Assembly (NCBI GenBank): GCA_004556545.1
Contig: SFGO01000003.1
Location: 5,121-69,120 of the forward strand
DNA from: Clostridiales bacterium
GTDB lineage: Bacteria; Bacillota; Clostridia; Christensenellales; Aristaeellaceae
Direction of reading: 5' to 3'
Length of the DNA stretch: 64,000 nucleotides
Below the pieces are notes generated by a model. It was not told the origin of the DNA. It did no database searches and saw nothing but the letters and a program-made list of their open reading frames with translations. The translations under genes were made by a program, and so were the position numbers. Every line of letters starts with the position of its first letter. Positions within the stretch are counted from its first letter, which is position 1. Shown piece by piece: positions 1-64,000 of this stretch.

Positions 1-183
1 ACGGTGCTGTGCTTCTGCACCTCCGGCGGCAGCGGCTATGGACGCACCGGCAGCATTCTTTCCGCGCTGACGGACGACACAGTCACTTGGCTGGAGGGCC
101 GTCGTTTCTCTGCGGGCACGTCCGCAGAGCAGATGCAGCAGTGGCTTCAGGAGATGGACATTGCGCCCTATGCGGCGGAATAA
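1..183 (+). CDS. flavodoxin-family protein, C-terminal fragment (start lies upstream of the window)
   Basis: The frame is open from nt 1 to TAA at 181-183. It reads TVLCFCTSGGSGYGRTGSILSAL...QQWLQEMDIAPYAAE. The FCTSGGSG...W-L tail resembles C-termini of Flavodoxin_4-type proteins. Only a fragment is visible. Confidence 0.4.
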   Translation, partial: TVLCFCTSGGSGYGRTGSILSALTDDTVTWLEGRRFSAGTSAEQMQQWLQEMDIAPYAAE

Positions 184-198
184 AAGGAGGAATCATCA

Positions 199-528
199 AT
201 GGCTGTGAAGCAGACGGCAGGACGCGACGCGCTGGGCGAATTCGCCCCGAAATTCGCAGAATTGAATGACGACGTACTGTTTGGCGAGGTCTGGAGCCGT
301 GAGGATAAGCTGTCCCTCCGTGACCGCTCCATCGTCACGGTGACGGCGCTGATGGCACAGGGACTGGTGGATTCGTCCTTTCAGTACCACCTGATGAGCG
401 CCAAGAAGAACGGCGTAACCAAAGAAGAAATGGCCGAAATTCTGACCCACGCGGCCTTTTATGCAGGCTGGCCCAAGGCGTGGGCGGCATTCCGGCTGGC
501 CAAGGAAGTCTGGAAGGACGAGGAATAA
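199..528 (+). CDS. carboxymuconolactone decarboxylase (CMD/AhpD-like) family protein
   Basis: 109-aa ORF with an AGGAGG RBS just upstream. The sequence ...FGEVWSREDKLSLRDRSIVTVTALMAQG...THAAFYAGWPKAWAA is typical of the CMD family. Confidence 0.8.
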   Translation: MAVKQTAGRDALGEFAPKFAELNDDVLFGEVWSREDKLSLRDRSIVTVTALMAQGLVDSSFQYHLMSAKKNGVTKEEMAEILTHAAFYAGWPKAWAAFRLAKEVWKDEE

Positions 529-547
529 CGCAGAAAGGATCGCGGCC

Positions 548-1231
548 ATGAAAGCGAAAAGAGCCATCAAAATCGGCGTAGATCTGGCCATGACGGCGCT
601 GTTTCTCTGTCAGATGGGTTATCACATGATGGACAACCGCGCCCATGAGTGGCTGGGCATTGCGCTGTGCCTGCTGTTCATCCTGCACCATGCGCTGAAT
701 GGCGAGTGGCATCGCGCCCTGTTTCGGGGAAAGTACTCCGCGCAGCGCCTTTTGCTGACGGCAGTTGATATACTGCTCGTGCTTTCCATGGCCGCGGTCA
801 TCGTCAGTTCCGTTATGGTATCCCGCCACGCTTTCAGCTTTCTTGGGCTTCATCTGCGCGGCCTTGGGCGGCAGCTGCATAGGCCCGCCACCATGTGGGC
901 GTTTGTGCTTGTGGGACTGCATCTGGGGCTGCATTGGAGCATGGTGCTGAACGCTGTGCGGAAAAAGACCAAGCGCAAGGCAGGCAAGGCTGCTGCTGCC
1001 GCGCTGTATGTTCTGTTGGTGCTGGCAGTTGGCTTCGGCGCATATCAGTTTGTTCATCGCGGCCTGTGGATGGAGCTGTTTCGCCTGCGGGAATTTGCCT
1101 TTCTTGATTACGGCGAAACGCTGCCGTATTTCCTTCTTTCCTATATGGCGATTCTCGCCCTGTGGACGGCTGGTTCGTATTATTTGAGCAAACTGCTGAA
1201 AAACAGAAAAAAGTCCGTCAAGAGTGCTTGA
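548..1231 (+). CDS. DUF4405-like polytopic membrane protein (cytochrome-b-like)
   Basis: ATG at 548 is preceded by GAAAGGA. The N-terminus is MKAKRAIKIGVDLAMTALFLCQMGYHMM..HEWLG...LHHALNGEW. It has several hydrophobic helices and conserved His residues. Confidence 0.6.
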   Translation: MKAKRAIKIGVDLAMTALFLCQMGYHMMDNRAHEWLGIALCLLFILHHALNGEWHRALFRGKYSAQRLLLTAVDILLVLSMAAVIVSSVMVSRHAFSFLGLHLRGLGRQLHRPATMWAFVLVGLHLGLHWSMVLNAVRKKTKRKAGKAAAAALYVLLVLAVGFGAYQFVHRGLWMELFRLREFAFLDYGETLPYFLLSYMAILALWTAGSYYLSKLLKNRKKSVKSA

Positions 1232-1233
1232 GC

Positions 1234-1431
1234 ATGAATCGGCTTCTTGCGTTGGCAGCCATGCTGCCGCTTCCCATCACACTTCTGCTGCCGCCAGCCG
1301 GTGCACCGGCTGATGGGGACGCCCTACTTTTCATTCAAAGCGACTTCTTCCTGATGGGAAGCCCGGAAAGCGGGCCTTGGCGTGGTACGGATGAAACGCT
1401 GCACGCCGTTACAGGCGACTGCTTTCACTGA
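1234..1431 (+). pseudogene. N-terminal fragment of a formylglycine-generating-enzyme (SUMF1/FGE) family protein
   Basis: A signal peptide is followed by FFLMGSPESGPWRGTDETLHAVT, which matches the start of the FGE-sulfatase domain. A stop comes after only 65 codons, about 30 nt before the tRNA promoter. Confidence 0.5.
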
Positions 1432-1464
1432 AAAAAAGTCTTGCGAAAAATTTTGAAAAAGTTG

Positions 1465-1493
1465 TTGACAAATGGAGGGGAGTAAGGTATTAT
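1465..1493 (+). promoter_or_regulatory. sigma-70/SigA-type promoter of the tRNA cluster
   Basis: TTGACA (1465-1470), 17-nt spacer, TATTAT (1488-1493), located 38 nt upstream of tRNA-Val. Confidence 0.7.
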
Positions 1494-1531
1494 ATAACAC
1501 GTCGCCGCGATAAACGGTGATGAAAGGGCGG

Positions 1532-1607
1532 GGGAGCATAGCTCAGCTGGGAGAGCATCTGCCTTACAAGCAGAGGGTCACAGGTTCGAGCCCTGTTGTT
1601 CCCACCA
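1532..1607 (+). tRNA. tRNA-Val (anticodon TAC)
   Basis: Hand-folded 76-nt cloverleaf. Acceptor GGGAGCA/TGTTCCC, anticodon loop CTTACAA, T-loop TTCGAGC, encoded CCA. Confidence 0.9.
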
Positions 1608-1613
1608 AAAGAT

Positions 1614-1690
1614 GGCCAAGTAGCTCAGTTGGTTAGAGCGCCAGCCTGTCACGCTGGAGGTCGAGGGTTCGAGACCCTTCTTGGTCGCCA
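1614..1690 (+). tRNA. tRNA-Asp (anticodon GTC)
   Basis: 77-nt cloverleaf. Acceptor GGCCAAG/CTTGGTC, anticodon stem CCAGC/GCTGG with loop CTGTCAC, encoded CCA. Confidence 0.9.
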
Positions 1691-1694
1691 TTGT

Positions 1695-1770
1695 GCCTTG
1701 GTAGCTCAGTCGGTAGAGCAGTAGACTGAAAATCTACGTGTCGGTGGTTCGATTCCGCCCCAAGGCACCA
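1695..1770 (+). tRNA. tRNA-Phe (anticodon GAA)
   Basis: 76-nt cloverleaf. Acceptor GCCTTGG/CCAAGGC, anticodon loop CTGAAAA, T-loop TTCGATT, encoded CCA. Confidence 0.9.
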
Positions 1771-1776
1771 TAGTGT

Positions 1777-1851
1777 GCGGTAGTAGCTCAGTGGTAGAGT
1801 GCCACCTTGCCAAGGTGGATGTCGCGGGTCCGAATCCCGTCTACCGCTCCA
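1777..1851 (+). tRNA. tRNA-Gly (anticodon GCC)
   Basis: 75-nt cloverleaf. Acceptor GCGGTAG/CTACCGC, anticodon stem CCACC/GGTGG with loop TTGCCAA, encoded CCA. Confidence 0.9.
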
Positions 1852-1857
1852 CACTTC

Positions 1858-1932
1858 GGTGCCATAGCCAAGCGGTAAGGCGAAGGTCTGCAAAACCTTT
1901 ATTCCCCGGTCCGAATCCGGGTGGCACCTCCA
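1858..1932 (+). tRNA. tRNA-Cys (anticodon GCA)
   Basis: 75-nt cloverleaf. Acceptor GGTGCCA/TGGCACC, anticodon stem AAGGT/ACCTT with loop CTGCAAA, encoded CCA. Confidence 0.9.
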
Positions 1933-1971
1933 CCTTATCACTTTCAAAGTGATACCGAAACTCAATGAAAA

Positions 1972-1996
1972 AGCTCCGTGAAAACGGGGCTTTTTC
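1972..1996 (+). terminator. intrinsic terminator of the tRNA cluster
   Basis: Hairpin GCTCCGT-gaaa-ACGGGGC followed by TTTTT. Confidence 0.6.
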
Positions 1997-2057
1997 ATTT
2001 GCTGTTTGCATGCCTTGCCGTTCCCGTGCTGGGAAACCGCGAGGCATGCAAATTTTT

Positions 2058-2215
2058 GGCTCTTTGTCAAATGTTGGGGTAAGCAGGATTCGCAACCTGT
2101 AAAATGCGAGCACGGAAGTTGGAAAAATTGCGAAAGCCAAAGGCAACGCGCTTCAGGGCTTTGATGGCATTGCTGCAGCCCTCAGTGAAAGCGTTGAAGT
2201 AGACTTCAAAAGGCT
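2058..2215 (-). mobile_element. ISL3-family insertion-sequence end remnant (terminal repeat plus the last ~45 transposase codons)
   Basis: The minus-strand frame reads PKPFEVYFNAFTEGCSNAIKALKRVAFGFRNFSNFRARILQVANPAYPNI*. This matches the conserved ISL3 transposase C-terminus (xTEGxNNxIKxxKRxxFGFRNFxNFRxRIL). An in-frame TAG lies 5 codons upstream of VYFNAF. The outer end GGCTCTTTGTCAAA (2058-2071) looks like an ISL3 terminal inverted repeat. Confidence 0.55.
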
Positions 2216-2260
2216 TCGGCTATCGTGCAGTATCTTCTGCGCGTCGTTCCTTATACGGCA

Positions 2261-2291
2261 GAACCCGTTGGCGGATTTCGCCAACGGGTTC
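2261..2291 (-). terminator. hairpin terminator downstream of the ABC importer operon
   Basis: Perfect 13-bp stem GAACCCGTTGGCG / CGCCAACGGGTTC with a 5-nt loop, 35 nt past the stop at 2326. The U-tract is weak. Confidence 0.5.
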
Positions 2292-2325
2292 CCTTTAGGT
2301 TCTATTCGATGGATGGTTTGGTTCG

Positions 2326-3855
2326 TCAGTTCATGTAGCGGTCGTAAGCGGTCTGATACACGGCCAGCACGTCCGCGATGCCCATTTTTTCGATCTGGGC
2401 GGCATAGGCGTCAAACTGATCCAGACTTTCTACGCCCATGATGAACTTATCGATCATTTCGTTCATGTAGGTTTCGATTTCCGTGTACTTTTCGTTGATG
2501 ATGCTCTGCTCATCGCTGGTAAAGTCCAGCGTGGGGAAGGCAGCGCCAATGTGGTTTTCGCTTTCGTAAAGGTCGCGGATGCGGTTGACTTCATCGGTCA
2601 CGAAAGCACGCTCATAGCGGGCATCTTGGCGTAGAGTCAGCAAAATCTGTACGCCGAAGGAACGCAGCGCATCCTGCGGGGACAAACCGTCGGGGTTGTT
2701 CATGATAAGATCGGTGTACTTGATTTCGCCGTCCACGTACTCGAACTGTTCGCCTTCCACGCCGAAGTTCATCAGCAGCATGCCCTCTTCGCTGTACAGG
2801 TAATCGAACAGCTTCATGGCGGCTTTCTTCTGTTCGTCGGTAGCGCCTACATAAATAGCGGCATTCCATTCGCCATCAGCGATAGGCTGAAGCTGGTCAC
2901 GGGTTTCGCTGATGCCGGTGGGACCTTCCGGAGGAAGTGCACCAACAATGCGGATATCGCTGTTTTCGTTTTTGAACAAATTGCTCACATTGTCGATGTA
3001 GGCAGCCCAGTCATAGCTCATGAAGACCTGATTGTTGGTCCATTCACTATACCAGGCAGTTTTGTCCAGCGTAAGGTATTCCATGTCGATCAGCTTTTCC
3101 TCGTAGCAGCGGTGCAGCCACTCCAGCGCTTCCTTCATGCGCGCGTCGGTAGCACCGAATTTTACCTTGCCATCCTCAGCAAAGAAGGTTTCGGCAATGC
3201 CCCAGTTGTTGATGAAAGCCATCAGATTGCTGCGATTGTTTTTGCCCTGCTTTCGCACGGAGAAGGGAATTTCGTCCGCTTCGCCATTGCCGTTGGGGTC
3301 GCCTTCCTTAATCGCCTTGAAAACGTTGTATAGATCCTCAGCCGTCTTCGGGGCTTCCAGATTGAGTTTGTCCAGCCAGTCCTGACGGTAAAAATACACC
3401 TTGCCGCAGGTGATGGCTGTACGCTGGCCGATATAGCGAATGTTTCCATCGGTGTCACTGACTCTGCGGCGCATGTCGGGATCACTGTACACGGCCCACA
3501 GGTTGGGCGTATCGGTTTCGTTCAGAAGCTCGTTCAAAGGCTGCCAGGCATCCTTGTAGAGCAGCAGATCATTGGCTTTATACTGAACAATGGTCGGCAA
3601 ATCGCCGCTGGCCATCAACAGGCCGTACTTTTCGGAAATACTTTCGGTGGGGGCGGAAATGATCTCAATGTTGATGCCAAGACGTTCCTTGAGCAGTTCG
3701 ATGGTTTCCAGACCGTTCCGGAAGGGCATGTTCTCACGATCAGAACCCCAGATAGTGATGGTGACGGGTTCCTCAGCCTGAGCGACGGCAACGAAGCTCA
3801 GGGGCAGCAGCGCGATTGCCAACAGAAGCGCCAGGAAACGGGATACCTTTTTCAT
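2326..3855 (-). CDS. extracellular solute-binding protein, large LplA/YtcQ-like family-1 sugar ABC binding protein
   Basis: ATG at 3855 with an AGGAGG RBS. The signal peptide is MKKVSRFLALLLAIALLPLSFVAVAQA. It is 509 aa and lies adjacent to two CUT1-type permease genes. Confidence 0.8.
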   Translation of the reverse strand: MKKVSRFLALLLAIALLPLSFVAVAQAEEPVTITIWGSDRENMPFRNGLETIELLKERLGINIEIISAPTESISEKYGLLMASGDLPTIVQYKANDLLLYKDAWQPLNELLNETDTPNLWAVYSDPDMRRRVSDTDGNIRYIGQRTAITCGKVYFYRQDWLDKLNLEAPKTAEDLYNVFKAIKEGDPNGNGEADEIPFSVRKQGKNNRSNLMAFINNWGIAETFFAEDGKVKFGATDARMKEALEWLHRCYEEKLIDMEYLTLDKTAWYSEWTNNQVFMSYDWAAYIDNVSNLFKNENSDIRIVGALPPEGPTGISETRDQLQPIADGEWNAAIYVGATDEQKKAAMKLFDYLYSEEGMLLMNFGVEGEQFEYVDGEIKYTDLIMNNPDGLSPQDALRSFGVQILLTLRQDARYERAFVTDEVNRIRDLYESENHIGAAFPTLDFTSDEQSIINEKYTEIETYMNEMIDKFIMGVESLDQFDAYAAQIEKMGIADVLAVYQTAYDRYMN

Positions 3856-3919
3856 GGGAAGACCTCCTTTTGATATGAATATGGACACCAGTTCTGATAA
3901 CCCCAATCGGGGGAAAATC

Positions 3920-4816
3920 CTATTCTTTCACAGACCCAACCATAACGCCCTTGACGAAATACCGCTGAATGAAGGGATACATGCACAACATCGGCAGCAT
4001 GGCGACCACGATGGTGGCGTATTTGATTCCCTCGGCCATGTTATTTTCCGTGCTGGTAGCGTTTTCAACGATTTCGTTCATAAGGACCACCTGTCGAAGG
4101 ACAATCTGCAGGGGATACATTTCCGCCTTGCTCAGGTAGATCACCGCACTGAAGTAGCTGTTCCAGTGACCGACTGCATAGAACATGCCGATGGTCATCA
4201 GGCTGGCCAGACTCAGCGGGAGAACGATTCGGAAGAGAATCCCAAAGTCCGTGCAGCCGTCCAGCTCCGCTGCCTCGACCAGACTGGTAGGAATGGCCAG
4301 AAAAAAGGTGCGCATCAGGATCATATTGTAGGTGCTCACCGCGCCTGGCAGGATCATCGCCCAAACGGTGTTGAGCAGCTTCAGTTCCTTCACCACCAAA
4401 AAAGTGGGAATCATGCCGCCGGAGAAGAACATGGTAAACGTACACATGAGCGTCAGAAAACGCCGTCCGGGCATTTTTTTCTGACTCAGGGCCCAAGCGC
4501 CGCATACGGTCAGAAGCAGGTTCACGGCTGTGCCCAGCAGCGTATAAACCACGGTGTTGCGGTAGCTGGTCCAGAGCTGGGGATAGTTGAAAACCTTGGA
4601 ATAGGCCTTTGTATGAAAGCCTACCGGCAGGAAGGCCACGTCGCCCCGCAGAATCGCGGTTTCTTCCGAAAAAGAGGCGGCTATGACGTAGACCACCGGA
4701 TACAGCATCAAAAAGCAGAGAAACAGCAGAATGACGACGTTCAGCTTGAGAAAAATGCGTCGGCTGAGCGATTCCCGGATTCTATGCCGAGGCTTGGAAA
4801 CGGCTTGAATGGTCAT
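3920..4816 (-). CDS. carbohydrate ABC transporter permease (LplC-like)
   Basis: 298 aa, 6-TM type, RBS GGGAGGAG. The EAA-like loop AIPTSLVEAAELDGCTDFGILFRIVLP is typical of MalG/LplC permeases. Confidence 0.85.
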   Translation of the reverse strand: MTIQAVSKPRHRIRESLSRRIFLKLNVVILLFLCFLMLYPVVYVIAASFSEETAILRGDVAFLPVGFHTKAYSKVFNYPQLWTSYRNTVVYTLLGTAVNLLLTVCGAWALSQKKMPGRRFLTLMCTFTMFFSGGMIPTFLVVKELKLLNTVWAMILPGAVSTYNMILMRTFFLAIPTSLVEAAELDGCTDFGILFRIVLPLSLASLMTIGMFYAVGHWNSYFSAVIYLSKAEMYPLQIVLRQVVLMNEIVENATSTENNMAEGIKYATIVVAMLPMLCMYPFIQRYFVKGVMVGSVKE

Positions 4817-4832
4817 GAAAGTTACTCCTCCC

Positions 4833-5756
4833 TCACCATAGGCTGTTTTCGCTGTAGGTACGGCTGAGCCAGTTGCTGAAGATCACCATGGCAAACCCAA
4901 TGACGCTCTGGAACATCCCGACGGCAGTCGTATAGCTGTACTCGCCGCCCTTCAGGCCACGGCGGTAGACGTAGGTGCCGATAACGTCGCTGGTTTCCAT
5001 ATTGGCGTTGTTTTGCAGCAGCAGGATGGTTTCATAGCCTGCGTCCATCACATGCCCCAGACGCATAATCAGCAGCACCACCACGGTGCCGGAAATGCCG
5101 GGTAGGGTAATGTGCCACATCCGGCGCAGATATCCGCCGCCATCCACTGTGCAGGCCTCATACAGCTCTCCGTTGATGCCGCTGATCGCCGCCAGGAAGA
5201 TAATGGAATTCCAGCCGATGTTCTTCCAAAGATTCATCAGCGTGTAAATGGTGCGGAAGGATTCCGGCTGCGTCATAAAATACTGACGTTCGCCGCCCAG
5301 CGAAGCGATGACGTTATTGATCAGCCCGCTGGAGGGAGAAAGAAACTGGACGACCATACTGGCCAAAACGACCGAGGAGATAAAGTAGGGCATGTAGGTG
5401 ATCGTCCGAGTGACCTTCTTAAACCGCTTCTGCTGCACTTCGTTGAGAAGAAGGGCCAGAATGATTGCGGCGGGAAAATTGAAAAGCAGATCGTACAGGT
5501 TGATCAGCAGCGTATTGCGGACCAGCCGCCAGAGATAGATAGAATGGAAGAATTGCTTAAAGTACTTGAATCCTACCCATGGACTTTTGTCAAAACCCAG
5601 AAAAGCATTGTAATCCTTAAACGCGATGCTCAGGCCCAGCATAGGGGCGTAGCGAAAAAACACATAGTAAAGAAACACGGGCAGAAACATCAGGTAAAGA
5701 TATTTTGCCGCCCAGATTCTTCGCCAGAGCAATGCCGACTTCGTTTTTTTCTTCAC
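4833..5756 (-). CDS. carbohydrate ABC transporter permease (LplB-like)
   Basis: GTG start at 5756 with a GGAGGTGA RBS. The loop ISGINGELYEACTVDGGGYLRRMWHITLP matches the EAA motif. Confidence 0.85.
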   Translation of the reverse strand: MKKKTKSALLWRRIWAAKYLYLMFLPVFLYYVFFRYAPMLGLSIAFKDYNAFLGFDKSPWVGFKYFKQFFHSIYLWRLVRNTLLINLYDLLFNFPAAIILALLLNEVQQKRFKKVTRTITYMPYFISSVVLASMVVQFLSPSSGLINNVIASLGGERQYFMTQPESFRTIYTLMNLWKNIGWNSIIFLAAISGINGELYEACTVDGGGYLRRMWHITLPGISGTVVVLLIMRLGHVMDAGYETILLLQNNANMETSDVIGTYVYRRGLKGGEYSYTTAVGMFQSVIGFAMVIFSNWLSRTYSENSLW

Positions 5757-5851
5757 GCGTTTTCACCTCCGTGAAGAAAGCGTAGCATGTATTTTGCTTT
5801 TTTTCTATCTTCTATTTGAGGAAAACGGTCGTCTAAATCGACAAAATGGCA

Positions 5852-8176
5852 TCATCCAATCGGCGAATTCATCGTCGAATTAGCTACTCGGAACTGTCCG
5901 GGAGTGATTCCTTCGGATTTTTTGAACATCCGGATAAAGGTATTCTGGTTTTCGATGCCCACCATGGCCCCGACTTCCCGAACGGTCAACTGGGTTTCGC
6001 AAAGCAGACTTTTCGCCTTGGAAATGCGCAGGTCTGTCAGCATGCGCAGAAAGCTGGTACCGCCGACTTTGCGGAAGATCAGACCGATATAGCTTGGCGA
6101 AAGGGAAAGCGCCGCGCTGGCTGTATCCAGCGAAATATCGTTCTGATATTCCCGCAGCAGATAATCCATCAGCTTCTGGTACAGGATTTTTTCCTGACTG
6201 GATGCATTGGAAGGCAACGCTTCCATAATAGCGTCAAAAACGGTCGAAAGCTGCTGAAGCGTCTCTTCTCCCATGGGAAGCAGACTGGACGACAGGCCGG
6301 TCTGTTCCAGACTTTCCTCAAAGGCGGATTCAACGCCCGCCTGCTTGGCGGCGCGCAGTGCGGTGAAGAGAAGCGCTTGCGCTACGTTGCGCTTTAAGAG
6401 GGGCGCATTATCGTGACTTTCGCAGAGATTCTTAAGAAAGCGGTGCGTCTCTTCTTTCTGGCCGCTGGTGATGTAATTCAAAAGCTGTTGCTCCGCACTG
6501 AGCGGATAATCCTGAGCGGATGGCAGCACGATCTCTTCGGCATAATACAGCGCCCGTTCGTCGGTGCGTTTTCCGCAGCGGAGCGCCATCATGGCGTCCA
6601 CCAGCGAGTCGGCTGCGCTTTCCGTGCCGTAAGCGCGGCCAATGCCGATTTTGCACGCCGTACAGACGGAAAAACGCTCGCAGCATTTTTCCAAAAATTG
6701 ATAAATCAGCTCAGGACACGGATGATCGATGTCCAGATTGAACAGAACCAGCAGACAACCGTCGGTTCGCTGGGCGCACCAGATCCGCATGGGGCCGTAG
6801 TCAGCCTCGGTTTGAGCCCGCTCAATCCAGTCCGGCACATTTTGCCCCAGTTCTTCCCGAAGCCGCTCGCTTTCCCGGAAGTTGATTTCGATCACCGCCG
6901 CCTGAACCCGCTGATAGGGAAGAAAAATCTGCGCCTGCGCCAGAACGCTCTGCCAGTCGCCCCGCATCCTGCCTTCCATCCATTCCGGCAGCAGTTTATT
7001 TTTCAGCAAACGAATCGTTTCCTGGTTGGAAAGGGTCAGCGTGTGATTTTCTTCGGCAATCAGCCGAATAGCATCGCTCAACAGAGCGTACTCGTTGGTC
7101 TGACGCTGCCCGGATAGCAGGTGACCCATCTGGTCTACCTGCCTGAGCAGCTGTTCCAGCGGCGCGTACATTTTCTGGCTGGCAAATACGGCGGCCAGAA
7201 CGCCTGCCAGCATACAAACGCCCATGACCAGCATGGTCAGCTGTTTCGTCCGTTCTGCCGGAGCCAGCAGTTGGCTGTAGGGAACGACGGCGATGCACAC
7301 AAGCCCCGGCGCAATGGTTTTTCTGGCCATAACGCCATACTCTCTGCCGCCGTAACGGATGGTTTTCTGACCGCCCTTCATAAAAAGACGGCAAACCTCC
7401 GCCACTGCTTCGTCCTCGCAGGGCAGCAGGGGATTGCCCTGCGAATCCGCCAGCAGTAAAACGCCGTTTTCGCTTTCCGGCAAAAAGTTTTTCAGCTTTT
7501 CAATCTGCAAATGATAAAACGCGAAGCCCTGCTGATAGGGCGAATTCATGGGAAGGGAGCTGGCGAAAACCAGCACAGAATCCTGACTCATCACCCGATG
7601 AATGGTGGAGAGGCCCGCAAACAGGCAAAGGGAGGTTTCCGTATTCTGATGCAGTACTTCCTGAATGCCTTTCAGAGATAGGAAATCGATTTTTTCATAA
7701 TAGTCTTTGGAGGAAAAGCTGCTTTCGGAGGTAATGATTAAATCCAGCTTGCTGAAATAAATCCCGATATCGCAAAGCGTATTGCTGAAGGCCTTCATGT
7801 TCTTCAGGGTTTCAATCAAGTCTTTCTTGATGAGGATATGAGAGGGCGTTTGGTCGGATAAGAAAAGAAAGGTTTCTACGGAACGGTCATTGCTCAGCTG
7901 CCACGAAAAGGAGTTCAGCTGTTCCAACTGCTGATCCATGGAAACGCAGGTGGTTTTCAGCAGCGCCTCCTGCTGACGCCATGCGTCCTCCATCAGCTGA
8001 CTGGAGGTGCGCTGATAGAGCCAAAAACCGGTAAAAACGGTTGTGACCACTGTAAAAGCAATCAGAAGCGTCATCAGTTTGACCCTGACGCTCCGATGAA
8101 AAAGGGAAATTTTCGTTGATTTGAGCCCTTTTCCCTGCTCTGCATGGCGAAGCTGCACTGTTTTCACCCTTTCCAT
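5852..8176 (-). CDS. membrane-anchored AraC-family transcriptional regulator with an extracytoplasmic sensor domain
   Basis: Start at MERVKTVQL (ATG 8176). TM1 is LMTLLIAFTVVTTVFTGFWLY, followed by a ~290-aa extracytoplasmic segment and TM2 LTMLVMGVCMLAGVLAAVFA. The C-terminus carries an AraC double HTH (...LSPSYIGLIFRKVGGTSFLRMLTDLRISKAKSLL...GIENQNTFIRMFKKSEGITPGQFR). No receiver or kinase domain is visible. Confidence 0.75.
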   Translation of the reverse strand: MERVKTVQLRHAEQGKGLKSTKISLFHRSVRVKLMTLLIAFTVVTTVFTGFWLYQRTSSQLMEDAWRQQEALLKTTCVSMDQQLEQLNSFSWQLSNDRSVETFLFLSDQTPSHILIKKDLIETLKNMKAFSNTLCDIGIYFSKLDLIITSESSFSSKDYYEKIDFLSLKGIQEVLHQNTETSLCLFAGLSTIHRVMSQDSVLVFASSLPMNSPYQQGFAFYHLQIEKLKNFLPESENGVLLLADSQGNPLLPCEDEAVAEVCRLFMKGGQKTIRYGGREYGVMARKTIAPGLVCIAVVPYSQLLAPAERTKQLTMLVMGVCMLAGVLAAVFASQKMYAPLEQLLRQVDQMGHLLSGQRQTNEYALLSDAIRLIAEENHTLTLSNQETIRLLKNKLLPEWMEGRMRGDWQSVLAQAQIFLPYQRVQAAVIEINFRESERLREELGQNVPDWIERAQTEADYGPMRIWCAQRTDGCLLVLFNLDIDHPCPELIYQFLEKCCERFSVCTACKIGIGRAYGTESAADSLVDAMMALRCGKRTDERALYYAEEIVLPSAQDYPLSAEQQLLNYITSGQKEETHRFLKNLCESHDNAPLLKRNVAQALLFTALRAAKQAGVESAFEESLEQTGLSSSLLPMGEETLQQLSTVFDAIMEALPSNASSQEKILYQKLMDYLLREYQNDISLDTASAALSLSPSYIGLIFRKVGGTSFLRMLTDLRISKAKSLLCETQLTVREVGAMVGIENQNTFIRMFKKSEGITPGQFRVANSTMNSPIG

Positions 8177-8351
8177 GACACCGGTTTTTTTCCTCGTATC
8201 GGGAAGCCATGTTCCGGATAAATTCGAAACATAGCATCTCCTTCTTTGCCTGCCTATTTTATCCGGCAAAGGTCTTTCCGTCAAGCGCAAGGCACCAACG
8301 CCTGCGGGAGAAGGGCTTTCATAAAAAATTCTTTTTTTGGAAAAATAGGTG

Positions 8352-8380
8352 TTGACAGATTCGAAGTTCTGTTATATAAT
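8352..8380 (+). promoter_or_regulatory. consensus SigA promoter of the tRNA-Met pair
   Basis: TTGACA (8352-8357), 17-nt spacer, TATAAT (8375-8380). Confidence 0.75.
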
Positions 8381-8407
8381 CATCATCGTTGCGAAAGCAA
8401 CCGATAA

Positions 8408-8484
<77 letters not shown>

Positions 8485-8488
8485 ACAT

Positions 8489-8565
8489 GGCTCCGTAGCT
8501 CAGCTGGCTAGAGCATTCGGTTCATACCCGGAGTGTCACTGGTTCGAATCCAGTCGGAGCCACCA
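8489..8565 (+). tRNA. tRNA-Met (anticodon CAT), probably elongator
   Basis: 77-nt cloverleaf. Acceptor GGCTCCG/CGGAGCC fully paired, anticodon loop TTCATAC. A lysidine-modified tRNA-Ile2 cannot be excluded by eye. Confidence 0.8.
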
Positions 8566-8570
8566 TCGTG

Positions 8571-8610
8571 AATCCCTTGAGAATCAAAGTTCTCAAGGGA
8601 TTTTCTTTTT
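8571..8610 (+). terminator. intrinsic terminator after the tRNA-Met pair
   Basis: 13-bp stem AATCCCTTGAGAA / TTCTCAAGGGATT followed by TTCTTTTT. Confidence 0.8.
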
Positions 8611-8649
8611 GGCAGGAGAAGGCCACCGGCTATGCCGACGGAGGGGAAA

Positions 8650-8700
8650 GCGCTCTTTGCCAACAGCTGGGGGAAGCGGGATTCGCAGCCTGCAAAATAT
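8650..8700 (-). mobile_element. second, shorter ISL3-type end remnant homologous to 2058-2107
   Basis: GCGCTCTTTGCCAACAGCTGGGGGAAGCGGGATTCGCAGCCTGCAAAATAT aligns with GGCTCTTTGTCAAATGTTGGGGTAAGCAGGATTCGCAACCTGTAAAATGC at 2058-2107. The minus-strand frame ILQAANPASP matches ILQVANPAYP. Confidence 0.45.
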
Positions 8701-8736
8701 GTGCCGGGACTACATGGCCCCGGCACGATTTTTTTA
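8701..8736 (-). terminator. bidirectional hairpin terminator at the 3' end of the low-GC genes
   Basis: Stem GTGCCGGG / CCCGGCAC, flanked by GATTTTTTT on the plus strand and ATATTTTG on the minus strand. It lies directly past the stop at 8734. Confidence 0.6.
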
Positions 8737-9699
8737 ATCCTGCTGCAGGTATGCGTTGGTTCCTTTTATAAATTTGGTATTCACAAACCCTGCTTTATTC
8801 TTCCCGATAAGAAACGCCCATTCACTTTGCATAGATGATATGAAAACTTCCGACCCGTTAGAAAGCTTTCCAATCTTTTCCCCGCCGGGGCCGTCTCGGA
8901 GGATAAGCATTTTTCCATTTCCATGTTTTGAAGTATCAACAACCGTTTGTGTCATTAGTGCTAATGGGGAAAGATATTGATTGATATCAAATGTTCTCGC
9001 ATTAAATTGTTGGATTTCTACAGAATCGAGATCAAATCCAAGAACATCTTCCTCATTTCTTGCGTATCCGATGCTTCCGGTCAATTCTCTTGTTAATACA
9101 AAAGTATAGCAATCATAAAACAATTGTTGGACATACTGGCTTTCTATCGGTTCAGATGTTTGTACAACAAAGACTTCAAATCTCCAATTTGTTTCTATAC
9201 CTGCGACATGTGTAAAACATGATTGAAAACTATAACGATTATCACTTGTTTCGATTGAATAGTATAAATTTATGTCCTGTAAAGAATTTTCATATACTTT
9301 CCAGCAGGAGAAAGCTCTTAACTTAATAACGCCATGATGGATAGAAGGGATCAGCGCTTTCTCGTTGGCAGAAGACAAATTCAACTGCTGGTCGTTGCTG
9401 TCTCGCTGAAAAGTCAAAAGCACAACTTCCTGTTGATTGGTTGCAACAACAGGAAGGCTTGTTAGAACATGCTCATCAACTTCAACGTGATTGTCTTCAG
9501 GCCAAAAGAAAACAAACTGCTTCCATTTTTCATCAAGCTGAATAGAAAGCTTGTCTTGGAAATTTTCGAACGAATAAGGAGTTAGCTCGTGATCTTCGGC
9601 ATATTGAATGGGCGGCGCGGCAGCATCGGCAACTGAAAGACTGGGGACAGTACATAATGCAAAAATCACTACCAGTAAGCTGGCTAAGTATTGTTTCAT
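8734..9699 (-). CDS. secreted hypothetical protein with a C-terminal bacterial SH3-like domain
   Basis: ATG 9699 with an AAGGGAG RBS. Signal peptide MKQYLASLLVVIFALCTVPSLSVADA. The C-terminus ...GKMLILRDGPGGEKIGKLSNGSEVFISSMQSEWAFLIGKNKAGFVNTKFI resembles SH3b. The gene is AT-rich. Confidence 0.6.
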   Translation of the reverse strand: MKQYLASLLVVIFALCTVPSLSVADAAAPPIQYAEDHELTPYSFENFQDKLSIQLDEKWKQFVFFWPEDNHVEVDEHVLTSLPVVATNQQEVVLLTFQRDSNDQQLNLSSANEKALIPSIHHGVIKLRAFSCWKVYENSLQDINLYYSIETSDNRYSFQSCFTHVAGIETNWRFEVFVVQTSEPIESQYVQQLFYDCYTFVLTRELTGSIGYARNEEDVLGFDLDSVEIQQFNARTFDINQYLSPLALMTQTVVDTSKHGNGKMLILRDGPGGEKIGKLSNGSEVFISSMQSEWAFLIGKNKAGFVNTKFIKGTNAYLQQD

Positions 9700-9803
9700 G
9701 TTTGTGCTCCCTTTGTTAATCTTGTTATAGATCGGCTTGCCATAAAAACCACCGCAAAGCGTAACGGTTGTGTTTCTACCCGGACGGCAACAGCAAAATA
9801 CGT

Positions 9804-10358
9804 TCATTCGTCGTAAATATGGTTTTCTTCTTTCTCTTTTTTCAGGTCCGTGAAGTACCATACTTCTCCGGAATAGGGAGAGAGCGCTACATAATACTGA
9901 CTGGAATAGATTTTTCTATCTTCCGTTGGCTTTTCTCTTTCTTTGAAAAACAAGACCGAATAATACTCATGTTCGCGTTCCTGATCCATGAAGCATTCGA
10001 TCCAGAAATCTACATCAACAAGACATTGTTCGAGATCTGCGTCGATCTTGTTTTCCGTTAAGTACTCTGCAACGTGTTTCTTCGCGATTTCAATAACGGT
10101 GTCTGTATCCAGACAGGTTTCGTCAGGAACGCCGCGCCGGCTTCCCTTATTGAAGTAAATATATTTATTGTAGAAATCCGCCTTTTCCTGAAAAGACCAT
10201 GTGTATGTCGGGCCATTCTTTTCTGCGGCCTCGTACAATGCGTCCATGAGTTCGTCGTAGGTATAAAGCGGCTCTTCTGCATAAGAAAGCTGCATAATCA
10301 TTGCTGAAAAAACGAGAACCATTGCGAGAAATAAGCCAATTTTTTGAAGATGTTTCAT
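9804..10358 (-). CDS. secreted hypothetical protein
   Basis: 184-aa ORF with signal peptide MKHLQKIGLFLAMVLVFSAMIMQLSYA. It is AT-rich and has no recognisable catalytic motif. Confidence 0.55.
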   Translation of the reverse strand: MKHLQKIGLFLAMVLVFSAMIMQLSYAEEPLYTYDELMDALYEAAEKNGPTYTWSFQEKADFYNKYIYFNKGSRRGVPDETCLDTDTVIEIAKKHVAEYLTENKIDADLEQCLVDVDFWIECFMDQEREHEYYSVLFFKEREKPTEDRKIYSSQYYVALSPYSGEVWYFTDLKKEKEENHIYDE

Positions 10359-10631
10359 AGCAGTCCATCACCTTTCCTTTCTGCACGCTCAACGCACCGT
10401 TCGGCAGCGGCGCTAACGGGGCATTTTCCGTCATCTGCCGCTGGCAAAAATCTCGATTTTTCTCCCCTAAACCTTCGGTTTTTGCCGTTGCATCGAACGA
10501 AAAATGCTATGGTCTTAGGACGATTCCTATTATATCCGTTCATGGGCGCAAAAGCTACTCGACAAATGTAAATTGTTGGCAGCATCCCCTCCCCTCCGAA
10601 CGCCTTGCCGCGCTCATTCCCCGAATGGGCA

Positions 10632-10660
10632 TTGTGCCTTTTTGGGCAGCATGTTATAAT
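10632..10660 (+). promoter_or_regulatory. extended -10 promoter of the hydrolase gene
   Basis: TTGTGC, 17-nt spacer ending in TGT, then TATAAT (10655-10660). Confidence 0.5.
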
Positions 10661-10703
10661 GAAAGAAAGACGCTCGATTTTGGACTTGAAGGAGGAACGT
10701 TTC

Positions 10704-11621
10704 ATGGCAGAGGCGATCAAAGGAAGTTTTCGTTCCGTTACCGGACAGGAACTGGAAAAGCGGCTTTGGCCCGCGGACGGCGAGCCGAAGGCGATCGTGC
10801 AGTTTGTGCACGGAATGGCGGAGCATATCGACCGCTATGACGCGCCTGCGAAAGCGCTGAATCAGGCGGGCTTTCTGGTGGTGGGGCATACCCATCTGGG
10901 CCATGGCCGGAACGCGGCGGTGAAGGGCTATTTTGCCGAAAAGGATGGCTGGGATGCGCTGATCGAAGATACCAACGCCCTGCGCCGGGAGGTGCAGGCC
11001 CAGTATCCTGAGCTGCCTTATTTCCTGTTGGGGCACAGCATGGGCAGCTTCGTGGCCCGCACCTACTGCCTGAAGTACGAAGAAGGGCTGGCAGGCGCGA
11101 TTTTCAGCGGCACCGGCCATTTTGGGAAGGGCATTGTGATGGCGGGAACGGCCATCGCCGCCGTACAGTGCTTCTTCGGCGGGGCACAGAAGCCCTGCAT
11201 GCTGCTGCATCATATGAATTTCTCCGCCAATAACAAAAAGGTGGAAAATCCCCAGACCGACAGCGACTGGCTCACTCGGGACGGGGAGCAGGTGGCCAAG
11301 TATAAGGCCGACCCGCTGTGCGGCTTTCCCTTCACCGCCCGGGCCTATGCGGATATGTTCGACGGCCTGCGCCGCCTGTACCCGGAGCATCTCTCCGCCA
11401 TGAAAAAGGACGTTCCCGTGCTGCTTTTTGCGGGCGATCACGACCCGGTCGGCAGCAACGGGCAGGGTGTGCGGCAGGTGTATGAGGAGATCCGGGCGGC
11501 AGGCGTTCGGGATGTGACGCTCAAGCTCTACGAGGGCGGACGGCACGAGATGTTCAACGAGATCAATCAGGAAGAGGTCTATGCCGACCTAATCGGCTGG
11601 CTGAACAGCAAGCTGGCCTGA
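10704..11621 (+). CDS. alpha/beta hydrolase (lysophospholipase / monoacylglycerol-lipase-like)
   Basis: ATG 10704 after GAAGGAGG. It has the nucleophile elbow GHSMGS and the FVHGMAEH motif. 305 aa. Confidence 0.8.
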   Translation: MAEAIKGSFRSVTGQELEKRLWPADGEPKAIVQFVHGMAEHIDRYDAPAKALNQAGFLVVGHTHLGHGRNAAVKGYFAEKDGWDALIEDTNALRREVQAQYPELPYFLLGHSMGSFVARTYCLKYEEGLAGAIFSGTGHFGKGIVMAGTAIAAVQCFFGGAQKPCMLLHHMNFSANNKKVENPQTDSDWLTRDGEQVAKYKADPLCGFPFTARAYADMFDGLRRLYPEHLSAMKKDVPVLLFAGDHDPVGSNGQGVRQVYEEIRAAGVRDVTLKLYEGGRHEMFNEINQEEVYADLIGWLNSKLA

Positions 11622-11649
11622 ATCCCGCTTGGAAACCTACGAAAGAACG

Positions 11650-13914
11650 ATGAAGAAAGAAGGCGGAGGGTTGGAATCCGAGCAGTTAACAGCGGTGGTG
11701 CAGGATACCACCTTCCGCAACGATGAAAACGGCTATACGGTGCTGCGGGTCACGGTGGGCCGCACCACGCAGACCGTGGTGGGGCAGATGCCGGAATTAA
11801 GCCCTGGCGAAAACGTGACCTTTGAGGGCAGCTGGACGGAACACCCCGCCTATGGCAAGCAGTTTCATGCCCTGAAATGCACCATTACGCCGCCGACCGG
11901 GAAAACCGCCATTGAAAAGTATTTGGGCTCCGGCCTGATTCGAGGCATCGGCCCGTCTACGGCCAAGCTGATCGTGCGGCATTTCGGGGAAAACGCGCTG
12001 GAAATTCTGGACGAGCATCCCGAACGCCTGACCGAGGTCAGCGGTATCGGCAAGAAAAAAGCCGCCATGATCCTGGAAAGCTACGCCCAGCAGATGGGCA
12101 TGCGCCGGGTGCTGGTGTTCTTGCAGAATTACGGCATCAGCCCCAATCTGGCTATGCGGATCGGCAAATATTACGGGGAAAATACCGTAGAGCTGATTCG
12201 TGAAAATCCCTATCGCATGGTGATGGATATCGACGGCGTAGGCTTTCTGACCGCCGACCGCATCGCCCTCAGCATGGGCATGGATCCCCAGAGCGAGTTC
12301 CGCATCCGCGCCGCGCTGTTTTATCTGCTCAGCGAGGCGGCCAACGGGGCGGGGCATACCTATCTTCCCCGGGAAATGCTGCTCAGCCGGGCCGCAGCCA
12401 TGCTGCATGCGCCGGAAGAGCTGGTGGACGCGCAGATTTCCCATGCGCTGCTGGAAAAAATGATGGTGGGCTTTTCCATTCCCGATTGCGAAAACGCCCT
12501 TTGCCTGCCCCTTTATTATCTGGCGGAAAGCGAAATCGCGCTGCGGCTGACCCGGCTGATGCACGCCCGGCCCTATAAGCGGGTGCAGGGCCTGAACAGC
12601 CGGATTGCCGAATACGAAAAGGAAACCGGCGTTTCGTTCTCCGAAACGCAGCGCAGGGCCATCCGCAGCGCCGTGGAGGAAGGCGTGCTGGTCATTACCG
12701 GCGGCCCTGGCACCGGCAAAACCACCATCATCCGCTGCATTCTGTCCCTGCTGAAGGACAATAACGACATTCTCCTGTGCGCGCCGACGGGCCGCGCCGC
12801 CAAGCGCATGAGCGAGGCCACCGGCGAGGAGGCCAAAACCATCCACCGGCTGCTGGAATACGGCGGCGACAGCGGCGCTTTCGCCCGAAGCGAGGATTAT
12901 CCGCTGGAATGCGACTGCCTGATTGTAGACGAAATGAGCATGGTGGACGTGAACCTGATGCGCGGGCTGATGCGCGCTGTGCTGCCCGGCACCCGCGTCA
13001 TTCTGGTGGGCGACGCGGATCAGCTGCCCAGCGTGGGCGCGGGCAATGTGCTCAAGGATATTCTGGACAGCGACGTGGTGCCCTCCATTCGCCTGACGGA
13101 TATTTTCCGGCAGGACGAGAGCAGCATGATCGTCCTCAACGCCCATCGGATCAACCATGGAGAAATGCCCGTTCTGCGCAGCCGGGACACGGATTTTTTC
13201 TTTACCCGAAAGGTATTGCAGTCCGAAGCGGCGCAGGCCATCTGCGACCTGCTGCGCTCCCGTTTGCCCAAATATCTGGGCTTTCCCAAGGAGCAGTGGC
13301 AGGCTCAGGCCACCCGCTGCATTCAGGTGCTGACGCCGACCAAAAAGGGCGACTGCGGCGCGGCCAACCTGAACCGTCTGCTGCAGGAGACCCTGAACCC
13401 GGAGCGTCCCGGCGTGGACTCCCTGCTGCACGGCGAAACCGAATATCGGGTGGGGGACAAGGTCATTCAGACCAAAAACGATTATCAGATCGAATATACC
13501 CGCCAGACGCCCTTTGGGCCGGAGGAAGGCGCGGGCGTGTTCAACGGCGACGTGGGCTACATCGAGCATATCGACCCGGCCGAACATATGATGACCGTGC
13601 TGTTTGACGACGACCGGGCCGTCACCTATCAGAAGCAGCAGCTGGACGCGCTGGACTTGGCCTATTGCCTGACCGTTCATAAAAGCCAGGGCAGCGAATT
13701 CCCGGTGGTGGTCATGCCGGTGGTGGGCGGGCCGCCCATGCTGATGGCCCGGAACCTGCTCTATACCGCCCTGACCCGCGCCCGGCAGCTGGTCGTACTG
13801 GTAGGGCGGGAAGAAGTGATTCGCCAGATGGTGGAAAACGATCACGTGGCCAAGCGCTACACCACCTTGAAGGATCGGCTTCTGGCCGCGGCGCAGATGG
13901 AGCCGGAAGCCTGA
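11650..13914 (+). CDS. recD2: RecD2-type SF1 ATP-dependent DNA helicase
   Basis: Walker A ITGGPGTGKTT, motif DEMSMVD, VGDADQLPSVGAGNV and the C-terminal TVHKSQGSEFP. Helix-hairpin-helix region in the N-terminal part. The start is uncertain (TTG 11629, ATG 11650 or TTG 11671). Confidence 0.85.
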   Translation: MKKEGGGLESEQLTAVVQDTTFRNDENGYTVLRVTVGRTTQTVVGQMPELSPGENVTFEGSWTEHPAYGKQFHALKCTITPPTGKTAIEKYLGSGLIRGIGPSTAKLIVRHFGENALEILDEHPERLTEVSGIGKKKAAMILESYAQQMGMRRVLVFLQNYGISPNLAMRIGKYYGENTVELIRENPYRMVMDIDGVGFLTADRIALSMGMDPQSEFRIRAALFYLLSEAANGAGHTYLPREMLLSRAAAMLHAPEELVDAQISHALLEKMMVGFSIPDCENALCLPLYYLAESEIALRLTRLMHARPYKRVQGLNSRIAEYEKETGVSFSETQRRAIRSAVEEGVLVITGGPGTGKTTIIRCILSLLKDNNDILLCAPTGRAAKRMSEATGEEAKTIHRLLEYGGDSGAFARSEDYPLECDCLIVDEMSMVDVNLMRGLMRAVLPGTRVILVGDADQLPSVGAGNVLKDILDSDVVPSIRLTDIFRQDESSMIVLNAHRINHGEMPVLRSRDTDFFFTRKVLQSEAAQAICDLLRSRLPKYLGFPKEQWQAQATRCIQVLTPTKKGDCGAANLNRLLQETLNPERPGVDSLLHGETEYRVGDKVIQTKNDYQIEYTRQTPFGPEEGAGVFNGDVGYIEHIDPAEHMMTVLFDDDRAVTYQKQQLDALDLAYCLTVHKSQGSEFPVVVMPVVGGPPMLMARNLLYTALTRARQLVVLVGREEVIRQMVENDHVAKRYTTLKDRLLAAAQMEPEA

Positions 13915-13945
13915 ACGCCATTTTCAAAACAGAAGGGAAAGGGCC

Positions 13946-14695
13946 ATGATTACCGACAGCTATGATATTCAGACGGAACCAATGCTCAGCCTGCGGGATT
14001 TTTACGGCGAGCCCGGCCATCTGGTGGAAAAATGCCTGATTCTCTTTTCCAAAAGCATCCATCAGTATTTGCTGGATACCTTTGAATGCCAGCCCATCGG
14101 CACGCTGACCAGCTGCAACGGCAATAAGACCATTTATCAGTTCTGCCATGAGGGCGAGAACATCGGCTTCTATCTGACGGACATCGGCTCGGCCTTGGCC
14201 GCGTCGCTGTGCTATGAGGCCAGCTGGCTCACCGGAGCCCAAAAGTTTATCATGTTCGGCTCCTGCGGCAGTCTGGATCGTGAAAAAACCGCAGGCAGGT
14301 TTATCCTGCCCACGGAAAGCTATCGCGGCGAAGGCTGCTCTTACTATTACGCTCCTCCGGCGGATTATATCCGGATTGCCAACAGCGACCGGCTGAAGGA
14401 AATCTTTGAAGCGCTTCAGATCCCCTATGTGCAGGGCCGGGTGTGGACCACCGACTGTATGCTTCGGGAAACGAAAGGGTTGGTCGCCCGGCGGAAAAGC
14501 GAAGGCTGCATCGCCGTCGAAATGGAACTGGCGGGCGTTCAGGCGGGCTGCGATTTTTATCATCTGGAGCTTTACGATTTTCTGGAAGCAGGCGACGTGC
14601 TGGAAGAAAGCGGCTATGAAGTGACCGGCCTCGCCCGTGCCAATCACGACTTTGGCAAGCTGTTTGTTGCCCTGAAGATCGCCCATCGGATCTGA
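13946..14695 (+). CDS. nucleoside phosphorylase family protein (PNP_UDP_1-like)
   Basis: 249 aa. FGSCGSL...ILPTES..GEG.S and AVEMELAG motifs are typical of uridine/purine nucleoside phosphorylase folds. Confidence 0.6.
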   Translation: MITDSYDIQTEPMLSLRDFYGEPGHLVEKCLILFSKSIHQYLLDTFECQPIGTLTSCNGNKTIYQFCHEGENIGFYLTDIGSALAASLCYEASWLTGAQKFIMFGSCGSLDREKTAGRFILPTESYRGEGCSYYYAPPADYIRIANSDRLKEIFEALQIPYVQGRVWTTDCMLRETKGLVARRKSEGCIAVEMELAGVQAGCDFYHLELYDFLEAGDVLEESGYEVTGLARANHDFGKLFVALKIAHRI

Positions 14696-14715
14696 ATACC
14701 TGCCCGGCGCTTCCA

Positions 14716-15300
14716 TTACACCTGCTGTGCCGCCAGCCCGTGACGGGTGCAGTACCAGAACAGCGTGCCATGGGCAAAGAAGGGGAAACGGGCTTCCGGG
14801 CTCCATTCCGGGTACAGCTTTTTCAGAATCAGCGTATCGTTGGAAAGAAAAGCGATAAAGGAAAGGGAATGTTCCCGGCTCATCTCGTGATTCGAGATCA
14901 CGTACCATTCTCCGTCGGAAAGCTCCACGAGCAGCCGTTCCTCCGGCTCGGCGGCGCGAACGGGCAGGGGAGACAGCTTCCGGCCGCAGCAGACCGCGTC
15001 GGTCGGTTCGGTGGAAAACAGCAGATTGCCGCATTCCGGGCAGACGTAAAAATTCAGCTTTTTCAGATTGCCGCTGCTGGAACCGCGCTCCTGCAAGCCG
15101 CCGTATAAAAGGGCCTTTACATCCACATCCAGCACCCGGGCCAGCGCAGGCAGCAGGGAAATATCCGGCGCGCCGCCGCCGCACTCCCATTTGGATACGG
15201 TCTTGTCGCTGACGCAGAGCTTTTCGGCCAGTTCCAGCTGAGTCATGCCTTTCATTTGACGTTGGGAGCGGATCACCGCTCCTGTTTTGATGGGATCCAT
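14716..15300 (-). CDS. XRE-family HTH fused to a desulfoferrodoxin-like (desulforedoxin zinc-ribbon plus SOR-like) module
   Basis: ATG 15300 after GAGGAGG. The N-terminus QRQMKGMTQLELAEKLCVSDKTVSKWECG is an HTH_3 domain. YVCPECGNLL...AVCCGRKL matches the Dfx centre-I CxxCGN..VCCG. NHEMSREHSLSFIAFL and YCTRHG match SOR centre-II His/His/Cys/His positions. Confidence 0.7.
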   Translation of the reverse strand: MDPIKTGAVIRSQRQMKGMTQLELAEKLCVSDKTVSKWECGGGAPDISLLPALARVLDVDVKALLYGGLQERGSSSGNLKKLNFYVCPECGNLLFSTEPTDAVCCGRKLSPLPVRAAEPEERLLVELSDGEWYVISNHEMSREHSLSFIAFLSNDTLILKKLYPEWSPEARFPFFAHGTLFWYCTRHGLAAQQV

Positions 15301-15391
15301 TTTGTCCACCTCCTCTGTCATCATAGCCGAAAGCGACGCTTGGCACAATCAACGTTTCGTAGATAAGCGGGAAAATGTGGAAGAATGTTTC

Positions 15392-15421
15392 TTGACAGCG
15401 GCTTTTTTCTGCGTCTATACT
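15392..15421 (+). promoter_or_regulatory. SigA-type promoter of the SGNH hydrolase gene
   Basis: TTGACA (15392-15397), 18-nt spacer, TATACT (15416-15421). Confidence 0.55.
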
Positions 15422-15473
15422 GGGCGCTGGAAAAAGCGCCGGACGCGCTTTTACGGCAAAGGAGGACACGAAA

Positions 15474-16124
15474 ATGCTTTTGGGAAAAAACGATAAACTG
15501 CTGTTCATCGGCGACTCCATTTCGGATTACGACCGCGCCAGGCCGGTAGGCGAGGGGCTGTTCAAAGCGTGGGGCACCAGCTATGTGGCCGATGTGGGTT
15601 CGCTTCTGTGCTGCATGTACCCGGAACTGAACCTGCGCATTGTCAATATGGGCATCAGCGGCAATCAGATCCGGGATCTGGATCGCCGCTGGCAGACGGA
15701 CGTGCTGGATCTGAAGCCGGATTTCGTCAGCATATTGATCGGCATCAACGACGTTTGGCGGCAGTTCGACAGTCCGCAGATGCCGGAGCAGCATGTGCCA
15801 ACGGACGAATACGAGGCCACCTACCGCAAGCTGATCGAAGAAACGCTGCCCAAAGTCAAGGGCATGATCCTGATGACGCCCTACATGATGGAGCCTAACC
15901 GCAAGGATCCCATGCGGGCCCGGATGGACGAATACGGCGAGATCGTCCGCAGACTGGCGGAGGAATACAAGCTGGTCTTTGTAGACCTGCAGGCGGGCTG
16001 GGACCGGCTGTTTGAGCACATGCATCCCTGCAATATCGCTTGGGACCGCATCCATCCCAATCAGGTCGGCTGCATGTACATTGCCAAGCAGTTCCTTAAG
16101 GCCATCGGCGCGGATCGGGCGTGA
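15474..16124 (+). CDS. SGNH/GDSL-family hydrolase
   Basis: Block I FIGDSISD, block III GINDV and a DRIHP-type block V. 216 aa. RBS AAGGAGG. Confidence 0.8.
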   Translation: MLLGKNDKLLFIGDSISDYDRARPVGEGLFKAWGTSYVADVGSLLCCMYPELNLRIVNMGISGNQIRDLDRRWQTDVLDLKPDFVSILIGINDVWRQFDSPQMPEQHVPTDEYEATYRKLIEETLPKVKGMILMTPYMMEPNRKDPMRARMDEYGEIVRRLAEEYKLVFVDLQAGWDRLFEHMHPCNIAWDRIHPNQVGCMYIAKQFLKAIGADRA

Positions 16125-16177
16125 AAAGTCCGGCTATGAGATCGTTGATTGACTGATCGAAAGGGAGAGGGGCAAAG

Positions 16178-16648
16178 ATGAAAACGATCGAGTTACAGAA
16201 AATGACAAGGGAACTTTGTCATGAACTGTATAAGGGCTGGAGCAACGATGCGTCCATCTATACGGATATGTCCCTTTTCAAGCCGTATTCCTATGAGAAA
16301 GCGGCGGTTGACCGGTATTTTGACTCGAAAAACGAAACCTCGCGCATTCTGTTTGCCATCATGCTGGAGGATAGATCCATCGGAGAGCTGCAGCTGAAGC
16401 GGATAGACCGGGAGAAAGCAGAATGCACCTTGAGCATTCATCTGCAGAACGACGCTGTGAAAGGAAAAGGATACGGAACGCAGGCCGAGCGCATGGCGGT
16501 CCAATATGCCTTTGACGAGCTGGGAATGGCCGCAGTCAATGCGGATGCCGTCAGGAAGAATATCCGAAGCCAGCACGTTCTGGAAAAGGTGGGCTTTCGC
16601 CTGATCGCCGAAGATGATCTTTTCAAATACTACCGTATGGAGCGGTAA
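16178..16648 (+). CDS. GNAT-family N-acetyltransferase (RimJ/RimL-like)
   Basis: 156 aa. The acetyl-CoA motif region is ...LQNDAVKGKGYGTQAERMAVQYAF.... RBS GGGAGAGGGG. Confidence 0.7.
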   Translation: MKTIELQKMTRELCHELYKGWSNDASIYTDMSLFKPYSYEKAAVDRYFDSKNETSRILFAIMLEDRSIGELQLKRIDREKAECTLSIHLQNDAVKGKGYGTQAERMAVQYAFDELGMAAVNADAVRKNIRSQHVLEKVGFRLIAEDDLFKYYRMER

Positions 16649-16698
16649 AGACGGCTTGCCGGACAGCGCTATACGGAGCCTCCTGAAAGAATGTACGA

Positions 16699-16738
16699 AC
16701 CCCCTTCGGACACAGAAAAGCCCGAAGGGGGCTCTTTT
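16699..16738 (+). terminator. intrinsic terminator after the GNAT gene
   Basis: 10-bp stem CCCCCTTCGG / CCGAAGGGGG followed by CTCTTTTAT. Confidence 0.65.
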
Positions 16739-16740
16739 AT

Positions 16741-16792
16741 CCCCAAACAAAAACACCCCGCGTTTCATTCGTGTGCCGAACGAAACGCGGGG
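16741..16792 (-). terminator. intrinsic terminator of hup
   Basis: 11-bp stem CCCCGCGTTTC / GAAACGCGGGG, followed on the minus strand by TGTTTTTGTTT. Confidence 0.75.
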
Positions 16793-16808
16793 CGAGGAAA
16801 AACAGAAC

Positions 16809-17084
16809 TTACTTGTTCACGCTGTCCTTCAGAGCCTTACCGGCCTTGAAAGCGGGAGCCTTGGAAGCGGCGATCTCCACAGCCTCGCCAGTGCGGGGGT
16901 TGCGGGCGGTACGGGCGGCGCGGTTCACCACTTCGAAGCTGCCGAAGCCTACAATCTGCACCTTTTCACCGGCGGTCAGGGACTCGGTCACGGTCTCGGT
17001 GAAGGCGGCCAGCACCTTCTCGGCGTCCTTCTTGGACAGAGCAGCTTTCTCAGCGATCGCATTTACCAGTTCAGCTTTATTCAT
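16809..17084 (-). CDS. hup: HU-family DNA-binding protein
   Basis: MNKAELVNAIAEKAALSKKDAEKVLAAFTETVTESL..GEKVQIVGFGSFEV..RAARTARNPRTGE is a canonical HU sequence. RBS AAGGAGGA. Confidence 0.95.
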   Translation of the reverse strand: MNKAELVNAIAEKAALSKKDAEKVLAAFTETVTESLTAGEKVQIVGFGSFEVVNRAARTARNPRTGEAVEIAASKAPAFKAGKALKDSVNK

Positions 17085-17123
17085 AGTAATATCCTCCTTA
17101 CATAGTTGGGGTAGCAGAATGGG

Positions 17124-17152
17124 AGTATAGCAAAACAAAATGCGGCTGTCAA
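17124..17152 (-). promoter_or_regulatory. hup promoter
   Basis: On the minus strand: TTGACA (17152-17147), 17-nt spacer ending in TGC, TATACT (17129-17124). Confidence 0.65.
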
Positions 17153-17387
17153 TGCCTGAACGCCTGAGTTAACAAAGATTCAGCCATTTTTTACGTATTT
17201 TGAGAGAGATTGGGGCATGTTTTTACTTATTTTACGGCAAAAAGCCCGTTTTTGGGGCATGGCATTTTGTGAAAGGCTCCTTCGGCAGGAGTTGAAGCGT
17301 CGGATGTCGTATTCCTTTCTGTAAGGGAAGAGAAAAATACGCCCGCTTTTTTGTCCGGGCGGTGAATGCTGATTCGGAGGAAGCCAT

Positions 17388-18098
17388 ATGGAAAAAGAAA
17401 AGAAAGTCCGGGAGGCGCTTTCGCTGGAAAGAGCGCTGATGGAACGGCTGAGCCAGTCGGAAATTCGGAATTGGCTGAAAAAATACGCCATGCCCTATCA
17501 GGAGCTGATGTCCTGCTACCGCTGCGCGCTGATGGAGGTAGAGACGAAGTTCAACGTGCTGGACGAGGAACTTTCCCTGCTGTACGACCGCAACCCCATC
17601 GAAAGCATCAAGTCCCGCATCAAGTCGCCGGAGAGCATCGTGGATAAGGCCGTGCGTAAGGGCATTCCCATGACGGTGGAGAGCATCGAGAAAAACCTGC
17701 GGGATATTGCGGGCCTGCGGGTCATCTGCGCCTTTCCCAGCGATATTTATATGCTGGCCGATGCGCTGCTTCGGCAGGACGATGTGACGCTGATCGAGCG
17801 CAAGGATTATATTCAGAACCCCAAGGATAACGGCTACCGCAGCCTGCATCTGATTATTGAGATTCCGATTTTTCTGCATAATCAGACCCGCCGGATGAAG
17901 GTGGAGGTGCAGCTGCGCACCATCGCCATGGACTGGTGGGCCAGTTTGGAGCACAAGATTCGCTATAAGAAGGATCTGACGAACGACGAGGCCATCTTCG
18001 CCGAGCTGCGGGAGTGCGCGGAAGTGAGCGCCCGGCTGGATCAGCGGATGCAAGGCATTCACGAAAAAGCGGAAAACGGGAAAAACTCTGTTTTGTAA
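17388..18098 (+). CDS. small alarmone synthetase (RelP/RelQ-type GTP pyrophosphokinase)
   Basis: IKSRIKSPESIVDK...DIAGLRVICAFPSDIY...NGYRSLHLII...EVQLRTIAMDWWASLEHKIRYK are the RelA/SpoT synthetase-domain motifs. No hydrolase or regulatory domains. 236 aa. Confidence 0.85.
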   Translation: MEKEKKVREALSLERALMERLSQSEIRNWLKKYAMPYQELMSCYRCALMEVETKFNVLDEELSLLYDRNPIESIKSRIKSPESIVDKAVRKGIPMTVESIEKNLRDIAGLRVICAFPSDIYMLADALLRQDDVTLIERKDYIQNPKDNGYRSLHLIIEIPIFLHNQTRRMKVEVQLRTIAMDWWASLEHKIRYKKDLTNDEAIFAELRECAEVSARLDQRMQGIHEKAENGKNSVL

Positions 18099-18117
18099 GC
18101 GAATTCTGATTTTGAAT

Positions 18118-18146
18118 TGACAGGACGGAAAGGCTATGGTAAGATA
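18118..18146 (+). promoter_or_regulatory. extended -10 promoter of the GRE activase/GRE operon
   Basis: TTGACA (18118-18123), 17-nt spacer ending in TGG, TAAGAT (18141-18146). Confidence 0.6.
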
Positions 18147-18155
18147 TTTTCGGCA

Positions 18156-18173
18156 TTATTAACGTTAACAATT
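18156..18173 (+). promoter_or_regulatory. 18-bp near-perfect palindrome (candidate operator) at about +4 to +21 of the GRE operon
   Basis: ATTATTAAC|GTTAACAAT has 17 of 18 positions symmetric, with a perfect core TTAACGTTAA. The central AACGTT resembles LacI/GalR-type operators. Confidence 0.4.
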
Positions 18174-18202
18174 TTGAGATTCAGAGAAAAGGAGGGAAGG
18201 CG

Positions 18203-19045
18203 TTGACGGGACAAGTCTTTGATCTGGAAGAATTCGCCGTGTACGACGGCCCCGGCATTCGCTATGCCGTGTTTCTCAAGGGCTGCCCGCTGCGCTGCCA
18301 CTGGTGCCATAATCCCGAGGGGCTTTCCGCCGCGCCGCAGATCATGGTTTCCCAGATGTGCGTCCATTGCGGAGCCTGCCGAAAGGTCTGCCCCTCGCCG
18401 GAGCGCTGCACGGGCTGCGGCGCATGCGTCGGCGTTTGCCCGGTCGGCGCGCGGCGGCTGTGCGGACGGGCAATGACGGCGGAGGCAGTGGCGGAAAAGA
18501 TTCGGCCCAGCCTGCCGGTTTTGCAGCTCAATGGGGGAGGCGTGACCTTCACCGGCGGGGAAGTACTGATGCAGCCGGATTTCGTGCTGGCGGTACGCGC
18601 CCTTCTGCCGGAAGCCCATGCAGCCATCGAGACCAGCGGCTATGCCCAGCCGGAGGTTTTTCAGCGGGTAGCGAAAGCCATGGATCTGGTCATCATGGAT
18701 GTCAAGCTGGCGGATCCGGCGCTGCACCGCCGGTGGACAGGGGTGGACAATGGGCCGATTCTGCGGAATCTGGACTGGCTGAAGAAAAGCGGTATCCCCT
18801 TCTGGATCCGGATTCCGCTGATCCCCACCGTGAACGACACCGAGGAAAACATGCGCCGGACAGCGGCGCTGCTTCAGGGCGCTGCCCGGCTGGAACGGGT
18901 GGAGCTGCTTCCCTATCACAAAACCGCCGGCGCGAAATATGCGGCGGCAGGGATGAACTACGATCCCGGCTTTCCCACCGGGCAGGAACCCCAAATTCAT
19001 CTGGAATCCTTTCAGGAGGCGAAAATACCATGCGTCGTGAACTGA
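18203..19045 (+). CDS. glycyl-radical enzyme activating protein (radical SAM, PFL2-type with two extra ferredoxin-like clusters)
   Basis: TTG start after AAAGGAGGG. Radical SAM motif CPLRCHWCHNPE (CX3CX2C). Additional cluster motifs CVHCGACRKVCP and CTGCGACVGVCP. 280 aa. Confidence 0.85.
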   Translation: MTGQVFDLEEFAVYDGPGIRYAVFLKGCPLRCHWCHNPEGLSAAPQIMVSQMCVHCGACRKVCPSPERCTGCGACVGVCPVGARRLCGRAMTAEAVAEKIRPSLPVLQLNGGGVTFTGGEVLMQPDFVLAVRALLPEAHAAIETSGYAQPEVFQRVAKAMDLVIMDVKLADPALHRRWTGVDNGPILRNLDWLKKSGIPFWIRIPLIPTVNDTEENMRRTAALLQGAARLERVELLPYHKTAGAKYAAAGMNYDPGFPTGQEPQIHLESFQEAKIPCVVN

Positions 19046-20946
19046 CCCCTCAGCGCTGGGAGGAAATTTCCCGGCAGATTCAAGACCCCGCCCTTCCGCT
19101 GGACGAACGGGCCGCTCTGCGGCTTCGGCTCTTTTTGGAGGAAGAGGACGCCGCGCCGGTGGATTCGCCCATTCCGCTGGCACGTTCCATCATCCGTTTC
19201 CCGGATATCTACGCCCCCGGCGAGGCCGAACGGCTGCGTCAGGGCTGCCATATTCATGAGCAGGGCCGGGTCTGCAACCTGAGCTCCGACTGGGAGGGCG
19301 TACTCCGGGGCGGCCTGCTGGCCCGCCGGGGTGCATCCCACGCGCAGGACGTCTGCGTGGACGCGGTGCTGGCCTTTGCCGACCGGCTGGAGGATCCCGT
19401 CCTGTCCCGCGCCGTCCGGAAGGGCGCGAAAACCTACCGGGAGGCGCTGTGCCTGCTGCGGCTTTTGCATTTCGTGCTCTGGGCCAGCAATACCTATCAC
19501 AATACGCTGGGCCGGTTCGACCAGTACATGTACCCCTACTATCAGGCGGATAAGCAAGCCGGAACGCTGACCGATGAAGAAGCCCTGCATCTGACGAAGG
19601 AATTCTTCCTGTCCTGCAACCGGGATAACGATCTTTACACCGGCATGCAGCTGGGGGACAACGGTCAGAGCCTGATGCTGGGCGGCTGCGACCGGGAGGG
19701 CCGCTGCGCCGTGAACGAGCTGACCCTTCTCTGCCTGCGGGCGGCGCTGGAAAACCGGCAGATCGACCCCAAGATCAACCTGCGGGTTGATCGGAACACG
19801 CCCCTTTCCCTGTACGAAAAGGGAACCGAGCTGACCCGTCAGGGTCTGGGCTTCCCTCAGTATGCCAACGACGACGTGGTCATTCCCGCGATGATCGCCA
19901 TGGGTTATGCGCCGGAGGACGCCAGAGACTATACCGTCGCGGCCTGCTGGGAGTTCATCATTCCCGGCAAGGGGATGGATATTCCCAATATCGGCGCGGT
20001 TTCGCTGGCGGACGTGGTCAGCCGGATGGTGCGGGAAAAGCTGGTTTCCTGCCACACGTATGAGGAATTCTTCGCGCAGGTGAAGCAGGAGCTTTTCCGG
20101 CGGGCTGACGAGCTGGAAGCCTCTTTGAAGCCGCTGTGGGTAGAGCCCGCGCCCTACCAGTCCCTGCTCATGAGCGACTGGCGGCAGGATATTTCGCTGG
20201 GCGCAAAGTACAACAATTACGGCATTCACGGCACCGGCTTCGCGACTGCGGTAGACCAGCTGGCCGTGGTGAAGAAGCTGATCTTTGAAGAAAAGTCCGT
20301 GACAAAGGAAGTCCTGCTGGCCGCCTTGGCGGATGACTTCGCGTCGGAGCCTGTCCTGCGGCGGACGCTGCTGGACGCGCCCAAGCTGGGCCGGGACGAA
20401 AGCTGCATTCCGCTGGCGGACGCGCTGCTGAGCGCCTTTGCCGATTCCTGGCAGGGCCGCCGGAACGAGCGGGGCGGCGTCTTCCGCGCCGGGACGGGCA
20501 GCGCCATGTATTACCTCTGGCATGGCCGGGAACTTCCCGCTACCTGCGATGGCCGCAGGGCGGGCGAGCCGCTGTCGGCCAACTTCACGCCGTCGCTGAC
20601 CTGCGGCAGTTCTCTGCCCCTGAGCGCCGTCCGCGCCATGGCCCGTCCGGGCCTGAACCGCGTCATGAACGGCGGCCCCCTGACGCTGGAGCTGCACGAT
20701 TCCCTTTTCCGCACGCCGGAGGGAACGCAGAAGACCGCGCAGCTGGTGCGCACCTTTATTCAGCTGGGCGGCCATCAGCTGCAGCTGAACGCCGTTTCGC
20801 CCGAAACGCTTCAGGACGCCATGCTTCATCCCGAAGCCCATCGGAACCTGATCGTCCGGGTCTGGGGCTGGAGCGGCCGCTTCGTGGAACTGGATCGGGA
20901 GTATCAGGATCAGATTTTACATCGGGTCTGCTACCGGCAGGAATAA
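19030..20946 (+). CDS. glycyl-radical enzyme, compact 638-aa PFL2/dehydratase-like form
   Basis: ATG 19030 after AGGAGG, overlapping the activase stop by 16 nt. Motifs: GFPQYANDDVVIP, Cys loop AAC306WE, ATCDGRRAGEPLS and the C-terminal radical motif LIVRVWG613WSGRFVEL. Confidence 0.8.
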   Translation: MRRELTPQRWEEISRQIQDPALPLDERAALRLRLFLEEEDAAPVDSPIPLARSIIRFPDIYAPGEAERLRQGCHIHEQGRVCNLSSDWEGVLRGGLLARRGASHAQDVCVDAVLAFADRLEDPVLSRAVRKGAKTYREALCLLRLLHFVLWASNTYHNTLGRFDQYMYPYYQADKQAGTLTDEEALHLTKEFFLSCNRDNDLYTGMQLGDNGQSLMLGGCDREGRCAVNELTLLCLRAALENRQIDPKINLRVDRNTPLSLYEKGTELTRQGLGFPQYANDDVVIPAMIAMGYAPEDARDYTVAACWEFIIPGKGMDIPNIGAVSLADVVSRMVREKLVSCHTYEEFFAQVKQELFRRADELEASLKPLWVEPAPYQSLLMSDWRQDISLGAKYNNYGIHGTGFATAVDQLAVVKKLIFEEKSVTKEVLLAALADDFASEPVLRRTLLDAPKLGRDESCIPLADALLSAFADSWQGRRNERGGVFRAGTGSAMYYLWHGRELPATCDGRRAGEPLSANFTPSLTCGSSLPLSAVRAMARPGLNRVMNGGPLTLELHDSLFRTPEGTQKTAQLVRTFIQLGGHQLQLNAVSPETLQDAMLHPEAHRNLIVRVWGWSGRFVELDREYQDQILHRVCYRQE

Positions 20947-21031
20947 GTTTTTTTTGAAAATCGGCGAACGCCCCGTTCGTGCCTTTCGGCGCGGATGGGG
21001 TGTTTGTTCTTTTTCCATGCAAACGCCGCCT

Positions 21032-21061
21032 GCATTTTTCTTCCTTTCCTGAGCCATACTA
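21032..21061 (+). promoter_or_regulatory. candidate forespore (sigma-G-like) promoter of the ger operon
   Basis: GCATT, 18 nt, CATACTA compares with the B. subtilis sigma-G consensus GHATR-17/18-CATXHTA. There is one mismatch in the -35 element. It lies 43 nt upstream of the gerA-like ATG. Confidence 0.35.
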
Positions 21062-21103
21062 CTAGCGCGAATGAACCAAACAGTCAAAGGGGAAGCAGGA
21101 CGG

Positions 21104-22600
21104 ATGCAGACGATTTTTTCCCGGAATCTGGAGAAAAACCTGAAGACGCTTCAGGAACGGCTCCATCTGGACGTAAACGACGATGTGGTGGTAAGGCGCT
21201 TCAGCGCGCTGGGGCAGGAGTGTGCCCTTGTGTATGTGGAGGGGCTTTCCGATGGGGAGCAGATGGCGCAGCATATCCTTCGGCCCATGATGAACAGCCC
21301 TCTGTCCCTGACGGGCCGAAGCGCCGCCGAGCAGGCGCTGCAGAACGTGCTCACCGTGCCGGAGGCGGAAAGCGGGCCGGAAATTTCGCGGGCGTTGGAT
21401 GATCTGCTCCGGGGCCTGTGCCTTTTATTGATCGACGGATGCGATCAGGCTTTGCGGATCGACCTGCGCTCCTATTCCCGCCGCGCCCTTTCCACCCCTC
21501 AGAATGAAACGGTGGTGGTGGGGCCAAACGACGCCTTCAACGAAACCCTGCGGGACAATCTGACCATTCTGCACCGGCGGCTCCCATCGCCGGATTTTGT
21601 TTGCAGCATACGGAAAGTCGGCACGGAAACGCCGGGGCAGGTCGCGCTGTGCTATCTGGACGGCGTGTGTCCTGCGGAAACGGTGGAGGAGCTTCAGCGG
21701 CGGCTGGACGGCGTGGGGCTGGATTATGTTCTGTCCGCCGGAACGCTGGAGCAGCTGATTGAGGACGATCCCTACGCACCCCTGCCCCAGATGGTGGGCA
21801 CGGAGCGGCCCGACCGGGTGGTCAGCTTCCTGATGGAGGGACAGGCCGTTTTGCTGCTGGACGGAAGCCCCCGGGCGCTGGCCCTTCCCGTCAGCCTGTG
21901 GCACCTGTTCCACGCGCCGGACGACAGCTATATGCGCTGGCAGTACGGTACCTTCATGCGGCTTCTGCGCTTGCTGGGGGCGCTGGTGACGCTGCTGCTG
22001 CCCGCAGTGTTCGTCAGTCTGGTGGTGTATCATCCCATCACCATCCCCATGACGCTGCTGACCAGCATCATGCAAAGCCGCACCAACGTGCCCATCAATC
22101 TGTTTGAGGAAACCCTCCTGATGGTGGCGGTGTTCGCCCTGATCAACGAATCGGCCATCCGCATCCCCGGCATGATGGGCTCGTCGCTGGGGCTGGTCAG
22201 TACGCTGATCTTAGGCACGGCGGCGGTGGACGCGGGGCTGGTCAGCCCGCTTCTGATTATCGTGGTGGCTCTTTCCGGGCTGGGAAGCTACGCCATGCCC
22301 AACTATCCGCTGTCCTTCGCCTTTCGGATGGGGCAGGTGGTGCTGCTGCTGGCGGCGGGCATTACGGGGATTTCCGGCCTGTGTTATGCCGTAGTGATGC
22401 TGTTGTGCTGGGTGGCGGCCATGGAAAGTCTGGGGCAGCCCTTTCTGGCCCCGGGAAGCCCCCGCCGTACCCATAACCCCGATCTGCTGTTTCGGGCCCC
22501 CACCTTCCGTCAGCGCCTGCGGGCCTATCTGAGCAACCCGGAGGAAATGAAGCGGGCCTACGGACGGATGCGCCGCTTTGACGGGAGGAAGAAGGAATGA
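21104..22600 (+). CDS. spore germination protein, GerA-family A subunit
   Basis: N-terminus ...LKTLQERLHLDVNDDVVVRRF....ALVYVEGLSD. The C-terminal membrane part is HPITIPMTLLTSIMQSRTNVPINLFEE...NESAIRIPG...LSGLGSYAMPNY. Both are typical of GerAA/GerKA. Confidence 0.85.
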   Translation: MQTIFSRNLEKNLKTLQERLHLDVNDDVVVRRFSALGQECALVYVEGLSDGEQMAQHILRPMMNSPLSLTGRSAAEQALQNVLTVPEAESGPEISRALDDLLRGLCLLLIDGCDQALRIDLRSYSRRALSTPQNETVVVGPNDAFNETLRDNLTILHRRLPSPDFVCSIRKVGTETPGQVALCYLDGVCPAETVEELQRRLDGVGLDYVLSAGTLEQLIEDDPYAPLPQMVGTERPDRVVSFLMEGQAVLLLDGSPRALALPVSLWHLFHAPDDSYMRWQYGTFMRLLRLLGALVTLLLPAVFVSLVVYHPITIPMTLLTSIMQSRTNVPINLFEETLLMVAVFALINESAIRIPGMMGSSLGLVSTLILGTAAVDAGLVSPLLIIVVALSGLGSYAMPNYPLSFAFRMGQVVLLLAAGITGISGLCYAVVMLLCWVAAMESLGQPFLAPGSPRRTHNPDLLFRAPTFRQRLRAYLSNPEEMKRAYGRMRRFDGRKKE

Positions 22601-23697
22601 TCGCATGGATTCGCCGGGCCCGCCAGACCCGGACGCAGGTGGACAGCCCCGGCGCCATGCAGCGGGAGCGGGACGCGGGGCTTCGGCTGGCCTTCCGGGT
22701 GCTGGGGGCCATGCAGCTGACCACACAGCTGCTTTTGTGGACCATTCAGTCCGGCTACGACCATCTGCGGCAGACCACATGGCAGGCGGAGGTCTTTCTG
22801 ACCGTGCCCACGCTGCTGTTGTGGCTTCTGTGGCGGCGGGCCTGCCGTGGCGGGCTGGAGGGCGGCAGGCGCTACTGGGCGCTTCTGCTGCTGCCCAACC
22901 TGTGCCTGGACGCATACCTGTGTATGCTGGCCTCCAACTCGCTGATTTCCGATCTGATCCCGGCGAAAACGCCGCTGGCGTGGCCGCTGGTGGTGACGTT
23001 TTTCCCGGTGGTATCCAGCTGGCTGAGCCGGGACAAGGGCGCGGCCTACGGGGCGTATACGATGCGCTGGCTGCTGGCGGCGCTGGTGCTTTGCTCCACG
23101 GTCTTCTCCGGCGGCGACGTGAGCCTGGAGCGACTTCATCCCCTGCTGGGGGACGGTCTGGGCAAGACGCTGCTGTTCGCCGCGCCGGGCATGGGGGCCG
23201 TGTGGGGTGTGGCGCTGCTGGAGCTGTTCCCCCTCCGCCGGGGAAGCCCGGAGCCGGACCGCCGGGAGAAAAGGAGGGATTGGCTGTTCATCGCCCTGCC
23301 GCTTTTTTGCTGCGTGCTGTGGGCCCTGTGGCTGAGCATGCTGGAGCCATGGCAGCCGGAGGAATGCTGGGACGCGGGGCGAAAGCTGGCGGGGCTGAAT
23401 CAATACGGCTCCAATATTCTGATCTACGGGCTGAGCATTCTGTTCTGGATGCTGATGCTGCCCGTTTCCCTGCTGGGGACGACCACGGCGGGCAAACTGC
23501 TTTTGGCGCGGGCTTTTCCGAAGATCCCCAAGGGCCTGTGGCCGCCTGCTCTGCTGCTGCCGGGGCTGGCGCTGCTGGCTGTTTCGCCCTCCGCCATTTT
23601 GGACGGCGTACCGTGGATTTTGCCGCTGCGCTACGGGCTTTCGCTGGCCGCTGCCTGCGCCCTTTGCCTGTGCCGGCCCCGAAAGGAGAAAACATGA
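22597..23697 (+). CDS. polytopic membrane protein in the GerB-subunit position (divergent germinant-receptor B-like)
   Basis: ATGA overlaps at both ends (22597-22600 and 23694-23697). 366 aa with about 10 hydrophobic helices, the size and position of GerAB. I cannot recognise APC-family signature motifs by eye. Confidence 0.5.
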   Translation: MIAWIRRARQTRTQVDSPGAMQRERDAGLRLAFRVLGAMQLTTQLLLWTIQSGYDHLRQTTWQAEVFLTVPTLLLWLLWRRACRGGLEGGRRYWALLLLPNLCLDAYLCMLASNSLISDLIPAKTPLAWPLVVTFFPVVSSWLSRDKGAAYGAYTMRWLLAALVLCSTVFSGGDVSLERLHPLLGDGLGKTLLFAAPGMGAVWGVALLELFPLRRGSPEPDRREKRRDWLFIALPLFCCVLWALWLSMLEPWQPEECWDAGRKLAGLNQYGSNILIYGLSILFWMLMLPVSLLGTTTAGKLLLARAFPKIPKGLWPPALLLPGLALLAVSPSAILDGVPWILPLRYGLSLAAACALCLCRPRKEKT

Positions 23698-24791
23698 AAA
23701 GAATCTGGCTGGCGGCTCTAATCCTGAGCCTTTGCCTTGGCTGTCTGACGGGCTGCGACGTGATCTCCGTGATGGAGCGGCAGACCTACGCCCTGTGCTT
23801 TGCCGTGGACGCGGCGGAGGACGGCGGCCTTGTGCTGAGCGTGCAGACCCCGGTCAACGGCAGCGGCGACGATACCTCCGCCACCCCGGAGTACTCGGTG
23901 TTCACCGCCACAGGCCCCACCTTTGAGGACGCCATGGCCGTGCTGACCGCCACCACGCCCTGCACCGTGAATTTCTGCCAGCTGAAATTGTGCGTCTTCG
24001 GCTACGAGCTGGCATCCCGGGAGCGGCTGCAGCCGCTTCTGCACAAGATCACCACCATCTCCACCATGCGGCCCAACGCCATGGTCGCCGTGGCGCTGGG
24101 CCGGGGCGAGGAGGTGCTGCACGCCATTAAGCCGGATTTCGGGATGCGGCTGAGCACCTATCTGGATATTTTTATGGACCGGCTGGAAAAAGCCAAGCTG
24201 CTGCCCCGGCATACGGTGACCTGCCTTCTGCGGGATCTGGATACGGAAATGATGGATCCCATCATTGCGGTGTGCGCCGTCAATCCGGCCCTGCAGGAAG
24301 AAGCCCAGCCGCAGGAAGGCGACGAAGAACAGCAGACGCAGGAAAGTCAGACGGTTTTTGCCCGGGGCAATATCGAGGACGAGGCCTTCTCCGTGCCCGG
24401 GGCGCTGGCCGGGCGGATGCCCCGCACCGGCAGCAATCCGGTGGAATATACCGGCAGCGCCGCCATTGGGGAGGACCGGGTCAGCGGCCTTCTGGATGCG
24501 GAGACCACCCAGACCGTGCTGCGGCTGGCCAAAGCCGCCCGGCTGGAGGTGGGCTGGGACGGGGAGCGCACCCAGCTGCGCGTCTGCCTTGGCAGGCGCA
24601 CCCGCATGGACGGGGCCCTCAGCGACGAACGCATACAAAAAGCAGTGGAGACCCTGCAGGGGTTCCACTGCGACGCGCTGGGCTTTGGCGGGGCCAGCGC
24701 CCGGTGCTTTGCTTGTAATGAAGAGTGGGAAAAATGGGACATTCGCCAGCGCTATCCCACGGCGGAAATTTTGATTATGCGTTCAGAGTGA
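23694..24791 (+). CDS. Ger(x)C-family spore germination lipoprotein
   Basis: Lipobox LGCLTGC in MKRIWLAALILSLCLGCLTGCDV, followed by ERQTYALCFAVDAAEDGG. This is typical of the GerAC N-terminus. It is the third gene of the ger operon. Confidence 0.75.
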   Translation: MKRIWLAALILSLCLGCLTGCDVISVMERQTYALCFAVDAAEDGGLVLSVQTPVNGSGDDTSATPEYSVFTATGPTFEDAMAVLTATTPCTVNFCQLKLCVFGYELASRERLQPLLHKITTISTMRPNAMVAVALGRGEEVLHAIKPDFGMRLSTYLDIFMDRLEKAKLLPRHTVTCLLRDLDTEMMDPIIAVCAVNPALQEEAQPQEGDEEQQTQESQTVFARGNIEDEAFSVPGALAGRMPRTGSNPVEYTGSAAIGEDRVSGLLDAETTQTVLRLAKAARLEVGWDGERTQLRVCLGRRTRMDGALSDERIQKAVETLQGFHCDALGFGGASARCFACNEEWEKWDIRQRYPTAEILIMRSE

Positions 24792-25701
24792 CGGAATGGG
24801 GCAGCGCTACGTTGTCCGGCTTGGGCACATGATATTCCGCGCCCTCGTTGTAATACACCCTGTCCGGGGGCGCTTCCAGCTCCTCCGGGTGTTTCAGATA
24901 GTACTTCATGGACGCAAACAGCCGGGCGTACACCGCGCCGCCGCAGATGCGCTCGTCCACGGTCATGCCCATGGGCAGGGTGCATTTGCGGAACACCTTG
25001 CCGGTAGCGTCCACCGCGTGGGAACGCTCTGGGCAGCCCAGCGACAGAAACATGGTGGTATCGCCGAAATTGTAGATATGATGATACACCCGCGTCATGC
25101 CGATGGAGGCCATGTTGGTCACAAACAGGCTGGTATGGAAGGGCAGCGCGTCCATCAGCGCCTTGGGGAACAGATCGTGGTGATCCAGAAAATTGGCGAC
25201 ATGCACCACCAGATTGGGCAGAAGCGGCACCTTCAGCAGGGCGGAGGCCAGCTTGATGGCAGCGCTGTCATCGTCCGTCCGGCGGCCTTCTTCAATGGTC
25301 TGCTTCACGCGGGTGCTGACCTCGAAGATGGTATCGCTGGGGTCGAATTTCACCTTGACGGCATTTTCCTCGGGCTGCCCGTCTTCCGTGGGCCGCAGGA
25401 CGACGAAGCTCACCGCCAGCTCGGTACGGTTGTAGAATTTGCGGTTCATGATGAACCGGTTGGCCTCCGGCACCTGAGAAATCGCCCGCACAAAGGCGGC
25501 GATGATCAGTTCCATGAAGGTGATTTTAACGCCCTCGCGGCTTTTCTGGCTCATGTAGCGGATCAGCGGCTCGTATTCCGCGTCGTAGGCCAGAAAGACT
25601 TGCGCGTCGCAGCGCCAGGGCATCAGGTACGGGGTAATCTGGACGATGGGGTCAAGGTGCTTGACTCTTTTTCCTTCGGGACGGCGTCCAAACATAGGCA
25701 T
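24775..25701 (-). CDS. stand-alone 2-oxoacid dehydrogenase E2-like (CAT-fold) acyltransferase domain protein with an altered active-site motif
   Basis: 308 aa with no lipoyl or E3-binding domains. The C-terminal ...LPMGMTVDERICGGAVYARLFASMKYYLKHPEEL aligns with the E2 signature sxDHRxxDGaxaaxFLxxLxxxLExP, but DHR..DG is replaced by DER..GG. Confidence 0.65.
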   Translation of the reverse strand: MPMFGRRPEGKRVKHLDPIVQITPYLMPWRCDAQVFLAYDAEYEPLIRYMSQKSREGVKITFMELIIAAFVRAISQVPEANRFIMNRKFYNRTELAVSFVVLRPTEDGQPEENAVKVKFDPSDTIFEVSTRVKQTIEEGRRTDDDSAAIKLASALLKVPLLPNLVVHVANFLDHHDLFPKALMDALPFHTSLFVTNMASIGMTRVYHHIYNFGDTTMFLSLGCPERSHAVDATGKVFRKCTLPMGMTVDERICGGAVYARLFASMKYYLKHPEELEAPPDRVYYNEGAEYHVPKPDNVALPHSVTLNA

Positions 25702-25827
25702 GCTTCCTTTCTTTCGCCGGTGTTTTCGCTTCGTCCGCGCCCCGTCCCATCGGAAAAGGCAGCATGGGAATCATAGCAGTATAAAAGAAGCCCGTCAGGA
25801 TACGGCCGCTGGACTGAAAGCAAGGCT

Positions 25828-25856
25828 ATTGTATCCTGAAAGGGCTTTTGCGTCAA
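25828..25856 (-). promoter_or_regulatory. promoter of the E2-like gene
   Basis: On the minus strand: TTGACG (25856-25851), 17-nt spacer, TACAAT (25833-25828). Confidence 0.5.
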
Positions 25857-25905
25857 GGAAAAACGGAAATCTCAGGGTGTTGAAAAATGATCGGCCCCAA
25901 TCGTT

Positions 25906-27948
25906 TTACTTCTTTATTTCTTCCTCATACATCGCCTGCATCTGCGCAAGCAGGCCGTCTACGATGCGCAGCTTTTCATCGTTGGCTCCGTTGTCCGGCT
26001 GATATTCGATGCCCTGACCAATGCGGACGGTGCGGGTCTTTCTGGAGGCATACACGGGAATGAAAATCGCTTTTTTCTTTGTTTTGGCATAATACAGCGG
26101 CGCGATCATGGCAAAGCCGGTAAAGAGCCTGCCCACGCCTTCCGATGCGTAGCCCCGTTCGCCCACGGCATGACCCGTGTCGTTTTCCGGGAAAAGAAGG
26201 ATGTTGTCCCCGGCCTGCATCGCGTCGATGGTCTCCCGGAAGGTGCCGATCAGCTTGCGCGGGTCGTTCCGGTACACGGGAATGGCTTCCAGACTGTCAA
26301 ACACCCACAGAAGCAGCGGCGTAATCATGCGCAGCAGGGGCCGCTTCCAGCTTTCGGGCAGCCATTTCTGCCGCATCATCGTGCCCTGATAGATATGCTC
26401 GATGATGACCTCCCGGTTCATCATTTCGGCAATGGCCCAGGGCCGGAAGGCAACGGGAATATACAGGTTCGCCACCACCGGGCCGTAGAGCTCGCCGTGG
26501 TTGCACACCAGCACCATGGTTCCGTCCTCCAGCCCCCGCAGGTTCTCCTTGCCGACCACCTTGTGATAGTACAGGGGCCGGAGCAGCGCAATGATGATCT
26601 TCACGCCGAAGCGGTTCTTGTGGCGCTTCACCACTACGTTTTCCAGCTGCTCCCGAAGGGCCGGGTTGCTGCCGCCCTCTTCCTTCAGGGTCAGCCAGCG
26701 GGCCAGCTTGGCAAAGTGACGGTTGTTCATGGGAAAGCGCAGCACGCAGACGATGGCAATCGCCAGAAGCAGCAGCGGCGGCACGATCATCCAGCGGTGC
26801 AGCGCCATGGAAAGGCTTTCGAGGGTCAGCGTCTGGGACAGAAATCGGGGCAAACAAAGAAACGTGACCATCCCCAGCGCGGCCATCTGCCCCAGCAGCA
26901 GGGCCATTTCCGTGCCGACGGAACGGATGCGGGCATAGCCGTTCATCCGGCCCTCCAGCCCGAATTGGGCAACGTTCGCCATGCTGCTTTCCAGATGGCG
27001 CAGCGCCGTCAGGCTCACGCCCAGCCCGCCGCCGCACAGGCACAGCGCCAGATAGCTCAGCGCCAGACTGGTGGCAGGCAGCTCCAGCTGCCGGTCAAAC
27101 AGGATCAGGCCGTATGCCCAGAGAAACAGCCCGGCCAGCAGCGTCTGCACCGAACCTTCCCGCTTCAGCGCCCGCAGGAATGCGTCCGCGGCAGCATGGG
27201 TGGCCAGCGTACAGGCGCAGGCCAGAGCCATGCACAGAATCAGCTCGTCCACCGTCAGGCCGATGAACAGATAGGCCAATACCAGCGTCAGCTGCAGCGC
27301 CATCAGAATGAAAAGCTGCAGCTTGCGGTAGGCGTTGAAGGCGTTCAACTGGTTCAGCCCGGCGTTTAGTTCCTGCAGCGCTTCGGGCGAGGGCGCTTCT
27401 TCCAGCTCGTCCAGCGCAATGCTTTCCCGATTGCGCCAATGGCTGAAGCCTTCGAGGAGCGCATCCAGCCCGTAGCCGCACAAAAGAAGCGCCGCGTCGT
27501 TCACGGGCAGGCAGACAAGCAGCGGCCACGCCGTCAGCCCCAGCGAAAGCAGATGGCACAGCAGGCACAGCCCCCAGAATGCCCGGCGGCTGACCGTTTC
27601 CCGAAGTCGGCGGCCCCACAGGCGGCGGCACAGGTTTTCCCGCAGGGCGGCAGTCGCTACGGCGGCAAACAGCGCCCACAGCGCCGCAGAGGACAGCGCC
27701 ATGGGATAGACGGCGATCATCCCCAGCGTTCCCAGCAGCATCAATACGGTCAGCGCCAGACAGATCCGGCGCATCCTGCGGGTCAGAAACGCCCGGTCCC
27801 GGCCCCACAGCAGCCGCCACAGCATCGCCGATACCTGGCTGTTGAGAAACAGCGCGCAGCCTAGCACCGGCAGAGACGTTAACGCGCTGGAAAGAACGGA
27901 AGAGAATAAAAACTGATAGATGATCTGCGGCGACATCATGACCGGCAT
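25906..27948 (-). CDS. fusion of a multi-pass (MFS-like) membrane domain and a PlsC-family lysophospholipid acyltransferase domain
   Basis: The N-terminal ~430 aa form many hydrophobic helices with a central charged loop. The C-terminal domain has LVCNHGELYGP (motif I) and ILLFPENDTG (motif III, compare FPEGT). The start is uncertain (ATG 27948, 27939 or 27936). The upstream part of the 780-aa ORF overlaps the divergent gene and is rejected. Confidence 0.65.
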   Translation of the reverse strand: MPVMMSPQIIYQFLFSSVLSSALTSLPVLGCALFLNSQVSAMLWRLLWGRDRAFLTRRMRRICLALTVLMLLGTLGMIAVYPMALSSAALWALFAAVATAALRENLCRRLWGRRLRETVSRRAFWGLCLLCHLLSLGLTAWPLLVCLPVNDAALLLCGYGLDALLEGFSHWRNRESIALDELEEAPSPEALQELNAGLNQLNAFNAYRKLQLFILMALQLTLVLAYLFIGLTVDELILCMALACACTLATHAAADAFLRALKREGSVQTLLAGLFLWAYGLILFDRQLELPATSLALSYLALCLCGGGLGVSLTALRHLESSMANVAQFGLEGRMNGYARIRSVGTEMALLLGQMAALGMVTFLCLPRFLSQTLTLESLSMALHRWMIVPPLLLLAIAIVCVLRFPMNNRHFAKLARWLTLKEEGGSNPALREQLENVVVKRHKNRFGVKIIIALLRPLYYHKVVGKENLRGLEDGTMVLVCNHGELYGPVVANLYIPVAFRPWAIAEMMNREVIIEHIYQGTMMRQKWLPESWKRPLLRMITPLLLWVFDSLEAIPVYRNDPRKLIGTFRETIDAMQAGDNILLFPENDTGHAVGERGYASEGVGRLFTGFAMIAPLYYAKTKKKAIFIPVYASRKTRTVRIGQGIEYQPDNGANDEKLRIVDGLLAQMQAMYEEEIKK

Positions 27949-28112
27949 GCTCCGGCGGGCCGCCGTGGCGGGGGAATGGGCGGATTCGTTCAAGGCCTGC
28001 AGGGGAAGTCCTCCTCTCGTTTGGGGCAAAAGAAAACAGGAATGATGACACCTATTGTAGCATAGCCTTTCCCGGAAAGGCAAGAAGCCCCGAAACGCGG
28101 CTGCGGGAAAAG

Positions 28113-28141
28113 GCATATTCGCGCCCTGCGCCGCATACCTT
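28113..28141 (+). promoter_or_regulatory. candidate mother-cell (sigma-E-like) promoter
   Basis: GCATATT, 14 nt, CATACCTT compares with the B. subtilis sigma-E consensus kmATATT-14-CATACAmT. It lies 27 nt upstream of the ATG at 28168. Confidence 0.45.
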
Positions 28142-28167
28142 GATACAAAGTTTAGGAGGAATGAAGG

Positions 28168-29721
28168 ATGGAGCGCAAACAGGACGGCGGGGCGCAGACC
28201 CCGGAGATTCTCAGAGAAGAGCTGCCCATGCAGCGTTTTGAGGGGCAAAAGACCAGTCAGGCGGTGGTGGAGGGCGAAGTAGCGCTTCCCGGCGGCCTGC
28301 GGGAGGAAACCCGCATCTTATGCTCCGAGGCCATGGCCGTGCTGGAACAGACGGACGTGCAGTCCGGCCGGGTGGACGCGGAGGGCAAGGTCACGTTTCA
28401 TGTGCTGTACACCCAGGGCGATCCCACCCTGGTCAGCGCGCTGGAAGCGTCGGCGGAGTTTACCCACAGCGTGGATTTTCCCGGCGCGGAGGACGGCATG
28501 ACCGCCGCGCTCAGCCTGAGCGTGGAGCATGTGGAGGCCAGCGCGCAGGGCGGACGGCTGCACCTGATGGCGATTCTCAAGGCGCAGACCCGGCTTTTTT
28601 CGGACGAACCCCTTTCCGTGGTGACGGGCGTTCAGGGAGCCGAGGGATTGATGCTGAAGACGGAAACGCTTTCCTGCCTGAGTGCGGCGGCGTCCGGTGC
28701 AAGGGAGGTGCTGGTGCGGGAGGAATGCGAGCTGGCGGACGTGCTGCAAATTGCGGATACCCTGTACGCCACGGCGTTCGCCGCCGTGCAGGACGTGATG
28801 GGCGGCGAGGAAAAAGCCACCGTTTCCGGCAATATTCTTTTGGAAGTCGTTCATCGCAGCAGCATGCCCTCCCGCCCCGTGGTAGTCACCCGGCATACGC
28901 TGCCCTTTGAGGAAACCGTGCCCCTTCTGGGCGAGAACGGCGACAGTCTGTGCTGCGAAGCCGTGGTCAAGGACGTGGCCGTGCTTTCGCAGGAAGGCTC
29001 CGGCGAGGGCGAACGCACCCTTCGGGCGGAGGTGCTGCTGGGCCTGACCGTGCGGGCCACCGTCAGCCGGGACGTCTGCCTGATGCTGGATGCCTACACC
29101 ACCCAGGGCGATCTGCTGGAGCCGGTAACACAGCCGGTGCGGCGGGCCCTTCGGCACCATCAGCTGCACACGGCGGAAAGCGGCAAAATGACGCTGCTGC
29201 TGGACGGTCAGCCCCCGGCCCGCACTCCGCTCCGCGCCAGCCTGCGGCCTATCGTGACGGACGTGAGCCGTTCCGGCGGCAAGCTGAACGTAGAGGGCAT
29301 GATGGAAGTCACCCTTCTGTACATGACGGATGACAGCGACGCGCCCCAGAGCTATCAGACGGAAGAACCCTTCCGCATGAGCTTTACCTGCGAGCTGTGC
29401 TGTCAGGACAGCCTGCAGCTGACCCCTTCCAATATCGAGCTGGCAGGCATCACCAGCGACCGGGTGGAGATCAAGTACATTCTGCATCTGAGCTGCTACG
29501 ACGTGCTGCTGGGCGACGAGCCGCTGGTAACGGACGTGACGGAGCAGCCTGCGCAGCCCGCCGAGCCGGGAATCCTGCTCTGCTTCAGTCAGGCCGGGGA
29601 GGATGTGTGGGACATTGCCAAGCGCTACCGCGTCAGCTGCGACAGCCTGAAACGCATGAACCCCGACCTTCAGGACGGGGTGGCGGGCCAGCAGGTCATC
29701 CTCTGGCACCGGCAGGAATAA
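28168..29721 (+). CDS. DUF3794-repeat protein with a C-terminal LysM domain (SipL/SafA-like spore morphogenetic protein)
   Basis: AGGAGG RBS 8 nt upstream. 517 aa. The C-terminus is ...ILLCFSQAGEDVWDIAKRYRVSCDSLKRMNPDLQDGVAGQQVILW, a LysM domain. Size and architecture match C. difficile SipL. Confidence 0.6.
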   Translation: MERKQDGGAQTPEILREELPMQRFEGQKTSQAVVEGEVALPGGLREETRILCSEAMAVLEQTDVQSGRVDAEGKVTFHVLYTQGDPTLVSALEASAEFTHSVDFPGAEDGMTAALSLSVEHVEASAQGGRLHLMAILKAQTRLFSDEPLSVVTGVQGAEGLMLKTETLSCLSAAASGAREVLVREECELADVLQIADTLYATAFAAVQDVMGGEEKATVSGNILLEVVHRSSMPSRPVVVTRHTLPFEETVPLLGENGDSLCCEAVVKDVAVLSQEGSGEGERTLRAEVLLGLTVRATVSRDVCLMLDAYTTQGDLLEPVTQPVRRALRHHQLHTAESGKMTLLLDGQPPARTPLRASLRPIVTDVSRSGGKLNVEGMMEVTLLYMTDDSDAPQSYQTEEPFRMSFTCELCCQDSLQLTPSNIELAGITSDRVEIKYILHLSCYDVLLGDEPLVTDVTEQPAQPAEPGILLCFSQAGEDVWDIAKRYRVSCDSLKRMNPDLQDGVAGQQVILWHRQE

Positions 29722-29749
29722 AAGGAAAGAAAAGAAAAAGTTGATCCGG

Positions 29750-29782
29750 CAGCGCCGCACGATTTTCCGTGCGGCGCTGTTT
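29750..29782 (+). terminator. intrinsic terminator after the SipL-like gene
   Basis: 12-bp stem CAGCGCCGCACG / CGTGCGGCGCTG with loop ATTTTC, then TTT. Confidence 0.6.
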
Positions 29783-29884
29783 GCGGGTGCTGACGGCCAG
29801 CCTTTTGGGTTTTCGCCCCTCCTCTGAGCGGCTTCTGCCCAAAGGGGAGAGCGGCTGCTTTCTCTCCCGTCCATTTTTTCATAC

Positions 29885-29929
29885 GAAAACGCTGATGCAC
29901 CTTCCAAATCCATCGAAGATGCACCAGCG
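29885..29929 (-). terminator. terminator of the YtfQRT-like ABC operon
   Basis: 15-bp stem. The two plus-strand A.C mismatches become G.U wobbles on the minus-strand RNA. It is followed on the minus strand by TTTT. Confidence 0.6.
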
Positions 29930-29960
29930 TTTTTTGTATGCGTTGACTCGCTCGCTGTGT

Positions 29961-31016
29961 CTACTTCTTTGCTTTTCGTTTGCCCGTGTAGGTCACGACG
30001 ATCCGCTGGATGCAGATGAACAAAAGCAGCAGGGCGCCGGTAGCGATTTTTCCCCACCAGGAGAGAAGATTGCCGTTAAAGGTAATCAGCGCCGGAATAA
30101 TGGATTTCAGCAGTACGCCGAACAGCGTGCCGATCATGTATCCCACGCCTCCGGTCAGCAGCGTGCCGCCGATGACCGCGCAGGTGATGACCTCCAGCTC
30201 GCCGCCCTGAAGGGCCAAATTCCAGCCGCTTTTCACATACAGGGCGTAGGCCACGCCCGCCAGCACGGAGCAGAAGCCGTTGAAGCCGTAAACCAGAATC
30301 TTGGTTTTTGCCACGGGCAAGCCCATCAATTTGGCGGACTGTTCGTTTCCGCCGATCGCGTATACGTTCCGGCCGAAGCGGGTTTTCTGCAGAAGCACAA
30401 TGCCTACCACGATCATGATCAGGAACAGGAGCAGATTGAAATTGATAAAGCAGATCGGCTTGATCTTCACCCACTCGCCGTCCTTCAGGTGCATGAAATA
30501 CACCTTCCATTGGGCCAGCGCGTCCATCATGGGGTGGGAAATGTTGATGGATTCCCGGCTGATCAGGGAGCAAACGCCCCGGGCCAGGAACATGCCCGTC
30601 AGCGTGGTGATGAAGGGCGGCACGTTCAGATAGTGGATGGTCGCGCCCATCAGCAGCCCCAGACCAACGCCGACCACCATGGCGGCCAGAATGCAGACCA
30701 GAGGGTGAAGACCCAGCACCGTATTGCCGTAGGCAATGAACATGCCCGTCAGCGACGCTACCGCGCCCACGCTCAAGTCAATGCCGCCGGTGATCAGCAC
30801 CATCGTCATGCCCACGGCGGAGATGCCGTAATAGGCATTGTCGATGAACATGTTCACAAAGGTGCGCAGGGTGGTGAAGCCCTTGGAGCCGTAGGCGACT
30901 GCGCCGAAGAGATAGATGATCAGGAAAATGCCGATGGTGGCGTATACCATGATATACTTGGGGTTCGCCGCCTTGCTCAGCAGGCTTTGCTTTTTCATCG
31001 TCTGTTTCTTAAGCAT
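29961..31016 (-). CDS. sugar ABC transporter permease (YjfF/YtfT-like, RbsC family)
   Basis: About 351 aa with 8-10 TM segments of the RbsC/AraH type. The start MLKKQTMKK lies 2 nt after the upstream stop. An alternative ATG is at 30998. Confidence 0.8.
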   Translation of the reverse strand: MLKKQTMKKQSLLSKAANPKYIMVYATIGIFLIIYLFGAVAYGSKGFTTLRTFVNMFIDNAYYGISAVGMTMVLITGGIDLSVGAVASLTGMFIAYGNTVLGLHPLVCILAAMVVGVGLGLLMGATIHYLNVPPFITTLTGMFLARGVCSLISRESINISHPMMDALAQWKVYFMHLKDGEWVKIKPICFINFNLLLFLIMIVVGIVLLQKTRFGRNVYAIGGNEQSAKLMGLPVAKTKILVYGFNGFCSVLAGVAYALYVKSGWNLALQGGELEVITCAVIGGTLLTGGVGYMIGTLFGVLLKSIIPALITFNGNLLSWWGKIATGALLLLFICIQRIVVTYTGKRKAKK

Positions 31017-31018
31017 AT

Positions 31019-32101
31019 TCAGGCGTCTCCCTTCACGGCTGCGGACATGCGGTCCTGACGGTTTTTGGCGCGCTTGGCGAACCATTCGCGGGCAGGCTCC
31101 GACTGAAGCACGATGACCACTGCGATAATCAGGGCCTTGAAGGCCATGGTGGCCTCGGATACGATGCCGAAATAATAGACGAAGGTGACGATGGTGCGGA
31201 TGATGATCGAACCGATGACCGTGCCAGCCAGACTGAATTTGCCGCCGGACATATTGGTGCCGCCGATGACCACTGCCAGAATGGCGTCCATTTCATAGTT
31301 CAGGCCGGCGTTGTTGGAATCGTTGCTCATGATGCGGCTGGAGTAGATCAGACCCGCAATGCCGCTCAGAAGGCCGGTCAGGGCGAAAACGATCAGGATC
31401 ACCGCCTTGGCGTTAATGCCGGACAGACGGCTGGCGCTGGGGTTGATGCCCACGGATTCCACCATGGTGCCGAACGCGGTTTTCCGCGTGAACAGCGCTA
31501 CGGCGGCCACCACAATGGCGGATATCACGATGGGCATCGGCAGGCAGAACAAGCTGCCCTGACCAATGAACCGGAAGGGCGTGTACAGCGTGGTAAACTG
31601 CTTGCCGTTGGTCAGAATCTGAGCCACGCCCCGGCCCGCCACCATCAGAATCAGGGTGGCGATAATGGGCTGCATGCCCACATTGGCGATCATCACGCCG
31701 TTAAACAGGCCCATCAGCGTGCAGACCGCCAGCGGCACCAGCAGCACCAGCACGAAGGGGTAAATGGTGTAGTCGCCGGGGGTCGGATAGGCGCTGACGT
31801 CCCACCGCAGGAATTTCAGCGCAATCGCGCCGGAAACCGCCACCAGCGCGCCCACGCTCAGATCGGTGCCGCCCAGAGCGATGACCAGCGTCATTCCCAT
31901 GGCGATAATGGTGATTTCCGCCGAGCGGTTCAGAATATCGATCAGACTGCCGTACAGCATGCCCGTGGTGGGCTGGTAGCTGATGGAGAAAAACTCCGGC
32001 CGTATGATAAAGCATACCAGCAGAATCAGCAACTCGGCAATCACCGCCCAGGTGATCTTGGAGCGCATCAGATCGGAAAGACTGAATTTTTTCTTTTTCA
32101 T
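31019..32101 (-). CDS. sugar ABC transporter permease (YtfT-like, RbsC family)
   Basis: 360 aa. ATGA overlap with the ATPase gene stop. RbsC-type membrane protein. Confidence 0.8.
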   Translation of the reverse strand: MKKKKFSLSDLMRSKITWAVIAELLILLVCFIIRPEFFSISYQPTTGMLYGSLIDILNRSAEITIIAMGMTLVIALGGTDLSVGALVAVSGAIALKFLRWDVSAYPTPGDYTIYPFVLVLLVPLAVCTLMGLFNGVMIANVGMQPIIATLILMVAGRGVAQILTNGKQFTTLYTPFRFIGQGSLFCLPMPIVISAIVVAAVALFTRKTAFGTMVESVGINPSASRLSGINAKAVILIVFALTGLLSGIAGLIYSSRIMSNDSNNAGLNYEMDAILAVVIGGTNMSGGKFSLAGTVIGSIIIRTIVTFVYYFGIVSEATMAFKALIIAVVIVLQSEPAREWFAKRAKNRQDRMSAAVKGDA

Positions 32102-33618
32102 ACCGCTTCTTCCCCTTCCTTCGCGCCTCCGGCGATGATGTTGAGAATGGTCTGCTGGGTGCAGCTTTCGCCGTCCACCTCGCCTACCTTTTCCCGGTCG
32201 CGCATGACCACGATCCGGTTGGAGCAGCGGATGATCTCATCCAGCTCGGAGCTGATGAAGATCACGGACACGCCCTCGCCGCACATTTCCAGCATCAGCC
32301 GCTGAATTTCGGCCTTTGCGCCCACGTCGATGCCCCGGGTGGGTTCGTCCAGAATCAGCACCTCCGGGTCGGTCGCCATCCAGCGGGCCAGAATGACTTT
32401 CTGCTGGTTGCCGCCTGAAAGCTCGCCCACCTTTTTTTCGGCGTTCGGGGTGGCAATGCCCAGAAGCTTGATGTATTTTTCCGCCAGCTCGCTTTGCTCC
32501 TGGTGGGACATGGGATGCATGAAGCCCTTGCGCGCCTGCACCGCCAGCATGATATTCTCGCGGATGCTCAAATCGCCGATAATGCCGTCCCGCTTGCGGT
32601 CCTCGGGGCAGAAGGCAATCCGCTTGGCGATGGCGTCGCAGGGCTCCCGGAAGCTGACCGGCTGCCCGTCCATGGTGATTTCTCCCGTAGTCGGATGGCC
32701 GATGCCGAAGAACATTTCAGCCGTTTCGGTGCGGCCGCTGCCCAAAAGCCCCGCAAAACCCATCAGTTCGCCTTTTTTCAGGTTCAGGGAAACACTGCTG
32801 ATAACGCCCGGAGCGCCGATCCGGCTGGCCGTCAGCGTATAGGGCGCGTCATCCGCTACTTCCGCCCGCTTCAGGTTGAAGATCACGTCCATGTCCTTGC
32901 CGATCATCTGCGTTACCAGCTCCAGCTTGCTGATCTCGCTGGCCTGGAAGGTGCCGATCAGATGACCGTTGCGCAGGATGGTCAGCCGGTCGGAAACGGC
33001 GAACACCTGATCCAGAAAATGGGTGATGAAGATGATCCCCATGCCGTCGGCCTTCAGCTCCCGCATGACCTCGAAAAGCAGCTGTACCTCGTTTTCATCC
33101 AGCGACGAGGTGGGCTCGTCCAGAATGAGGATTTTCGCCTGAATATCCACAGCCCGGGCGATGGAAACCATCTGCTGTATCGCCGTGGAGTAATAGGACA
33201 GCGGACGGGTAACGTCGATATCCAGATGAAAGCGGGACATCAGCGCCGCCGCCCGACGGTTCAGCTCCTTCCAGTCGATCTGATGGCGCTTCATGGGCTG
33301 ACGGCCCACGAAAATATTTTCCGCAACGGAAAGGTTCTGACACAGATTGACCTCCTGAAACACCGTGGAGATGCCCATTTTAATGGCATCCTGAGGACTG
33401 GTGGGAACGATTTCCTCACCGTCCAGCAAAATTTTGCCAGCGTCCATGTGATGAACGCCGGTCAGGCATTTGATCAGCGTGGATTTTCCTGCGCCGTTTT
33501 CACCCAGCAGCGCGTGAATTTCGCCCTTGTTCAGGGTAAAATCCACTTTATCCAACGCCTTTACGCCGGGGAACTGAATTTCGATCCCCTTCATTTCCAA
33601 AATGGCTTCCTGCGGCAA
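32098..33618 (-). CDS. sugar ABC transporter ATP-binding protein, duplicated ATPase (YtfR/RbsA/MglA type)
   Basis: TTG start after GGGAGG. Two nucleotide-binding domains: Walker A GENGAGKST, signatures LSGGNQQKV and ILILDEPT/VLILDEPTRG. 506 aa. Confidence 0.9.
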   Translation of the reverse strand: MPQEAILEMKGIEIQFPGVKALDKVDFTLNKGEIHALLGENGAGKSTLIKCLTGVHHMDAGKILLDGEEIVPTSPQDAIKMGISTVFQEVNLCQNLSVAENIFVGRQPMKRHQIDWKELNRRAAALMSRFHLDIDVTRPLSYYSTAIQQMVSIARAVDIQAKILILDEPTSSLDENEVQLLFEVMRELKADGMGIIFITHFLDQVFAVSDRLTILRNGHLIGTFQASEISKLELVTQMIGKDMDVIFNLKRAEVADDAPYTLTASRIGAPGVISSVSLNLKKGELMGFAGLLGSGRTETAEMFFGIGHPTTGEITMDGQPVSFREPCDAIAKRIAFCPEDRKRDGIIGDLSIRENIMLAVQARKGFMHPMSHQEQSELAEKYIKLLGIATPNAEKKVGELSGGNQQKVILARWMATDPEVLILDEPTRGIDVGAKAEIQRLMLEMCGEGVSVIFISSELDEIIRCSNRIVVMRDREKVGEVDGESCTQQTILNIIAGGAKEGEEAV

Positions 33619-33790
33619 GAAAATTCCTCCCTTGGATGGAATTACAGGGCGGTCAGACGTATCTGCCGCCCTGTAACGGAGGGAACCCTATTCCCACAGC
33701 CAAAGGGCTCCGACCTTTATCGCCCCGCAGCCCGAAGGTTCGGCGGGGTCAGGACACAGGGGCCGAAACCCCTGTGCCCTTGGTGAATCA

Positions 33791-34777
33791 TCAATACTTG
33801 CGCTCGCTGATCACGTCTTCCGCCTTGATGGAGGTGACGGTGCCCAGGTCGATGCCGCCTACGCAGTCGAATACGCCCTCAGCGGGATGAATGACTTCGC
33901 GGCCGAAGGTTTCGCCGTTCTCCAGGCCTTCGATGGTGGGAACCACGAAAGCGGAGTACAGGGGGTTGCACTCGACGGTGCAGTTCATCTCACCGGCAAC
34001 GATCGAGTCGAAAGCGGCCTTCACGGAGTCGCAGCCCACGATGATCACGTCCTTGCCGGGCACCAGACCGGCGGCCTTGATGGCGTCGATAGCGCCCAGA
34101 CCCATGTCGTCGTTCTGAGCGATCAGCACGTCGATCTTCTCCACGGACTTCAGCCAGCTCTCCATCAGAGCCTGACCTTCAGCACGGGTGAAATTGCCGC
34201 TGTTCTGCGCAACGACCTTCATGTTGGGGTAATCCTTCAGAGCGGCCAGATTGCCTTCGGTACGGCCAACCTGCGCGTCCGCGCCGGTGGTGCCTTCCAT
34301 GATGGCAACGCAGATTTCTTCTTCGCCGCGGCCCAGCGTCTTGAGGTATTCGCCGGCCCAGGCTACCTGACGGCGGCCTTCTTCAACGAAGTCACCGCCG
34401 AAAGCAGCGGCGTACTCGATCTTGTCGGCACAGTCGGGCATACGGTCGATCAGGATCAGGGGGATTTCCGCCTCGTTGACTTCCTTGAGAACCTCGTCCC
34501 AGCCAGTGGAAACCACGCCGGTGAACAGGATGTAGTCCACGCCCTGGGTGATGAAGTTGCGCAGGGCCTTCACCTGATTTTCCTGCTTCTGCTGAGCGTC
34601 GTCGTAGACCAGCTCCCAGCCTTCATGATTCTTGATGGCGTTGCAGATGTCGTCGGTGTTGGCGGTACGCCAGTCGGATTCCTGGCCGATCTGAGAGAAA
34701 GCGATGGTCAGCGCGGAAGCGCTGGACAGGCTCAGCACCAGAACCAGAGCCAGAACGACAGAGAACAGTTTCTTCAT
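33791..34777 (-). CDS. periplasmic-binding-protein-type sugar-binding protein (YtfQ-like) of the ABC importer
   Basis: Signal peptide MKKLFSVVLALVLVLSLSSASA. FSQIGQESDWRTANT...QQKQENQVKALRNFITQGVDYILF is typical of the YtfQ/RbsB type-I PBP fold. GGAGG RBS. Confidence 0.85.
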   Translation of the reverse strand: MKKLFSVVLALVLVLSLSSASALTIAFSQIGQESDWRTANTDDICNAIKNHEGWELVYDDAQQKQENQVKALRNFITQGVDYILFTGVVSTGWDEVLKEVNEAEIPLILIDRMPDCADKIEYAAAFGGDFVEEGRRQVAWAGEYLKTLGRGEEEICVAIMEGTTGADAQVGRTEGNLAALKDYPNMKVVAQNSGNFTRAEGQALMESWLKSVEKIDVLIAQNDDMGLGAIDAIKAAGLVPGKDVIIVGCDSVKAAFDSIVAGEMNCTVECNPLYSAFVVPTIEGLENGETFGREVIHPAEGVFDCVGGIDLGTVTSIKAEDVISERKY

Positions 34778-34947
34778 GAAATTCTTCCTCCTTCACTTTT
34801 GGGTTTTTCACCCGTTGATTCTTTTTTACCACAGGACGCGGCTGAAAAAAAGGAAGGGAATTTGGAAGTTGGTTGGGAATTTTCAGCGTGATGGGATTTG
34901 CTCAAAATAGAACGGCACAAACGGGAAATTTTTCCGAAAAACGGAAG

Positions 34948-36552
34948 TTATTTTCCGGCTCCCTCGTTTCGCTGCCCCTTTCGGTAGTCCCGGGGCGATA
35001 CGCCCACCTGCTTTTTGAATTGATAGCTGAAATAATGGGGGTCGTTATAGCCCACCGCGTCGGAGATTTCCGAGGTGCGCAGATCGGTGGAAGCCAGCAG
35101 CTCCCGGGCTTTGGCTACCCGCTGGGCCGTCAGGTATTCGGTAAAGGTGATGCCCATTTCCTGAGAAAAAACGGTGCAGAAATGGTTGTTGCTCAGGGCT
35201 ACATGGGAGGCCACGTCCCGCAGGGTGATGTTGGGGTCCGCATAGTGGCGGGCAATATAATCCTGCGCCTGATGGATGACGCTGCGATACCGGGCGCTGC
35301 CGTTCCGATCCCGGAAGCGAATCGCCTGTTCCAGAATGCCCCGGCAAAGTGCCATGGCGTTCTCCGGGGAAAGCTGCTGGTTTTCGACCCGGAACGCGCT
35401 GGGGATGACCTCCTGAGGTACGCCGCCGTTTTCCTGAATCACCTTGGAGGCAGCCTTCACCGCCTCTACAAAGAAATAATGAATCATGATAATGGACTGG
35501 GAGGCGCTTTCTCCGGCCGTGCGCTCATAGGCGCTGAGGATGGAGCCTACTTCCTCTGCTGACGCGCAGCGCAGCTGATCGGTCAGATCAAAGCTGTCCA
35601 TCCGTTCCACGGACAGGCCGCTTAAATCGGTGCTGGAATAGTCCTGCGTGCTCATGATGCGGTGCGCGCCGTCCCGGGCCGCTTCGCCCCGGAGCCGTTC
35701 CAGAATGACCTGAGCGCTGAAGAGGGATTTGGGCACTTCCTTCAGAACGGCCACATCGTCGCCGATGGCGATCAGGATCGTCAGGTTCAGATTGCGCTCC
35801 ACCTCGTACTGCACCGCCTGAGCCAGACCGTAGGCCCGTTCCTCCAGATCCTGAGCGCTGTCCCCCAGTACCAGAAATACAAAGCCGCCCCAACCCCGGC
35901 AGAGCTGCACCGTCCCGCCGCTGCCTTCCGTCAGCTGTTCCAGCACCGTCTGCACAGGCAGCAGCGCCGTCTCGTTTTCTTCTTCCTTCCTGAAACCCAG
36001 CAGCATGACCAGATAGCGATTGGCCAGCAGATTGACCTGCAGCGTCCGGGCACTTTTGAGGATGCGCTCGTCGTTGGCGCCGCCGTAAAGCTCCACCAGC
36101 AGCTTTTCCATCTGAAAGCGGCTGGTGGAGGCCGCCTGCTGCCGGTAGGCCGACAGATCCGCCTGATGGCGCTGCTCTTCCCGAATCTGCCGGGCAATCC
36201 GCTGAAGGACGTCCAGCAGATCCCGGCTGCTGACGGGCTTCAGCAGATATTCCTTCACGTTGAGCGAGATGGCCTCCCGGGCATAGGAAAAATCGTCGTA
36301 GCCGCTGAGAATGACGGTATGAACCCAGGGCATGGAGCGGGATACCTGACGGCACAGCTCCAGTCCGTCCATAAAGGGCATGCGGATATCCGTAATCAGA
36401 ATATCCGGCTTCACGTCCTGAAGCATGTTCAGGGCGATTTCCCCGTCGGGCGCTTCTCCCGCCAGTACGAATTCCGTCTGCTCCCAAGGAAAATTGGTGC
36501 GGATTCCCTCCCGTACGACGATTTCATCATCCACCAGAAACACCTTAAACAT
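34948..36552 (-). CDS. response regulator with an AraC-type output domain (YesN-like)
   Basis: MFKVFLVDDEIVVREG...DILITDIRMPFMDGLEL...LKP forms a receiver domain. The C-terminal AraC HTH is ...LSNNHFCTVFSQEMGITFTEYLTAQRVAKARELL...GYNDPHYFSYQFKKQVGVSPRDYR. The ATG overlaps the kinase stop by 8 nt. Confidence 0.9.
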   Translation of the reverse strand: MFKVFLVDDEIVVREGIRTNFPWEQTEFVLAGEAPDGEIALNMLQDVKPDILITDIRMPFMDGLELCRQVSRSMPWVHTVILSGYDDFSYAREAISLNVKEYLLKPVSSRDLLDVLQRIARQIREEQRHQADLSAYRQQAASTSRFQMEKLLVELYGGANDERILKSARTLQVNLLANRYLVMLLGFRKEEENETALLPVQTVLEQLTEGSGGTVQLCRGWGGFVFLVLGDSAQDLEERAYGLAQAVQYEVERNLNLTILIAIGDDVAVLKEVPKSLFSAQVILERLRGEAARDGAHRIMSTQDYSSTDLSGLSVERMDSFDLTDQLRCASAEEVGSILSAYERTAGESASQSIIMIHYFFVEAVKAASKVIQENGGVPQEVIPSAFRVENQQLSPENAMALCRGILEQAIRFRDRNGSARYRSVIHQAQDYIARHYADPNITLRDVASHVALSNNHFCTVFSQEMGITFTEYLTAQRVAKARELLASTDLRTSEISDAVGYNDPHYFSYQFKKQVGVSPRDYRKGQRNEGAGK

Positions 36553-38002
36553 GGCCCGTCCTCCTGACCGGCACCCGGAAGGAAACCACGGTTCCCCCTG
36601 CCGGATCGCTTTCAATGTGCAGCCCGTCCGGCTGATTGTAGTACAGCTTGATGCGCTTGTTGACGTTGAACAGCCCATAACCGGCGCTGCCCTGCCCGTC
36701 GCCTTTCAGCCCCCGGCGCACCTGTTCCAGATGCTCCGGCGTCATCCCCGCGCCGTCGTCCTTCACGCTGAAATGAAGCCATTTGTTTTCCTCCCACACG
36801 GAAATGCGGACCGTTCCCTTTCCCCGGCGGTTTTTGATGCCGTGGTACAGGGCGTTTTCCACCAGAGGCTGCAGAAGCAGCTTCAAAACCTCCTGAGGAT
36901 ACAATTCCTCCGGAATATCGATTACATAATTGAGAATGTCCCGGTAACGCACCTTGAGAATGGTCAGGTAGCCGGTCAGATGGCGCACCTCATCGGCCAG
37001 CGTGATCCAGTCCTTCCCCTGACTTAAAGAAATTCGGAAAAAATCAGACAACGCCCGGGTGATGGCGATGACCTCGTCGGACTCGTCCGACTCCGCCAGC
37101 CAGATAATCGCGTCCAGCGTATTATAAAGAAAATGCGGGTTGATCTGCGACTGAAGGGCGCGAAGTTCGCTCTTTTTCAGGTTTTCCTGCTCCCGGCGGT
37201 TTTCGTCGATCAAATCCTGAAGACGGCCCGCCATCGTATTCAGGCTTTCCGTCAGGTCGTGCAGCTCCTTCACCTGCGTTTCCGGGGCGCGCGCGTCCAA
37301 ATCGCCTCCCGCCAGCGCCCCGGCGAAGGTTTCCAGCTGAGCGATGGGTTTATGAATGGCCTGAGCCAGCGAACGCTGGGCCTGAACGGCAAACAGCAGC
37401 GTCAGCCCCAGTAAAAGCAGCAGCGCCGCCACGACCGCCGTCAGCGTATGGTTCAGATACCGGCTGGTCAGAGCGGCGGCGCTGATTTCCGCGTCCGCGT
37501 ATTCCTCCAGCATTTCTCCCACCAGCGCGGAAACGTTGCGCACCTCCTCCCAGAGCGCTTCGCTCTGGGCCACGGGCTGCTCGGTTCGCATCAGCTCGCC
37601 GATACTGTCCACATACTGCCGCAGCGTATGCATGCTGCGCCGCGCCACCAGCAGCTCCTTCTGGCTGTCCTGCTGGGCGGAACGGGCCAGCGCGTCGATT
37701 TCCTCCTGAATGGAGTCCATCAGGGCGTATTGGCTGCCTTCCTCAAAGGTGATGTGGCCCGCCACGATATACCAAACCTCCCGGGGAATCTCCTGCCGAA
37801 CGATGGGCTTCAGGGCGGATACCCGCTCCACCCGCTGAATGACCCCGTGATAGCTGCGGGAATAGACCGCCATCATGCTGACGCTGACCAGCGCGGGAAT
37901 GACCAAAAGGCCGATGAGAATCAAAAAAGAGATTTTCAGCCGCTGAATAATGCTGCTGTTATTGTTCAAACGAGACAGCGCGCGTTCCATAAACTTCTGC
38001 AT
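36545..38002 (-). CDS. sensor histidine kinase, LytS/YesM type
   Basis: Two TM segments, a HAMP region, the His_kinase motif LRALQSQINPHFLYNTLD and an HATPase N-box LLLQPLVENALYHG. The start MQKF is at 38002, 1 nt after the upstream stop. Confidence 0.9.
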   Translation of the reverse strand: MQKFMERALSRLNNNSSIIQRLKISFLILIGLLVIPALVSVSMMAVYSRSYHGVIQRVERVSALKPIVRQEIPREVWYIVAGHITFEEGSQYALMDSIQEEIDALARSAQQDSQKELLVARRSMHTLRQYVDSIGELMRTEQPVAQSEALWEEVRNVSALVGEMLEEYADAEISAAALTSRYLNHTLTAVVAALLLLLGLTLLFAVQAQRSLAQAIHKPIAQLETFAGALAGGDLDARAPETQVKELHDLTESLNTMAGRLQDLIDENRREQENLKKSELRALQSQINPHFLYNTLDAIIWLAESDESDEVIAITRALSDFFRISLSQGKDWITLADEVRHLTGYLTILKVRYRDILNYVIDIPEELYPQEVLKLLLQPLVENALYHGIKNRRGKGTVRISVWEENKWLHFSVKDDGAGMTPEHLEQVRRGLKGDGQGSAGYGLFNVNKRIKLYYNQPDGLHIESDPAGGTVVSFRVPVRRTGHV

Positions 38003-38003
38003 T

Positions 38004-38984
38004 TCAGTATCCTCTTGGAAGAAGCGAGTCCAAATCGCTGTCAAATTCCGAAAAAACCCGTTCCTGCGGATGCGTCACCCTTGGAATTTCCTCCCCGGCG
38101 GCCAGCCGCTTGCTCAGCTCCATGATCGTATCCCCGATCATGGGGGTGCATTCCACCACGCAGTTGATCTGCCCCTTGCGAAGCGCGTCTATGGCGGCCT
38201 GCTCGCCGTCTACGGAAATAATCACGATGTCTTTTCCCGGCTGAAGCCCCGTCTCCTCGATGGCGGTGATCGCCCCCAGCGCCATGGCGTCGTTATGGGC
38301 GTACAGCACGTCGATCCGTTCGCAGGTTTCCAGCAGCTCCTTCATGCATTCCCGGCCCTTTGTGCGCAGAAAATCCCCGGAAACGCTTTGAATGATCTGC
38401 AATTCCGGATGCCCCTCGAGCGCCGCCCGGAAGCCCTCGCCCCGCTGGCACATCGGCGTGGAATCGATGGTGCCGGACAGCTCCACGATGCGCACGTCCG
38501 TCTGGCCTTTCATTTTTTGCAGCAGAAATTCTCCCGCGCTGACGCCCTCCTGAAAAAAATCCGACCCGATAAAGCCTGCGTACAGGCTTTCGTCCTCAGT
38601 ACGGATCATGCGGTCGGTCAGCAATACGGGGATCCCCGCCTCCTTCGCCTCCCGGAGCACATTGTCCCAGCCCGTCTCCACCTTGGGCGAGAAGGCGATC
38701 ACGTCCACCTGATAGGCGATAAAGGAACGGATGTGCTTGATCTGCTCCGCCTGCTTCTGATTCGCGTCCAGATACATCAGCGCCACGCCGGCTTTTTCCG
38801 CGGCCTCCTGAATGGAACGGGTATTGCCCAGCCGCCAGGCGCTTTCCGCGCCCAACTGTGAAAAGCCCAACAGCAGCGCGGGCGAAGCGGACGCTGGCGC
38901 ATCGTCGGGCCGGGAAGCGGTACAGCCGCACAAAACCATCGGTATCAGTAGAAGCACAGCCGCCAGACGAAACGTTTTTTTCAT
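38004..38984 (-). CDS. lipoprotein sugar-binding protein (YtfQ-like paralogue), sensor partner of the two-component system
   Basis: Lipobox MVLCGC in MKKTFRLAAVLLLIPMVLCGCTA. GFSQLGAESAWRLGNT...QKQAEQIKHIRSFIAYQVDVIAF parallels the transporter SBP at 33791-34777. Confidence 0.8.
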   Translation of the reverse strand: MKKTFRLAAVLLLIPMVLCGCTASRPDDAPASASPALLLGFSQLGAESAWRLGNTRSIQEAAEKAGVALMYLDANQKQAEQIKHIRSFIAYQVDVIAFSPKVETGWDNVLREAKEAGIPVLLTDRMIRTEDESLYAGFIGSDFFQEGVSAGEFLLQKMKGQTDVRIVELSGTIDSTPMCQRGEGFRAALEGHPELQIIQSVSGDFLRTKGRECMKELLETCERIDVLYAHNDAMALGAITAIEETGLQPGKDIVIISVDGEQAAIDALRKGQINCVVECTPMIGDTIMELSKRLAAGEEIPRVTHPQERVFSEFDSDLDSLLPRGY

Positions 38985-39235
38985 GGCCGGGATCAACGTC
39001 CTTTCCTGAGGTCCTTTTCGGAAAAAGCAAACCGATTTATCTTTTTTGCGCGTGGAATTTGCTTTTATTATAACGAATCTCCGCCGCCTGCGCAAGAAAA
39101 TTTCGCAGCAATGCAAAAATGACGCTGTTTATATCGAAATTGGCAAGACGACGGTTCGATTCGATAGGCGTTTGCTTTGGCAGCGCCGTGCCGTTTTCCG
39201 CACAGCACTCGTTTTTCTTCTTCTTGACCGTTCGT

Positions 39236-39265
39236 TTGCGAAACCTTCTCCGGATGTGATATAAT
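39236..39265 (+). promoter_or_regulatory. extended -10 promoter upstream of the acyltransferase-3 gene
   Basis: TTGCGA, 18-nt spacer ending in TGA, TATAAT (39260-39265). Confidence 0.45.
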
Positions 39266-39320
39266 AAAGAATCTTTTTACCGTTGCATAAGGCAAAACGG
39301 GAAATGGGGGAGCGGAACCG

Positions 39321-39401
39321 ATGAGCAAGTGGGAAGAAAAGCTGCGGCGCGTGCTTTTGCTTCAGCGCCCGAAAACGATGGAAAAGGAGCCTGCACTATG
39401 A
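39321..39401 (+). CDS. possible 26-codon upstream ORF coupled to the acyltransferase gene
   Basis: ATG 39321 lies 8 nt after GGGGGAG. It encodes MSKWEEKLRRVLLLQRPKTMEKEPAL. Its TGA overlaps the downstream ATG (ATGA at 39398-39401). No homology can be judged. Confidence 0.2.
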   Translation: MSKWEEKLRRVLLLQRPKTMEKEPAL

Positions 39402-40465
39402 CGAATGCAACCGGGGAAACGAAAGGCCGCGTGGCATTTCTGGATTTTCTGCGGATTCTGGCGGCGTTTTTCGTGATTGTCAACCATACCAACAGCGGTG
39501 TTTTTTTGGAGCGCACGCCTGCGGAGCTGCAATGGCATCTGAGCCTGCTCTGGTACTATACCAGCAAGACGGCTGTGCCCATTTTTATGATGATTTCCGG
39601 CGCATGTCTGCTGGGCAAGCGGGACAGCTATGGGAAGATTGGGCGGCGCATCCTGCGGACGGTGCTGGCGCTGGTGCTGGCGTCCTATCTGTATTTCCTG
39701 ATGAAAGCATGGGTGTATTTCGGCCTGTGGCCCCGGGCGGTGAACTTCGGCGCACTGTTTGGCCAGATCTGGCGGGGAGAAATCACCAACGGCTTCTGGT
39801 ATCTGCCGCTGTATCTGGGCCTCCTGCTGACCCTGCCGCTGTGGCAGAGGATGGCTTCCGCCATGGAAAAGCGGGATTATGAGTACCTGATGGCCCTGAC
39901 CTTTACTGTGGGCGCGGCATGGCCGCTTCTGAGCCATTATGTACCCGCACTGAACATGCCGAAATACTTCGGCCAGATGATCCCTTGCTCCTATCTGGGC
40001 CTGTTCTTTGCGGGGAAGTATTTCGTACAATACCGGGAACCCCGCCGGAATTCCGTCCTGATTTCCGCCCTTTTACTGGTGCTTTCGCTGGCAGTCTGCT
40101 GGGCGCTGACCCGGCTGGAATTCGACCGGGTGGAGCCCGGACAGCAGTACTGGTTCATGGACGAGCGGACGACCCCCGCGCTGCCGGTGATCACCGCGTC
40201 GCTTTCGCTGTTCTGGCTGGCGCGCTGCGCCTTTGGCGCCCGCCGGAGCGGAAGGCTGCTGGCGGAGCTGGGCGGCTGCGCCTTCGGCATTTATCTGTTA
40301 CAGGATCTGGTGATCGCTGAAAGTAAAAAACGTGTCTTCATGCCCCTGTGCGAGAAATTGCCCGCATTCGGCGCGGCGCTTTGCTGGGAGGTCATCGTGT
40401 TCGCCGCCGCGCTGGCGGGCGCGTGGATCCTTAGGCGCGTTCCGGGCGTGAAACGCATCTTGTAA
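39398..40465 (+). CDS. acyltransferase family 3 (membrane O-acyltransferase)
   Basis: ATG 39398 lies 8 nt after AAGGAG. The N-terminus FLDFLRILAAFFVIVNHT is the Acyl_transf_3 signature. About 10 TM segments, 355 aa. Confidence 0.8.
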   Translation: MTNATGETKGRVAFLDFLRILAAFFVIVNHTNSGVFLERTPAELQWHLSLLWYYTSKTAVPIFMMISGACLLGKRDSYGKIGRRILRTVLALVLASYLYFLMKAWVYFGLWPRAVNFGALFGQIWRGEITNGFWYLPLYLGLLLTLPLWQRMASAMEKRDYEYLMALTFTVGAAWPLLSHYVPALNMPKYFGQMIPCSYLGLFFAGKYFVQYREPRRNSVLISALLLVLSLAVCWALTRLEFDRVEPGQQYWFMDERTTPALPVITASLSLFWLARCAFGARRSGRLLAELGGCAFGIYLLQDLVIAESKKRVFMPLCEKLPAFGAALCWEVIVFAAALAGAWILRRVPGVKRIL

Positions 40466-40634
40466 TAGCGGTGAATCGTGGTATACTGAAAGCTGCATTT
40501 TCGCGGCGCGGGAGCAAACGCCTTTTCGTTTGACTGCCGCCGAAAATGACAGGAATGAATCGGCACAAAATGGGAAACCTTTTTTTGAAAGATTTTGGGC
40601 CTGTTCCTTCAGCAAGCAACAAGGAGTCTGAAAG

Positions 40635-41750
40635 ATGCTGCGCAACAATGTGGTTACGGTGGATCTGGGAAAGATCCGCCAGAATTACCTTTTGCAAAAG
40701 AGCCTGCTGCCGAGAAATACGGAAATCATGCCGGTCGTCAAGGCCGACGCCTACGGTCACGGCATGACGCAGGTGGCGACCGCCCTGCACTCCATGGGCG
40801 CGAAGCACTTCGCCACGGCGCTGGCGGAGGAAGGCGTGGAGCTGCGGGAGGCCGGTATTTCCGGCGAAATCCTGGTGCTGGGGCCCGCCATGGAGGAAGC
40901 AGCGGAGGAATGCGTCCGCCACGAGCTGACGCAGACGGTCTTTACCCCGGAAATGGTGGAAACGCTGGAAAAAGAAGCCGAGAAGCAGCAGCGGGATGCG
41001 CTGATCCATATCAAGCTGGATACCGGCATGGGGCGGATCGGCCTGCGGACCTTTCAGGAGGCGGAAAAGCTGGCGGAGGCGCTGACCCATGCGCCCCATG
41101 TGAAAGCCACCGGCATCTACACCCATTTCTGTCTGGCGGACGAGCAGCTGGAAAACGGCGGCATCAACGCCTTTACCCGGCAGCAGCTGGCCCGGTTCCG
41201 GGAACTGCGCTCCTGCTTTGACCCGGCCATTCCGGCTCATGTGTCCAACAGCGCCATGGGGCTGCTGATGCCCGAAGGAAACTTCGCCATGGTGCGGCAG
41301 GGAATCTCCCTTTACGGCTATCCGCCCGTTCCCACGGAGCTGCCCTTTGAACCGGCGCTGAGCTGGGATACGGAGGTTTCCTGCATCAAGACCATTCACG
41401 CGGGCGATCCGGTGGGATACGGCTGCACCTTTGTGGCCGAGAAGGATACCCGGGTGGCCACCGTGGCCGTTGGCTACGGCGACGGCTATCACCGGGCGGT
41501 CGGCGGCAGGGGCTTCATGCTGGTGGACGGCAGACGCTGCCCCATTCTGGGCCGTGTCTGCATGGATCAGACCATGATCGATGTGACGGATGTGCCCGGC
41601 GTGAAGCTGGGCGACCGGGTCACGCTGATCGGCGAGCAGCAGGGCCAGCGCATCACGGCGGAAGAACTGGCGGAGTGGGCCGGAACCATCGGCTACGAGG
41701 TGTTGCTGAGCATCACCCGGCGCGTTCATCGGATCTGGCTGCACGCCTGA
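40635..41750 (+). CDS. alr: alanine racemase
   Basis: PLP-lysine motif PVVKADAYGHG, plus ...YGYP... and GYGDGY motifs. 371 aa. AAGGAG RBS. Confidence 0.9.
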   Translation: MLRNNVVTVDLGKIRQNYLLQKSLLPRNTEIMPVVKADAYGHGMTQVATALHSMGAKHFATALAEEGVELREAGISGEILVLGPAMEEAAEECVRHELTQTVFTPEMVETLEKEAEKQQRDALIHIKLDTGMGRIGLRTFQEAEKLAEALTHAPHVKATGIYTHFCLADEQLENGGINAFTRQQLARFRELRSCFDPAIPAHVSNSAMGLLMPEGNFAMVRQGISLYGYPPVPTELPFEPALSWDTEVSCIKTIHAGDPVGYGCTFVAEKDTRVATVAVGYGDGYHRAVGGRGFMLVDGRRCPILGRVCMDQTMIDVTDVPGVKLGDRVTLIGEQQGQRITAEELAEWAGTIGYEVLLSITRRVHRIWLHA

Positions 41751-41845
41751 ACAAAGGATCTTTTTTAGACAGGATAGAGAAAGGGTCATAAGAAAAACGA
41801 GAGAAACCCCGGCTGCTTTGGCCGGGAAGGAAAGGACGGAAGAAT

Positions 41846-42652
41846 ATGGCGGCGAAACAACCCAAGGTGGAACCGGTCAAAAAGCCCTATCTGAAAGGCT
41901 CCTTCTGCGGAAAGGACGCATGGAAAACCGTGCCGAAGCGCTTTGCAGGCATGCTGATGATCTGCTTCGTTTATGCGATCGCGTCCATGATTATGAACTT
42001 TGACAGCCTGGCAGGCCGGATCATTGTAGGCGTGCTCATTGTGGGTATCGCGCTGTACTACGTATTTGCCAAGGGCGTGGAGCAGGGCACCGGCGATGTG
42101 GGCTACGGCGAAATGATGTACGCCCGCCAGCAGGAGGGCAAGACCATTGCCAAGCTGGATAGCGACCGCTGCTATCATCCGCTGAAGGGCTTCTTCGAGG
42201 CCTTGCTGGGCGCGCTGCCCTACGTGCTGGTGGCGCTGGTGTTCGCCGTGCTGACCAAGCCCACGGTCTATTCGCTGGGCGGTCTGCCCTCGTGGACGCA
42301 GGAAATGATGCTGCAGGATGAATTCGGCGACGCGCTGCGCTACTATCAGGAGACCCACGGCATGACGGCGCTGGAGATTTTGCGGATCATCGTCCGGATC
42401 ATGTGCATGCCCATGATGAGCGTGGCAACCTATCTGGGCACGGACGCGGCGCTGCTGGCCGAACGCCTGAGCCCGCTGTTCCTGCTGCTGCCCGCCGCCG
42501 CTTACGGCATTGGCTATCTGCAGGGCCCGGCGCAGCGCGAGCGCATCAATACCGGCATCAAAATCGGCGTAAGCAAGAAGCAGCGCAAGCAGCAGCGGGA
42601 AAAGAAAGCCCGCAAAAAGGCCGGCGCCAAAACGCCGGAAAGGCTGATCTGA
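41846..42652 (+). CDS. hypothetical membrane protein with a lysine-rich C-terminal tail
   Basis: 268 aa with 4-5 hydrophobic helices. The tail is SKKQRKQQREKKARKKAGAKTPERLI. No motif is recognised. Confidence 0.55.
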   Translation: MAAKQPKVEPVKKPYLKGSFCGKDAWKTVPKRFAGMLMICFVYAIASMIMNFDSLAGRIIVGVLIVGIALYYVFAKGVEQGTGDVGYGEMMYARQQEGKTIAKLDSDRCYHPLKGFFEALLGALPYVLVALVFAVLTKPTVYSLGGLPSWTQEMMLQDEFGDALRYYQETHGMTALEILRIIVRIMCMPMMSVATYLGTDAALLAERLSPLFLLLPAAAYGIGYLQGPAQRERINTGIKIGVSKKQRKQQREKKARKKAGAKTPERLI

Positions 42653-42655
42653 CCC

Positions 42656-43228
42656 ATGAGAATCATTGCGGGAAGCGCCCGGGGAACGCCCCTGCTGGCT
42701 CCCCGGGGGATGGATACCCGGCCCACGCAGGATCAGGTGAAGGAATCTCTGTTCAACATGCTGCAGGGCGCATGGGAAGGCGGCGCGGCGCTGGATCTTT
42801 TCGCGGGAAGCGGCGCGTTGGGGCTCGAAGCCGTCAGCCGGGGCGCGGAGCTTGCGGTGTTGGTGGATCAGTCTAAAGAAGCGGCTCAATGCATCCGGCG
42901 CAATATCGAAAAGCTGCGCTGTCAGGCTAAGGTGGAGCTGCTCAACTGCGACTGGAAGCAGGCGGTCTCCAAGCTGGCCCGGGAGGGCCGCCGCTTTGAA
43001 CTGGTGTTTCTGGATCCCCCCTATCGGATGGACGATCTGGGCCCGCTGTGCGGCGAGCTGGCAGCGGCCGGGCTTCTGGCCTCCGAGGCGATCATCGTCT
43101 GGGAGCGCCGCACCGGTACGGAAAAAACGCTGCCTTCGGCCTTTGCGCTCTTCAAACAGCGCGCCTACGGAGACACGGAAATGCTGCTATACCGTTACGA
43201 GGGCTACGCGAAGGGGGAAAACGTGTGA
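42656..43228 (+). CDS. rsmD: 16S rRNA (guanine966-N2)-methyltransferase RsmD
   Basis: MRIIAGSARG..L.....TRPT.D.VKESLFN, the SAM motif LDLFAGSGALGLEAVSRGA and the catalytic DPPY. 190 aa. Confidence 0.9.
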   Translation: MRIIAGSARGTPLLAPRGMDTRPTQDQVKESLFNMLQGAWEGGAALDLFAGSGALGLEAVSRGAELAVLVDQSKEAAQCIRRNIEKLRCQAKVELLNCDWKQAVSKLAREGRRFELVFLDPPYRMDDLGPLCGELAAAGLLASEAIIVWERRTGTEKTLPSAFALFKQRAYGDTEMLLYRYEGYAKGENV

Positions 43229-43710
43229 AGGGACGCTGCGTTTATCCGGGCAGCTTTGATCCGCCCACGAAGGGGCATCTGGATCTGATCGAGCGGGGAG
43301 CGAACCTTTTTCCCGAGCTGATCGTGGCCGTGCTTCAGAACCCGGCGAAGAAGAACGCTTTCACCGTGGAGGAACGGGTCGAAATGCTGCGCCGCGCCTG
43401 CGCCCATCTGCCCAACGTGCGGGTGGATGCTTTCGGCGGCCTGCTGGTGGACTATCTGCGTCAGGCCGGGGCCGAGACCGTCCTGCGGGGCGTGCGCACG
43501 GTCAGCGACTTTGAAACGGAATTCCAGATGGCGCAGATCAACCGCCGCCTGTCCCCGCAGGTGGAGACGGTGCTATTGCCCGCCAGCCCGGAGGAGGGCT
43601 TTGTCAGTTCCAGCGCTGTGCGGGAAATCGCCCATTTCGGCGGAGACATTGCGCCCTTTGTGCCTGCGGAAATTCTGGAGCATATCAAGGCCGGTCTGAG
43701 CCAAGACTGA
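43225..43710 (+). CDS. coaD: pantetheine-phosphate adenylyltransferase
   Basis: GTG start overlaps the rsmD stop (GTGTGA). YPGSFDPPTKGHLDLIERG, and the ...GLRAVSDFE-like LRGVRTVSDFETEFQMA. 161 aa. Confidence 0.9.
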   Translation: MKGRCVYPGSFDPPTKGHLDLIERGANLFPELIVAVLQNPAKKNAFTVEERVEMLRRACAHLPNVRVDAFGGLLVDYLRQAGAETVLRGVRTVSDFETEFQMAQINRRLSPQVETVLLPASPEEGFVSSSAVREIAHFGGDIAPFVPAEILEHIKAGLSQD

Positions 43711-43728
43711 CCATGGGAGGAAAGCAAA

Positions 43729-44361
43729 ATGCAGTCGGACGATATTTCGATTTTCAAACAAAACATGAGCGCGCTGGAGCAGCTGATCCTGCAGGCCAAG
43801 CGGGTTCCGCTGAGCGCCATGTGCATGGTGGATAAGGACAAAATGAGCCATCTTCTGGAAGCGCTGACGAAAGGAATGCCCACGGTTTTTGTGGAGTGCC
43901 AGGGCGTGATAGCAAACCAGAAATCCATTGTGGATGAGGCGGAAGCCCGGGCCGGGCAGATCAAGCAGACTGCCACGAATCAGGCCAGCAAGCTCTTGAA
44001 CGACGCGCAGGCGCAGGCCCAGAAGACGGTGGCCGCAGCCAACCAGCAGGCACAGGAAACGGTGAACAAGGCCGGTCAGCAGGCCAACGCCATGCTGCAG
44101 GAGGCGCAGGAACGGGCGCAGAACATGGTGCAGGACGCGGAACGCCGCGCCGCCCAGCTGGTCAGCCAGCAGGAGATCACCGCCCGGGCCAATATGGAGG
44201 CCGAGGAGCTGAAACAGTCCACCAAGGAAGAGATCGAGCGGCTCTATCACGATGTTTATCAGCACATTGACGAGGTGCTGGCCCAGCTGGACCGTACCAT
44301 CAGCGAAAAGCTGACCGATATCCGCATGACCCGCCAGCAGATTGACCAAAGCATCCGGTAA
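43729..44361 (+). CDS. hypothetical coiled-coil protein (Gln/Ala-rich, ATPase subunit b/H-like repeats)
   Basis: 210 aa. GGGAGG RBS. There is a long heptad-like region AEARAGQIKQTATNQASKLLNDAQAQAQKTVAAANQQAQETVNKAGQQANAMLQEAQERAQ. The function cannot be read from the sequence. Confidence 0.5.
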   Translation: MQSDDISIFKQNMSALEQLILQAKRVPLSAMCMVDKDKMSHLLEALTKGMPTVFVECQGVIANQKSIVDEAEARAGQIKQTATNQASKLLNDAQAQAQKTVAAANQQAQETVNKAGQQANAMLQEAQERAQNMVQDAERRAAQLVSQQEITARANMEAEELKQSTKEEIERLYHDVYQHIDEVLAQLDRTISEKLTDIRMTRQQIDQSIR

Positions 44362-44381
44362 GGCGGGAAATCCCTGCCTTT
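44360..44381 (+). terminator. hairpin (copy 1 of a repeated terminator-like unit) after the coiled-coil gene
   Basis: AAGGCGGG-aaatc-CCTGCCTT: an 8-bp stem with one G.U pair and a short T run. Confidence 0.4.
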
Positions 44382-44538
44382 CAGAGTGCCAAAAAAGTGG
44401 AGGTGCAGGAGGCACTGCCTCCTGCCGGGGTTATAGGGGCGGAGCCCCTAACTCTTGTGCCGCAGCACTTTTCCCGCAAACCAGCGTAGCGCTGTTTGCG
44501 GGCAACGGCGGCCAACTTTGGGTTTTTCGACAGACTGT

Positions 44539-44572
44539 AAGGCGGGAAACCCCCGCCTTTTCCCCTTCTTTT
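44539..44572 (+). terminator. intrinsic terminator (copy 2 of the repeated unit)
   Basis: AAGGCGGG-aaacc-CCCGCCTT followed by TTCCCCTTCTTTT. Confidence 0.6.
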
Positions 44573-44638
44573 GGCATGTGTGGTTCGCCCGCTTTCGGCC
44601 ACAATAGTGGTAGCAAACTGCCGCTGGGAGGGACCGCC

Positions 44639-45628
44639 ATGACCAGAACCCAAGCTTCCCTGAGCGTTATCGCCGTGACTCTGGCAACGGTGACGACGCT
44701 TTTTCTTTTGCCCTATACGCCCAAAATCCCGGTGAAGACCGCCGTTATCCAACGGGGAAACTGGACGAAGACCACGCTGGCGGAGGGCGTGGTGCAGTAC
44801 AGACAGCAGCAGCCCGCCGTGTGCCTGCAAGGGGGCGTGCTGCGCCAGATCTGCGCCGGGGAGGGCGAGACCGTCCGGAAGGGACAGCTGCTGTTCGCGC
44901 TGGATACCCGTCAGGAAGAAGCCGCGCTGGAACGTCTGGCCGCAGGACGGCATGCCATGGAGGAAGCCGTGTCGGCCTTCGGGCAGGAGGCCGCCTTATG
45001 GAAGCTTTCGGAACGGCTGGAGATGGAAAGTCAGGAGGCGGCGCTGAAGCAGTCCATCGCCCTGAAGCAGATCCGGGCGGAGCAGGACGGCGTGATGGGG
45101 CCGGTGTACCGGCAGGAGGGGGAGCTTCTGAAGGCCGGAGATGTGCTGGCAGTGGTGCACAGCACGGAAAAAAACGTGGCGGCCGTGTGCCGCAGTTCTG
45201 TTGTTTCCAGAATCGGAACGGGGGCGGAAGCCGCGATTCTGGATTCTGCCGGGCAGTTCGTGGGTCAGGCCAGCCTGACGGCCATCGGCGCACCGGAAAC
45301 GGATACATCCACCGGGCAGAGCGTTCAGCGGTTGGTATTCGAGCCTGAAACGGCACTGACGGCGGAACCGGGGCAGCGCTGCGTGGTGGAGCTGGTGCAG
45401 GAAAGCCGCCGGAACGTTCCGCTGGTTCCGCCGGAGGCGGTGGACGGCGACGGCTGCCTGTGGCTGGTAGAAAACGGCACGGTGAGCCGCTATCCGCTGG
45501 AGGAGCCGGACTGCGCCGGGCAGATGGTGCAGGTGCCGGAGGAGCTGCTGGGCAAAAGCGCGGCGCTGGACCCGGAGGAAAGCCGCCTGACGCCCGGGTG
45601 CCCGGTGAAGGAGGTGCCCGCCTCATGA
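44639..45628 (+). CDS. HlyD/MacA-family periplasmic adaptor (membrane-fusion) protein
   Basis: N-terminal TM anchor, lipoyl-like motif ...GEGETVRKGQLLFALD, a coiled-coil segment and beta-barrel repeats. GGGAGGGA RBS. 329 aa. Confidence 0.7.
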   Translation: MTRTQASLSVIAVTLATVTTLFLLPYTPKIPVKTAVIQRGNWTKTTLAEGVVQYRQQQPAVCLQGGVLRQICAGEGETVRKGQLLFALDTRQEEAALERLAAGRHAMEEAVSAFGQEAALWKLSERLEMESQEAALKQSIALKQIRAEQDGVMGPVYRQEGELLKAGDVLAVVHSTEKNVAAVCRSSVVSRIGTGAEAAILDSAGQFVGQASLTAIGAPETDTSTGQSVQRLVFEPETALTAEPGQRCVVELVQESRRNVPLVPPEAVDGDGCLWLVENGTVSRYPLEEPDCAGQMVQVPEELLGKSAALDPEESRLTPGCPVKEVPAS

Positions 45629-46767
45629 AATGGAGGGAGCAGTGGCGGTTCAGCTTCCGCAATCTTTTTGCCGCGCCGGTGCGCTCCCTGCTGACGGTGC
45701 TGGGCATGTCCATCGGGATCGGAGCCATTCTGGCGGTGCTGACGCTGGGAACGGCGGGACGCGATCAGGTTCGGGCGGAGATGACCCGTTTGGGCATCGA
45801 CCGGGTATGGCTGACTGCCGCCCGGTCGGAAGAACCGCTGATGCGCGGCGACGGCGCGCTGCTGGAACGGGAGCTGGGGGTCAGCGCCGCAGAGCAGCGG
45901 GTTCTTCCCGTCAAAATCGCCGCGGGGGAAAGGGAAAGCGAGACGGCGCTGGTGGGCTGCAGCCCCGTCTGCCTGCGAATGACCGGCGCGGCTATTATGG
46001 AAGGAACCGCCCTTTCCGCGCAGGAATGGCGGCAGGGCGGAAGCAGCATCCTTCTGGGAGAGGCGCTGGCCGCCGAGCTGAACTGCGGCCCGGGCGCGTT
46101 GGTTTCAGCCGGGGGAATGCCGCTTCGGTGCGCAGGCGTGATCCGGCTGGAAGAACGGGCTTCCGAGCTGGACTGGAACCGCGCCGCCTTTGTCCCGCTG
46201 GAAACCCTTGCGGACAGCGCCGGGGCCAAGCTCAGCCAGATCACGCTGCTGGCCGGAGAATCCCTCCAGCCCACCGAGCTGGCCCGGGAAGCCCGGCAGC
46301 TTCTGGCGCGCCGCCGGGGGATTGAAACCGAAGCGCTGACCCTGCAGGCCCAGAGCGAGGCGGCCGAAAGCGTGATCGCCGTTTTTGTGGAGGTACTCCA
46401 ATGGGTGGCGTTTATCTGTACGCTGGTGGGCGGTATCGGCGTGATGAATATCCTGCTGGTCAGCGTCCGGGAGCGCCGCCGGGAGATCGGCGTGATGATG
46501 GCGCTGGGCGCGGAGCCGGGGCTGGTCTGCCGTCTGTTTTTAAGGGAAGCACTGATCTACGCGGCTGTCAGCGGCGTTCTGGGGCTTCTGACCGGCATCT
46601 GGCTCATTCAGGCGGCGGCGGGCGCCATCGGGCTGCACCCGGTGCTGATGGCGGGAGACTGCGCGGCTGTTTTCGCCTGTGCGCTGGCGGTGGGACTCCT
46701 TTCCGGCGTAGTTCCCGCCTCCCGGGCCGCCCGGCTGAAGCCGGTGGAAGCCCTTCGAAATGAATAA
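45625..46767 (+). CDS. ABC transporter permease, FtsX/MacB type
   Basis: ATGA overlap with the adaptor gene. N-terminus FRNLFAAPVRSLLTVLGMSIGIGA, a large extracytoplasmic loop, and the C-terminal FtsX domain ...VGGIGVMNILLVSVRERRREIGVMMALGA...ASRAARLKPVEALRNE. Confidence 0.85.
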   Translation: MKWREQWRFSFRNLFAAPVRSLLTVLGMSIGIGAILAVLTLGTAGRDQVRAEMTRLGIDRVWLTAARSEEPLMRGDGALLERELGVSAAEQRVLPVKIAAGERESETALVGCSPVCLRMTGAAIMEGTALSAQEWRQGGSSILLGEALAAELNCGPGALVSAGGMPLRCAGVIRLEERASELDWNRAAFVPLETLADSAGAKLSQITLLAGESLQPTELAREARQLLARRRGIETEALTLQAQSEAAESVIAVFVEVLQWVAFICTLVGGIGVMNILLVSVRERRREIGVMMALGAEPGLVCRLFLREALIYAAVSGVLGLLTGIWLIQAAAGAIGLHPVLMAGDCAAVFACALAVGLLSGVVPASRAARLKPVEALRNE

Positions 46768-46842
46768 GTAAATATGGCGGTATTTTCGCCAGCCTGTACA
46801 TCATACACAAACCGCAGGGTGAATCTTAGTAAAAATAGTCAA

Positions 46843-46871
46843 TTACATTTCAGCCGGATTTTCGCTATAAT
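46843..46871 (+). promoter_or_regulatory. promoter of the orphan MsmX-type ATPase gene
   Basis: TTACAT, 17-nt spacer, TATAAT (46866-46871). Confidence 0.55.
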
Positions 46872-46943
46872 ACAGGTACGTCATTGATGATACGCCATGT
46901 CCTCGTAGGGCGTACCGATGAACCATGTAAGGAGGAAACAAGA

Positions 46944-48065
46944 ATGGCAAGTTTGTCTTTGAACCACATTTACAAAGTATATTCCGGCAATGTGACGGCT
47001 GTCAGCGATTTCTGCCTGGAAATCGAAGATAAGGAATTTATCGTTCTGGTCGGACCTTCCGGCTGCGGTAAGTCCACCACCCTGCGTATGGTGGCCGGTC
47101 TGGAAGAAATCTCCAGCGGCGAACTCTACATCGGCGATAAGCTGGTCAACGACGTCGCTCCCAAGGATCGCGACATCGCCATGGTGTTCCAGAACTACGC
47201 TCTGTATCCCCACATGACCGTGTTTGACAACATGGCGTTTGGCCTGAAGCTGCGCAAGACCCCCAAGGCTGAGATCAAGCAGCGCGTGGAAGAAGCCGCC
47301 CGTATCCTGGACATCGCTCACCTGCTGAACCGTAAGCCCAAGGCTCTGTCCGGCGGCCAGCGTCAGCGCGTTGCTCTGGGCCGTGCTATCGTCCGTGAGC
47401 CTAAGGTCTTCCTGTTCGACGAACCTCTGTCCAACCTGGACGCCAAGCTGCGCGTTGCCATGCGTACGGAAATCACCAAGCTGCATCAGCGCCTGCAGAC
47501 CACCTTCATCTATGTTACTCACGACCAGACCGAAGCTATGACCATGGCTTCCCGTATCGTGGTTATGAAGGACGGCTTCATCCAGCAGGTGGACAGCCCC
47601 CAGAACCTGTATGACTATCCCGCCAACCTGTTCGTGGCCGGCTTCATCGGCAGCCCCCAGATGAACTTCTTTAATGCGACCCTGGAGAAGGAAGGCAACG
47701 ACGTTGTGGCCAAGTTCGGCGACAACAAGATCACCATCCCCACCAGCAAGCTGAGCAAGTTCACCGACGAGAACTACATCGGCAAGGAAGTCATCATGGG
47801 CATCCGTCCTGAGAACATCCATGACGAAGACGTGTTCGTGCAGACCGCCAGCAACGCCGTCATCAACGCCAAGGTTGAAGTGACCGAGCTGATGGGCTCC
47901 GAGACCTATCTGTACCTGTCCACCAGCGGCAAGGACGAGAACATCATCGCCCGCGTCAACCCCCGCACCACCAGCCGCGCCGGTCAGGACGTGCAGGTTG
48001 CCTTCGACGTGAACCACCTGCATTTCTTCGACAAGGAGACCGAAGTGACCCTGCTGAGCCGCTAA
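46944..48065 (+). CDS. msmX: MsmX/MalK-type multitask sugar ABC transporter ATP-binding protein
   Basis: Walker A GPSGCGKST, Q-loop, LSGGQRQRVALGRA, LFDEPLSNLD, and a C-terminal MalK-like regulatory/TOBE domain. TAAGGAGGA RBS. It is monocistronic, with its own promoter and terminator. Confidence 0.9.
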   Translation: MASLSLNHIYKVYSGNVTAVSDFCLEIEDKEFIVLVGPSGCGKSTTLRMVAGLEEISSGELYIGDKLVNDVAPKDRDIAMVFQNYALYPHMTVFDNMAFGLKLRKTPKAEIKQRVEEAARILDIAHLLNRKPKALSGGQRQRVALGRAIVREPKVFLFDEPLSNLDAKLRVAMRTEITKLHQRLQTTFIYVTHDQTEAMTMASRIVVMKDGFIQQVDSPQNLYDYPANLFVAGFIGSPQMNFFNATLEKEGNDVVAKFGDNKITIPTSKLSKFTDENYIGKEVIMGIRPENIHDEDVFVQTASNAVINAKVEVTELMGSETYLYLSTSGKDENIIARVNPRTTSRAGQDVQVAFDVNHLHFFDKETEVTLLSR

Positions 48066-48089
48066 GGTTTGCTGAAAATCGAATCGCCG

Positions 48090-48117
48090 CCGCCGGGAGA
48101 AATCCCGGCGGTTTTTT
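48090..48117 (+). terminator. intrinsic terminator of msmX
   Basis: CCGCCGGGA-gaaa-TCCCGGCGG followed by TTTTTT. Confidence 0.85.
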
Positions 48118-48223
48118 AGCGCTCTGAAAAAGCGCCGGGCAGCGTTTCCAAGCCGTTGACAAGTCCCCGAAATCCTGCTATTCTTCCCCGGGAACGACAT
48201 CGTAGAAAGGCGGAAGAATCCCC

Positions 48224-49216
48224 ATGGCAGCAAGACCCACCCTGAAAACCGTGGCGCAGGCGGTCGGCGTAACGGCCAATACAGTTTCGCTGGCGCTGCG
48301 CGGCTCCCCACTGGTGGCGGAAAAAACCAAAACCGCCATTCTGGCCGAGGCACGCCGTCAGGGCTATCAGCATGACGCGGCGGCGCAGGCGCTTCGCTGC
48401 GGCCGGAGCCGGGTGATTGCGCTAGCCTTCGGCGATATTGCCAATCCGCTTTTTGCCATCAAAATCAAGCTGCTGGCTCAGCAGTTCGCCCAAGCCGGAT
48501 ATGAAACTTTGATCCTGAACACCGACGAAGCCGAAGAAACGGAGGTCAAGGCCATCCGCACTGCCCTGAGCCGCAAAGTGGAGGGCGTGGTGCTCTGCCC
48601 CTGCCAGAAAGGCCGGGAGGCGCTGGAGCTGCTCCACGGTCAGGGCGTACCCTGTGTACTGATTGGCCGTCAGTTTGACAGCCCGCAGGAGGACGCGGTG
48701 GTCTGGGACGACCGGCGGGGCGGCTATCTGGCCACCCGGCAGCTGCTGGAACTGGGCTGCCGTCAACCTCTGTATCTGACCGCCGCCCCCAGCATTTCCA
48801 GCGCCCGCCTGCGCTTGGAGGGCTTCCGGCAGGCGCTTGAGGAAGCGGGAATGCCGGAAAACGGGCTGGTGCGGGAGGTATCCCCGTTGGGGGACGATCT
48901 GGGCCGACTGCTGGATACGCTTCCCAAAGAGACGGACGGCGTGTTTGCCTTCAACGATCTGCTGGCGTGGCGGCTGATGTGCATGCTGAAACGCCCTCTG
49001 CCGGTGGTGGGTTTCGACGATATCCAGTCCGCGCTGGCCGCGCCCATCCCGCTTTCTTCCATTCACAGCGATCTGGAAGAGGAAACCCGGCTGACCGCCC
49101 GCCTTTTGCTGGAGCGAATCGAGCAGCCGGAACGCCCGTTGCAGACGCTGGTGATGCCCGTTTCTTTGACGGTGCGGGATGCATGGGAAAATGAAAAAAC
49201 GACAGGCAGCCGTTGA
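48224..49216 (+). CDS. LacI-family transcriptional regulator
   Basis: N-terminal HTH TLKTVAQAVGVTANTVSLALRGSP.VAEKTKTAILAEARRQGY, followed by a periplasmic-binding-protein-like core. 330 aa. Confidence 0.85.
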   Translation: MAARPTLKTVAQAVGVTANTVSLALRGSPLVAEKTKTAILAEARRQGYQHDAAAQALRCGRSRVIALAFGDIANPLFAIKIKLLAQQFAQAGYETLILNTDEAEETEVKAIRTALSRKVEGVVLCPCQKGREALELLHGQGVPCVLIGRQFDSPQEDAVVWDDRRGGYLATRQLLELGCRQPLYLTAAPSISSARLRLEGFRQALEEAGMPENGLVREVSPLGDDLGRLLDTLPKETDGVFAFNDLLAWRLMCMLKRPLPVVGFDDIQSALAAPIPLSSIHSDLEEETRLTARLLLERIEQPERPLQTLVMPVSLTVRDAWENEKTTGSR

Positions 49217-49241
49217 CAGCTCTTTCAAAAAATGATAAGAT
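49213..49241 (+). promoter_or_regulatory. extended -10 promoter driving the small-peptide transcript
   Basis: TTGACA (49213-49218), 17-nt spacer ending in TGA, TAAGAT (49236-49241). It overlaps the lacI-family stop codon. Confidence 0.55.
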
Positions 49242-49307
49242 ATGCTTGCAGTTAAACAAAACTAACCGCAAGTGTTTTTCTTTGGACAGGCGAATGGAGG
49301 CAGAGCA

Positions 49308-49400
49308 ATGGCAAAGCGCATGCTGAAAAGAAAACTGACGGGACTGGGCTGCACCGCGGCGCTGATCGCTGTAGGCTGGCTGATTTCCAACTGCCTGTAA
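49308..49400 (+). CDS. 30-aa small hydrophobic (single-TM) peptide; too short for the ORF track
   Basis: ATG 49308 lies 7 nt after GGAGG. It encodes MAKRMLKRKLTGLGCTAALIAVGWLISNCL: a basic N-terminus followed by about 18 hydrophobic residues. It is bracketed by a promoter and a strong terminator. Confidence 0.4.
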   Translation: MAKRMLKRKLTGLGCTAALIAVGWLISNCL

Positions 49401-49411
49401 GGCAGAAAGAA

Positions 49412-49456
49412 GGCCGCTTTTTCCGAACGGATTCATCGGAAAAAGCGGCCGTTTTG
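49412..49456 (+). terminator. strong intrinsic terminator after the small ORF
   Basis: Perfect 15-bp stem GGCCGCTTTTTCCGA / TCGGAAAAAGCGGCC, 9-nt loop, then GTTTTG. Confidence 0.8.
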
Positions 49457-49512
49457 ATCTTTGAAGGGCAGCCGAAAAACGGAAAAAAAACACTTTCTCC
49501 GGCCTTTTTCTA

Positions 49513-49541
49513 TTGACGGAGAAAAAGGAATCTGCTATGAT
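49513..49541 (+). promoter_or_regulatory. extended -10 promoter of glnA
   Basis: TTGACG (49513-49518), 17-nt spacer ending in TGC, TATGAT (49536-49541). Confidence 0.55.
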
Positions 49542-49550
49542 ACACGCATT

Positions 49551-49598
49551 GCAGAGCAAGGGTGCTGTGTGCAGCATGCCCTTGCTCTGCTTATTTTT
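49551..49598 (+). terminator. leader terminator (attenuator) between the glnA promoter and the RBS
   Basis: 12-bp perfect stem GCAGAGCAAGGG / CCCTTGCTCTGC enclosing an inner TGCTG-tgtg-CAGCA helix. It is followed by TTATTTTT, and then by the AAGGAGGG RBS. Confidence 0.65.
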
Positions 49599-49613
49599 AA
49601 GGAGGGTTTCATC

Positions 49614-50945
49614 ATGAGCAGGTACAGCAAGGATGACATCATTCGTATGGTGCATGAGGACGATGTGGAGTTTATCCGCATGCAGTTTACCGATATTTTT
49701 GGTCAGCTGAAAAACGTGGCCATCACGGCTTCCCAGATCGAGAAGGCGGTCAATAATGAGATCATGATTGACGGCAGCTCCATCGAGGGCTTCGTGCGCA
49801 TCCAGGAATCCGACCAGTACCTGCATCCGGATCTGGATACCTTCACCGTACTGCCCTGGCGGCCCCAGCAGGGCAAGGTGGCCCGCCTGATCTGCGATGT
49901 GTACAATCCCGACGGAACGCCGTTTGTGGGCGATCCCCGGGGCGCGCTGAAGCGGGTGCTGAAGAAGGCCGCCGATATGGGCTACAGCTTCAACGTCGGC
50001 CCGGAATGCGAGTTCTTCCTGTTCCAGACGGACGAAGAAGGCAAGCCCACCACCGCTACCAACGATGAAGCCGGTTACTTTGATCTGGGCCCGCTGGATC
50101 ACGGCGAGAGCACCCGCAGGGAGATCTGCATGACGCTGGAAAAGATGGGCTTCGAGATCGAGGCTTCCCATCACGAGGTAGCCGCCGGTCAGCACGAGAT
50201 CGACTTCAAGTATGCCGAGGCCCTGACCGCCGCCGACAACATCATGACCTTCAAGCTGGCCGTCAAGACGCTGGCCCAGAAGAACGGCCTGCACGCTACC
50301 TTTATGCCCAAGCCCATCTTCGGCATCAACGGCAGCGGCATGCACACCAACATGTCCCTGTTCAAGGACGGCAAGAACGTGTTCTTCGATGAAAACGGCG
50401 AGAAGAAGCTGTCCGCCGATGCGTATCACTTCATCGCGGGCCTTCTGACCCACGTCAGCAGCATGAACGCCATCCTGAACCCGCTGGTGAACTCCTATAA
50501 GCGGCTGGTGCCCGGCTATGAAGCGCCCTGCTACACCGCGTGGTCCGCTTCCAACCGTTCCGCGCTGATCCGCATTCCTGCCGCCCGCGGCCAGTCCACC
50601 CGCGTGGAGCTGCGCTGCCCCGATCCCTCCTGCAACCCCTATCTGGCGCTGGCCGTGTGTCTGGCCGCCGGTCTGGACGGCATCGAGCGCAAGCTGACCC
50701 CGCCCGCCGAGATCACCGAGAACATTTTCGCCATGACGCCCGCCGAACGGGAAGCCAAGGGCATCCACAGCCTGCCAGGAACGCTGCATGACGCGGTGGA
50801 GGCATTCCGGAAGGACAAGCTGATCTGCGATACGCTGGGCGAGCACATCGTCAGCCAGTACGTGGCCGGCAAGGAGAAGGAATGGGACGAGTACCGCACC
50901 CATGTCAGCAACTGGGAGCTGGAAAAGTACCTGATTACCTACTAA
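49614..50945 (+). CDS. glnA: glutamine synthetase type I
   Basis: [35 protein letters not shown]..., [29 protein letters not shown], and ...[14 protein letters not shown]-like [15 protein letters not shown]. 443 aa. Confidence 0.95.
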
Positions 50946-51039
50946 GCACAAATGGCTTGCGGCGGCGCGTCCGAGGACGAACGCGCCGCCGGGAAAATGA
51001 TTTTGAATATTCTCTGAAAGAAAAAGGAGAGGATGCCCT

Positions 51040-51573
51040 ATGAGTCGTCTGATCGTTGCCTTTGAATCGGAAGCCACCAGGCAGCGGGTCTGCGAGCTGT
51101 TTGCGGCGTCCTCTTTTCCTGTGCGCGCATCCTGCCGCACCGGCGCGGAGGTGATTCGTGCCGCGCATTTCATGGGCGGCGCCGTGGTGGTTTGCGGCGT
51201 GAAACTGGCGGACTGCACCGCCGATCAGCTTTACAGCGATCTGGAAGGGCTGGCCTGCATGCTGGTCGTGGCCAAGCCGGAGCAGCTGGAGATGTGCGAA
51301 AACCCGCACATTTTCCGCCTGCCGCTGCCGGTCAACCGGCACGACCTGACCGCTTCCGTCCGGATGCTGGAGCAGCTTGCCGAAATGGAGCAGGCCCGGC
51401 CCAAGCAGAACGCCGCCGATCAGGAGCTGATCCGTCAGGCGAAAATCTATTTGCAGGAGGTTCGGCTGATGACGGAGGAAGAAGCTCACCGCTACCTGCA
51501 GAAACGGAGCATGACCACCCGCCGGAAAATGGCCGAGGTGGCTGCGGAGATCATTGACCGACAAAGGGGCTGA
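51040..51573 (+). CDS. ANTAR-domain RNA-binding antiterminator with a pseudo-receiver domain (NitR/GlnR-like of clostridia)
   Basis: The C-terminal LIRQAKIYLQEVRLMTEEEAHRYLQKRSMTTRRKMAEVAAEII is an ANTAR domain. The N-terminal receiver-like fold lacks the acidic pocket (LIVAFESE instead of DD) and the phospho-Asp (VVVCGVKL). Confidence 0.8.
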   Translation: MSRLIVAFESEATRQRVCELFAASSFPVRASCRTGAEVIRAAHFMGGAVVVCGVKLADCTADQLYSDLEGLACMLVVAKPEQLEMCENPHIFRLPLPVNRHDLTASVRMLEQLAEMEQARPKQNAADQELIRQAKIYLQEVRLMTEEEAHRYLQKRSMTTRRKMAEVAAEIIDRQRG

Positions 51574-51577
51574 GACT

Positions 51578-54500
51578 GTGAGAACGCAAGAAGAAGCCGC
51601 CCGGCAGGGCCTGTATCTGCCTCAGATGGAACACGACGCCTGCGGAATTGGAGCCGTGGTCAGCATTGAGGGGCTCAAGACCCGCAGCACGGTAGATCAG
51701 GCGTTGAAAATTGTAGAAAAGCTGGAGCATCGCGCAGGCAAGGACGCCGACGGCAGCACCGGCGACGGCGTGGGCATCATGACGCAGATTCCCCACGCTT
51801 TTTTCAGCCGTCTGGAACTGGGCTTCGACCTGCCCGGCGAGCGGGACTACGGCGTTGGAATGCTGTTTCTGCCCGCCGACCATCTGAAACGGGCGCAGGC
51901 CCGGAAGCTGATGGAGATCGTGACCCAGAAGGAAGGATTGCGGTTTCTGGGCTGGCGAACCGTGCCGGTTTGCCCGGAAGTGCTGGGCGAACGGGCGCGG
52001 GCCTGTATGCCCGTGATCGAGCAGTGCTTTATTGCCCGGCCCGACCGGCTGAAGCAGGGCGTCGACTTTGACCGGCGGCTGTATGTGGTTCGCCGGGCCT
52101 TTGAGCAGAGCAACGCCGATACGTATGTATGCTCGCTGTCCAGCCGCACGGTGGTGTATAAGGGCATGTTTCTGGTCAGCCAGCTGCGCGCCTTTTATCC
52201 GGACCTGCAAAGCGAGGATTTCACCAGCGCCATTGCCATGGTGCATTCCCGTTTTTCCACCAATACCTTCCCCAGCTGGGAACGGGCCCACCCCAACCGG
52301 CTCATCCTGCACAACGGCGAAATCAACACCATCCGCGGCAACGTGGACCGAATGATCGCCCGGGAGGAGACCCTCAGCTCTCCATTGATGGAAAGCGATA
52401 TGGACAAGGTGCTGCCCGTCATCAACGGCGAGGGCAGCGACTCGGCCATGCTGGACAATACGCTGGAATTCCTGATGATGAACGGCGTGCCGCTGCCGCT
52501 GGCCGTGATGATGACCATCCCGGAGCCGTGGCAGAACGAGCGGGATATTTCCCGCACCCGGCGGGATCTGTACCGCTATTACGCCACTATGATGGAGCCT
52601 TGGGACGGCCCTGCCTCCATCCTGTTTTCCGACGGCGACGTGATGGGCGCAGTGCTGGACCGCAACGGACTGCGGCCCTCCCGCTACTATATTACGGATG
52701 ACAACATGCTGGTTCTTTCCAGCGAGGTAGGCGTGCTGGATATTCCGCCGGAGAGGATTGTGAAAAAATCCCGGGTGCGCTCCGGCCAGATGCTGCTGGT
52801 GGATACGGTGCAGAAGCGCATCATCGAGGACGGCGAGCTGAAGGAAGAATACGCCGCCCGCCAGCCCTACGGCGAATGGCTGGACGGCAACCTGCTTTCG
52901 CTCAACGACCTGCCGCTGCCCAACCATGCCATTCCGCCGCTGGAGCAGACCGCCCGGGATCGGCTGTACAAGGCCTTCGGCTATACCTACGAGGACGTGA
53001 AGGAGGTCATCCTTCCCATGGCCCGTACCGGCGCGGAGCCTACGGCTTCCATGGGGGCGGATATTCCGCTGGCCGTGCTTTCGGAAAAGCATCAGGTGTT
53101 ATTTTCCTATTTCCGGCAGCTCTTCGCACAGGTCACCAACCCGCCTATCGACGCCATTCGGGAGAAAATCGTCACCGATACGGCGGTGTACGTGGGCAGC
53201 GACGGCAACCTACTGGAGGACAAGCCGGAGAACTGCGCCGTTCTGCGGCTGGAACAGCCCATTCTGTCCAACGCCGACCTTCTGCGCATCCGCAGCGCAA
53301 AGCAGAAATCCCTGCGGGTAGCGAATATCTCCATTCTGTATTACCGGGCCGAGCCCATCGAACGGGCGCTGAATCATCTGTTTGTGGCCTGCGACCGTGC
53401 CTACAAGAACGGGGCCAATGTGCTTATCCTGTCCGACCGGGGAGTGGATGAAAACCATATGGCGATTCCGTCCCTGCTGGCAGTGTCGGCGCTGGAGCAT
53501 CATCTCATCAATACCCGCCGCCGCACGGCCATCAGCGTGATTCTGGAAACAGCCGACCCGAGGGACGTCCATCATTTCGCCCTGCTGCTGGGCTACGGCG
53601 CTCGAGCCATCAACCCCTATCTGGCGCTGGAATGCGTCGATGAGCTGATCGAAAAGGGGCTGCTGGACAAGGACCGTCATGCCGCCGAGCAGGACTATAT
53701 CGGCGCGGTGGTGCAGGGCGTGAGCAAGGTGGCCTCCAAGATGGGCATTTCCGTTTTGCAGTCCTATCAGAGCGCACAGATTTTCGAGGCCGTGGGCATC
53801 CGTCAGGACGTGATCGACCGCTATTTTACCAACACCGTTTCCCGGGTGGGCGGCATCGGGCTGGAAGAGATCAACGAGGACGTGAAATACCGCCACGACC
53901 GGGCCTTCGATCCGCTGGATCTGGAAACGGATACCACGCTGGATTCGCTGGGCAATCACCGTCTGCGCAGCGGCTGCGATAAGGAAGATCACCTCTACAA
54001 TCCCCAGACCATCGTGACCCTGCAGCGGGCTGTGCGGGAAGGCAGCATGGAGCGGTTCCGCCAGTACACTGCCATGGTGGACGACGAGACAAGGCCCCAT
54101 ACGCTGCGCGGCACGCTGGAATTCGCGTTTGACCAATGCACTCCCGTGCCGCTGGAAGAGGTGGAGCCTGCTTCCGAGATCGTGAAGCGCTTCAAGACCG
54201 GGGCCATGTCCTACGGCTCTATTTCGCAGGAGGCTCACGAATGTCTGGCTGAGGCCATGAACCGGCTGGGAGGACGATCCAATTCCGGCGAGGGCGGCGA
54301 AAGCGAAGAACGGCTGAACACGGAGCGCGGCTCCAAGATCAAGCAGGTCGCCTCCGGCCGCTTCGGCGTGACCAGCGAATACCTGATGAGCGCCGAGGAA
54401 ATTCAGATCAAAATGGCGCAGGGAGCCAAGCCCGGCGAGGGCGGACACCTGCCCGGCAGCAAGGTCTATCCGTGGATTGCCAAAACCCGGCTGTCCACCC

Positions 54501-56095
54501 CCGGCGTGAGCCTGATTTCCCCGCCGCCCCATCATGATATTTATTCCATCGAGGATCTGGCTCAGCTGATTTACGACCTGAAGTGCGCCAACCGGCGGGC
54601 GCGGATCTCCGTCAAGCTGGTCAGCGAGGCGGGCGTAGGCACGGTGGCCGCGGGCGTGGCCAAGGCCGGGGCGCAGGTGATCCTGATTTCCGGCAGCGAC
54701 GGCGGCACCGGCGCGGCGCCCCGCACCTCCATCCACAACGCGGGCCTGCCCTGGGAACTGGGCGTGGCGGAGGCGCATCAGACCCTTTCTCTGAACGGCC
54801 TGCGTTCCCGGGTGGCCATCGAGACCGACGGCAAGCTCATGAGCGGCCGGGACGTGGCCATCGCCTGTATGCTGGGCGCAGAGGAATTCGGCTTTGCTAC
54901 CGCGCCGCTGGTCTGCATGGGCTGCGTGATGATGCGGGTATGCAATCTGGATACCTGCCCGGTGGGCATCGCCACCCAAAACCCGGAGCTTCGCAAACGC
55001 TTCAAGGGCAAACCGGAATATGTGATGAATTTCATACTCTTCATCGCCGAGGAGCTGCGGGAGATCATGGCGCGGCTGGGCGTTCGCAGCGTGAAGGAGC
55101 TGATCGGCCGGGGCGACCTTCTGCGGGTGCGGCAGCATCAGGCCACCCGCCGGGCCGCTTCCATCGATATGAGCCGGATCGTCGGCCATCGCATCAACGA
55201 ATACCGCCGCCCGGAGGACACCTTCGACTTCCACACGGAGAAGACGGTGGACGAACGGGTGCTGCTGAAAAAGCTGAACCTGAAAAGCGTGAAGCCGCAA
55301 AGTACCGAGCTGGAGGTTTCCAGCACCGACCGGGCCTTCGGCACCATCTTCGGCAGCGAAGTGACCCGCGTCCACGGCACGTCTCTGAAGGAAGACACCT
55401 ATACCATCCGGGCGACCGGCGGCGGCGGACAGTCCTTCGGCGCGTTCATCCCCAAGGGCGTGACCATCCGCCTGACCGGCGACAGCAACGACTATTTCGG
55501 CAAGGGCCTGTCCGGCGGCAAGCTGGCGGTTCGTCCCCCGGAAAACGCCCGCTTTCGGGCGGATGAAAACATCATTATCGGCAATGTGGCGCTTTACGGC
55601 GCGACCAGCGGTCAGGCCTATGTCTGCGGCGCGGCAGGCGAGCGCTTTGCCGTGCGCAATTCCGGCGCGGCAGCCGTGGTGGAGGGCGTGGGCGATCATG
55701 GCTGCGAGTACATGACCGGCGGCTGTGTGGCGGTACTGGGCAAGACAGGGCGGAATTTCGCCGCAGGCATGTCCGGCGGCGTGGCCTATGTGCTGGACGA
55801 GAACCACGATCTGTATCTGCGGGTGAACAAGCAGATGGTGGAGATTGAAAAGCTCACGTCCGAGCACGATACGGAGACGCTGCGCAGCATGATCGAGGCC
55901 CATGTTCGGGAAACGGGTTCCGAAAAGGGAAAACGTCTGCTGGATAACTTCGCGGAGTCCGTAAGCAAATTCAAGAAGATCATTCCCCGGGATTTCCGCC
56001 AGATGCTGGGGGCCATCGCCCGCTACGAGGGGCAGGGCCTGACCCGGGAAGAAGCGGAACTGGAAGCGTTCCGGGAAATGTCGGAGGGCAGGTGA
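51578..56095 (+). CDS. gltB: glutamate synthase large subunit
   Basis: N-terminal amidotransferase GLYLPQMEHDACGIGAVV, followed by FMN/Fe-S and GXGXG domains. About 1505 aa. GTG 51578 is preferred, after AAAGGGG and the ANTAR stop. TTG 51554 is the alternative. Confidence 0.93.
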   Translation: MRTQEEAARQGLYLPQMEHDACGIGAVVSIEGLKTRSTVDQALKIVEKLEHRAGKDADGSTGDGVGIMTQIPHAFFSRLELGFDLPGERDYGVGMLFLPADHLKRAQARKLMEIVTQKEGLRFLGWRTVPVCPEVLGERARACMPVIEQCFIARPDRLKQGVDFDRRLYVVRRAFEQSNADTYVCSLSSRTVVYKGMFLVSQLRAFYPDLQSEDFTSAIAMVHSRFSTNTFPSWERAHPNRLILHNGEINTIRGNVDRMIAREETLSSPLMESDMDKVLPVINGEGSDSAMLDNTLEFLMMNGVPLPLAVMMTIPEPWQNERDISRTRRDLYRYYATMMEPWDGPASILFSDGDVMGAVLDRNGLRPSRYYITDDNMLVLSSEVGVLDIPPERIVKKSRVRSGQMLLVDTVQKRIIEDGELKEEYAARQPYGEWLDGNLLSLNDLPLPNHAIPPLEQTARDRLYKAFGYTYEDVKEVILPMARTGAEPTASMGADIPLAVLSEKHQVLFSYFRQLFAQVTNPPIDAIREKIVTDTAVYVGSDGNLLEDKPENCAVLRLEQPILSNADLLRIRSAKQKSLRVANISILYYRAEPIERALNHLFVACDRAYKNGANVLILSDRGVDENHMAIPSLLAVSALEHHLINTRRRTAISVILETADPRDVHHFALLLGYGARAINPYLALECVDELIEKGLLDKDRHAAEQDYIGAVVQGVSKVASKMGISVLQSYQSAQIFEAVGIRQDVIDRYFTNTVSRVGGIGLEEINEDVKYRHDRAFDPLDLETDTTLDSLGNHRLRSGCDKEDHLYNPQTIVTLQRAVREGSMERFRQYTAMVDDETRPHTLRGTLEFAFDQCTPVPLEEVEPASEIVKRFKTGAMSYGSISQEAHECLAEAMNRLGGRSNSGEGGESEERLNTERGSKIKQVASGRFGVTSEYLMSAEEIQIKMAQGAKPGEGGHLPGSKVYPWIAKTRLSTPGVSLISPPPHHDIYSIEDLAQLIYDLKCANRRARISVKLVSEAGVGTVAAGVAKAGAQVILISGSDGGTGAAPRTSIHNAGLPWELGVAEAHQTLSLNGLRSRVAIETDGKLMSGRDVAIACMLGAEEFGFATAPLVCMGCVMMRVCNLDTCPVGIATQNPELRKRFKGKPEYVMNFILFIAEELREIMARLGVRSVKELIGRGDLLRVRQHQATRRAASIDMSRIVGHRINEYRRPEDTFDFHTEKTVDERVLLKKLNLKSVKPQSTELEVSSTDRAFGTIFGSEVTRVHGTSLKEDTYTIRATGGGGQSFGAFIPKGVTIRLTGDSNDYFGKGLSGGKLAVRPPENARFRADENIIIGNVALYGATSGQAYVCGAAGERFAVRNSGAAAVVEGVGDHGCEYMTGGCVAVLGKTGRNFAAGMSGGVAYVLDENHDLYLRVNKQMVEIEKLTSEHDTETLRSMIEAHVRETGSEKGKRLLDNFAESVSKFKKIIPRDFRQMLGAIARYEGQGLTREEAELEAFREMSEGR

Positions 56096-56101
56096 GCGCA
56101 G

Positions 56102-57544
56102 ATGGGAAAGAAAGATGGATTTTTGCTCTATGAACGCCAGAACACTCCGGCGCAGGATCCGTCCGGCCGGATCGGCGGGTTTGCGGAATTTCATACGCCG
56201 CTGCCCCTGCAGGAACGTCGCAGACAGGCAGCGCGCTGCATGAACTGCGGCGTGCCCTTCTGCCAGAGCGGCGTGGAGCTGGGCGGCATGGTGACGGGCT
56301 GTCCGCAGCACAACCTGATCCCGGAATGGAACGATATGCTGTATCTGGGCAATACCCGCCATGCGCTGGATCGCCTGACCAAGACCAACTGTTTTCCGGA
56401 GTTCACGGGGCGGGTCTGCCCGGCGCTCTGCGAAGCGGCCTGCACCTGCGGCCTGAACGGGGACAGCGTGACCGTCCGGGAAAACGAGCTTTCGATCATT
56501 GAGGAAGGCTTTGAGAAAGGCTGGATGCAGCCGCAGCCGCCCCGAACCCGTTCGGGAAAGCGGGTCGCCGTGGTGGGCAGCGGCCCTTCCGGGCTGGCGG
56601 CGGCCTATGTGCTGAACCGCCGGGGGCATTCCGTGACGGTATTCGAGAAGGCTGACCGTCCCGGCGGGCTGCTGATGTACGGCATTCCCAATATGAAGCT
56701 GGATAAGAAGATCGTGCAGCGCCGGGTTCGTCTGATGGAGGCGGAAGGGGTGACTTTCCGCACCGGCACGGCAGTGGGGGAGGATATTTCCGCCGAGGAA
56801 CTGCGCCGGGAGTACGACGCGGTGCTGCTTTGCTGCGGCGCGGGTCAGCCGCGGGATCTGAAGCTGCCGGGTCGGGACGCGGAGGGCGTGTATTTCGCCG
56901 TGGATTTTCTGACCGCAGCCACCCGGCATTTGCTGGACGGTACGCCTGCTATTGACGCCAAGGGAAAGCATGTCGTCATCGTGGGCGGCGGCGACACGGG
57001 CAACGACTGCGTAGGCACCTGTCTCCGCATGGGCTGCGCCAGCGTCACCCAGCTGGAAATGATGCCCAAGCCCCCGGAAAAGCGGCTGGAAAGCAACCCG
57101 TGGCCCGAATGGCCCCGGGTGCTGAAAACGGACTACGGCCAGCAGGAAGCCATTGCGGTTTTCGGACAGGATCCCCGCCTGTTTGAAACGACGGCGCAGG
57201 AGATCCTGAAGGACGAAAAGGGTCATATCCGGGCGCTGAAAACCGTGCGTCTGGCGGGGCGGGAGCCGGTTCCCGGCACGGAGACCGAGCTTCCCTGCGA
57301 CCTTCTGCTGATCGCCGCCGGGTTTGTGGGGTGCATGCCCATGGTGCCGGAAGCGTTCGGCGTGGGCGTGACCGAACGGGGCAGAGTGCTGACGGAGGAC
57401 TACCAGACGGAAGCCTCGGGCGTGTTCTGCGCGGGCGATATGCGGCGCGGACAGTCGCTGGTGGTCTGGGCCATCCGGGAAGGCCGGGAAGCCGCCTGTC
57501 GGATGGATCGTTTCCTGATGGGATACAGCGAATTGGAAGGCTGA
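56102..57544 (+). CDS. gltD: glutamate synthase small subunit (NAD(P)H-dependent)
   Basis: Fe-S motifs C..CG.PFC and CP..C..AC, plus dinucleotide folds VAVVGSGPSGLAAA and VVIVGGGDTGNDC. 480 aa. Confidence 0.93.
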   Translation: MGKKDGFLLYERQNTPAQDPSGRIGGFAEFHTPLPLQERRRQAARCMNCGVPFCQSGVELGGMVTGCPQHNLIPEWNDMLYLGNTRHALDRLTKTNCFPEFTGRVCPALCEAACTCGLNGDSVTVRENELSIIEEGFEKGWMQPQPPRTRSGKRVAVVGSGPSGLAAAYVLNRRGHSVTVFEKADRPGGLLMYGIPNMKLDKKIVQRRVRLMEAEGVTFRTGTAVGEDISAEELRREYDAVLLCCGAGQPRDLKLPGRDAEGVYFAVDFLTAATRHLLDGTPAIDAKGKHVVIVGGGDTGNDCVGTCLRMGCASVTQLEMMPKPPEKRLESNPWPEWPRVLKTDYGQQEAIAVFGQDPRLFETTAQEILKDEKGHIRALKTVRLAGREPVPGTETELPCDLLLIAAGFVGCMPMVPEAFGVGVTERGRVLTEDYQTEASGVFCAGDMRRGQSLVVWAIREGREAACRMDRFLMGYSELEG

Positions 57545-57552
57545 AATAGAAT

Positions 57553-57594
57553 AAGGAAGAGCGGCGCGCCTACAGGAACGCGCCGCTCTTCCTT
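57553..57594. terminator. 16-bp hairpin between convergent gltD and the secreted-protein gene
   Basis: AAGGAAGAGCGGCGCG / CGCGCCGCTCTTCCTT with a 10-nt loop. The U-tracts are poor on both strands. Confidence 0.55.
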
Positions 57595-57686
57595 CGTTGA
57601 CAAGCTTCATCAACGTTTCTGCCCGAAAGATCGGTGAACGACCTTTCGGGCAGCCTTGTTTTATGCGTTTTGAAAAGAAGCCGAGA

Positions 57687-58205
57687 TTATTCGCCCTGAA
57701 TGGAAGCCATCACGAAGGAGAGGATGGCGGCAAAGCCTTCGTCGGACTTCGGAGAGCCTGCAACCTCCAGAACATATCCGGCTTCGGTCGTAAAGGCGAT
57801 GCAGGCGGTGTCGCTTTCTTCCAGAACGTAGGTCACAGCAGGCAGACCATTCACGGTCACGTCCTCCACCTCGGTGGCGCCGTTGTCAGCCAGCGCGGCC
57901 TTGTAGTCTTCCAGAGACATGCCGTCCACATCCGCATACACCACGGCGATGGCGGCGGATTCGTCTTCGGTCATGTAATAGCCGATGTAGCCGCCTTCTT
58001 TGTCCTCGTCGGTCAGCTCCACAGCGGCGAGAACGGTAGGCATCCACATTTTGATGGAAATTTCATCAAAAGTGACGAATTCTCCCTTGGCGATGGTTTC
58101 CGCGCCCTGCTCCTGCAGATCGGCCCAGTTGATCTCCGTGGCAAAGGCCGGAAGAGCGCACAGCATCATGGCAGCGGTCAAAAAAAGGGCAACGAGTTTC
58201 TTCAT
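57687..58205 (-). CDS. secreted hypothetical protein
   Basis: GAGGAGG RBS. Signal peptide MKKLVALFLTAAMMLCALPAFA. The 172-aa product is acidic. Confidence 0.6.
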   Translation of the reverse strand: MKKLVALFLTAAMMLCALPAFATEINWADLQEQGAETIAKGEFVTFDEISIKMWMPTVLAAVELTDEDKEGGYIGYYMTEDESAAIAVVYADVDGMSLEDYKAALADNGATEVEDVTVNGLPAVTYVLEESDTACIAFTTEAGYVLEVAGSPKSDEGFAAILSFVMASIQGE

Positions 58206-58351
58206 GGGTATTTCCTCCTCAGTATGGTGACAGCGCACTGTCAAATGATCGTTTGTCAGGCGTCGCCTTATCCGCGAAGCGCACCCTTAACGATGAGGAA
58301 ATGATACCACCGCGACACCCGGACCGCAACTGTACCATAGTACAGTCTGTC

Positions 58352-60712
58352 CTACAGGATATGGAGTGCCTGAGCGATCTGTACGGCGTCGACCAGATTT
58401 TTGGCGTCCAGCTTTCGGTAGTTCTGCGAAGCGTGATATTTGACGGTTCGGGGCGTAATGTGCAGCTTTTCTGAGATTTCCTTTGCGGTATAACCGGCCG
58501 CCTGCAAGCGCAAAACCTGAAGCGCCGTCTCCGAAAAAGCGGAAATGTCGATCCCCATTCCCTGCAAATATTGGGGGTAAAGCTGCGCCATGCGTTCGGT
58601 TTCCCGCATCGTCTGCTGAAACCATTCCGCCAGTTTGGGATGATTTTGGCAAAAGGCTGTCTTGATCTCCGCCAGCATCGGTAGGATGGCCGCCCCTTTT
58701 TCGCTGATGATGGGAACGAAATGGTATTCGCCGACTTTCAGCAGGGTCTGAACGAATTCCTCTTTCCACGGCTTTCCGGTTCGCCGCAGAATGACGGCGT
58801 TCAAAAGCCGGCAGTCCATCTGGATATAGGTGCGCTGCGCATAATCGGCATACAGAAGCATCCGCCGGATCAGCGCCTGCGCGTCCGTATGCTTGCCGAG
58901 CGCGATATAGCCATAGATTTTGGTCATATACAGATAACGGTTCAGCGTGCAGAATTCCACGGTCTCGTCCGGGACTCTTTCCATCCAGGAGCGGATTTTT
59001 CCCGTTTCATTTTGGTAAAGCCCCAGCCAGCAGGAAAATGCGCTGACGGAATCAGACAGGTGGGACAGCCCTTCCCGCTCGCATCGCTGGAGCATTCCGG
59101 CTGCCAGCCTCCGGGCGTATTCCATATCGCCCGTGCTTAGGGCAAGCCTTGCCTGAAGGGCAATATCGACCCACAGCATTTCGACGATGCCGTTGTTCTC
59201 GCATTGATTCTGCGCTTTGGTCAGACGGCTGAGCACCTTGAAGCGGTCTTCGCCTTTTTCATAGGCGCTTTCTCCCAATGCAGTCTGTACCAGACCGATG
59301 CCCGCCTTCCCAAGCATTTTCTCCACCACAGGGCCCAGCGTGTTGGCCAGAAACAGATCCGTTTTGCTCCATTCGCAGAAATCCTTGCCGCCGTTCATGA
59401 GGCTGGGCTGATTGTTGGTCAGGGATACGGGCCGGAGAACATTCCCGCTGCCGTGCAGTGCGCTGAAGAGGGTGGGCAGGATGCGGGCAATTTCTCGCGA
59501 ACCCCTGTGCGGAAGGACGATATCAAGATAAAAAACCTGCCCATTGGCCTCGCTGCGGGCATTGCCCCGGGAGGCAGCGGCATATTCTTTCAGGCGCTGG
59601 TACCAGTATTCGCTTTTTTCCGTGTTCATCAGCACGGAATATAGGACGCTCAGCGCGCTCATCAGAACCGGTTCGTTTTGGACGTCCTCCTCTGAAAGCG
59701 CCTGATAGTATTGCCTCAGCGCCCAGTAGCTGCCGACGCCCGGATGCTTCCGCGCTTCCCGGAGCAAAAGGGAACGGATGCTGTCCGCGTCGCCGCAGCG
59801 CTGATAGAGCCTGAGCGCCCGCATCGTCTGACCGCTGGTTTCACAGTATCGTCCCGCATTGTACATCAGCTGATAGATGCATTTGTGCCCAAAAACCACT
59901 AAAGCCTGTTCCCGCAGCGCTTCCAGCAGTACCGGACGAATGTGCCATTCTCCGCCGTCGCATTGGAGGATATTGCCGGCCTGTTCCGCACGATGGAGCA
60001 GCGAAGCGGCGTCGTCCTCTCCGGTGATGGCTTCCGCCAGTTCCAGCGTAAAAGCGTCTACAACGCTGACCTGCATCAGAAAGCTTCGGATATCCTCCTT
60101 CCAATGGCTGATGACGTCCGATTGGAGATAATCCATGAAAACTCTTTTGATGTCGGCTTCCAGAGCATTTCCGTCGGCGGCTCCCTGCTGGATCCGGCGA
60201 AGAAAAAGATTCAGCGCCATGATATTTCCTTCAGTTGTCTCCAGCCATAGCCGGATCCGTTCCGGGGAAAGCTTCAGGCCCACAGAAGGGCAGAACTCCG
60301 CTAATTCGTCGGCGGTAACGCGCAGATCGTCCTCCGGGATCACTATGATTTTGGCCTGAAGCGCCAGAGAAGAAGCCCATGCGGGCAAAGAAGCGCGGCC
60401 GATCAGCACCATTCGGCAGCCCTCCTTGCCGATCATTGGAACGAGCTTTTGGGGCAGGGTATCGCCCTCCACACCATGAAGGTCATCCAATATGGTATAT
60501 TCATCGGCGGTGCAGTGCGAAAGTTTTTCCATCAGCACCTCTTCCGGCTCCGTCCCGCTGATCCAGCGCGTGGAAGCACGGTCAAAAACCTGCGCTGCGA
60601 CGCTTGTTTTGCCAAAACCCGTCGCGCCGCAGAGATAGACGCTCATTTTCAGTTCCTTTGCCGCCTGAAGTTTTTTCGGGGCTTTTTTTGCAAACCAGAT
60701 CTGCTTGTCCAA
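58352..60712 (-). CDS. LuxR-family large ATP-binding (MalT/LAL-type STAND) transcriptional regulator
   Basis: TTG start after GGGAGGAG. N-terminal P-loop CGATGFGKTS, a long helical/TPR-like middle region, and a C-terminal GerE/LuxR HTH LQVLRLQAAGYTAKEISEKLHITPRTVKYHASQNYRKLDAKN. 786 aa. Confidence 0.8.
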   Translation of the reverse strand: MDKQIWFAKKAPKKLQAAKELKMSVYLCGATGFGKTSVAAQVFDRASTRWISGTEPEEVLMEKLSHCTADEYTILDDLHGVEGDTLPQKLVPMIGKEGCRMVLIGRASLPAWASSLALQAKIIVIPEDDLRVTADELAEFCPSVGLKLSPERIRLWLETTEGNIMALNLFLRRIQQGAADGNALEADIKRVFMDYLQSDVISHWKEDIRSFLMQVSVVDAFTLELAEAITGEDDAASLLHRAEQAGNILQCDGGEWHIRPVLLEALREQALVVFGHKCIYQLMYNAGRYCETSGQTMRALRLYQRCGDADSIRSLLLREARKHPGVGSYWALRQYYQALSEEDVQNEPVLMSALSVLYSVLMNTEKSEYWYQRLKEYAAASRGNARSEANGQVFYLDIVLPHRGSREIARILPTLFSALHGSGNVLRPVSLTNNQPSLMNGGKDFCEWSKTDLFLANTLGPVVEKMLGKAGIGLVQTALGESAYEKGEDRFKVLSRLTKAQNQCENNGIVEMLWVDIALQARLALSTGDMEYARRLAAGMLQRCEREGLSHLSDSVSAFSCWLGLYQNETGKIRSWMERVPDETVEFCTLNRYLYMTKIYGYIALGKHTDAQALIRRMLLYADYAQRTYIQMDCRLLNAVILRRTGKPWKEEFVQTLLKVGEYHFVPIISEKGAAILPMLAEIKTAFCQNHPKLAEWFQQTMRETERMAQLYPQYLQGMGIDISAFSETALQVLRLQAAGYTAKEISEKLHITPRTVKYHASQNYRKLDAKNLVDAVQIAQALHIL

Positions 60713-61008
60713 GATGCTCCTCCCGGTATGATCGAACGTCGGAGCCGTATCCTTCGCAGCCTGCGGCGGATACGGCTATGAATACCTGAAAAAACGGCTT
60801 GCGGTGTTGAAACGGCTGCTCCAAAAGGAGCGCGGATGGCCGCCGTGTGTTTTCATCCGTTCAGGCCGCTCCATTATAGCACGGAAAGGGAAATACTGCT
60901 ATTTCCGAATGACATGGAAGTACGTTCTGCTTGCAGGCAGCAGAAACAGACCTTGGACAGAGCGGCTGAGGGGGCTGAAATTTTTTTGCCTAAAAAGATA
61001 AAAGACGG

Positions 61009-61037
61009 TTGACAGCAGAAGGAGAGTATGGTAGTAT
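61009..61037 (+). promoter_or_regulatory. extended -10 promoter of the DUF3793-flavodoxin operon
   Basis: TTGACA (61009-61014), 17-nt spacer ending in TGG, TAGTAT (61032-61037). Confidence 0.55.
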
Positions 61038-61045
61038 GAATTTGC

Positions 61046-61119
61046 GGTTAGTTGAGTTTAACCGAAGGAACTCCGAAACAGGAGCTTTCTTTTGGGAGGC
61101 TGGTTAAACACAACTAACC
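61046..61119 (+). promoter_or_regulatory. 74-nt structured 5' leader element (long closing helix plus internal hairpins)
   Basis: GGTTAGTTGAGTTTAACC (61046-61063) pairs with GGTTAAACACAACTAACC (61102-61119). That gives 17 bp with a single A.A mismatch. The helix encloses CTCC-gaaaca-GGAG and CTTTC-tttt-GGGAG mini-hairpins. The SD AAGGAGGG follows 4 nt later. Confidence 0.45.
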
Positions 61120-61138
61120 AAAGAAGGAGGGATGGAAA

Positions 61139-61699
61139 ATGACGAAACGCTTTGAGAAAACGCTGATTGGCCATTGCGCGGCAACGCTGGCAGGGCATAA
61201 GTGCGGCAGTTTGTTTTCGTACCATTTGGCGGCGGGGGAAACGATGGAAGAAAATTTGAACCCGGTCAATCTCCATCTTTCCGAAAAGGGTGTGCGTGTC
61301 CGGCTGCTGAGGGGATGCGCACGGGGCGGTCTATTGTATGTATACCGCCCGCGAAAGCTGGCGAGACGGCTGGAGGATCCTGCGGTCCGTGATTTTCTCT
61401 CCGCGCAGGGCTACACGGATTTCTCCGGGGAGGGCTGTCTCGCCACGCTGACGCGCCGTCTGGCTCAGTGTGAGGATTTTCCCCATGAGATCGGCGTCTT
61501 TCTGGACTATCCGCTGGAAGATGTGATCGGCTTCATCCGCAACCGGGGCAGCGGGTTCTGCTGTCTGGGCTGCTGGAAGGCCTATTCCAACGCCGAAGCG
61601 GCGGAAAAGACCTTCGCGCTGTACCGCAAATGCCGGGAAGTTTATTTGAACTGTTACGGCAAAGGTTTCGATGTCGCGCGGCTGACGGTAGCCGCTTGA
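61139..61699 (+). CDS. DUF3793-family protein
   Basis: 186 aa. HCAATLAGHKCGSLF...FPHEIGVFLDYPLEDVIGFI...CLGCWKAY is typical of DUF3793, a family usually found next to flavodoxin genes in Clostridia. Confidence 0.7.
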   Translation: MTKRFEKTLIGHCAATLAGHKCGSLFSYHLAAGETMEENLNPVNLHLSEKGVRVRLLRGCARGGLLYVYRPRKLARRLEDPAVRDFLSAQGYTDFSGEGCLATLTRRLAQCEDFPHEIGVFLDYPLEDVIGFIRNRGSGFCCLGCWKAYSNAEAAEKTFALYRKCREVYLNCYGKGFDVARLTVAA

Positions 61700-61728
61700 C
61701 ATACTATGATCAATCAGGAGGAAAGAAG

Positions 61729-62139
61729 ATGAATCGAGTAGCAGTAGTCTACTGGAGCGGCACGGGCCACACGCAGGCCATGGCCGAAGCGGTAGCGGGC
61801 GCCTGCGGCGGAAAGCTGATGACCGCCGTGGAGTTTTCCCCCGACCAGGCGGCGGAATATGACGTCATTGCCTTCGGATGCCCCGCCATGGGCGCGGAGG
61901 TGCTGGAGGAAAGCGAGTTCCAGCCCATGTTTGACGACGTGAAGCCCCAGCTCAAGGGCAAGAAGATCGCGTTGTTCGGCTCTTACGGCTGGGGAGACGG
62001 CGAATGGATGCGCTCCTGGGAAGAGGATTGCCTGGCGGCCGGCGCGGTGCTGGCCTGCGACAGCGTGATCTGCCAGGACGAGCCGGACGGGGACGCGCTG
62101 GCCGCCTGCGAGGCGCTGGGCAAGGCGCTGGCGGAGTGA
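61729..62139 (+). CDS. short-chain flavodoxin
   Basis: VAVVYWSGTGHTQAMAEAV is the FMN phosphate loop T/SGTG.T. FGSYGWGDGEWM is also present. 136 aa. CAGGAGG RBS. Confidence 0.9.
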   Translation: MNRVAVVYWSGTGHTQAMAEAVAGACGGKLMTAVEFSPDQAAEYDVIAFGCPAMGAEVLEESEFQPMFDDVKPQLKGKKIALFGSYGWGDGEWMRSWEEDCLAAGAVLACDSVICQDEPDGDALAACEALGKALAE

Positions 62140-62283
62140 CCTCATGCCGGAGAAGGCCGGGCGGGAGCTGATGGACGCGGCTTTCGGAACTCCCTTCTTC
62201 GGAAGGTGTTGTGCGATTTTCAACTTTGATTTTCTGTTTGCGCGAAACAAGCAGGATTCTGTTCTGTTCCAAATTCACCTTAT

Positions 62284-62332
62284 GGGAGAGTCGGTAAGGA
62301 CGCAGCCGACTCTCCTTTTCGTGTATTTTTTT
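62284..62332 (+). terminator. intrinsic terminator downstream of flavodoxin
   Basis: GGGAGAGTCGG / CCGACTCTCC stem followed by TTTTCGTGTATTTTTTT. Confidence 0.8.
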
Positions 62333-62341
62333 CAACTCCCA

Positions 62342-62370
62342 TTGACACTATAGGAGATAGGAAGTATAAT
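62342..62370 (+). promoter_or_regulatory. consensus SigA promoter of the Rrf2-suf operon
   Basis: TTGACA (62342-62347), 17-nt spacer, TATAAT (62365-62370). Confidence 0.7.
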
Positions 62371-62439
62371 GTCCACCGGAAAGGTAGGAATTAACCTGCC
62401 TTTCGGAAACATACGAAGCGCGAAAGGAGCGGCTGCCTT

Positions 62440-62910
62440 ATGATGATCTCTTCCAAAGGGCGGTACGCCCTGCGGGTCATGCTGGATATGGCCGAGCAGG
62501 GCGGCGACAGCTACCTCCCGCTGAAGGATATTGCGGATCGCCAGAATATTTCCCGGAAATATCTGGAAAGCATCATGCCTGACCTGGCCAAACACGGCCT
62601 GGTGGAAAGCGCCATGGGCAAAACCGGCGGCTACAAGCTGACCCGGAAGCCCGAAGACTACAAGGTGGGCGAGATCCTCTGCGCCGCAGAGGGCGAACTG
62701 GCCCCCGTTGCCTGCCTGACCAAGGACGGCAAGAAGTGTGAGAAGGTAGATTCCTGCTACACGCTGCCCTTCTGGATCGGGCTGGAGGAACACATCAACT
62801 CCTACGTCAACAGCTACACGCTGAAGGATCTGCTGGAATCCGGAGAAAAAAACCACGACAAATGCGGCGGCTGCACGGCCTGCGGCGGGAAAGAGGTTGA
62901 AGGAAAATGA
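62440..62910 (+). CDS. Rrf2-family (IscR/CymR-like) transcriptional regulator
   Basis: MMISSKGRYALRVMLDMAE...LPLKDIADRQNISRKYLESIM..L.K.GLV.S..G..GGY is the Rrf2 winged HTH. A Cys cluster VACLTKDGKKCEKVDSC and a C-terminal CGGCTACGG tail are present. Confidence 0.85.
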   Translation: MMISSKGRYALRVMLDMAEQGGDSYLPLKDIADRQNISRKYLESIMPDLAKHGLVESAMGKTGGYKLTRKPEDYKVGEILCAAEGELAPVACLTKDGKKCEKVDSCYTLPFWIGLEEHINSYVNSYTLKDLLESGEKNHDKCGGCTACGGKEVEGK

Positions 62911-63662
62911 AACAGAACGCTTTACTGGAAGTCAAAAACCTGCATGTGAGCGCCGAGGATGAAACCGAAATTCTGCACGGCGTGAATTTAACGCTGGGCC
63001 ACGACGAGACCCATGTGCTCATGGGCCCCAACGGCACGGGCAAATCTACGCTGGGCTATGCGATTACCGGCAATCCCAACTATACCGTTACCGAAGGCCA
63101 GATTCTTTTTGACGGCGAGGACATCACCGGCCTGCCCGTCAACGAACGCGCCAAGAAGGGTATTTTTCTGTCCTTCCAGAACCCGCTGGAGGTTCCCGGC
63201 GTGACCCTGAGCGCCTTTATCCGCACGTCGCTGGAACAGAAGACCGGCAGCCGTCTGCGCCTGTGGGACTTCAAAAAGAAGCTGGCGGAAACCATGAAGC
63301 TGCTCAACATGGACGAAGCCTATGCCGAGCGCGACCTGAACGTGGGCTTCTCCGGCGGCGAAAAGAAAAAGGCGGAAATTCTGCAAATGCTCATGCTGGA
63401 ACCCAAGCTGGCCATTCTGGACGAAACGGACTCCGGTCTGGACGTGGACGCGGTGCGCACGGTTTCCAACGGCGTGCGGCTGTTCAAGGAACGCTGCCAC
63501 GGCTCCCTGCTGATCATTACGCACAGCACCCGCATTCTGGAGGCCCTTCAGGTGGACGAGACCCACGTGATGGAAAACGGTGTCATCGTCCGGGAAGGCG
63601 ACGCCTCTCTGGTAGAGGAGATCAACGAACACGGTTTCGGAAAGCTGAGCGAGGACCGGTGA
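62907..63662 (+). CDS. sufC: Fe-S cluster assembly ATPase SufC
   Basis: ATGA overlap with the Rrf2 gene. LEVKNLHVS...GPNGTGKSTLG, NVGFSGGEKKK.EILQM, ILDETDSGLDVDA. 251 aa. Confidence 0.93.
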   Translation: MKQNALLEVKNLHVSAEDETEILHGVNLTLGHDETHVLMGPNGTGKSTLGYAITGNPNYTVTEGQILFDGEDITGLPVNERAKKGIFLSFQNPLEVPGVTLSAFIRTSLEQKTGSRLRLWDFKKKLAETMKLLNMDEAYAERDLNVGFSGGEKKKAEILQMLMLEPKLAILDETDSGLDVDAVRTVSNGVRLFKERCHGSLLIITHSTRILEALQVDETHVMENGVIVREGDASLVEEINEHGFGKLSEDR

Positions 63663-63665
63663 TCC

Positions 63666-64000
63666 ATGATGAGAGAAAAGAGTCTGGTAGAAGATATTGA
63701 CCGCAGTATCTATGATATTCGGGATGAAGAAAAAGATGCCTACCGCATGGAAGCGGGTCTGACCCCCGAGATCATCGAAAAGCTGTCCAAGGAAAAGGGC
63801 GACCCGGTGTGGATGCAGCAGTTCCGGCTGCAAGCCCTTCAGATTTATAATGAGATGGAGATCCCCAACTGGGGCCCCTCCATTGAAGGGCTGGACATGG
63901 ATCACATCGCCACTTACGTCCGCCCCAATACCAAGATGCAGAACGACTGGAAAAACGTGCCCCAGGACATCAAGGATACCTTCGACCGGCTGGGTATCCC
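63666..64000 (+). CDS. sufB: Fe-S cluster assembly scaffold SufB, N-terminal part (continues beyond the window)
   Basis: ATG 63666. MMREKSLVEDIDRSIYDIRDEEKDAYRMEAGLTPEIIEKLSKEKGDPVWMQQFRLQALQIYNEMEIPNWGP is typical of the SufB N-terminus. It directly follows sufC. Confidence 0.85.
   Translation, partial: MMREKSLVEDIDRSIYDIRDEEKDAYRMEAGLTPEIIEKLSKEKGDPVWMQQFRLQALQIYNEMEIPNWGPSIEGLDMDHIATYVRPNTKMQNDWKNVPQDIKDTFDRLGI

Follow-up and report, generated by a model that had tools for sequence, protein, structure and literature searches.

Within the window, the 64,000-nt stretch of Clostridiales DNA analyzed here, the gene of an activating enzyme is followed directly by that of a compact glycyl radical enzyme (GRE), the two reading frames overlapping by 16 nt (table 1). 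A predicted promoter (TTGACA, a 17-nt spacer and TAAGAT, with a TG preceding the -10 box) lies 58 nt 5' of the activase start, and a terminator-like hairpin beginning 18 nt past the GRE stop codon ends the two-gene unit ahead of gerA (21071). No riboswitch or other RNA element was found 5' of the pair; at gathering thresholds, Rfam models matched only seven tRNAs in the window. The pair's neighbors in the window, namely a small alarmone synthetase and a ger operon, bear no relation to it. By its glutamine synthetase matches, the source organism sits near Aristaeellaceae or Christensenellales-type Clostridia. An 862-aa reading frame from GTG 18358, which overlaps the activase in another frame, was set aside as an artefact of high GC content.

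Table 1. Features of the two-gene unit and its candidate regulator in the window
Feature	Position	Strand	Remarks
Predicted sigma-70-like promoter of the activase-GRE bicistron	18117..18145	+	Consensus scan, 10/12 matches
Perfect palindrome TTAACGTTAA (extended TATTAACGTTAACA), candidate LacI-family operator	18159..18168	.	Between -10 box and ribosome-binding site
GRE-activating enzyme (radical SAM, 280 aa)	18203..19045	+	TTG start, AGGAGG 8-9 nt upstream
Compact GRE (638 aa, 71.7 kDa)	19030..20946	+	ATG start, AGGAGG upstream
Cys loop AAC306-W-E308-F (presumed thiyl-radical Cys and Glu of the CXE motif)	19939..19956	+	Translation; aligns to Cys433/Glu435 of glycerol dehydratase (GD)
Glycyl radical motif R610-V-W-G613-W-S-G	20857..20877	+	Translation; aligns to RVAGYS of GD
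Intrinsic-terminator-like hairpin	20964..21007	+	Consensus scan; 20 pairs, then T-run
LacI-family regulator, candidate trans-acting repressor of the pair	48224..49216	+	PF00356 and Peripla_BP matches

The activase reading frame is intact: the CX3CX2C motif (CPLRCHWC) and two ferredoxin-type four-cysteine motifs (CVHCGACRKVCP and CTGCGACVGVCP) can be read directly from the translation, and the protein matches PF04055 and Fer4 and passes the cut-off of TIGR02494 (PFLE_PFLC; 267.9 bits against 174.35). This bears out the original prediction that the GRE is paired with an activase of its own, and the two genes adjoin in 71 of 79 species loci. The GRE itself exceeds the gathering scores of both PF02901 (238.2 bits) and PF01228 (55.7 bits), carries GFPQYANDDVVIP at residues 274-286 and the further motif ATCDGRRAGEPLS, and has Cys306 and Gly613 spaced 307 residues apart. 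At 71.7 kDa, it is smaller than the 80-100 kDa typical of GREs (PMC13450708). Its Cys-X-Glu (CXE) motif, C306-W-E308, had been reported as retained, which the translation upholds; conservation across the family is 90% or higher, and all characterized GRE eliminases and isomerases keep it (PMC13450708). The radical motif and its continuation, RVWGWSG-RFVELDREYQDQILHR, fully match the published GRE fingerprint RVxG[FWY]x6-8[FL]x4Qx2[IV]x2R (PMC13450708), read as RVWGW-SGRFVE-L-DREY-Q-DQ-I-LH-R. RVWGWSG, called atypical in the original prediction, is a conserved family hallmark that fits RVxG[FWY] and is odd only against the narrower patterns cited there. The ATCDGR motif singled out alongside it is a local or lineage-specific variant with an unconserved Cys, relatives having ATADGR, ATPDGR, or ALADGH.

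An unnamed clade of compact GREs

We define here an as yet unnamed clade of proteins of about 610-710 aa, which carry R[VI]WGWS, AACWE[FY], GFPQYxNDD, and FRxGTGS with an invariant Arg. All of these features are shared by the window GRE and 37 of 38 aligned members; RVWGWS (near-invariant, in 37 of the 38), AACWEF, GFPQYxNDD, and Arg486 are invariant or nearly so across the 38 sequences, at identities down to 34%. The clade features are found in 25 full-length clusters at 50% identity. Full-length relatives of the GRE (37-65% identity) occur in 80 of the 80 species-level genomes returned, and R[VI]WGWS in 73 of the 75 sequences long enough to check (74 loci and the window). It should be noted that the 597 confirmed relatives of the genome scan are not a family count; the second search pattern also matches some canonical GREs. 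The relatives span at least eight phyla (Bacillota, Bacteroidota, Spirochaetota, Planctomycetota, Verrucomicrobiota, Kiritimatiellota, Chloroflexota, Acidobacteriota, and Proteobacteria), and the clade is large and frequently met in metagenomes from gut, rumen, and digesters, with Acetatifactor aquisgranensis DSM 110981 and Clostridium symbiosum (represented here by a MAG) as cultured carriers. Source records label it only with generic pyruvate formate-lyase names, a June 2026 review of GREs has no characterized member of it, and literature searches, which took in 2024-2026 bioRxiv preprints on GREs, found nothing on it, whether by motif or by a link to arabinose, arabinofuranosidases, PULs, or sugar ABC transporters.

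Being about 150 residues shorter than characterized PFL2-type enzymes, the GRE could be taken for a decaying or N-terminally truncated remnant without function, and one family member (P0148) is missing both the Cys and the Gly. We consider this very improbable. The small size is common to the whole family (the 120 closest homologs are all 635-675 aa, at full coverage), a tblastn search of canonical GRE N-termini against positions 17000-19129 gave no match, and dN/dS against a 93%-identical ortholog (L086) is 0.105, so that a truncated pseudogene can be rejected. The AF2 model, moreover, is a complete and confident barrel (pLDDT 90.9, pTM 0.91), and the activase is intact, as are the predicted promoter and terminator. 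This agrees with the initial description of an intact, compact PFL2-like GRE: orthologs measure about 640 aa rather than 800, and no N-terminal remnant lies upstream. Hardly credible at all is that the enzyme is the pyruvate or 2-ketoacid formate-lyase (PFL) that databases name. The source annotations "pyruvate formate-lyase" or "formate C-acetyltransferase" stem from the match to the PFL-like domain PF02901 alone, whereas the TIGR01255 equivalog scores 35 bits against a cut-off of 994.2, the PFL structure 1h16 matches weakly (E 6e-10), and the Cys loop has a lone Cys followed by Trp-Glu where PFL has an adjacent Cys-Cys pair. Judging from their sequences, we incline to the view that the activase and the GRE form a functional glycyl radical system of the compact clade.

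Gene neighborhoods and candidate regulation

The original prediction saw no pathway context around the pair. This holds for the neighbors in the window, but not across the approximately 80 species-level loci that we compared, with neighborhoods annotated by homology, which point to carbohydrate uptake and utilization. Elsewhere the pair often adjoins sugar transporters, LacI or AraC regulators, and GH51, GH127, GH36, or GH78 glycosidases, in layouts such as LacI / CUT2 ABC-activase-GRE, LacI / GH51-activase-GRE, and LacI-activase-GRE-GH127. An MFS sugar porter is adjacent in 12 loci; an isomerase, an FGGY kinase, and a class II aldolase adjoin the pair in Clostridia as well as Bacteroidales; and linkage to GH51 and GH127 is found repeatedly, in five separate GRE subclades. 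Of the sides flanking the pair, 36% have carbohydrate markers within 400 bp, as against 17.7% of control windows (binomial p ~3e-7), with no enrichment at 0-3 kb over 6-9 kb from the pair (16 vs 13 of 30 loci): the enrichment is confined to immediate adjacency. As the genomes concerned are rich in sugar genes, adjacency alone is weak evidence, and two other close homologs likewise have unrelated neighbors. The nearby glycosidases also vary by locus (GH51, GH127, GH36-like, GH78), so the family may lack a single function.

The transporters at clade loci are sugar-porter MFS proteins (TIGR00879, 375 bits; XylE-like) and RbsB-like CUT2 systems; comparison of the GRE-operon binding proteins with PDB and NCBIfam did not identify a sugar, giving no more than generic matches (RbsB, allose, or YtfQ-like) that stay below cut-off. 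A CUT2 ABC transporter with a two-component system in the window (29961-39116) was considered as a partner of the pair and rejected, its binding protein being just 28% identical to those of GRE operons; it rather resembles a second, unlinked system in L077.

The palindrome TTAACGTTAA occurs once in the 64-kb window, and the locus of the 93%-identical ortholog retains it. The same or near-identical palindromes head LacI-encoding GRE operons (L087, L015, L024, L013, L041, L042, L001, and L003), and exact copies over all loci number 7 against 1.7 expected. The LacI-family regulator of the window shares 46% identity with the LacI encoded divergently from the CUT2-activase-GRE operon in L001 and L003, and 34-41% with seven further LacI proteins whose genes adjoin a GRE. 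The activase-GRE operon is self-contained and probably LacI-repressed.

Proposed chemistry and its alternatives

We propose, with a probability of roughly 55%, that the GRE catalyzes radical elimination or isomerization of the Cys-X-Glu type and that its substrate derives from carbohydrate, L-arabinose being the foremost, though unproven, candidate. Since the pair so often lies beside sugar transporters and arabinose-releasing enzymes, it may run an oxygen-free radical step in plant-sugar breakdown. The activase would cleave S-adenosylmethionine reductively and abstract a hydrogen from Gly613, as is established for the family, and the glycyl radical would in turn generate a thiyl radical on Cys306; this would take a hydrogen from a hydroxyl-bearing substrate carbon while Glu308 deprotonates the hydroxyl, the ketyl-type radical would expel a neighboring C-O (or other C-X) leaving group, and the product radical would regain hydrogen from Cys306. 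Overall, this would amount to 1,2-eliminase or isomerase chemistry comparable to that of the glycerol and propanediol dehydratases, CutC, YbiW, and PflD. The substrate would be neutral, carbohydrate-derived, and imported by the sugar transporters, the leading candidate being L-arabinose or a close relative freed by the GH51 and GH127 arabinofuranosidases. Counting against arabinose is its well-known non-radical catabolic route, which leaves no evident need for a radical step.

A more specific version, which we put forward only tentatively, is that the clade performs a new radical C-O elimination or ring-opening isomerization on a free plant monosaccharide, likeliest L-arabinose or arabinofuranose from GH51/GH127 action. 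Were this true, it would provide an oxygen-independent, ATP-sparing entry to pentose catabolism for anaerobes of many phyla living in gut, rumen, and sediment, and the Trp-Gly-Trp radical loop with the trimmed N-terminus would represent a new architectural GRE subclass.

Two other classes of substrate have to be weighed against a neutral sugar, and the pocket bears on both. GD is the top sequence match (E 3e-65 when the single sequence is used and 1e-126 with the family profile), with active-site residues that we take to be His164, His281/Ser282, Tyr339, Asp447, and Tyr640. In the profile alignment, His164 becomes Asn83, His281-Ser282 Tyr156-His157, Asp447 Asn320, Gln636 Arg486, and Tyr640 Gly490, and the Tyr339 loop becomes GDNGQS. 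That GD ranks first would suit a small-diol or aldehyde dehydratase downstream of sugar fermentation (acting on ethylene glycol, glycolaldehyde hydrate, 1,2-propanediol, or glycerol); its shared regulation with sugar genes would, on this view, arise because the substrate comes from aldolase cleavage of pentose- or deoxyhexose-1-phosphates. The isomerase-kinase-class II aldolase trio, which adjoins the pair in two phyla in a layout that yields DHAP and a C2/C3 aldehyde, fits such a role, as does an aldehyde dehydrogenase directly 5' of the activase at one locus. We nevertheless regard it as unlikely: the GD general acid His164 is an Asn, the substrate-contacting Ser282, Asp447, Tyr339, and Tyr640 are all replaced, and the Tyr-to-Gly change with the lost Tyr339 loop suggests a larger, not a smaller, pocket. 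The neighborhoods, moreover, show no recurrent microcompartment shell, lactaldehyde reductase, or CoA-acylating aldehyde dehydrogenase, the commonest immediate neighbors being sugar importers and regulators.

The invariant Arg486, at the position of GD Gln636, could instead point to an anionic substrate. A non-sugar or anionic compound travelling with plant cell-wall arabinosides, such as a hydroxyproline-related compound derived from extensin arabinosides, a sulfo-sugar, a uronic or branched acid sugar, or a methyl-ether sugar that would undergo methanol elimination, seems to us less likely again. GH127 enzymes are known for hydroxyproline-linked beta-L-arabinosides, a tie that speaks for such a compound; L017 also encodes a sulfatase and an SftI-like isomerase, and in three Chloroflexia loci URO-D methyltransferases and a corrinoid protein lie directly 5' of the activase and GRE. 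Each of these contexts, however, is restricted to few loci, sugar-porter MFS and RbsB-like CUT2 transporters are typical of neutral monosaccharides, and the equivalog models of HypD, HplG, IslA, and HpsG all score far under their cut-offs.

About two dozen GRE reactions are known. Whole GRE clades are still without a function (June 2026 review, PMC13450708). Under our preferred reading of a carbohydrate-derived substrate, the recurrent sugar-importer and arabinofuranosidase neighbors suggest a radical step in anaerobic plant-glycan catabolism that is missing from current pathway maps, and the shared candidate LacI operator together with the cultured carriers makes the sugar hypothesis directly testable. 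With its 71.7 kDa, the GRE could also make a minimal scaffold convenient for mechanistic studies and engineering.

Comparison with known GREs

As first supposed, the window GRE falls outside every characterized GRE clade: the NCBIfam equivalogs for HypD, CutC, HpsG/HpfG, PflD, and the indoleacetate and 4-hydroxyphenylacetate decarboxylases reach at best 222.4 bits against cut-offs of 1000-1150, and identity to the best solved relatives, namely GD, CutC, propanediol dehydratase (PD), and PflD, is 18-24%. Foldseek comparison of the AF2 model with these four gave TM-scores on the query of 0.83-0.89. With TIGR01774 (PFL2/glycerol dehydratase), residues 130-634 align to profile positions 247-783 at 260.8 bits, under the cut-off of 678.2; by this score the GRE is related to the subfamily yet outside its curated bounds.

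The next-nearest group, at 31-36% identity to the window GRE, is an unnamed sister clade with RVWGF and SACWEP motifs. It is likewise compact (median about 698 aa) and uncharacterized, and it too has Trp in front of the radical Gly and Cys-Trp-Glu in its loop, but the Gly is followed by Phe rather than Trp and the Glu by Pro rather than Phe. YjjI/YjjW (DUF3029, TIGR04040/TIGR04041) also combines a shorter-than-usual GRE of no known function with a dedicated activase. The lineages differ, however, and profile scores rule out membership: TIGR04040/DUF3029 is absent from the Pfam and NCBIfam matches of the GRE at E<=0.01, and the activase scores 134 bits on the YjjW model (TIGR04041), below its cut-off of 250. 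Choline trimethylamine-lyase CutC (5FAU), a CXE eliminase, shares the fold (TM-score on query 0.87-0.89), whereas the window GRE reaches 203 bits on TIGR04394 (cut-off 1050), has Asn at the CutC Asp216 position, and lacks a cut or microcompartment context.

The best sequence and fold matches are the B12-independent GD of Clostridium butyricum (PDB 1R8W/1R9D) and PD (5I2G, 9RCO), which have in common with the window pair a 10-stranded barrel, the Cys-X-Glu loop, GRFDQYMYPYY and GFPQY/NDD-type motifs, the C-terminal glycyl radical domain, and an activase carrying two auxiliary ferredoxin-type clusters. Identity, however, is 21-24%, the clade has RVWGWS in place of RVAGYS, and no diol or aldehyde pathway genes or microcompartment lie nearby; compared with GD, the window GRE is 149 residues shorter, of which some 77 are accounted for by the N-terminus, some 42 by the stretch following strand beta-1, and some 30 by loops.

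To our knowledge, the GRE sugar isomerases YbiW and PflD, the 1,5-anhydroglucitol- and 1,5-anhydromannitol-6-phosphate C-O lyases (PDB 8ID7, 8ID0, 8YJO), are the only characterized GREs acting on carbohydrates. They share the CXE motif and a carbohydrate gene context with the compact clade, for which PflD is the second-best profile match (E 3e-125). Both are longer, at about 765-810 aa, and their substrates are PTS-derived 6-phosphates (PMC13450708). The window GRE, in contrast, scores 222 bits on NF007437 (cut-off 1109), the His that PflD retains at the GD-164 position is an Asn in the compact clade, and the partners of the clade, usually without a kinase, are ABC and MFS importers.

An intact gene pair encoding a trimmed GRE

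The activase–GRE pair of the window is intact and the finding is real: rederivation of the coordinates placed both open reading frames, which have 16 nt in common, where the original prediction had put them. The activase carries, in this order, CPLRCHWC, CVHCGACRKVCP, and CTGCGACVGVCP, and passed the curated GRE-activase model TIGR02494 with 267.9 bits against a cut-off of 174.35; the GRE contains both GFPQYANDDVVIP and ATCDGRRAGEPLS and scores 238 bits for PF02901 and 55.7 bits for PF01228. An 862-aa reading frame from GTG 18358 (18358–20946) was rejected as the GRE frame run back over the activase gene in high-GC DNA, its extra 224 residues being rich in Arg, Ala, and Gly and without similarity to GREs.

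Features of the activase–GRE pair, its surroundings, and a phosphatase gene linked to related GREs
Feature	Locus	Position	Strand	Details
RelQ/SAS-type small alarmone synthetase	window	17388–18098		PF04607; directly 5' of the pair
Promoter-like site	window	18117–18145		TTGACA-17-TAAGAT; precedes the pair
Perfect palindrome TTAACGTTAA	window	18159–18168		between −10 box and ribosome-binding site
Activase	window	18203–19045	+	TTG start, AGGAGG ribosome-binding site, 280 aa
GRE	window	19030–20946	+	ATG start, 638 aa, 71.7 kDa
Cys loop	window	19939–19956	+	AAC306-W-E308-F; GRE translation
Glycyl radical motif	window	20857–20877	+	R610-VWGWSG; GRE translation
Terminator-like hairpin	window	20964–21007		strong; follows the pair
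LacI-family regulator	window	48224–49216
MDP-1-like HAD phosphatase	L010	12016–12501
MDP-1-like HAD phosphatase	L012	12025–12582
MDP-1-like HAD phosphatase	L078

The best 120 matches among 5.8 billion proteins have 635–675 aa, share 62–100% identity, and align over the full length of the query. When 1.84 billion representatives at 50% identity were searched, the tiers below these comprised dozens of clusters 610–740 aa long, and the canonical GREs of ~790–800 aa came only after these compact clusters, at 33–37% identity. A six-frame search of positions 17000–19129 for an N-terminal remnant, using the 260 N-terminal residues of 28 long GREs, returned chance-level matches only, and dN/dS between the window GRE and its 93%-identical orthologue, which occupies the same gene context (locus L086), is 0.105. 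The truncated pseudogene considered in the original prediction fails on these three points, and a dead gene of any kind is very improbable.

An AlphaFold2 model calculated with a 38-sequence alignment (pLDDT 90.9, pTM 0.91) matched glycerol dehydratase (GD), CutC, propanediol dehydratase (PD), PflD, HypD, and others in Foldseek, with TM-scores of 0.83–0.89 when normalized by the query and 0.62–0.73 when normalized by the target; each GRE listed in the 50 best matches has at least 764 residues. This comparison, proposed with the original prediction, points to a complete predicted barrel from which ~150 residues are trimmed. Partitioned from HMMER alignments, the 149-residue deficit relative to GD lies mostly at the N terminus (window residues 1–51 vs. 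GD 1–128, about −77) and in GD 178–247 (window residues 96–123, about −42), with −5 in window residues 52–95 (GD 129–177) and −26 in residues 124–633 (GD 248–783). It is because of these trimmed segments that the Cys loop is found at residue 306 and not 433.

Family signature and distribution

In an alignment of 38 family members, with 34–93% identity to the query, W614 is invariant, conservation reaches at least 90% at R610, V611, W612, G613, and S615, and the segments AACWEF, GFPQYxNDD, GR(F)DQY, and FR486xGTGS are invariant or nearly so. The RVWGWSG motif had been called atypical; the window GRE fits the published GRE fingerprint RVxG[FWY]x6-8[FL]x4Qx2[IV]x2R (PMC13450708) exactly, and the motif is therefore unusual only in relation to narrower patterns, being a hallmark of its own family rather than an aberration. 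The ATCDGR variant is indeed present in the window GRE, but its Cys is not conserved among the relatives, which show ATADGR, ATPDGR, or ALADGH. In one 657-aa family member (P0148), neither the catalytic Cys (AAGSCF) nor the Gly motif (VCVRDW) has survived; this protein could represent either a pseudo-enzyme or a gene copy in decay.

A motif census of the best 150 of the 50%-identity representatives found R[VI]WGW in 25 full-length clusters, mostly together with AACWEF, and R[VI]WGF in 35 clusters, mostly together with SACWEP. The latter represent a sister group (P0160–P0249) of compact GREs with RVWGF and SACWEP, 640–815 aa in length (median ~698), which seems to be likewise uncharacterized. 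As in the query clade, Trp precedes the radical Gly and the loop reads Cys-Trp-Glu; this combination, found in both groups, therefore marks a larger compact super-clade.

To describe the distribution, we searched a single genome of each GTDB species with patterns derived from the family. Among the matches listed are 80 loci, all of which (80/80) encode full-length GRE relatives at 37–65% identity, and of the 75 sequences of sufficient length (those of 74 loci and of the window), 73 carry R[VI]WGWS. The listed loci span the Bacillota, Bacteroidota, Spirochaetota, Planctomycetota, Verrucomicrobiota, Kiritimatiellota, Chloroflexota, Acidobacteriota, and Proteobacteria, with Acetatifactor aquisgranensis DSM 110981 (L015) and a [Clostridium] symbiosum MAG (L027) among the carriers. 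The 597 relatives that the scan confirmed in total should not be read as the size of the family, since the second search pattern also matches some canonical GREs.

Gene context and putative regulation

The pair is preceded by HU and the alarmone synthetase and followed by a gerA-type operon, an acyltransferase-like gene, and SipL (GerA and SipL being sporulation genes), and this arrangement, including the alarmone synthetase, is the same at the locus of the 93% orthologue. The earlier statement that there is no pathway context is right locally, the flanks being unrelated, but the contexts in other genomes are informative. Among loci whose GREs are 63–68% identical to that of the window, P0108 and P0095 have a LacI gene divergent from a CUT2 monosaccharide ABC transporter followed by activase–GRE; at P0017, LacI is divergent from GH51 alpha-L-arabinofuranosidase–activase–GRE; P0027 shows the order LacI–activase–GRE–GH127 beta-L-arabinofuranosidase; P0026 combines a CUT2 system, a fucose-isomerase-like isomerase, an FGGY kinase, a class II aldolase, LacI, activase, and GRE; and P0120 and P0055 are orphan activase–GRE pairs. 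The trio of isomerase, FGGY kinase, and class II FBP-type aldolase also stands beside MFS–activase–GRE at L017 (3783–7716), and so adjoins the pair in two lineages, the Bacteroidales (L017) and the Clostridia (P0026). The best NCBIfam match of the trio's isomerase is the sulfoquinovose isomerase SftI, far below cut-off, and at L017 a sulfatase directly follows the GRE.

For the species-level loci, we assigned the neighboring genes by their homology to references checked against Pfam. In 71 of 79 loci, the GRE has an activase within 1.5 kb; neighbors within 400 bp include MFS sugar porters (12 loci) and CUT2 components (8), regulators of the AraC (7), LacI (6), and GntR types (2, with a periplasmic-binding-protein domain), and the enzymes GH51 (5), GH78 (3), GH36-like (2), GH127 (1), and aldose 1-epimerase (1). 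Carbohydrate markers occur on 48 of 133 flanking sides (36%) compared with 17.7% of control windows from the same loci >4.5 kb away, although the P value (~3e-7) is rough, given the phylogenetic relatedness of the loci and the overlap among control windows. When 0–3 kb and 6–9 kb from the pair were compared in a coarser test, these markers showed no enrichment. As the genomes are sugar-rich, the carbohydrate link is moderate rather than strong. GH51/GH127 linkage occurs in five separate GRE subclades and four phyla, which argues for repeated recruitment over inheritance from a single ancestor.

Other contexts are seen in a minority of loci. In Chloroflexia MAGs (L054 and L056, 5–9 kb; L076, 6–9 kb), two to three URO-D/MtaA-like methyltransferases and a B12-binding corrinoid protein are encoded directly 5' of activase–GRE on the same strand, after a CUT2 sugar ABC transporter, which hints at methylated substrates. 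In three Bacteroidota loci, a gene for an MDP-1-like HAD phosphatase (PF12689) overlaps or adjoins the stop codon of the GRE gene, and the context at L016 comprises a split transketolase, a Zn-dependent alcohol dehydrogenase, and an aldehyde dehydrogenase. At L044 (4590–9000), two GRE–activase pairs lie back to back, one with a compact GRE and the other with a GRE at 22% identity.

The activase–GRE pair is a self-contained unit, and since its predicted promoter lies in the gap behind the alarmone synthetase gene, cotranscription with that gene is not required. The palindrome TTAACGTTAA is present once in the 64-kb window and arises at least once in 36% of shuffles, and so is not significant alone. 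TTAACGTTAA, TTAACGATAA, TTATCGATAA, or near-identical palindromes head GRE-containing operons encoding LacI (L087, L015, L024, L013, L041, L042, L001, and L003), and exact copies over all loci number 7 against 1.7 expected. At L027, from the [Clostridium] symbiosum MAG, four copies of AAAACGTTTT (8701, 8763, 12091, and 12154) flank activase–GRE and GH78 and represent a predicted LacI-type operator different from the TTAACGTTAA class. The LacI of the window is 46% identical to the one divergent from the CUT2–activase–GRE operon at L001 and L003, and 34–41% identical to seven other GRE-adjacent LacI proteins; we infer from these sequences that the "orphan" pair belongs to a LacI regulon. A search of the window for a riboswitch found none.

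The CUT2 system of the window (29961–34777) was rejected as one of the GRE-linked type, its binding protein being only 28% identical; the region (29961–39116, minus strand), which also encodes a YesM/YesN-type histidine kinase, an AraC-type response regulator, and a sensor-like binding protein, has a CUT2 transporter not orthologous to the GRE-linked systems. Elsewhere, the window holds tRNA genes (a cluster of five at 1532–1929 and a pair at 8408–8562) and a run at 46884–57544 of an MsmK-like ABC ATPase, LacI, glutamine synthetase, and the large and small subunits of glutamate synthase. The glutamine synthetase frame, 494 aa from TTG, exceeds its 443-aa homologues by ~50 aa, and the true start therefore probably lies downstream. 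By the affinities of this enzyme, the source of the window is an uncultured member of the Clostridia close to Aristaeellaceae or Candidatus Fimadaptatus.

Candidate chemistry and relation to characterized GREs

Following established family chemistry (PMC13450708), the activase would generate a radical at Gly613, which would move to Cys306, and the resulting thiyl radical would take hydrogen from the substrate. Cys-X-Glu is kept in every characterized GRE eliminase and isomerase, and its Glu bonds and deprotonates a substrate hydroxyl, leading to heterolytic loss of the vicinal leaving group (PMC13450708). Because this motif is retained, we propose that the window GRE is probably a 1,2-eliminase or isomerase acting on a hydroxylated substrate; together with a carbohydrate-derived substrate, the best guess from gene context, this reading has a probability of about 0.55.

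As the profile check suggested earlier now indicates, the GRE falls outside all curated GRE models scored. The best, TIGR01774 (PFL2/glycerol dehydratase subfamily), gives 260.8 bits and does not reach its cut-off of 678.2; the equivalogs for PflD-type, HpfG/HpsG, HypD, CutC, indoleacetate decarboxylase, and 4-hydroxyphenylacetate decarboxylase give at most 222 bits against cut-offs of 1000–1150, and YjjI is absent from the Pfam and NCBIfam hit lists. The naming as "pyruvate formate-lyase" or "formate C-acetyltransferase" in databases is based on a domain match alone. PFL-type chemistry requires an adjacent Cys pair and is excluded by the single Cys of the AACWEF loop; with the PFL model at 35 bits against a cut-off of 994, a true PFL is the least credible alternative of all.

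The closest solved structure by sequence is GD (1R8W; E 3e-65 with the single sequence, 1e-126 with the family profile), followed by PflD, CutC, and PD. In the family-profile alignment, the catalytic Cys (GD Cys433, window Cys306) and Glu (Glu435, Glu308) are kept and the rest of the GD pocket is replaced: for the GD pocket residues, which we take from the structure literature, His164, the proposed general acid, becomes Asn83, His281-Ser282 becomes Tyr156-His157, the Tyr339 loop (GGYPMYQN) becomes GDNGQS, and Asp447, Gln636, and Tyr640 become Asn320, Arg486, and Gly490. Polar pocket residues conserved in the family are Asn83, His157, Asp210, Asn211, Gln213, Asn320, and Arg486; these, with the loss of the Tyr339 loop and the change of Tyr640 to Gly, would fit a substrate that exceeds glycerol in both size and polarity. 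An unlikely alternative is a dehydratase of small diols or small aldehydes acting downstream of aldolase cleavage, and an anionic or substituted substrate is more doubtful still. Within the carbohydrate-derived eliminase or isomerase reading, the likeliest single substrate is, tentatively, L-arabinose or a compound close to it.

Nothing on the compact clade came up when the full text of the literature was searched for its motif strings or for combinations of GREs with sugars, or in a scan of GRE preprints from 2024–2026. The review of June 2026, which lists all characterized GREs and notes that whole clades remain unannotated, includes none that is compact and none with an RVWGW-type motif (PMC13450708). 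The novelty claimed originally is upheld by this comparison: the pair belongs to a widespread, uncharacterized, and architecturally trimmed GRE clade with a signature of its own.
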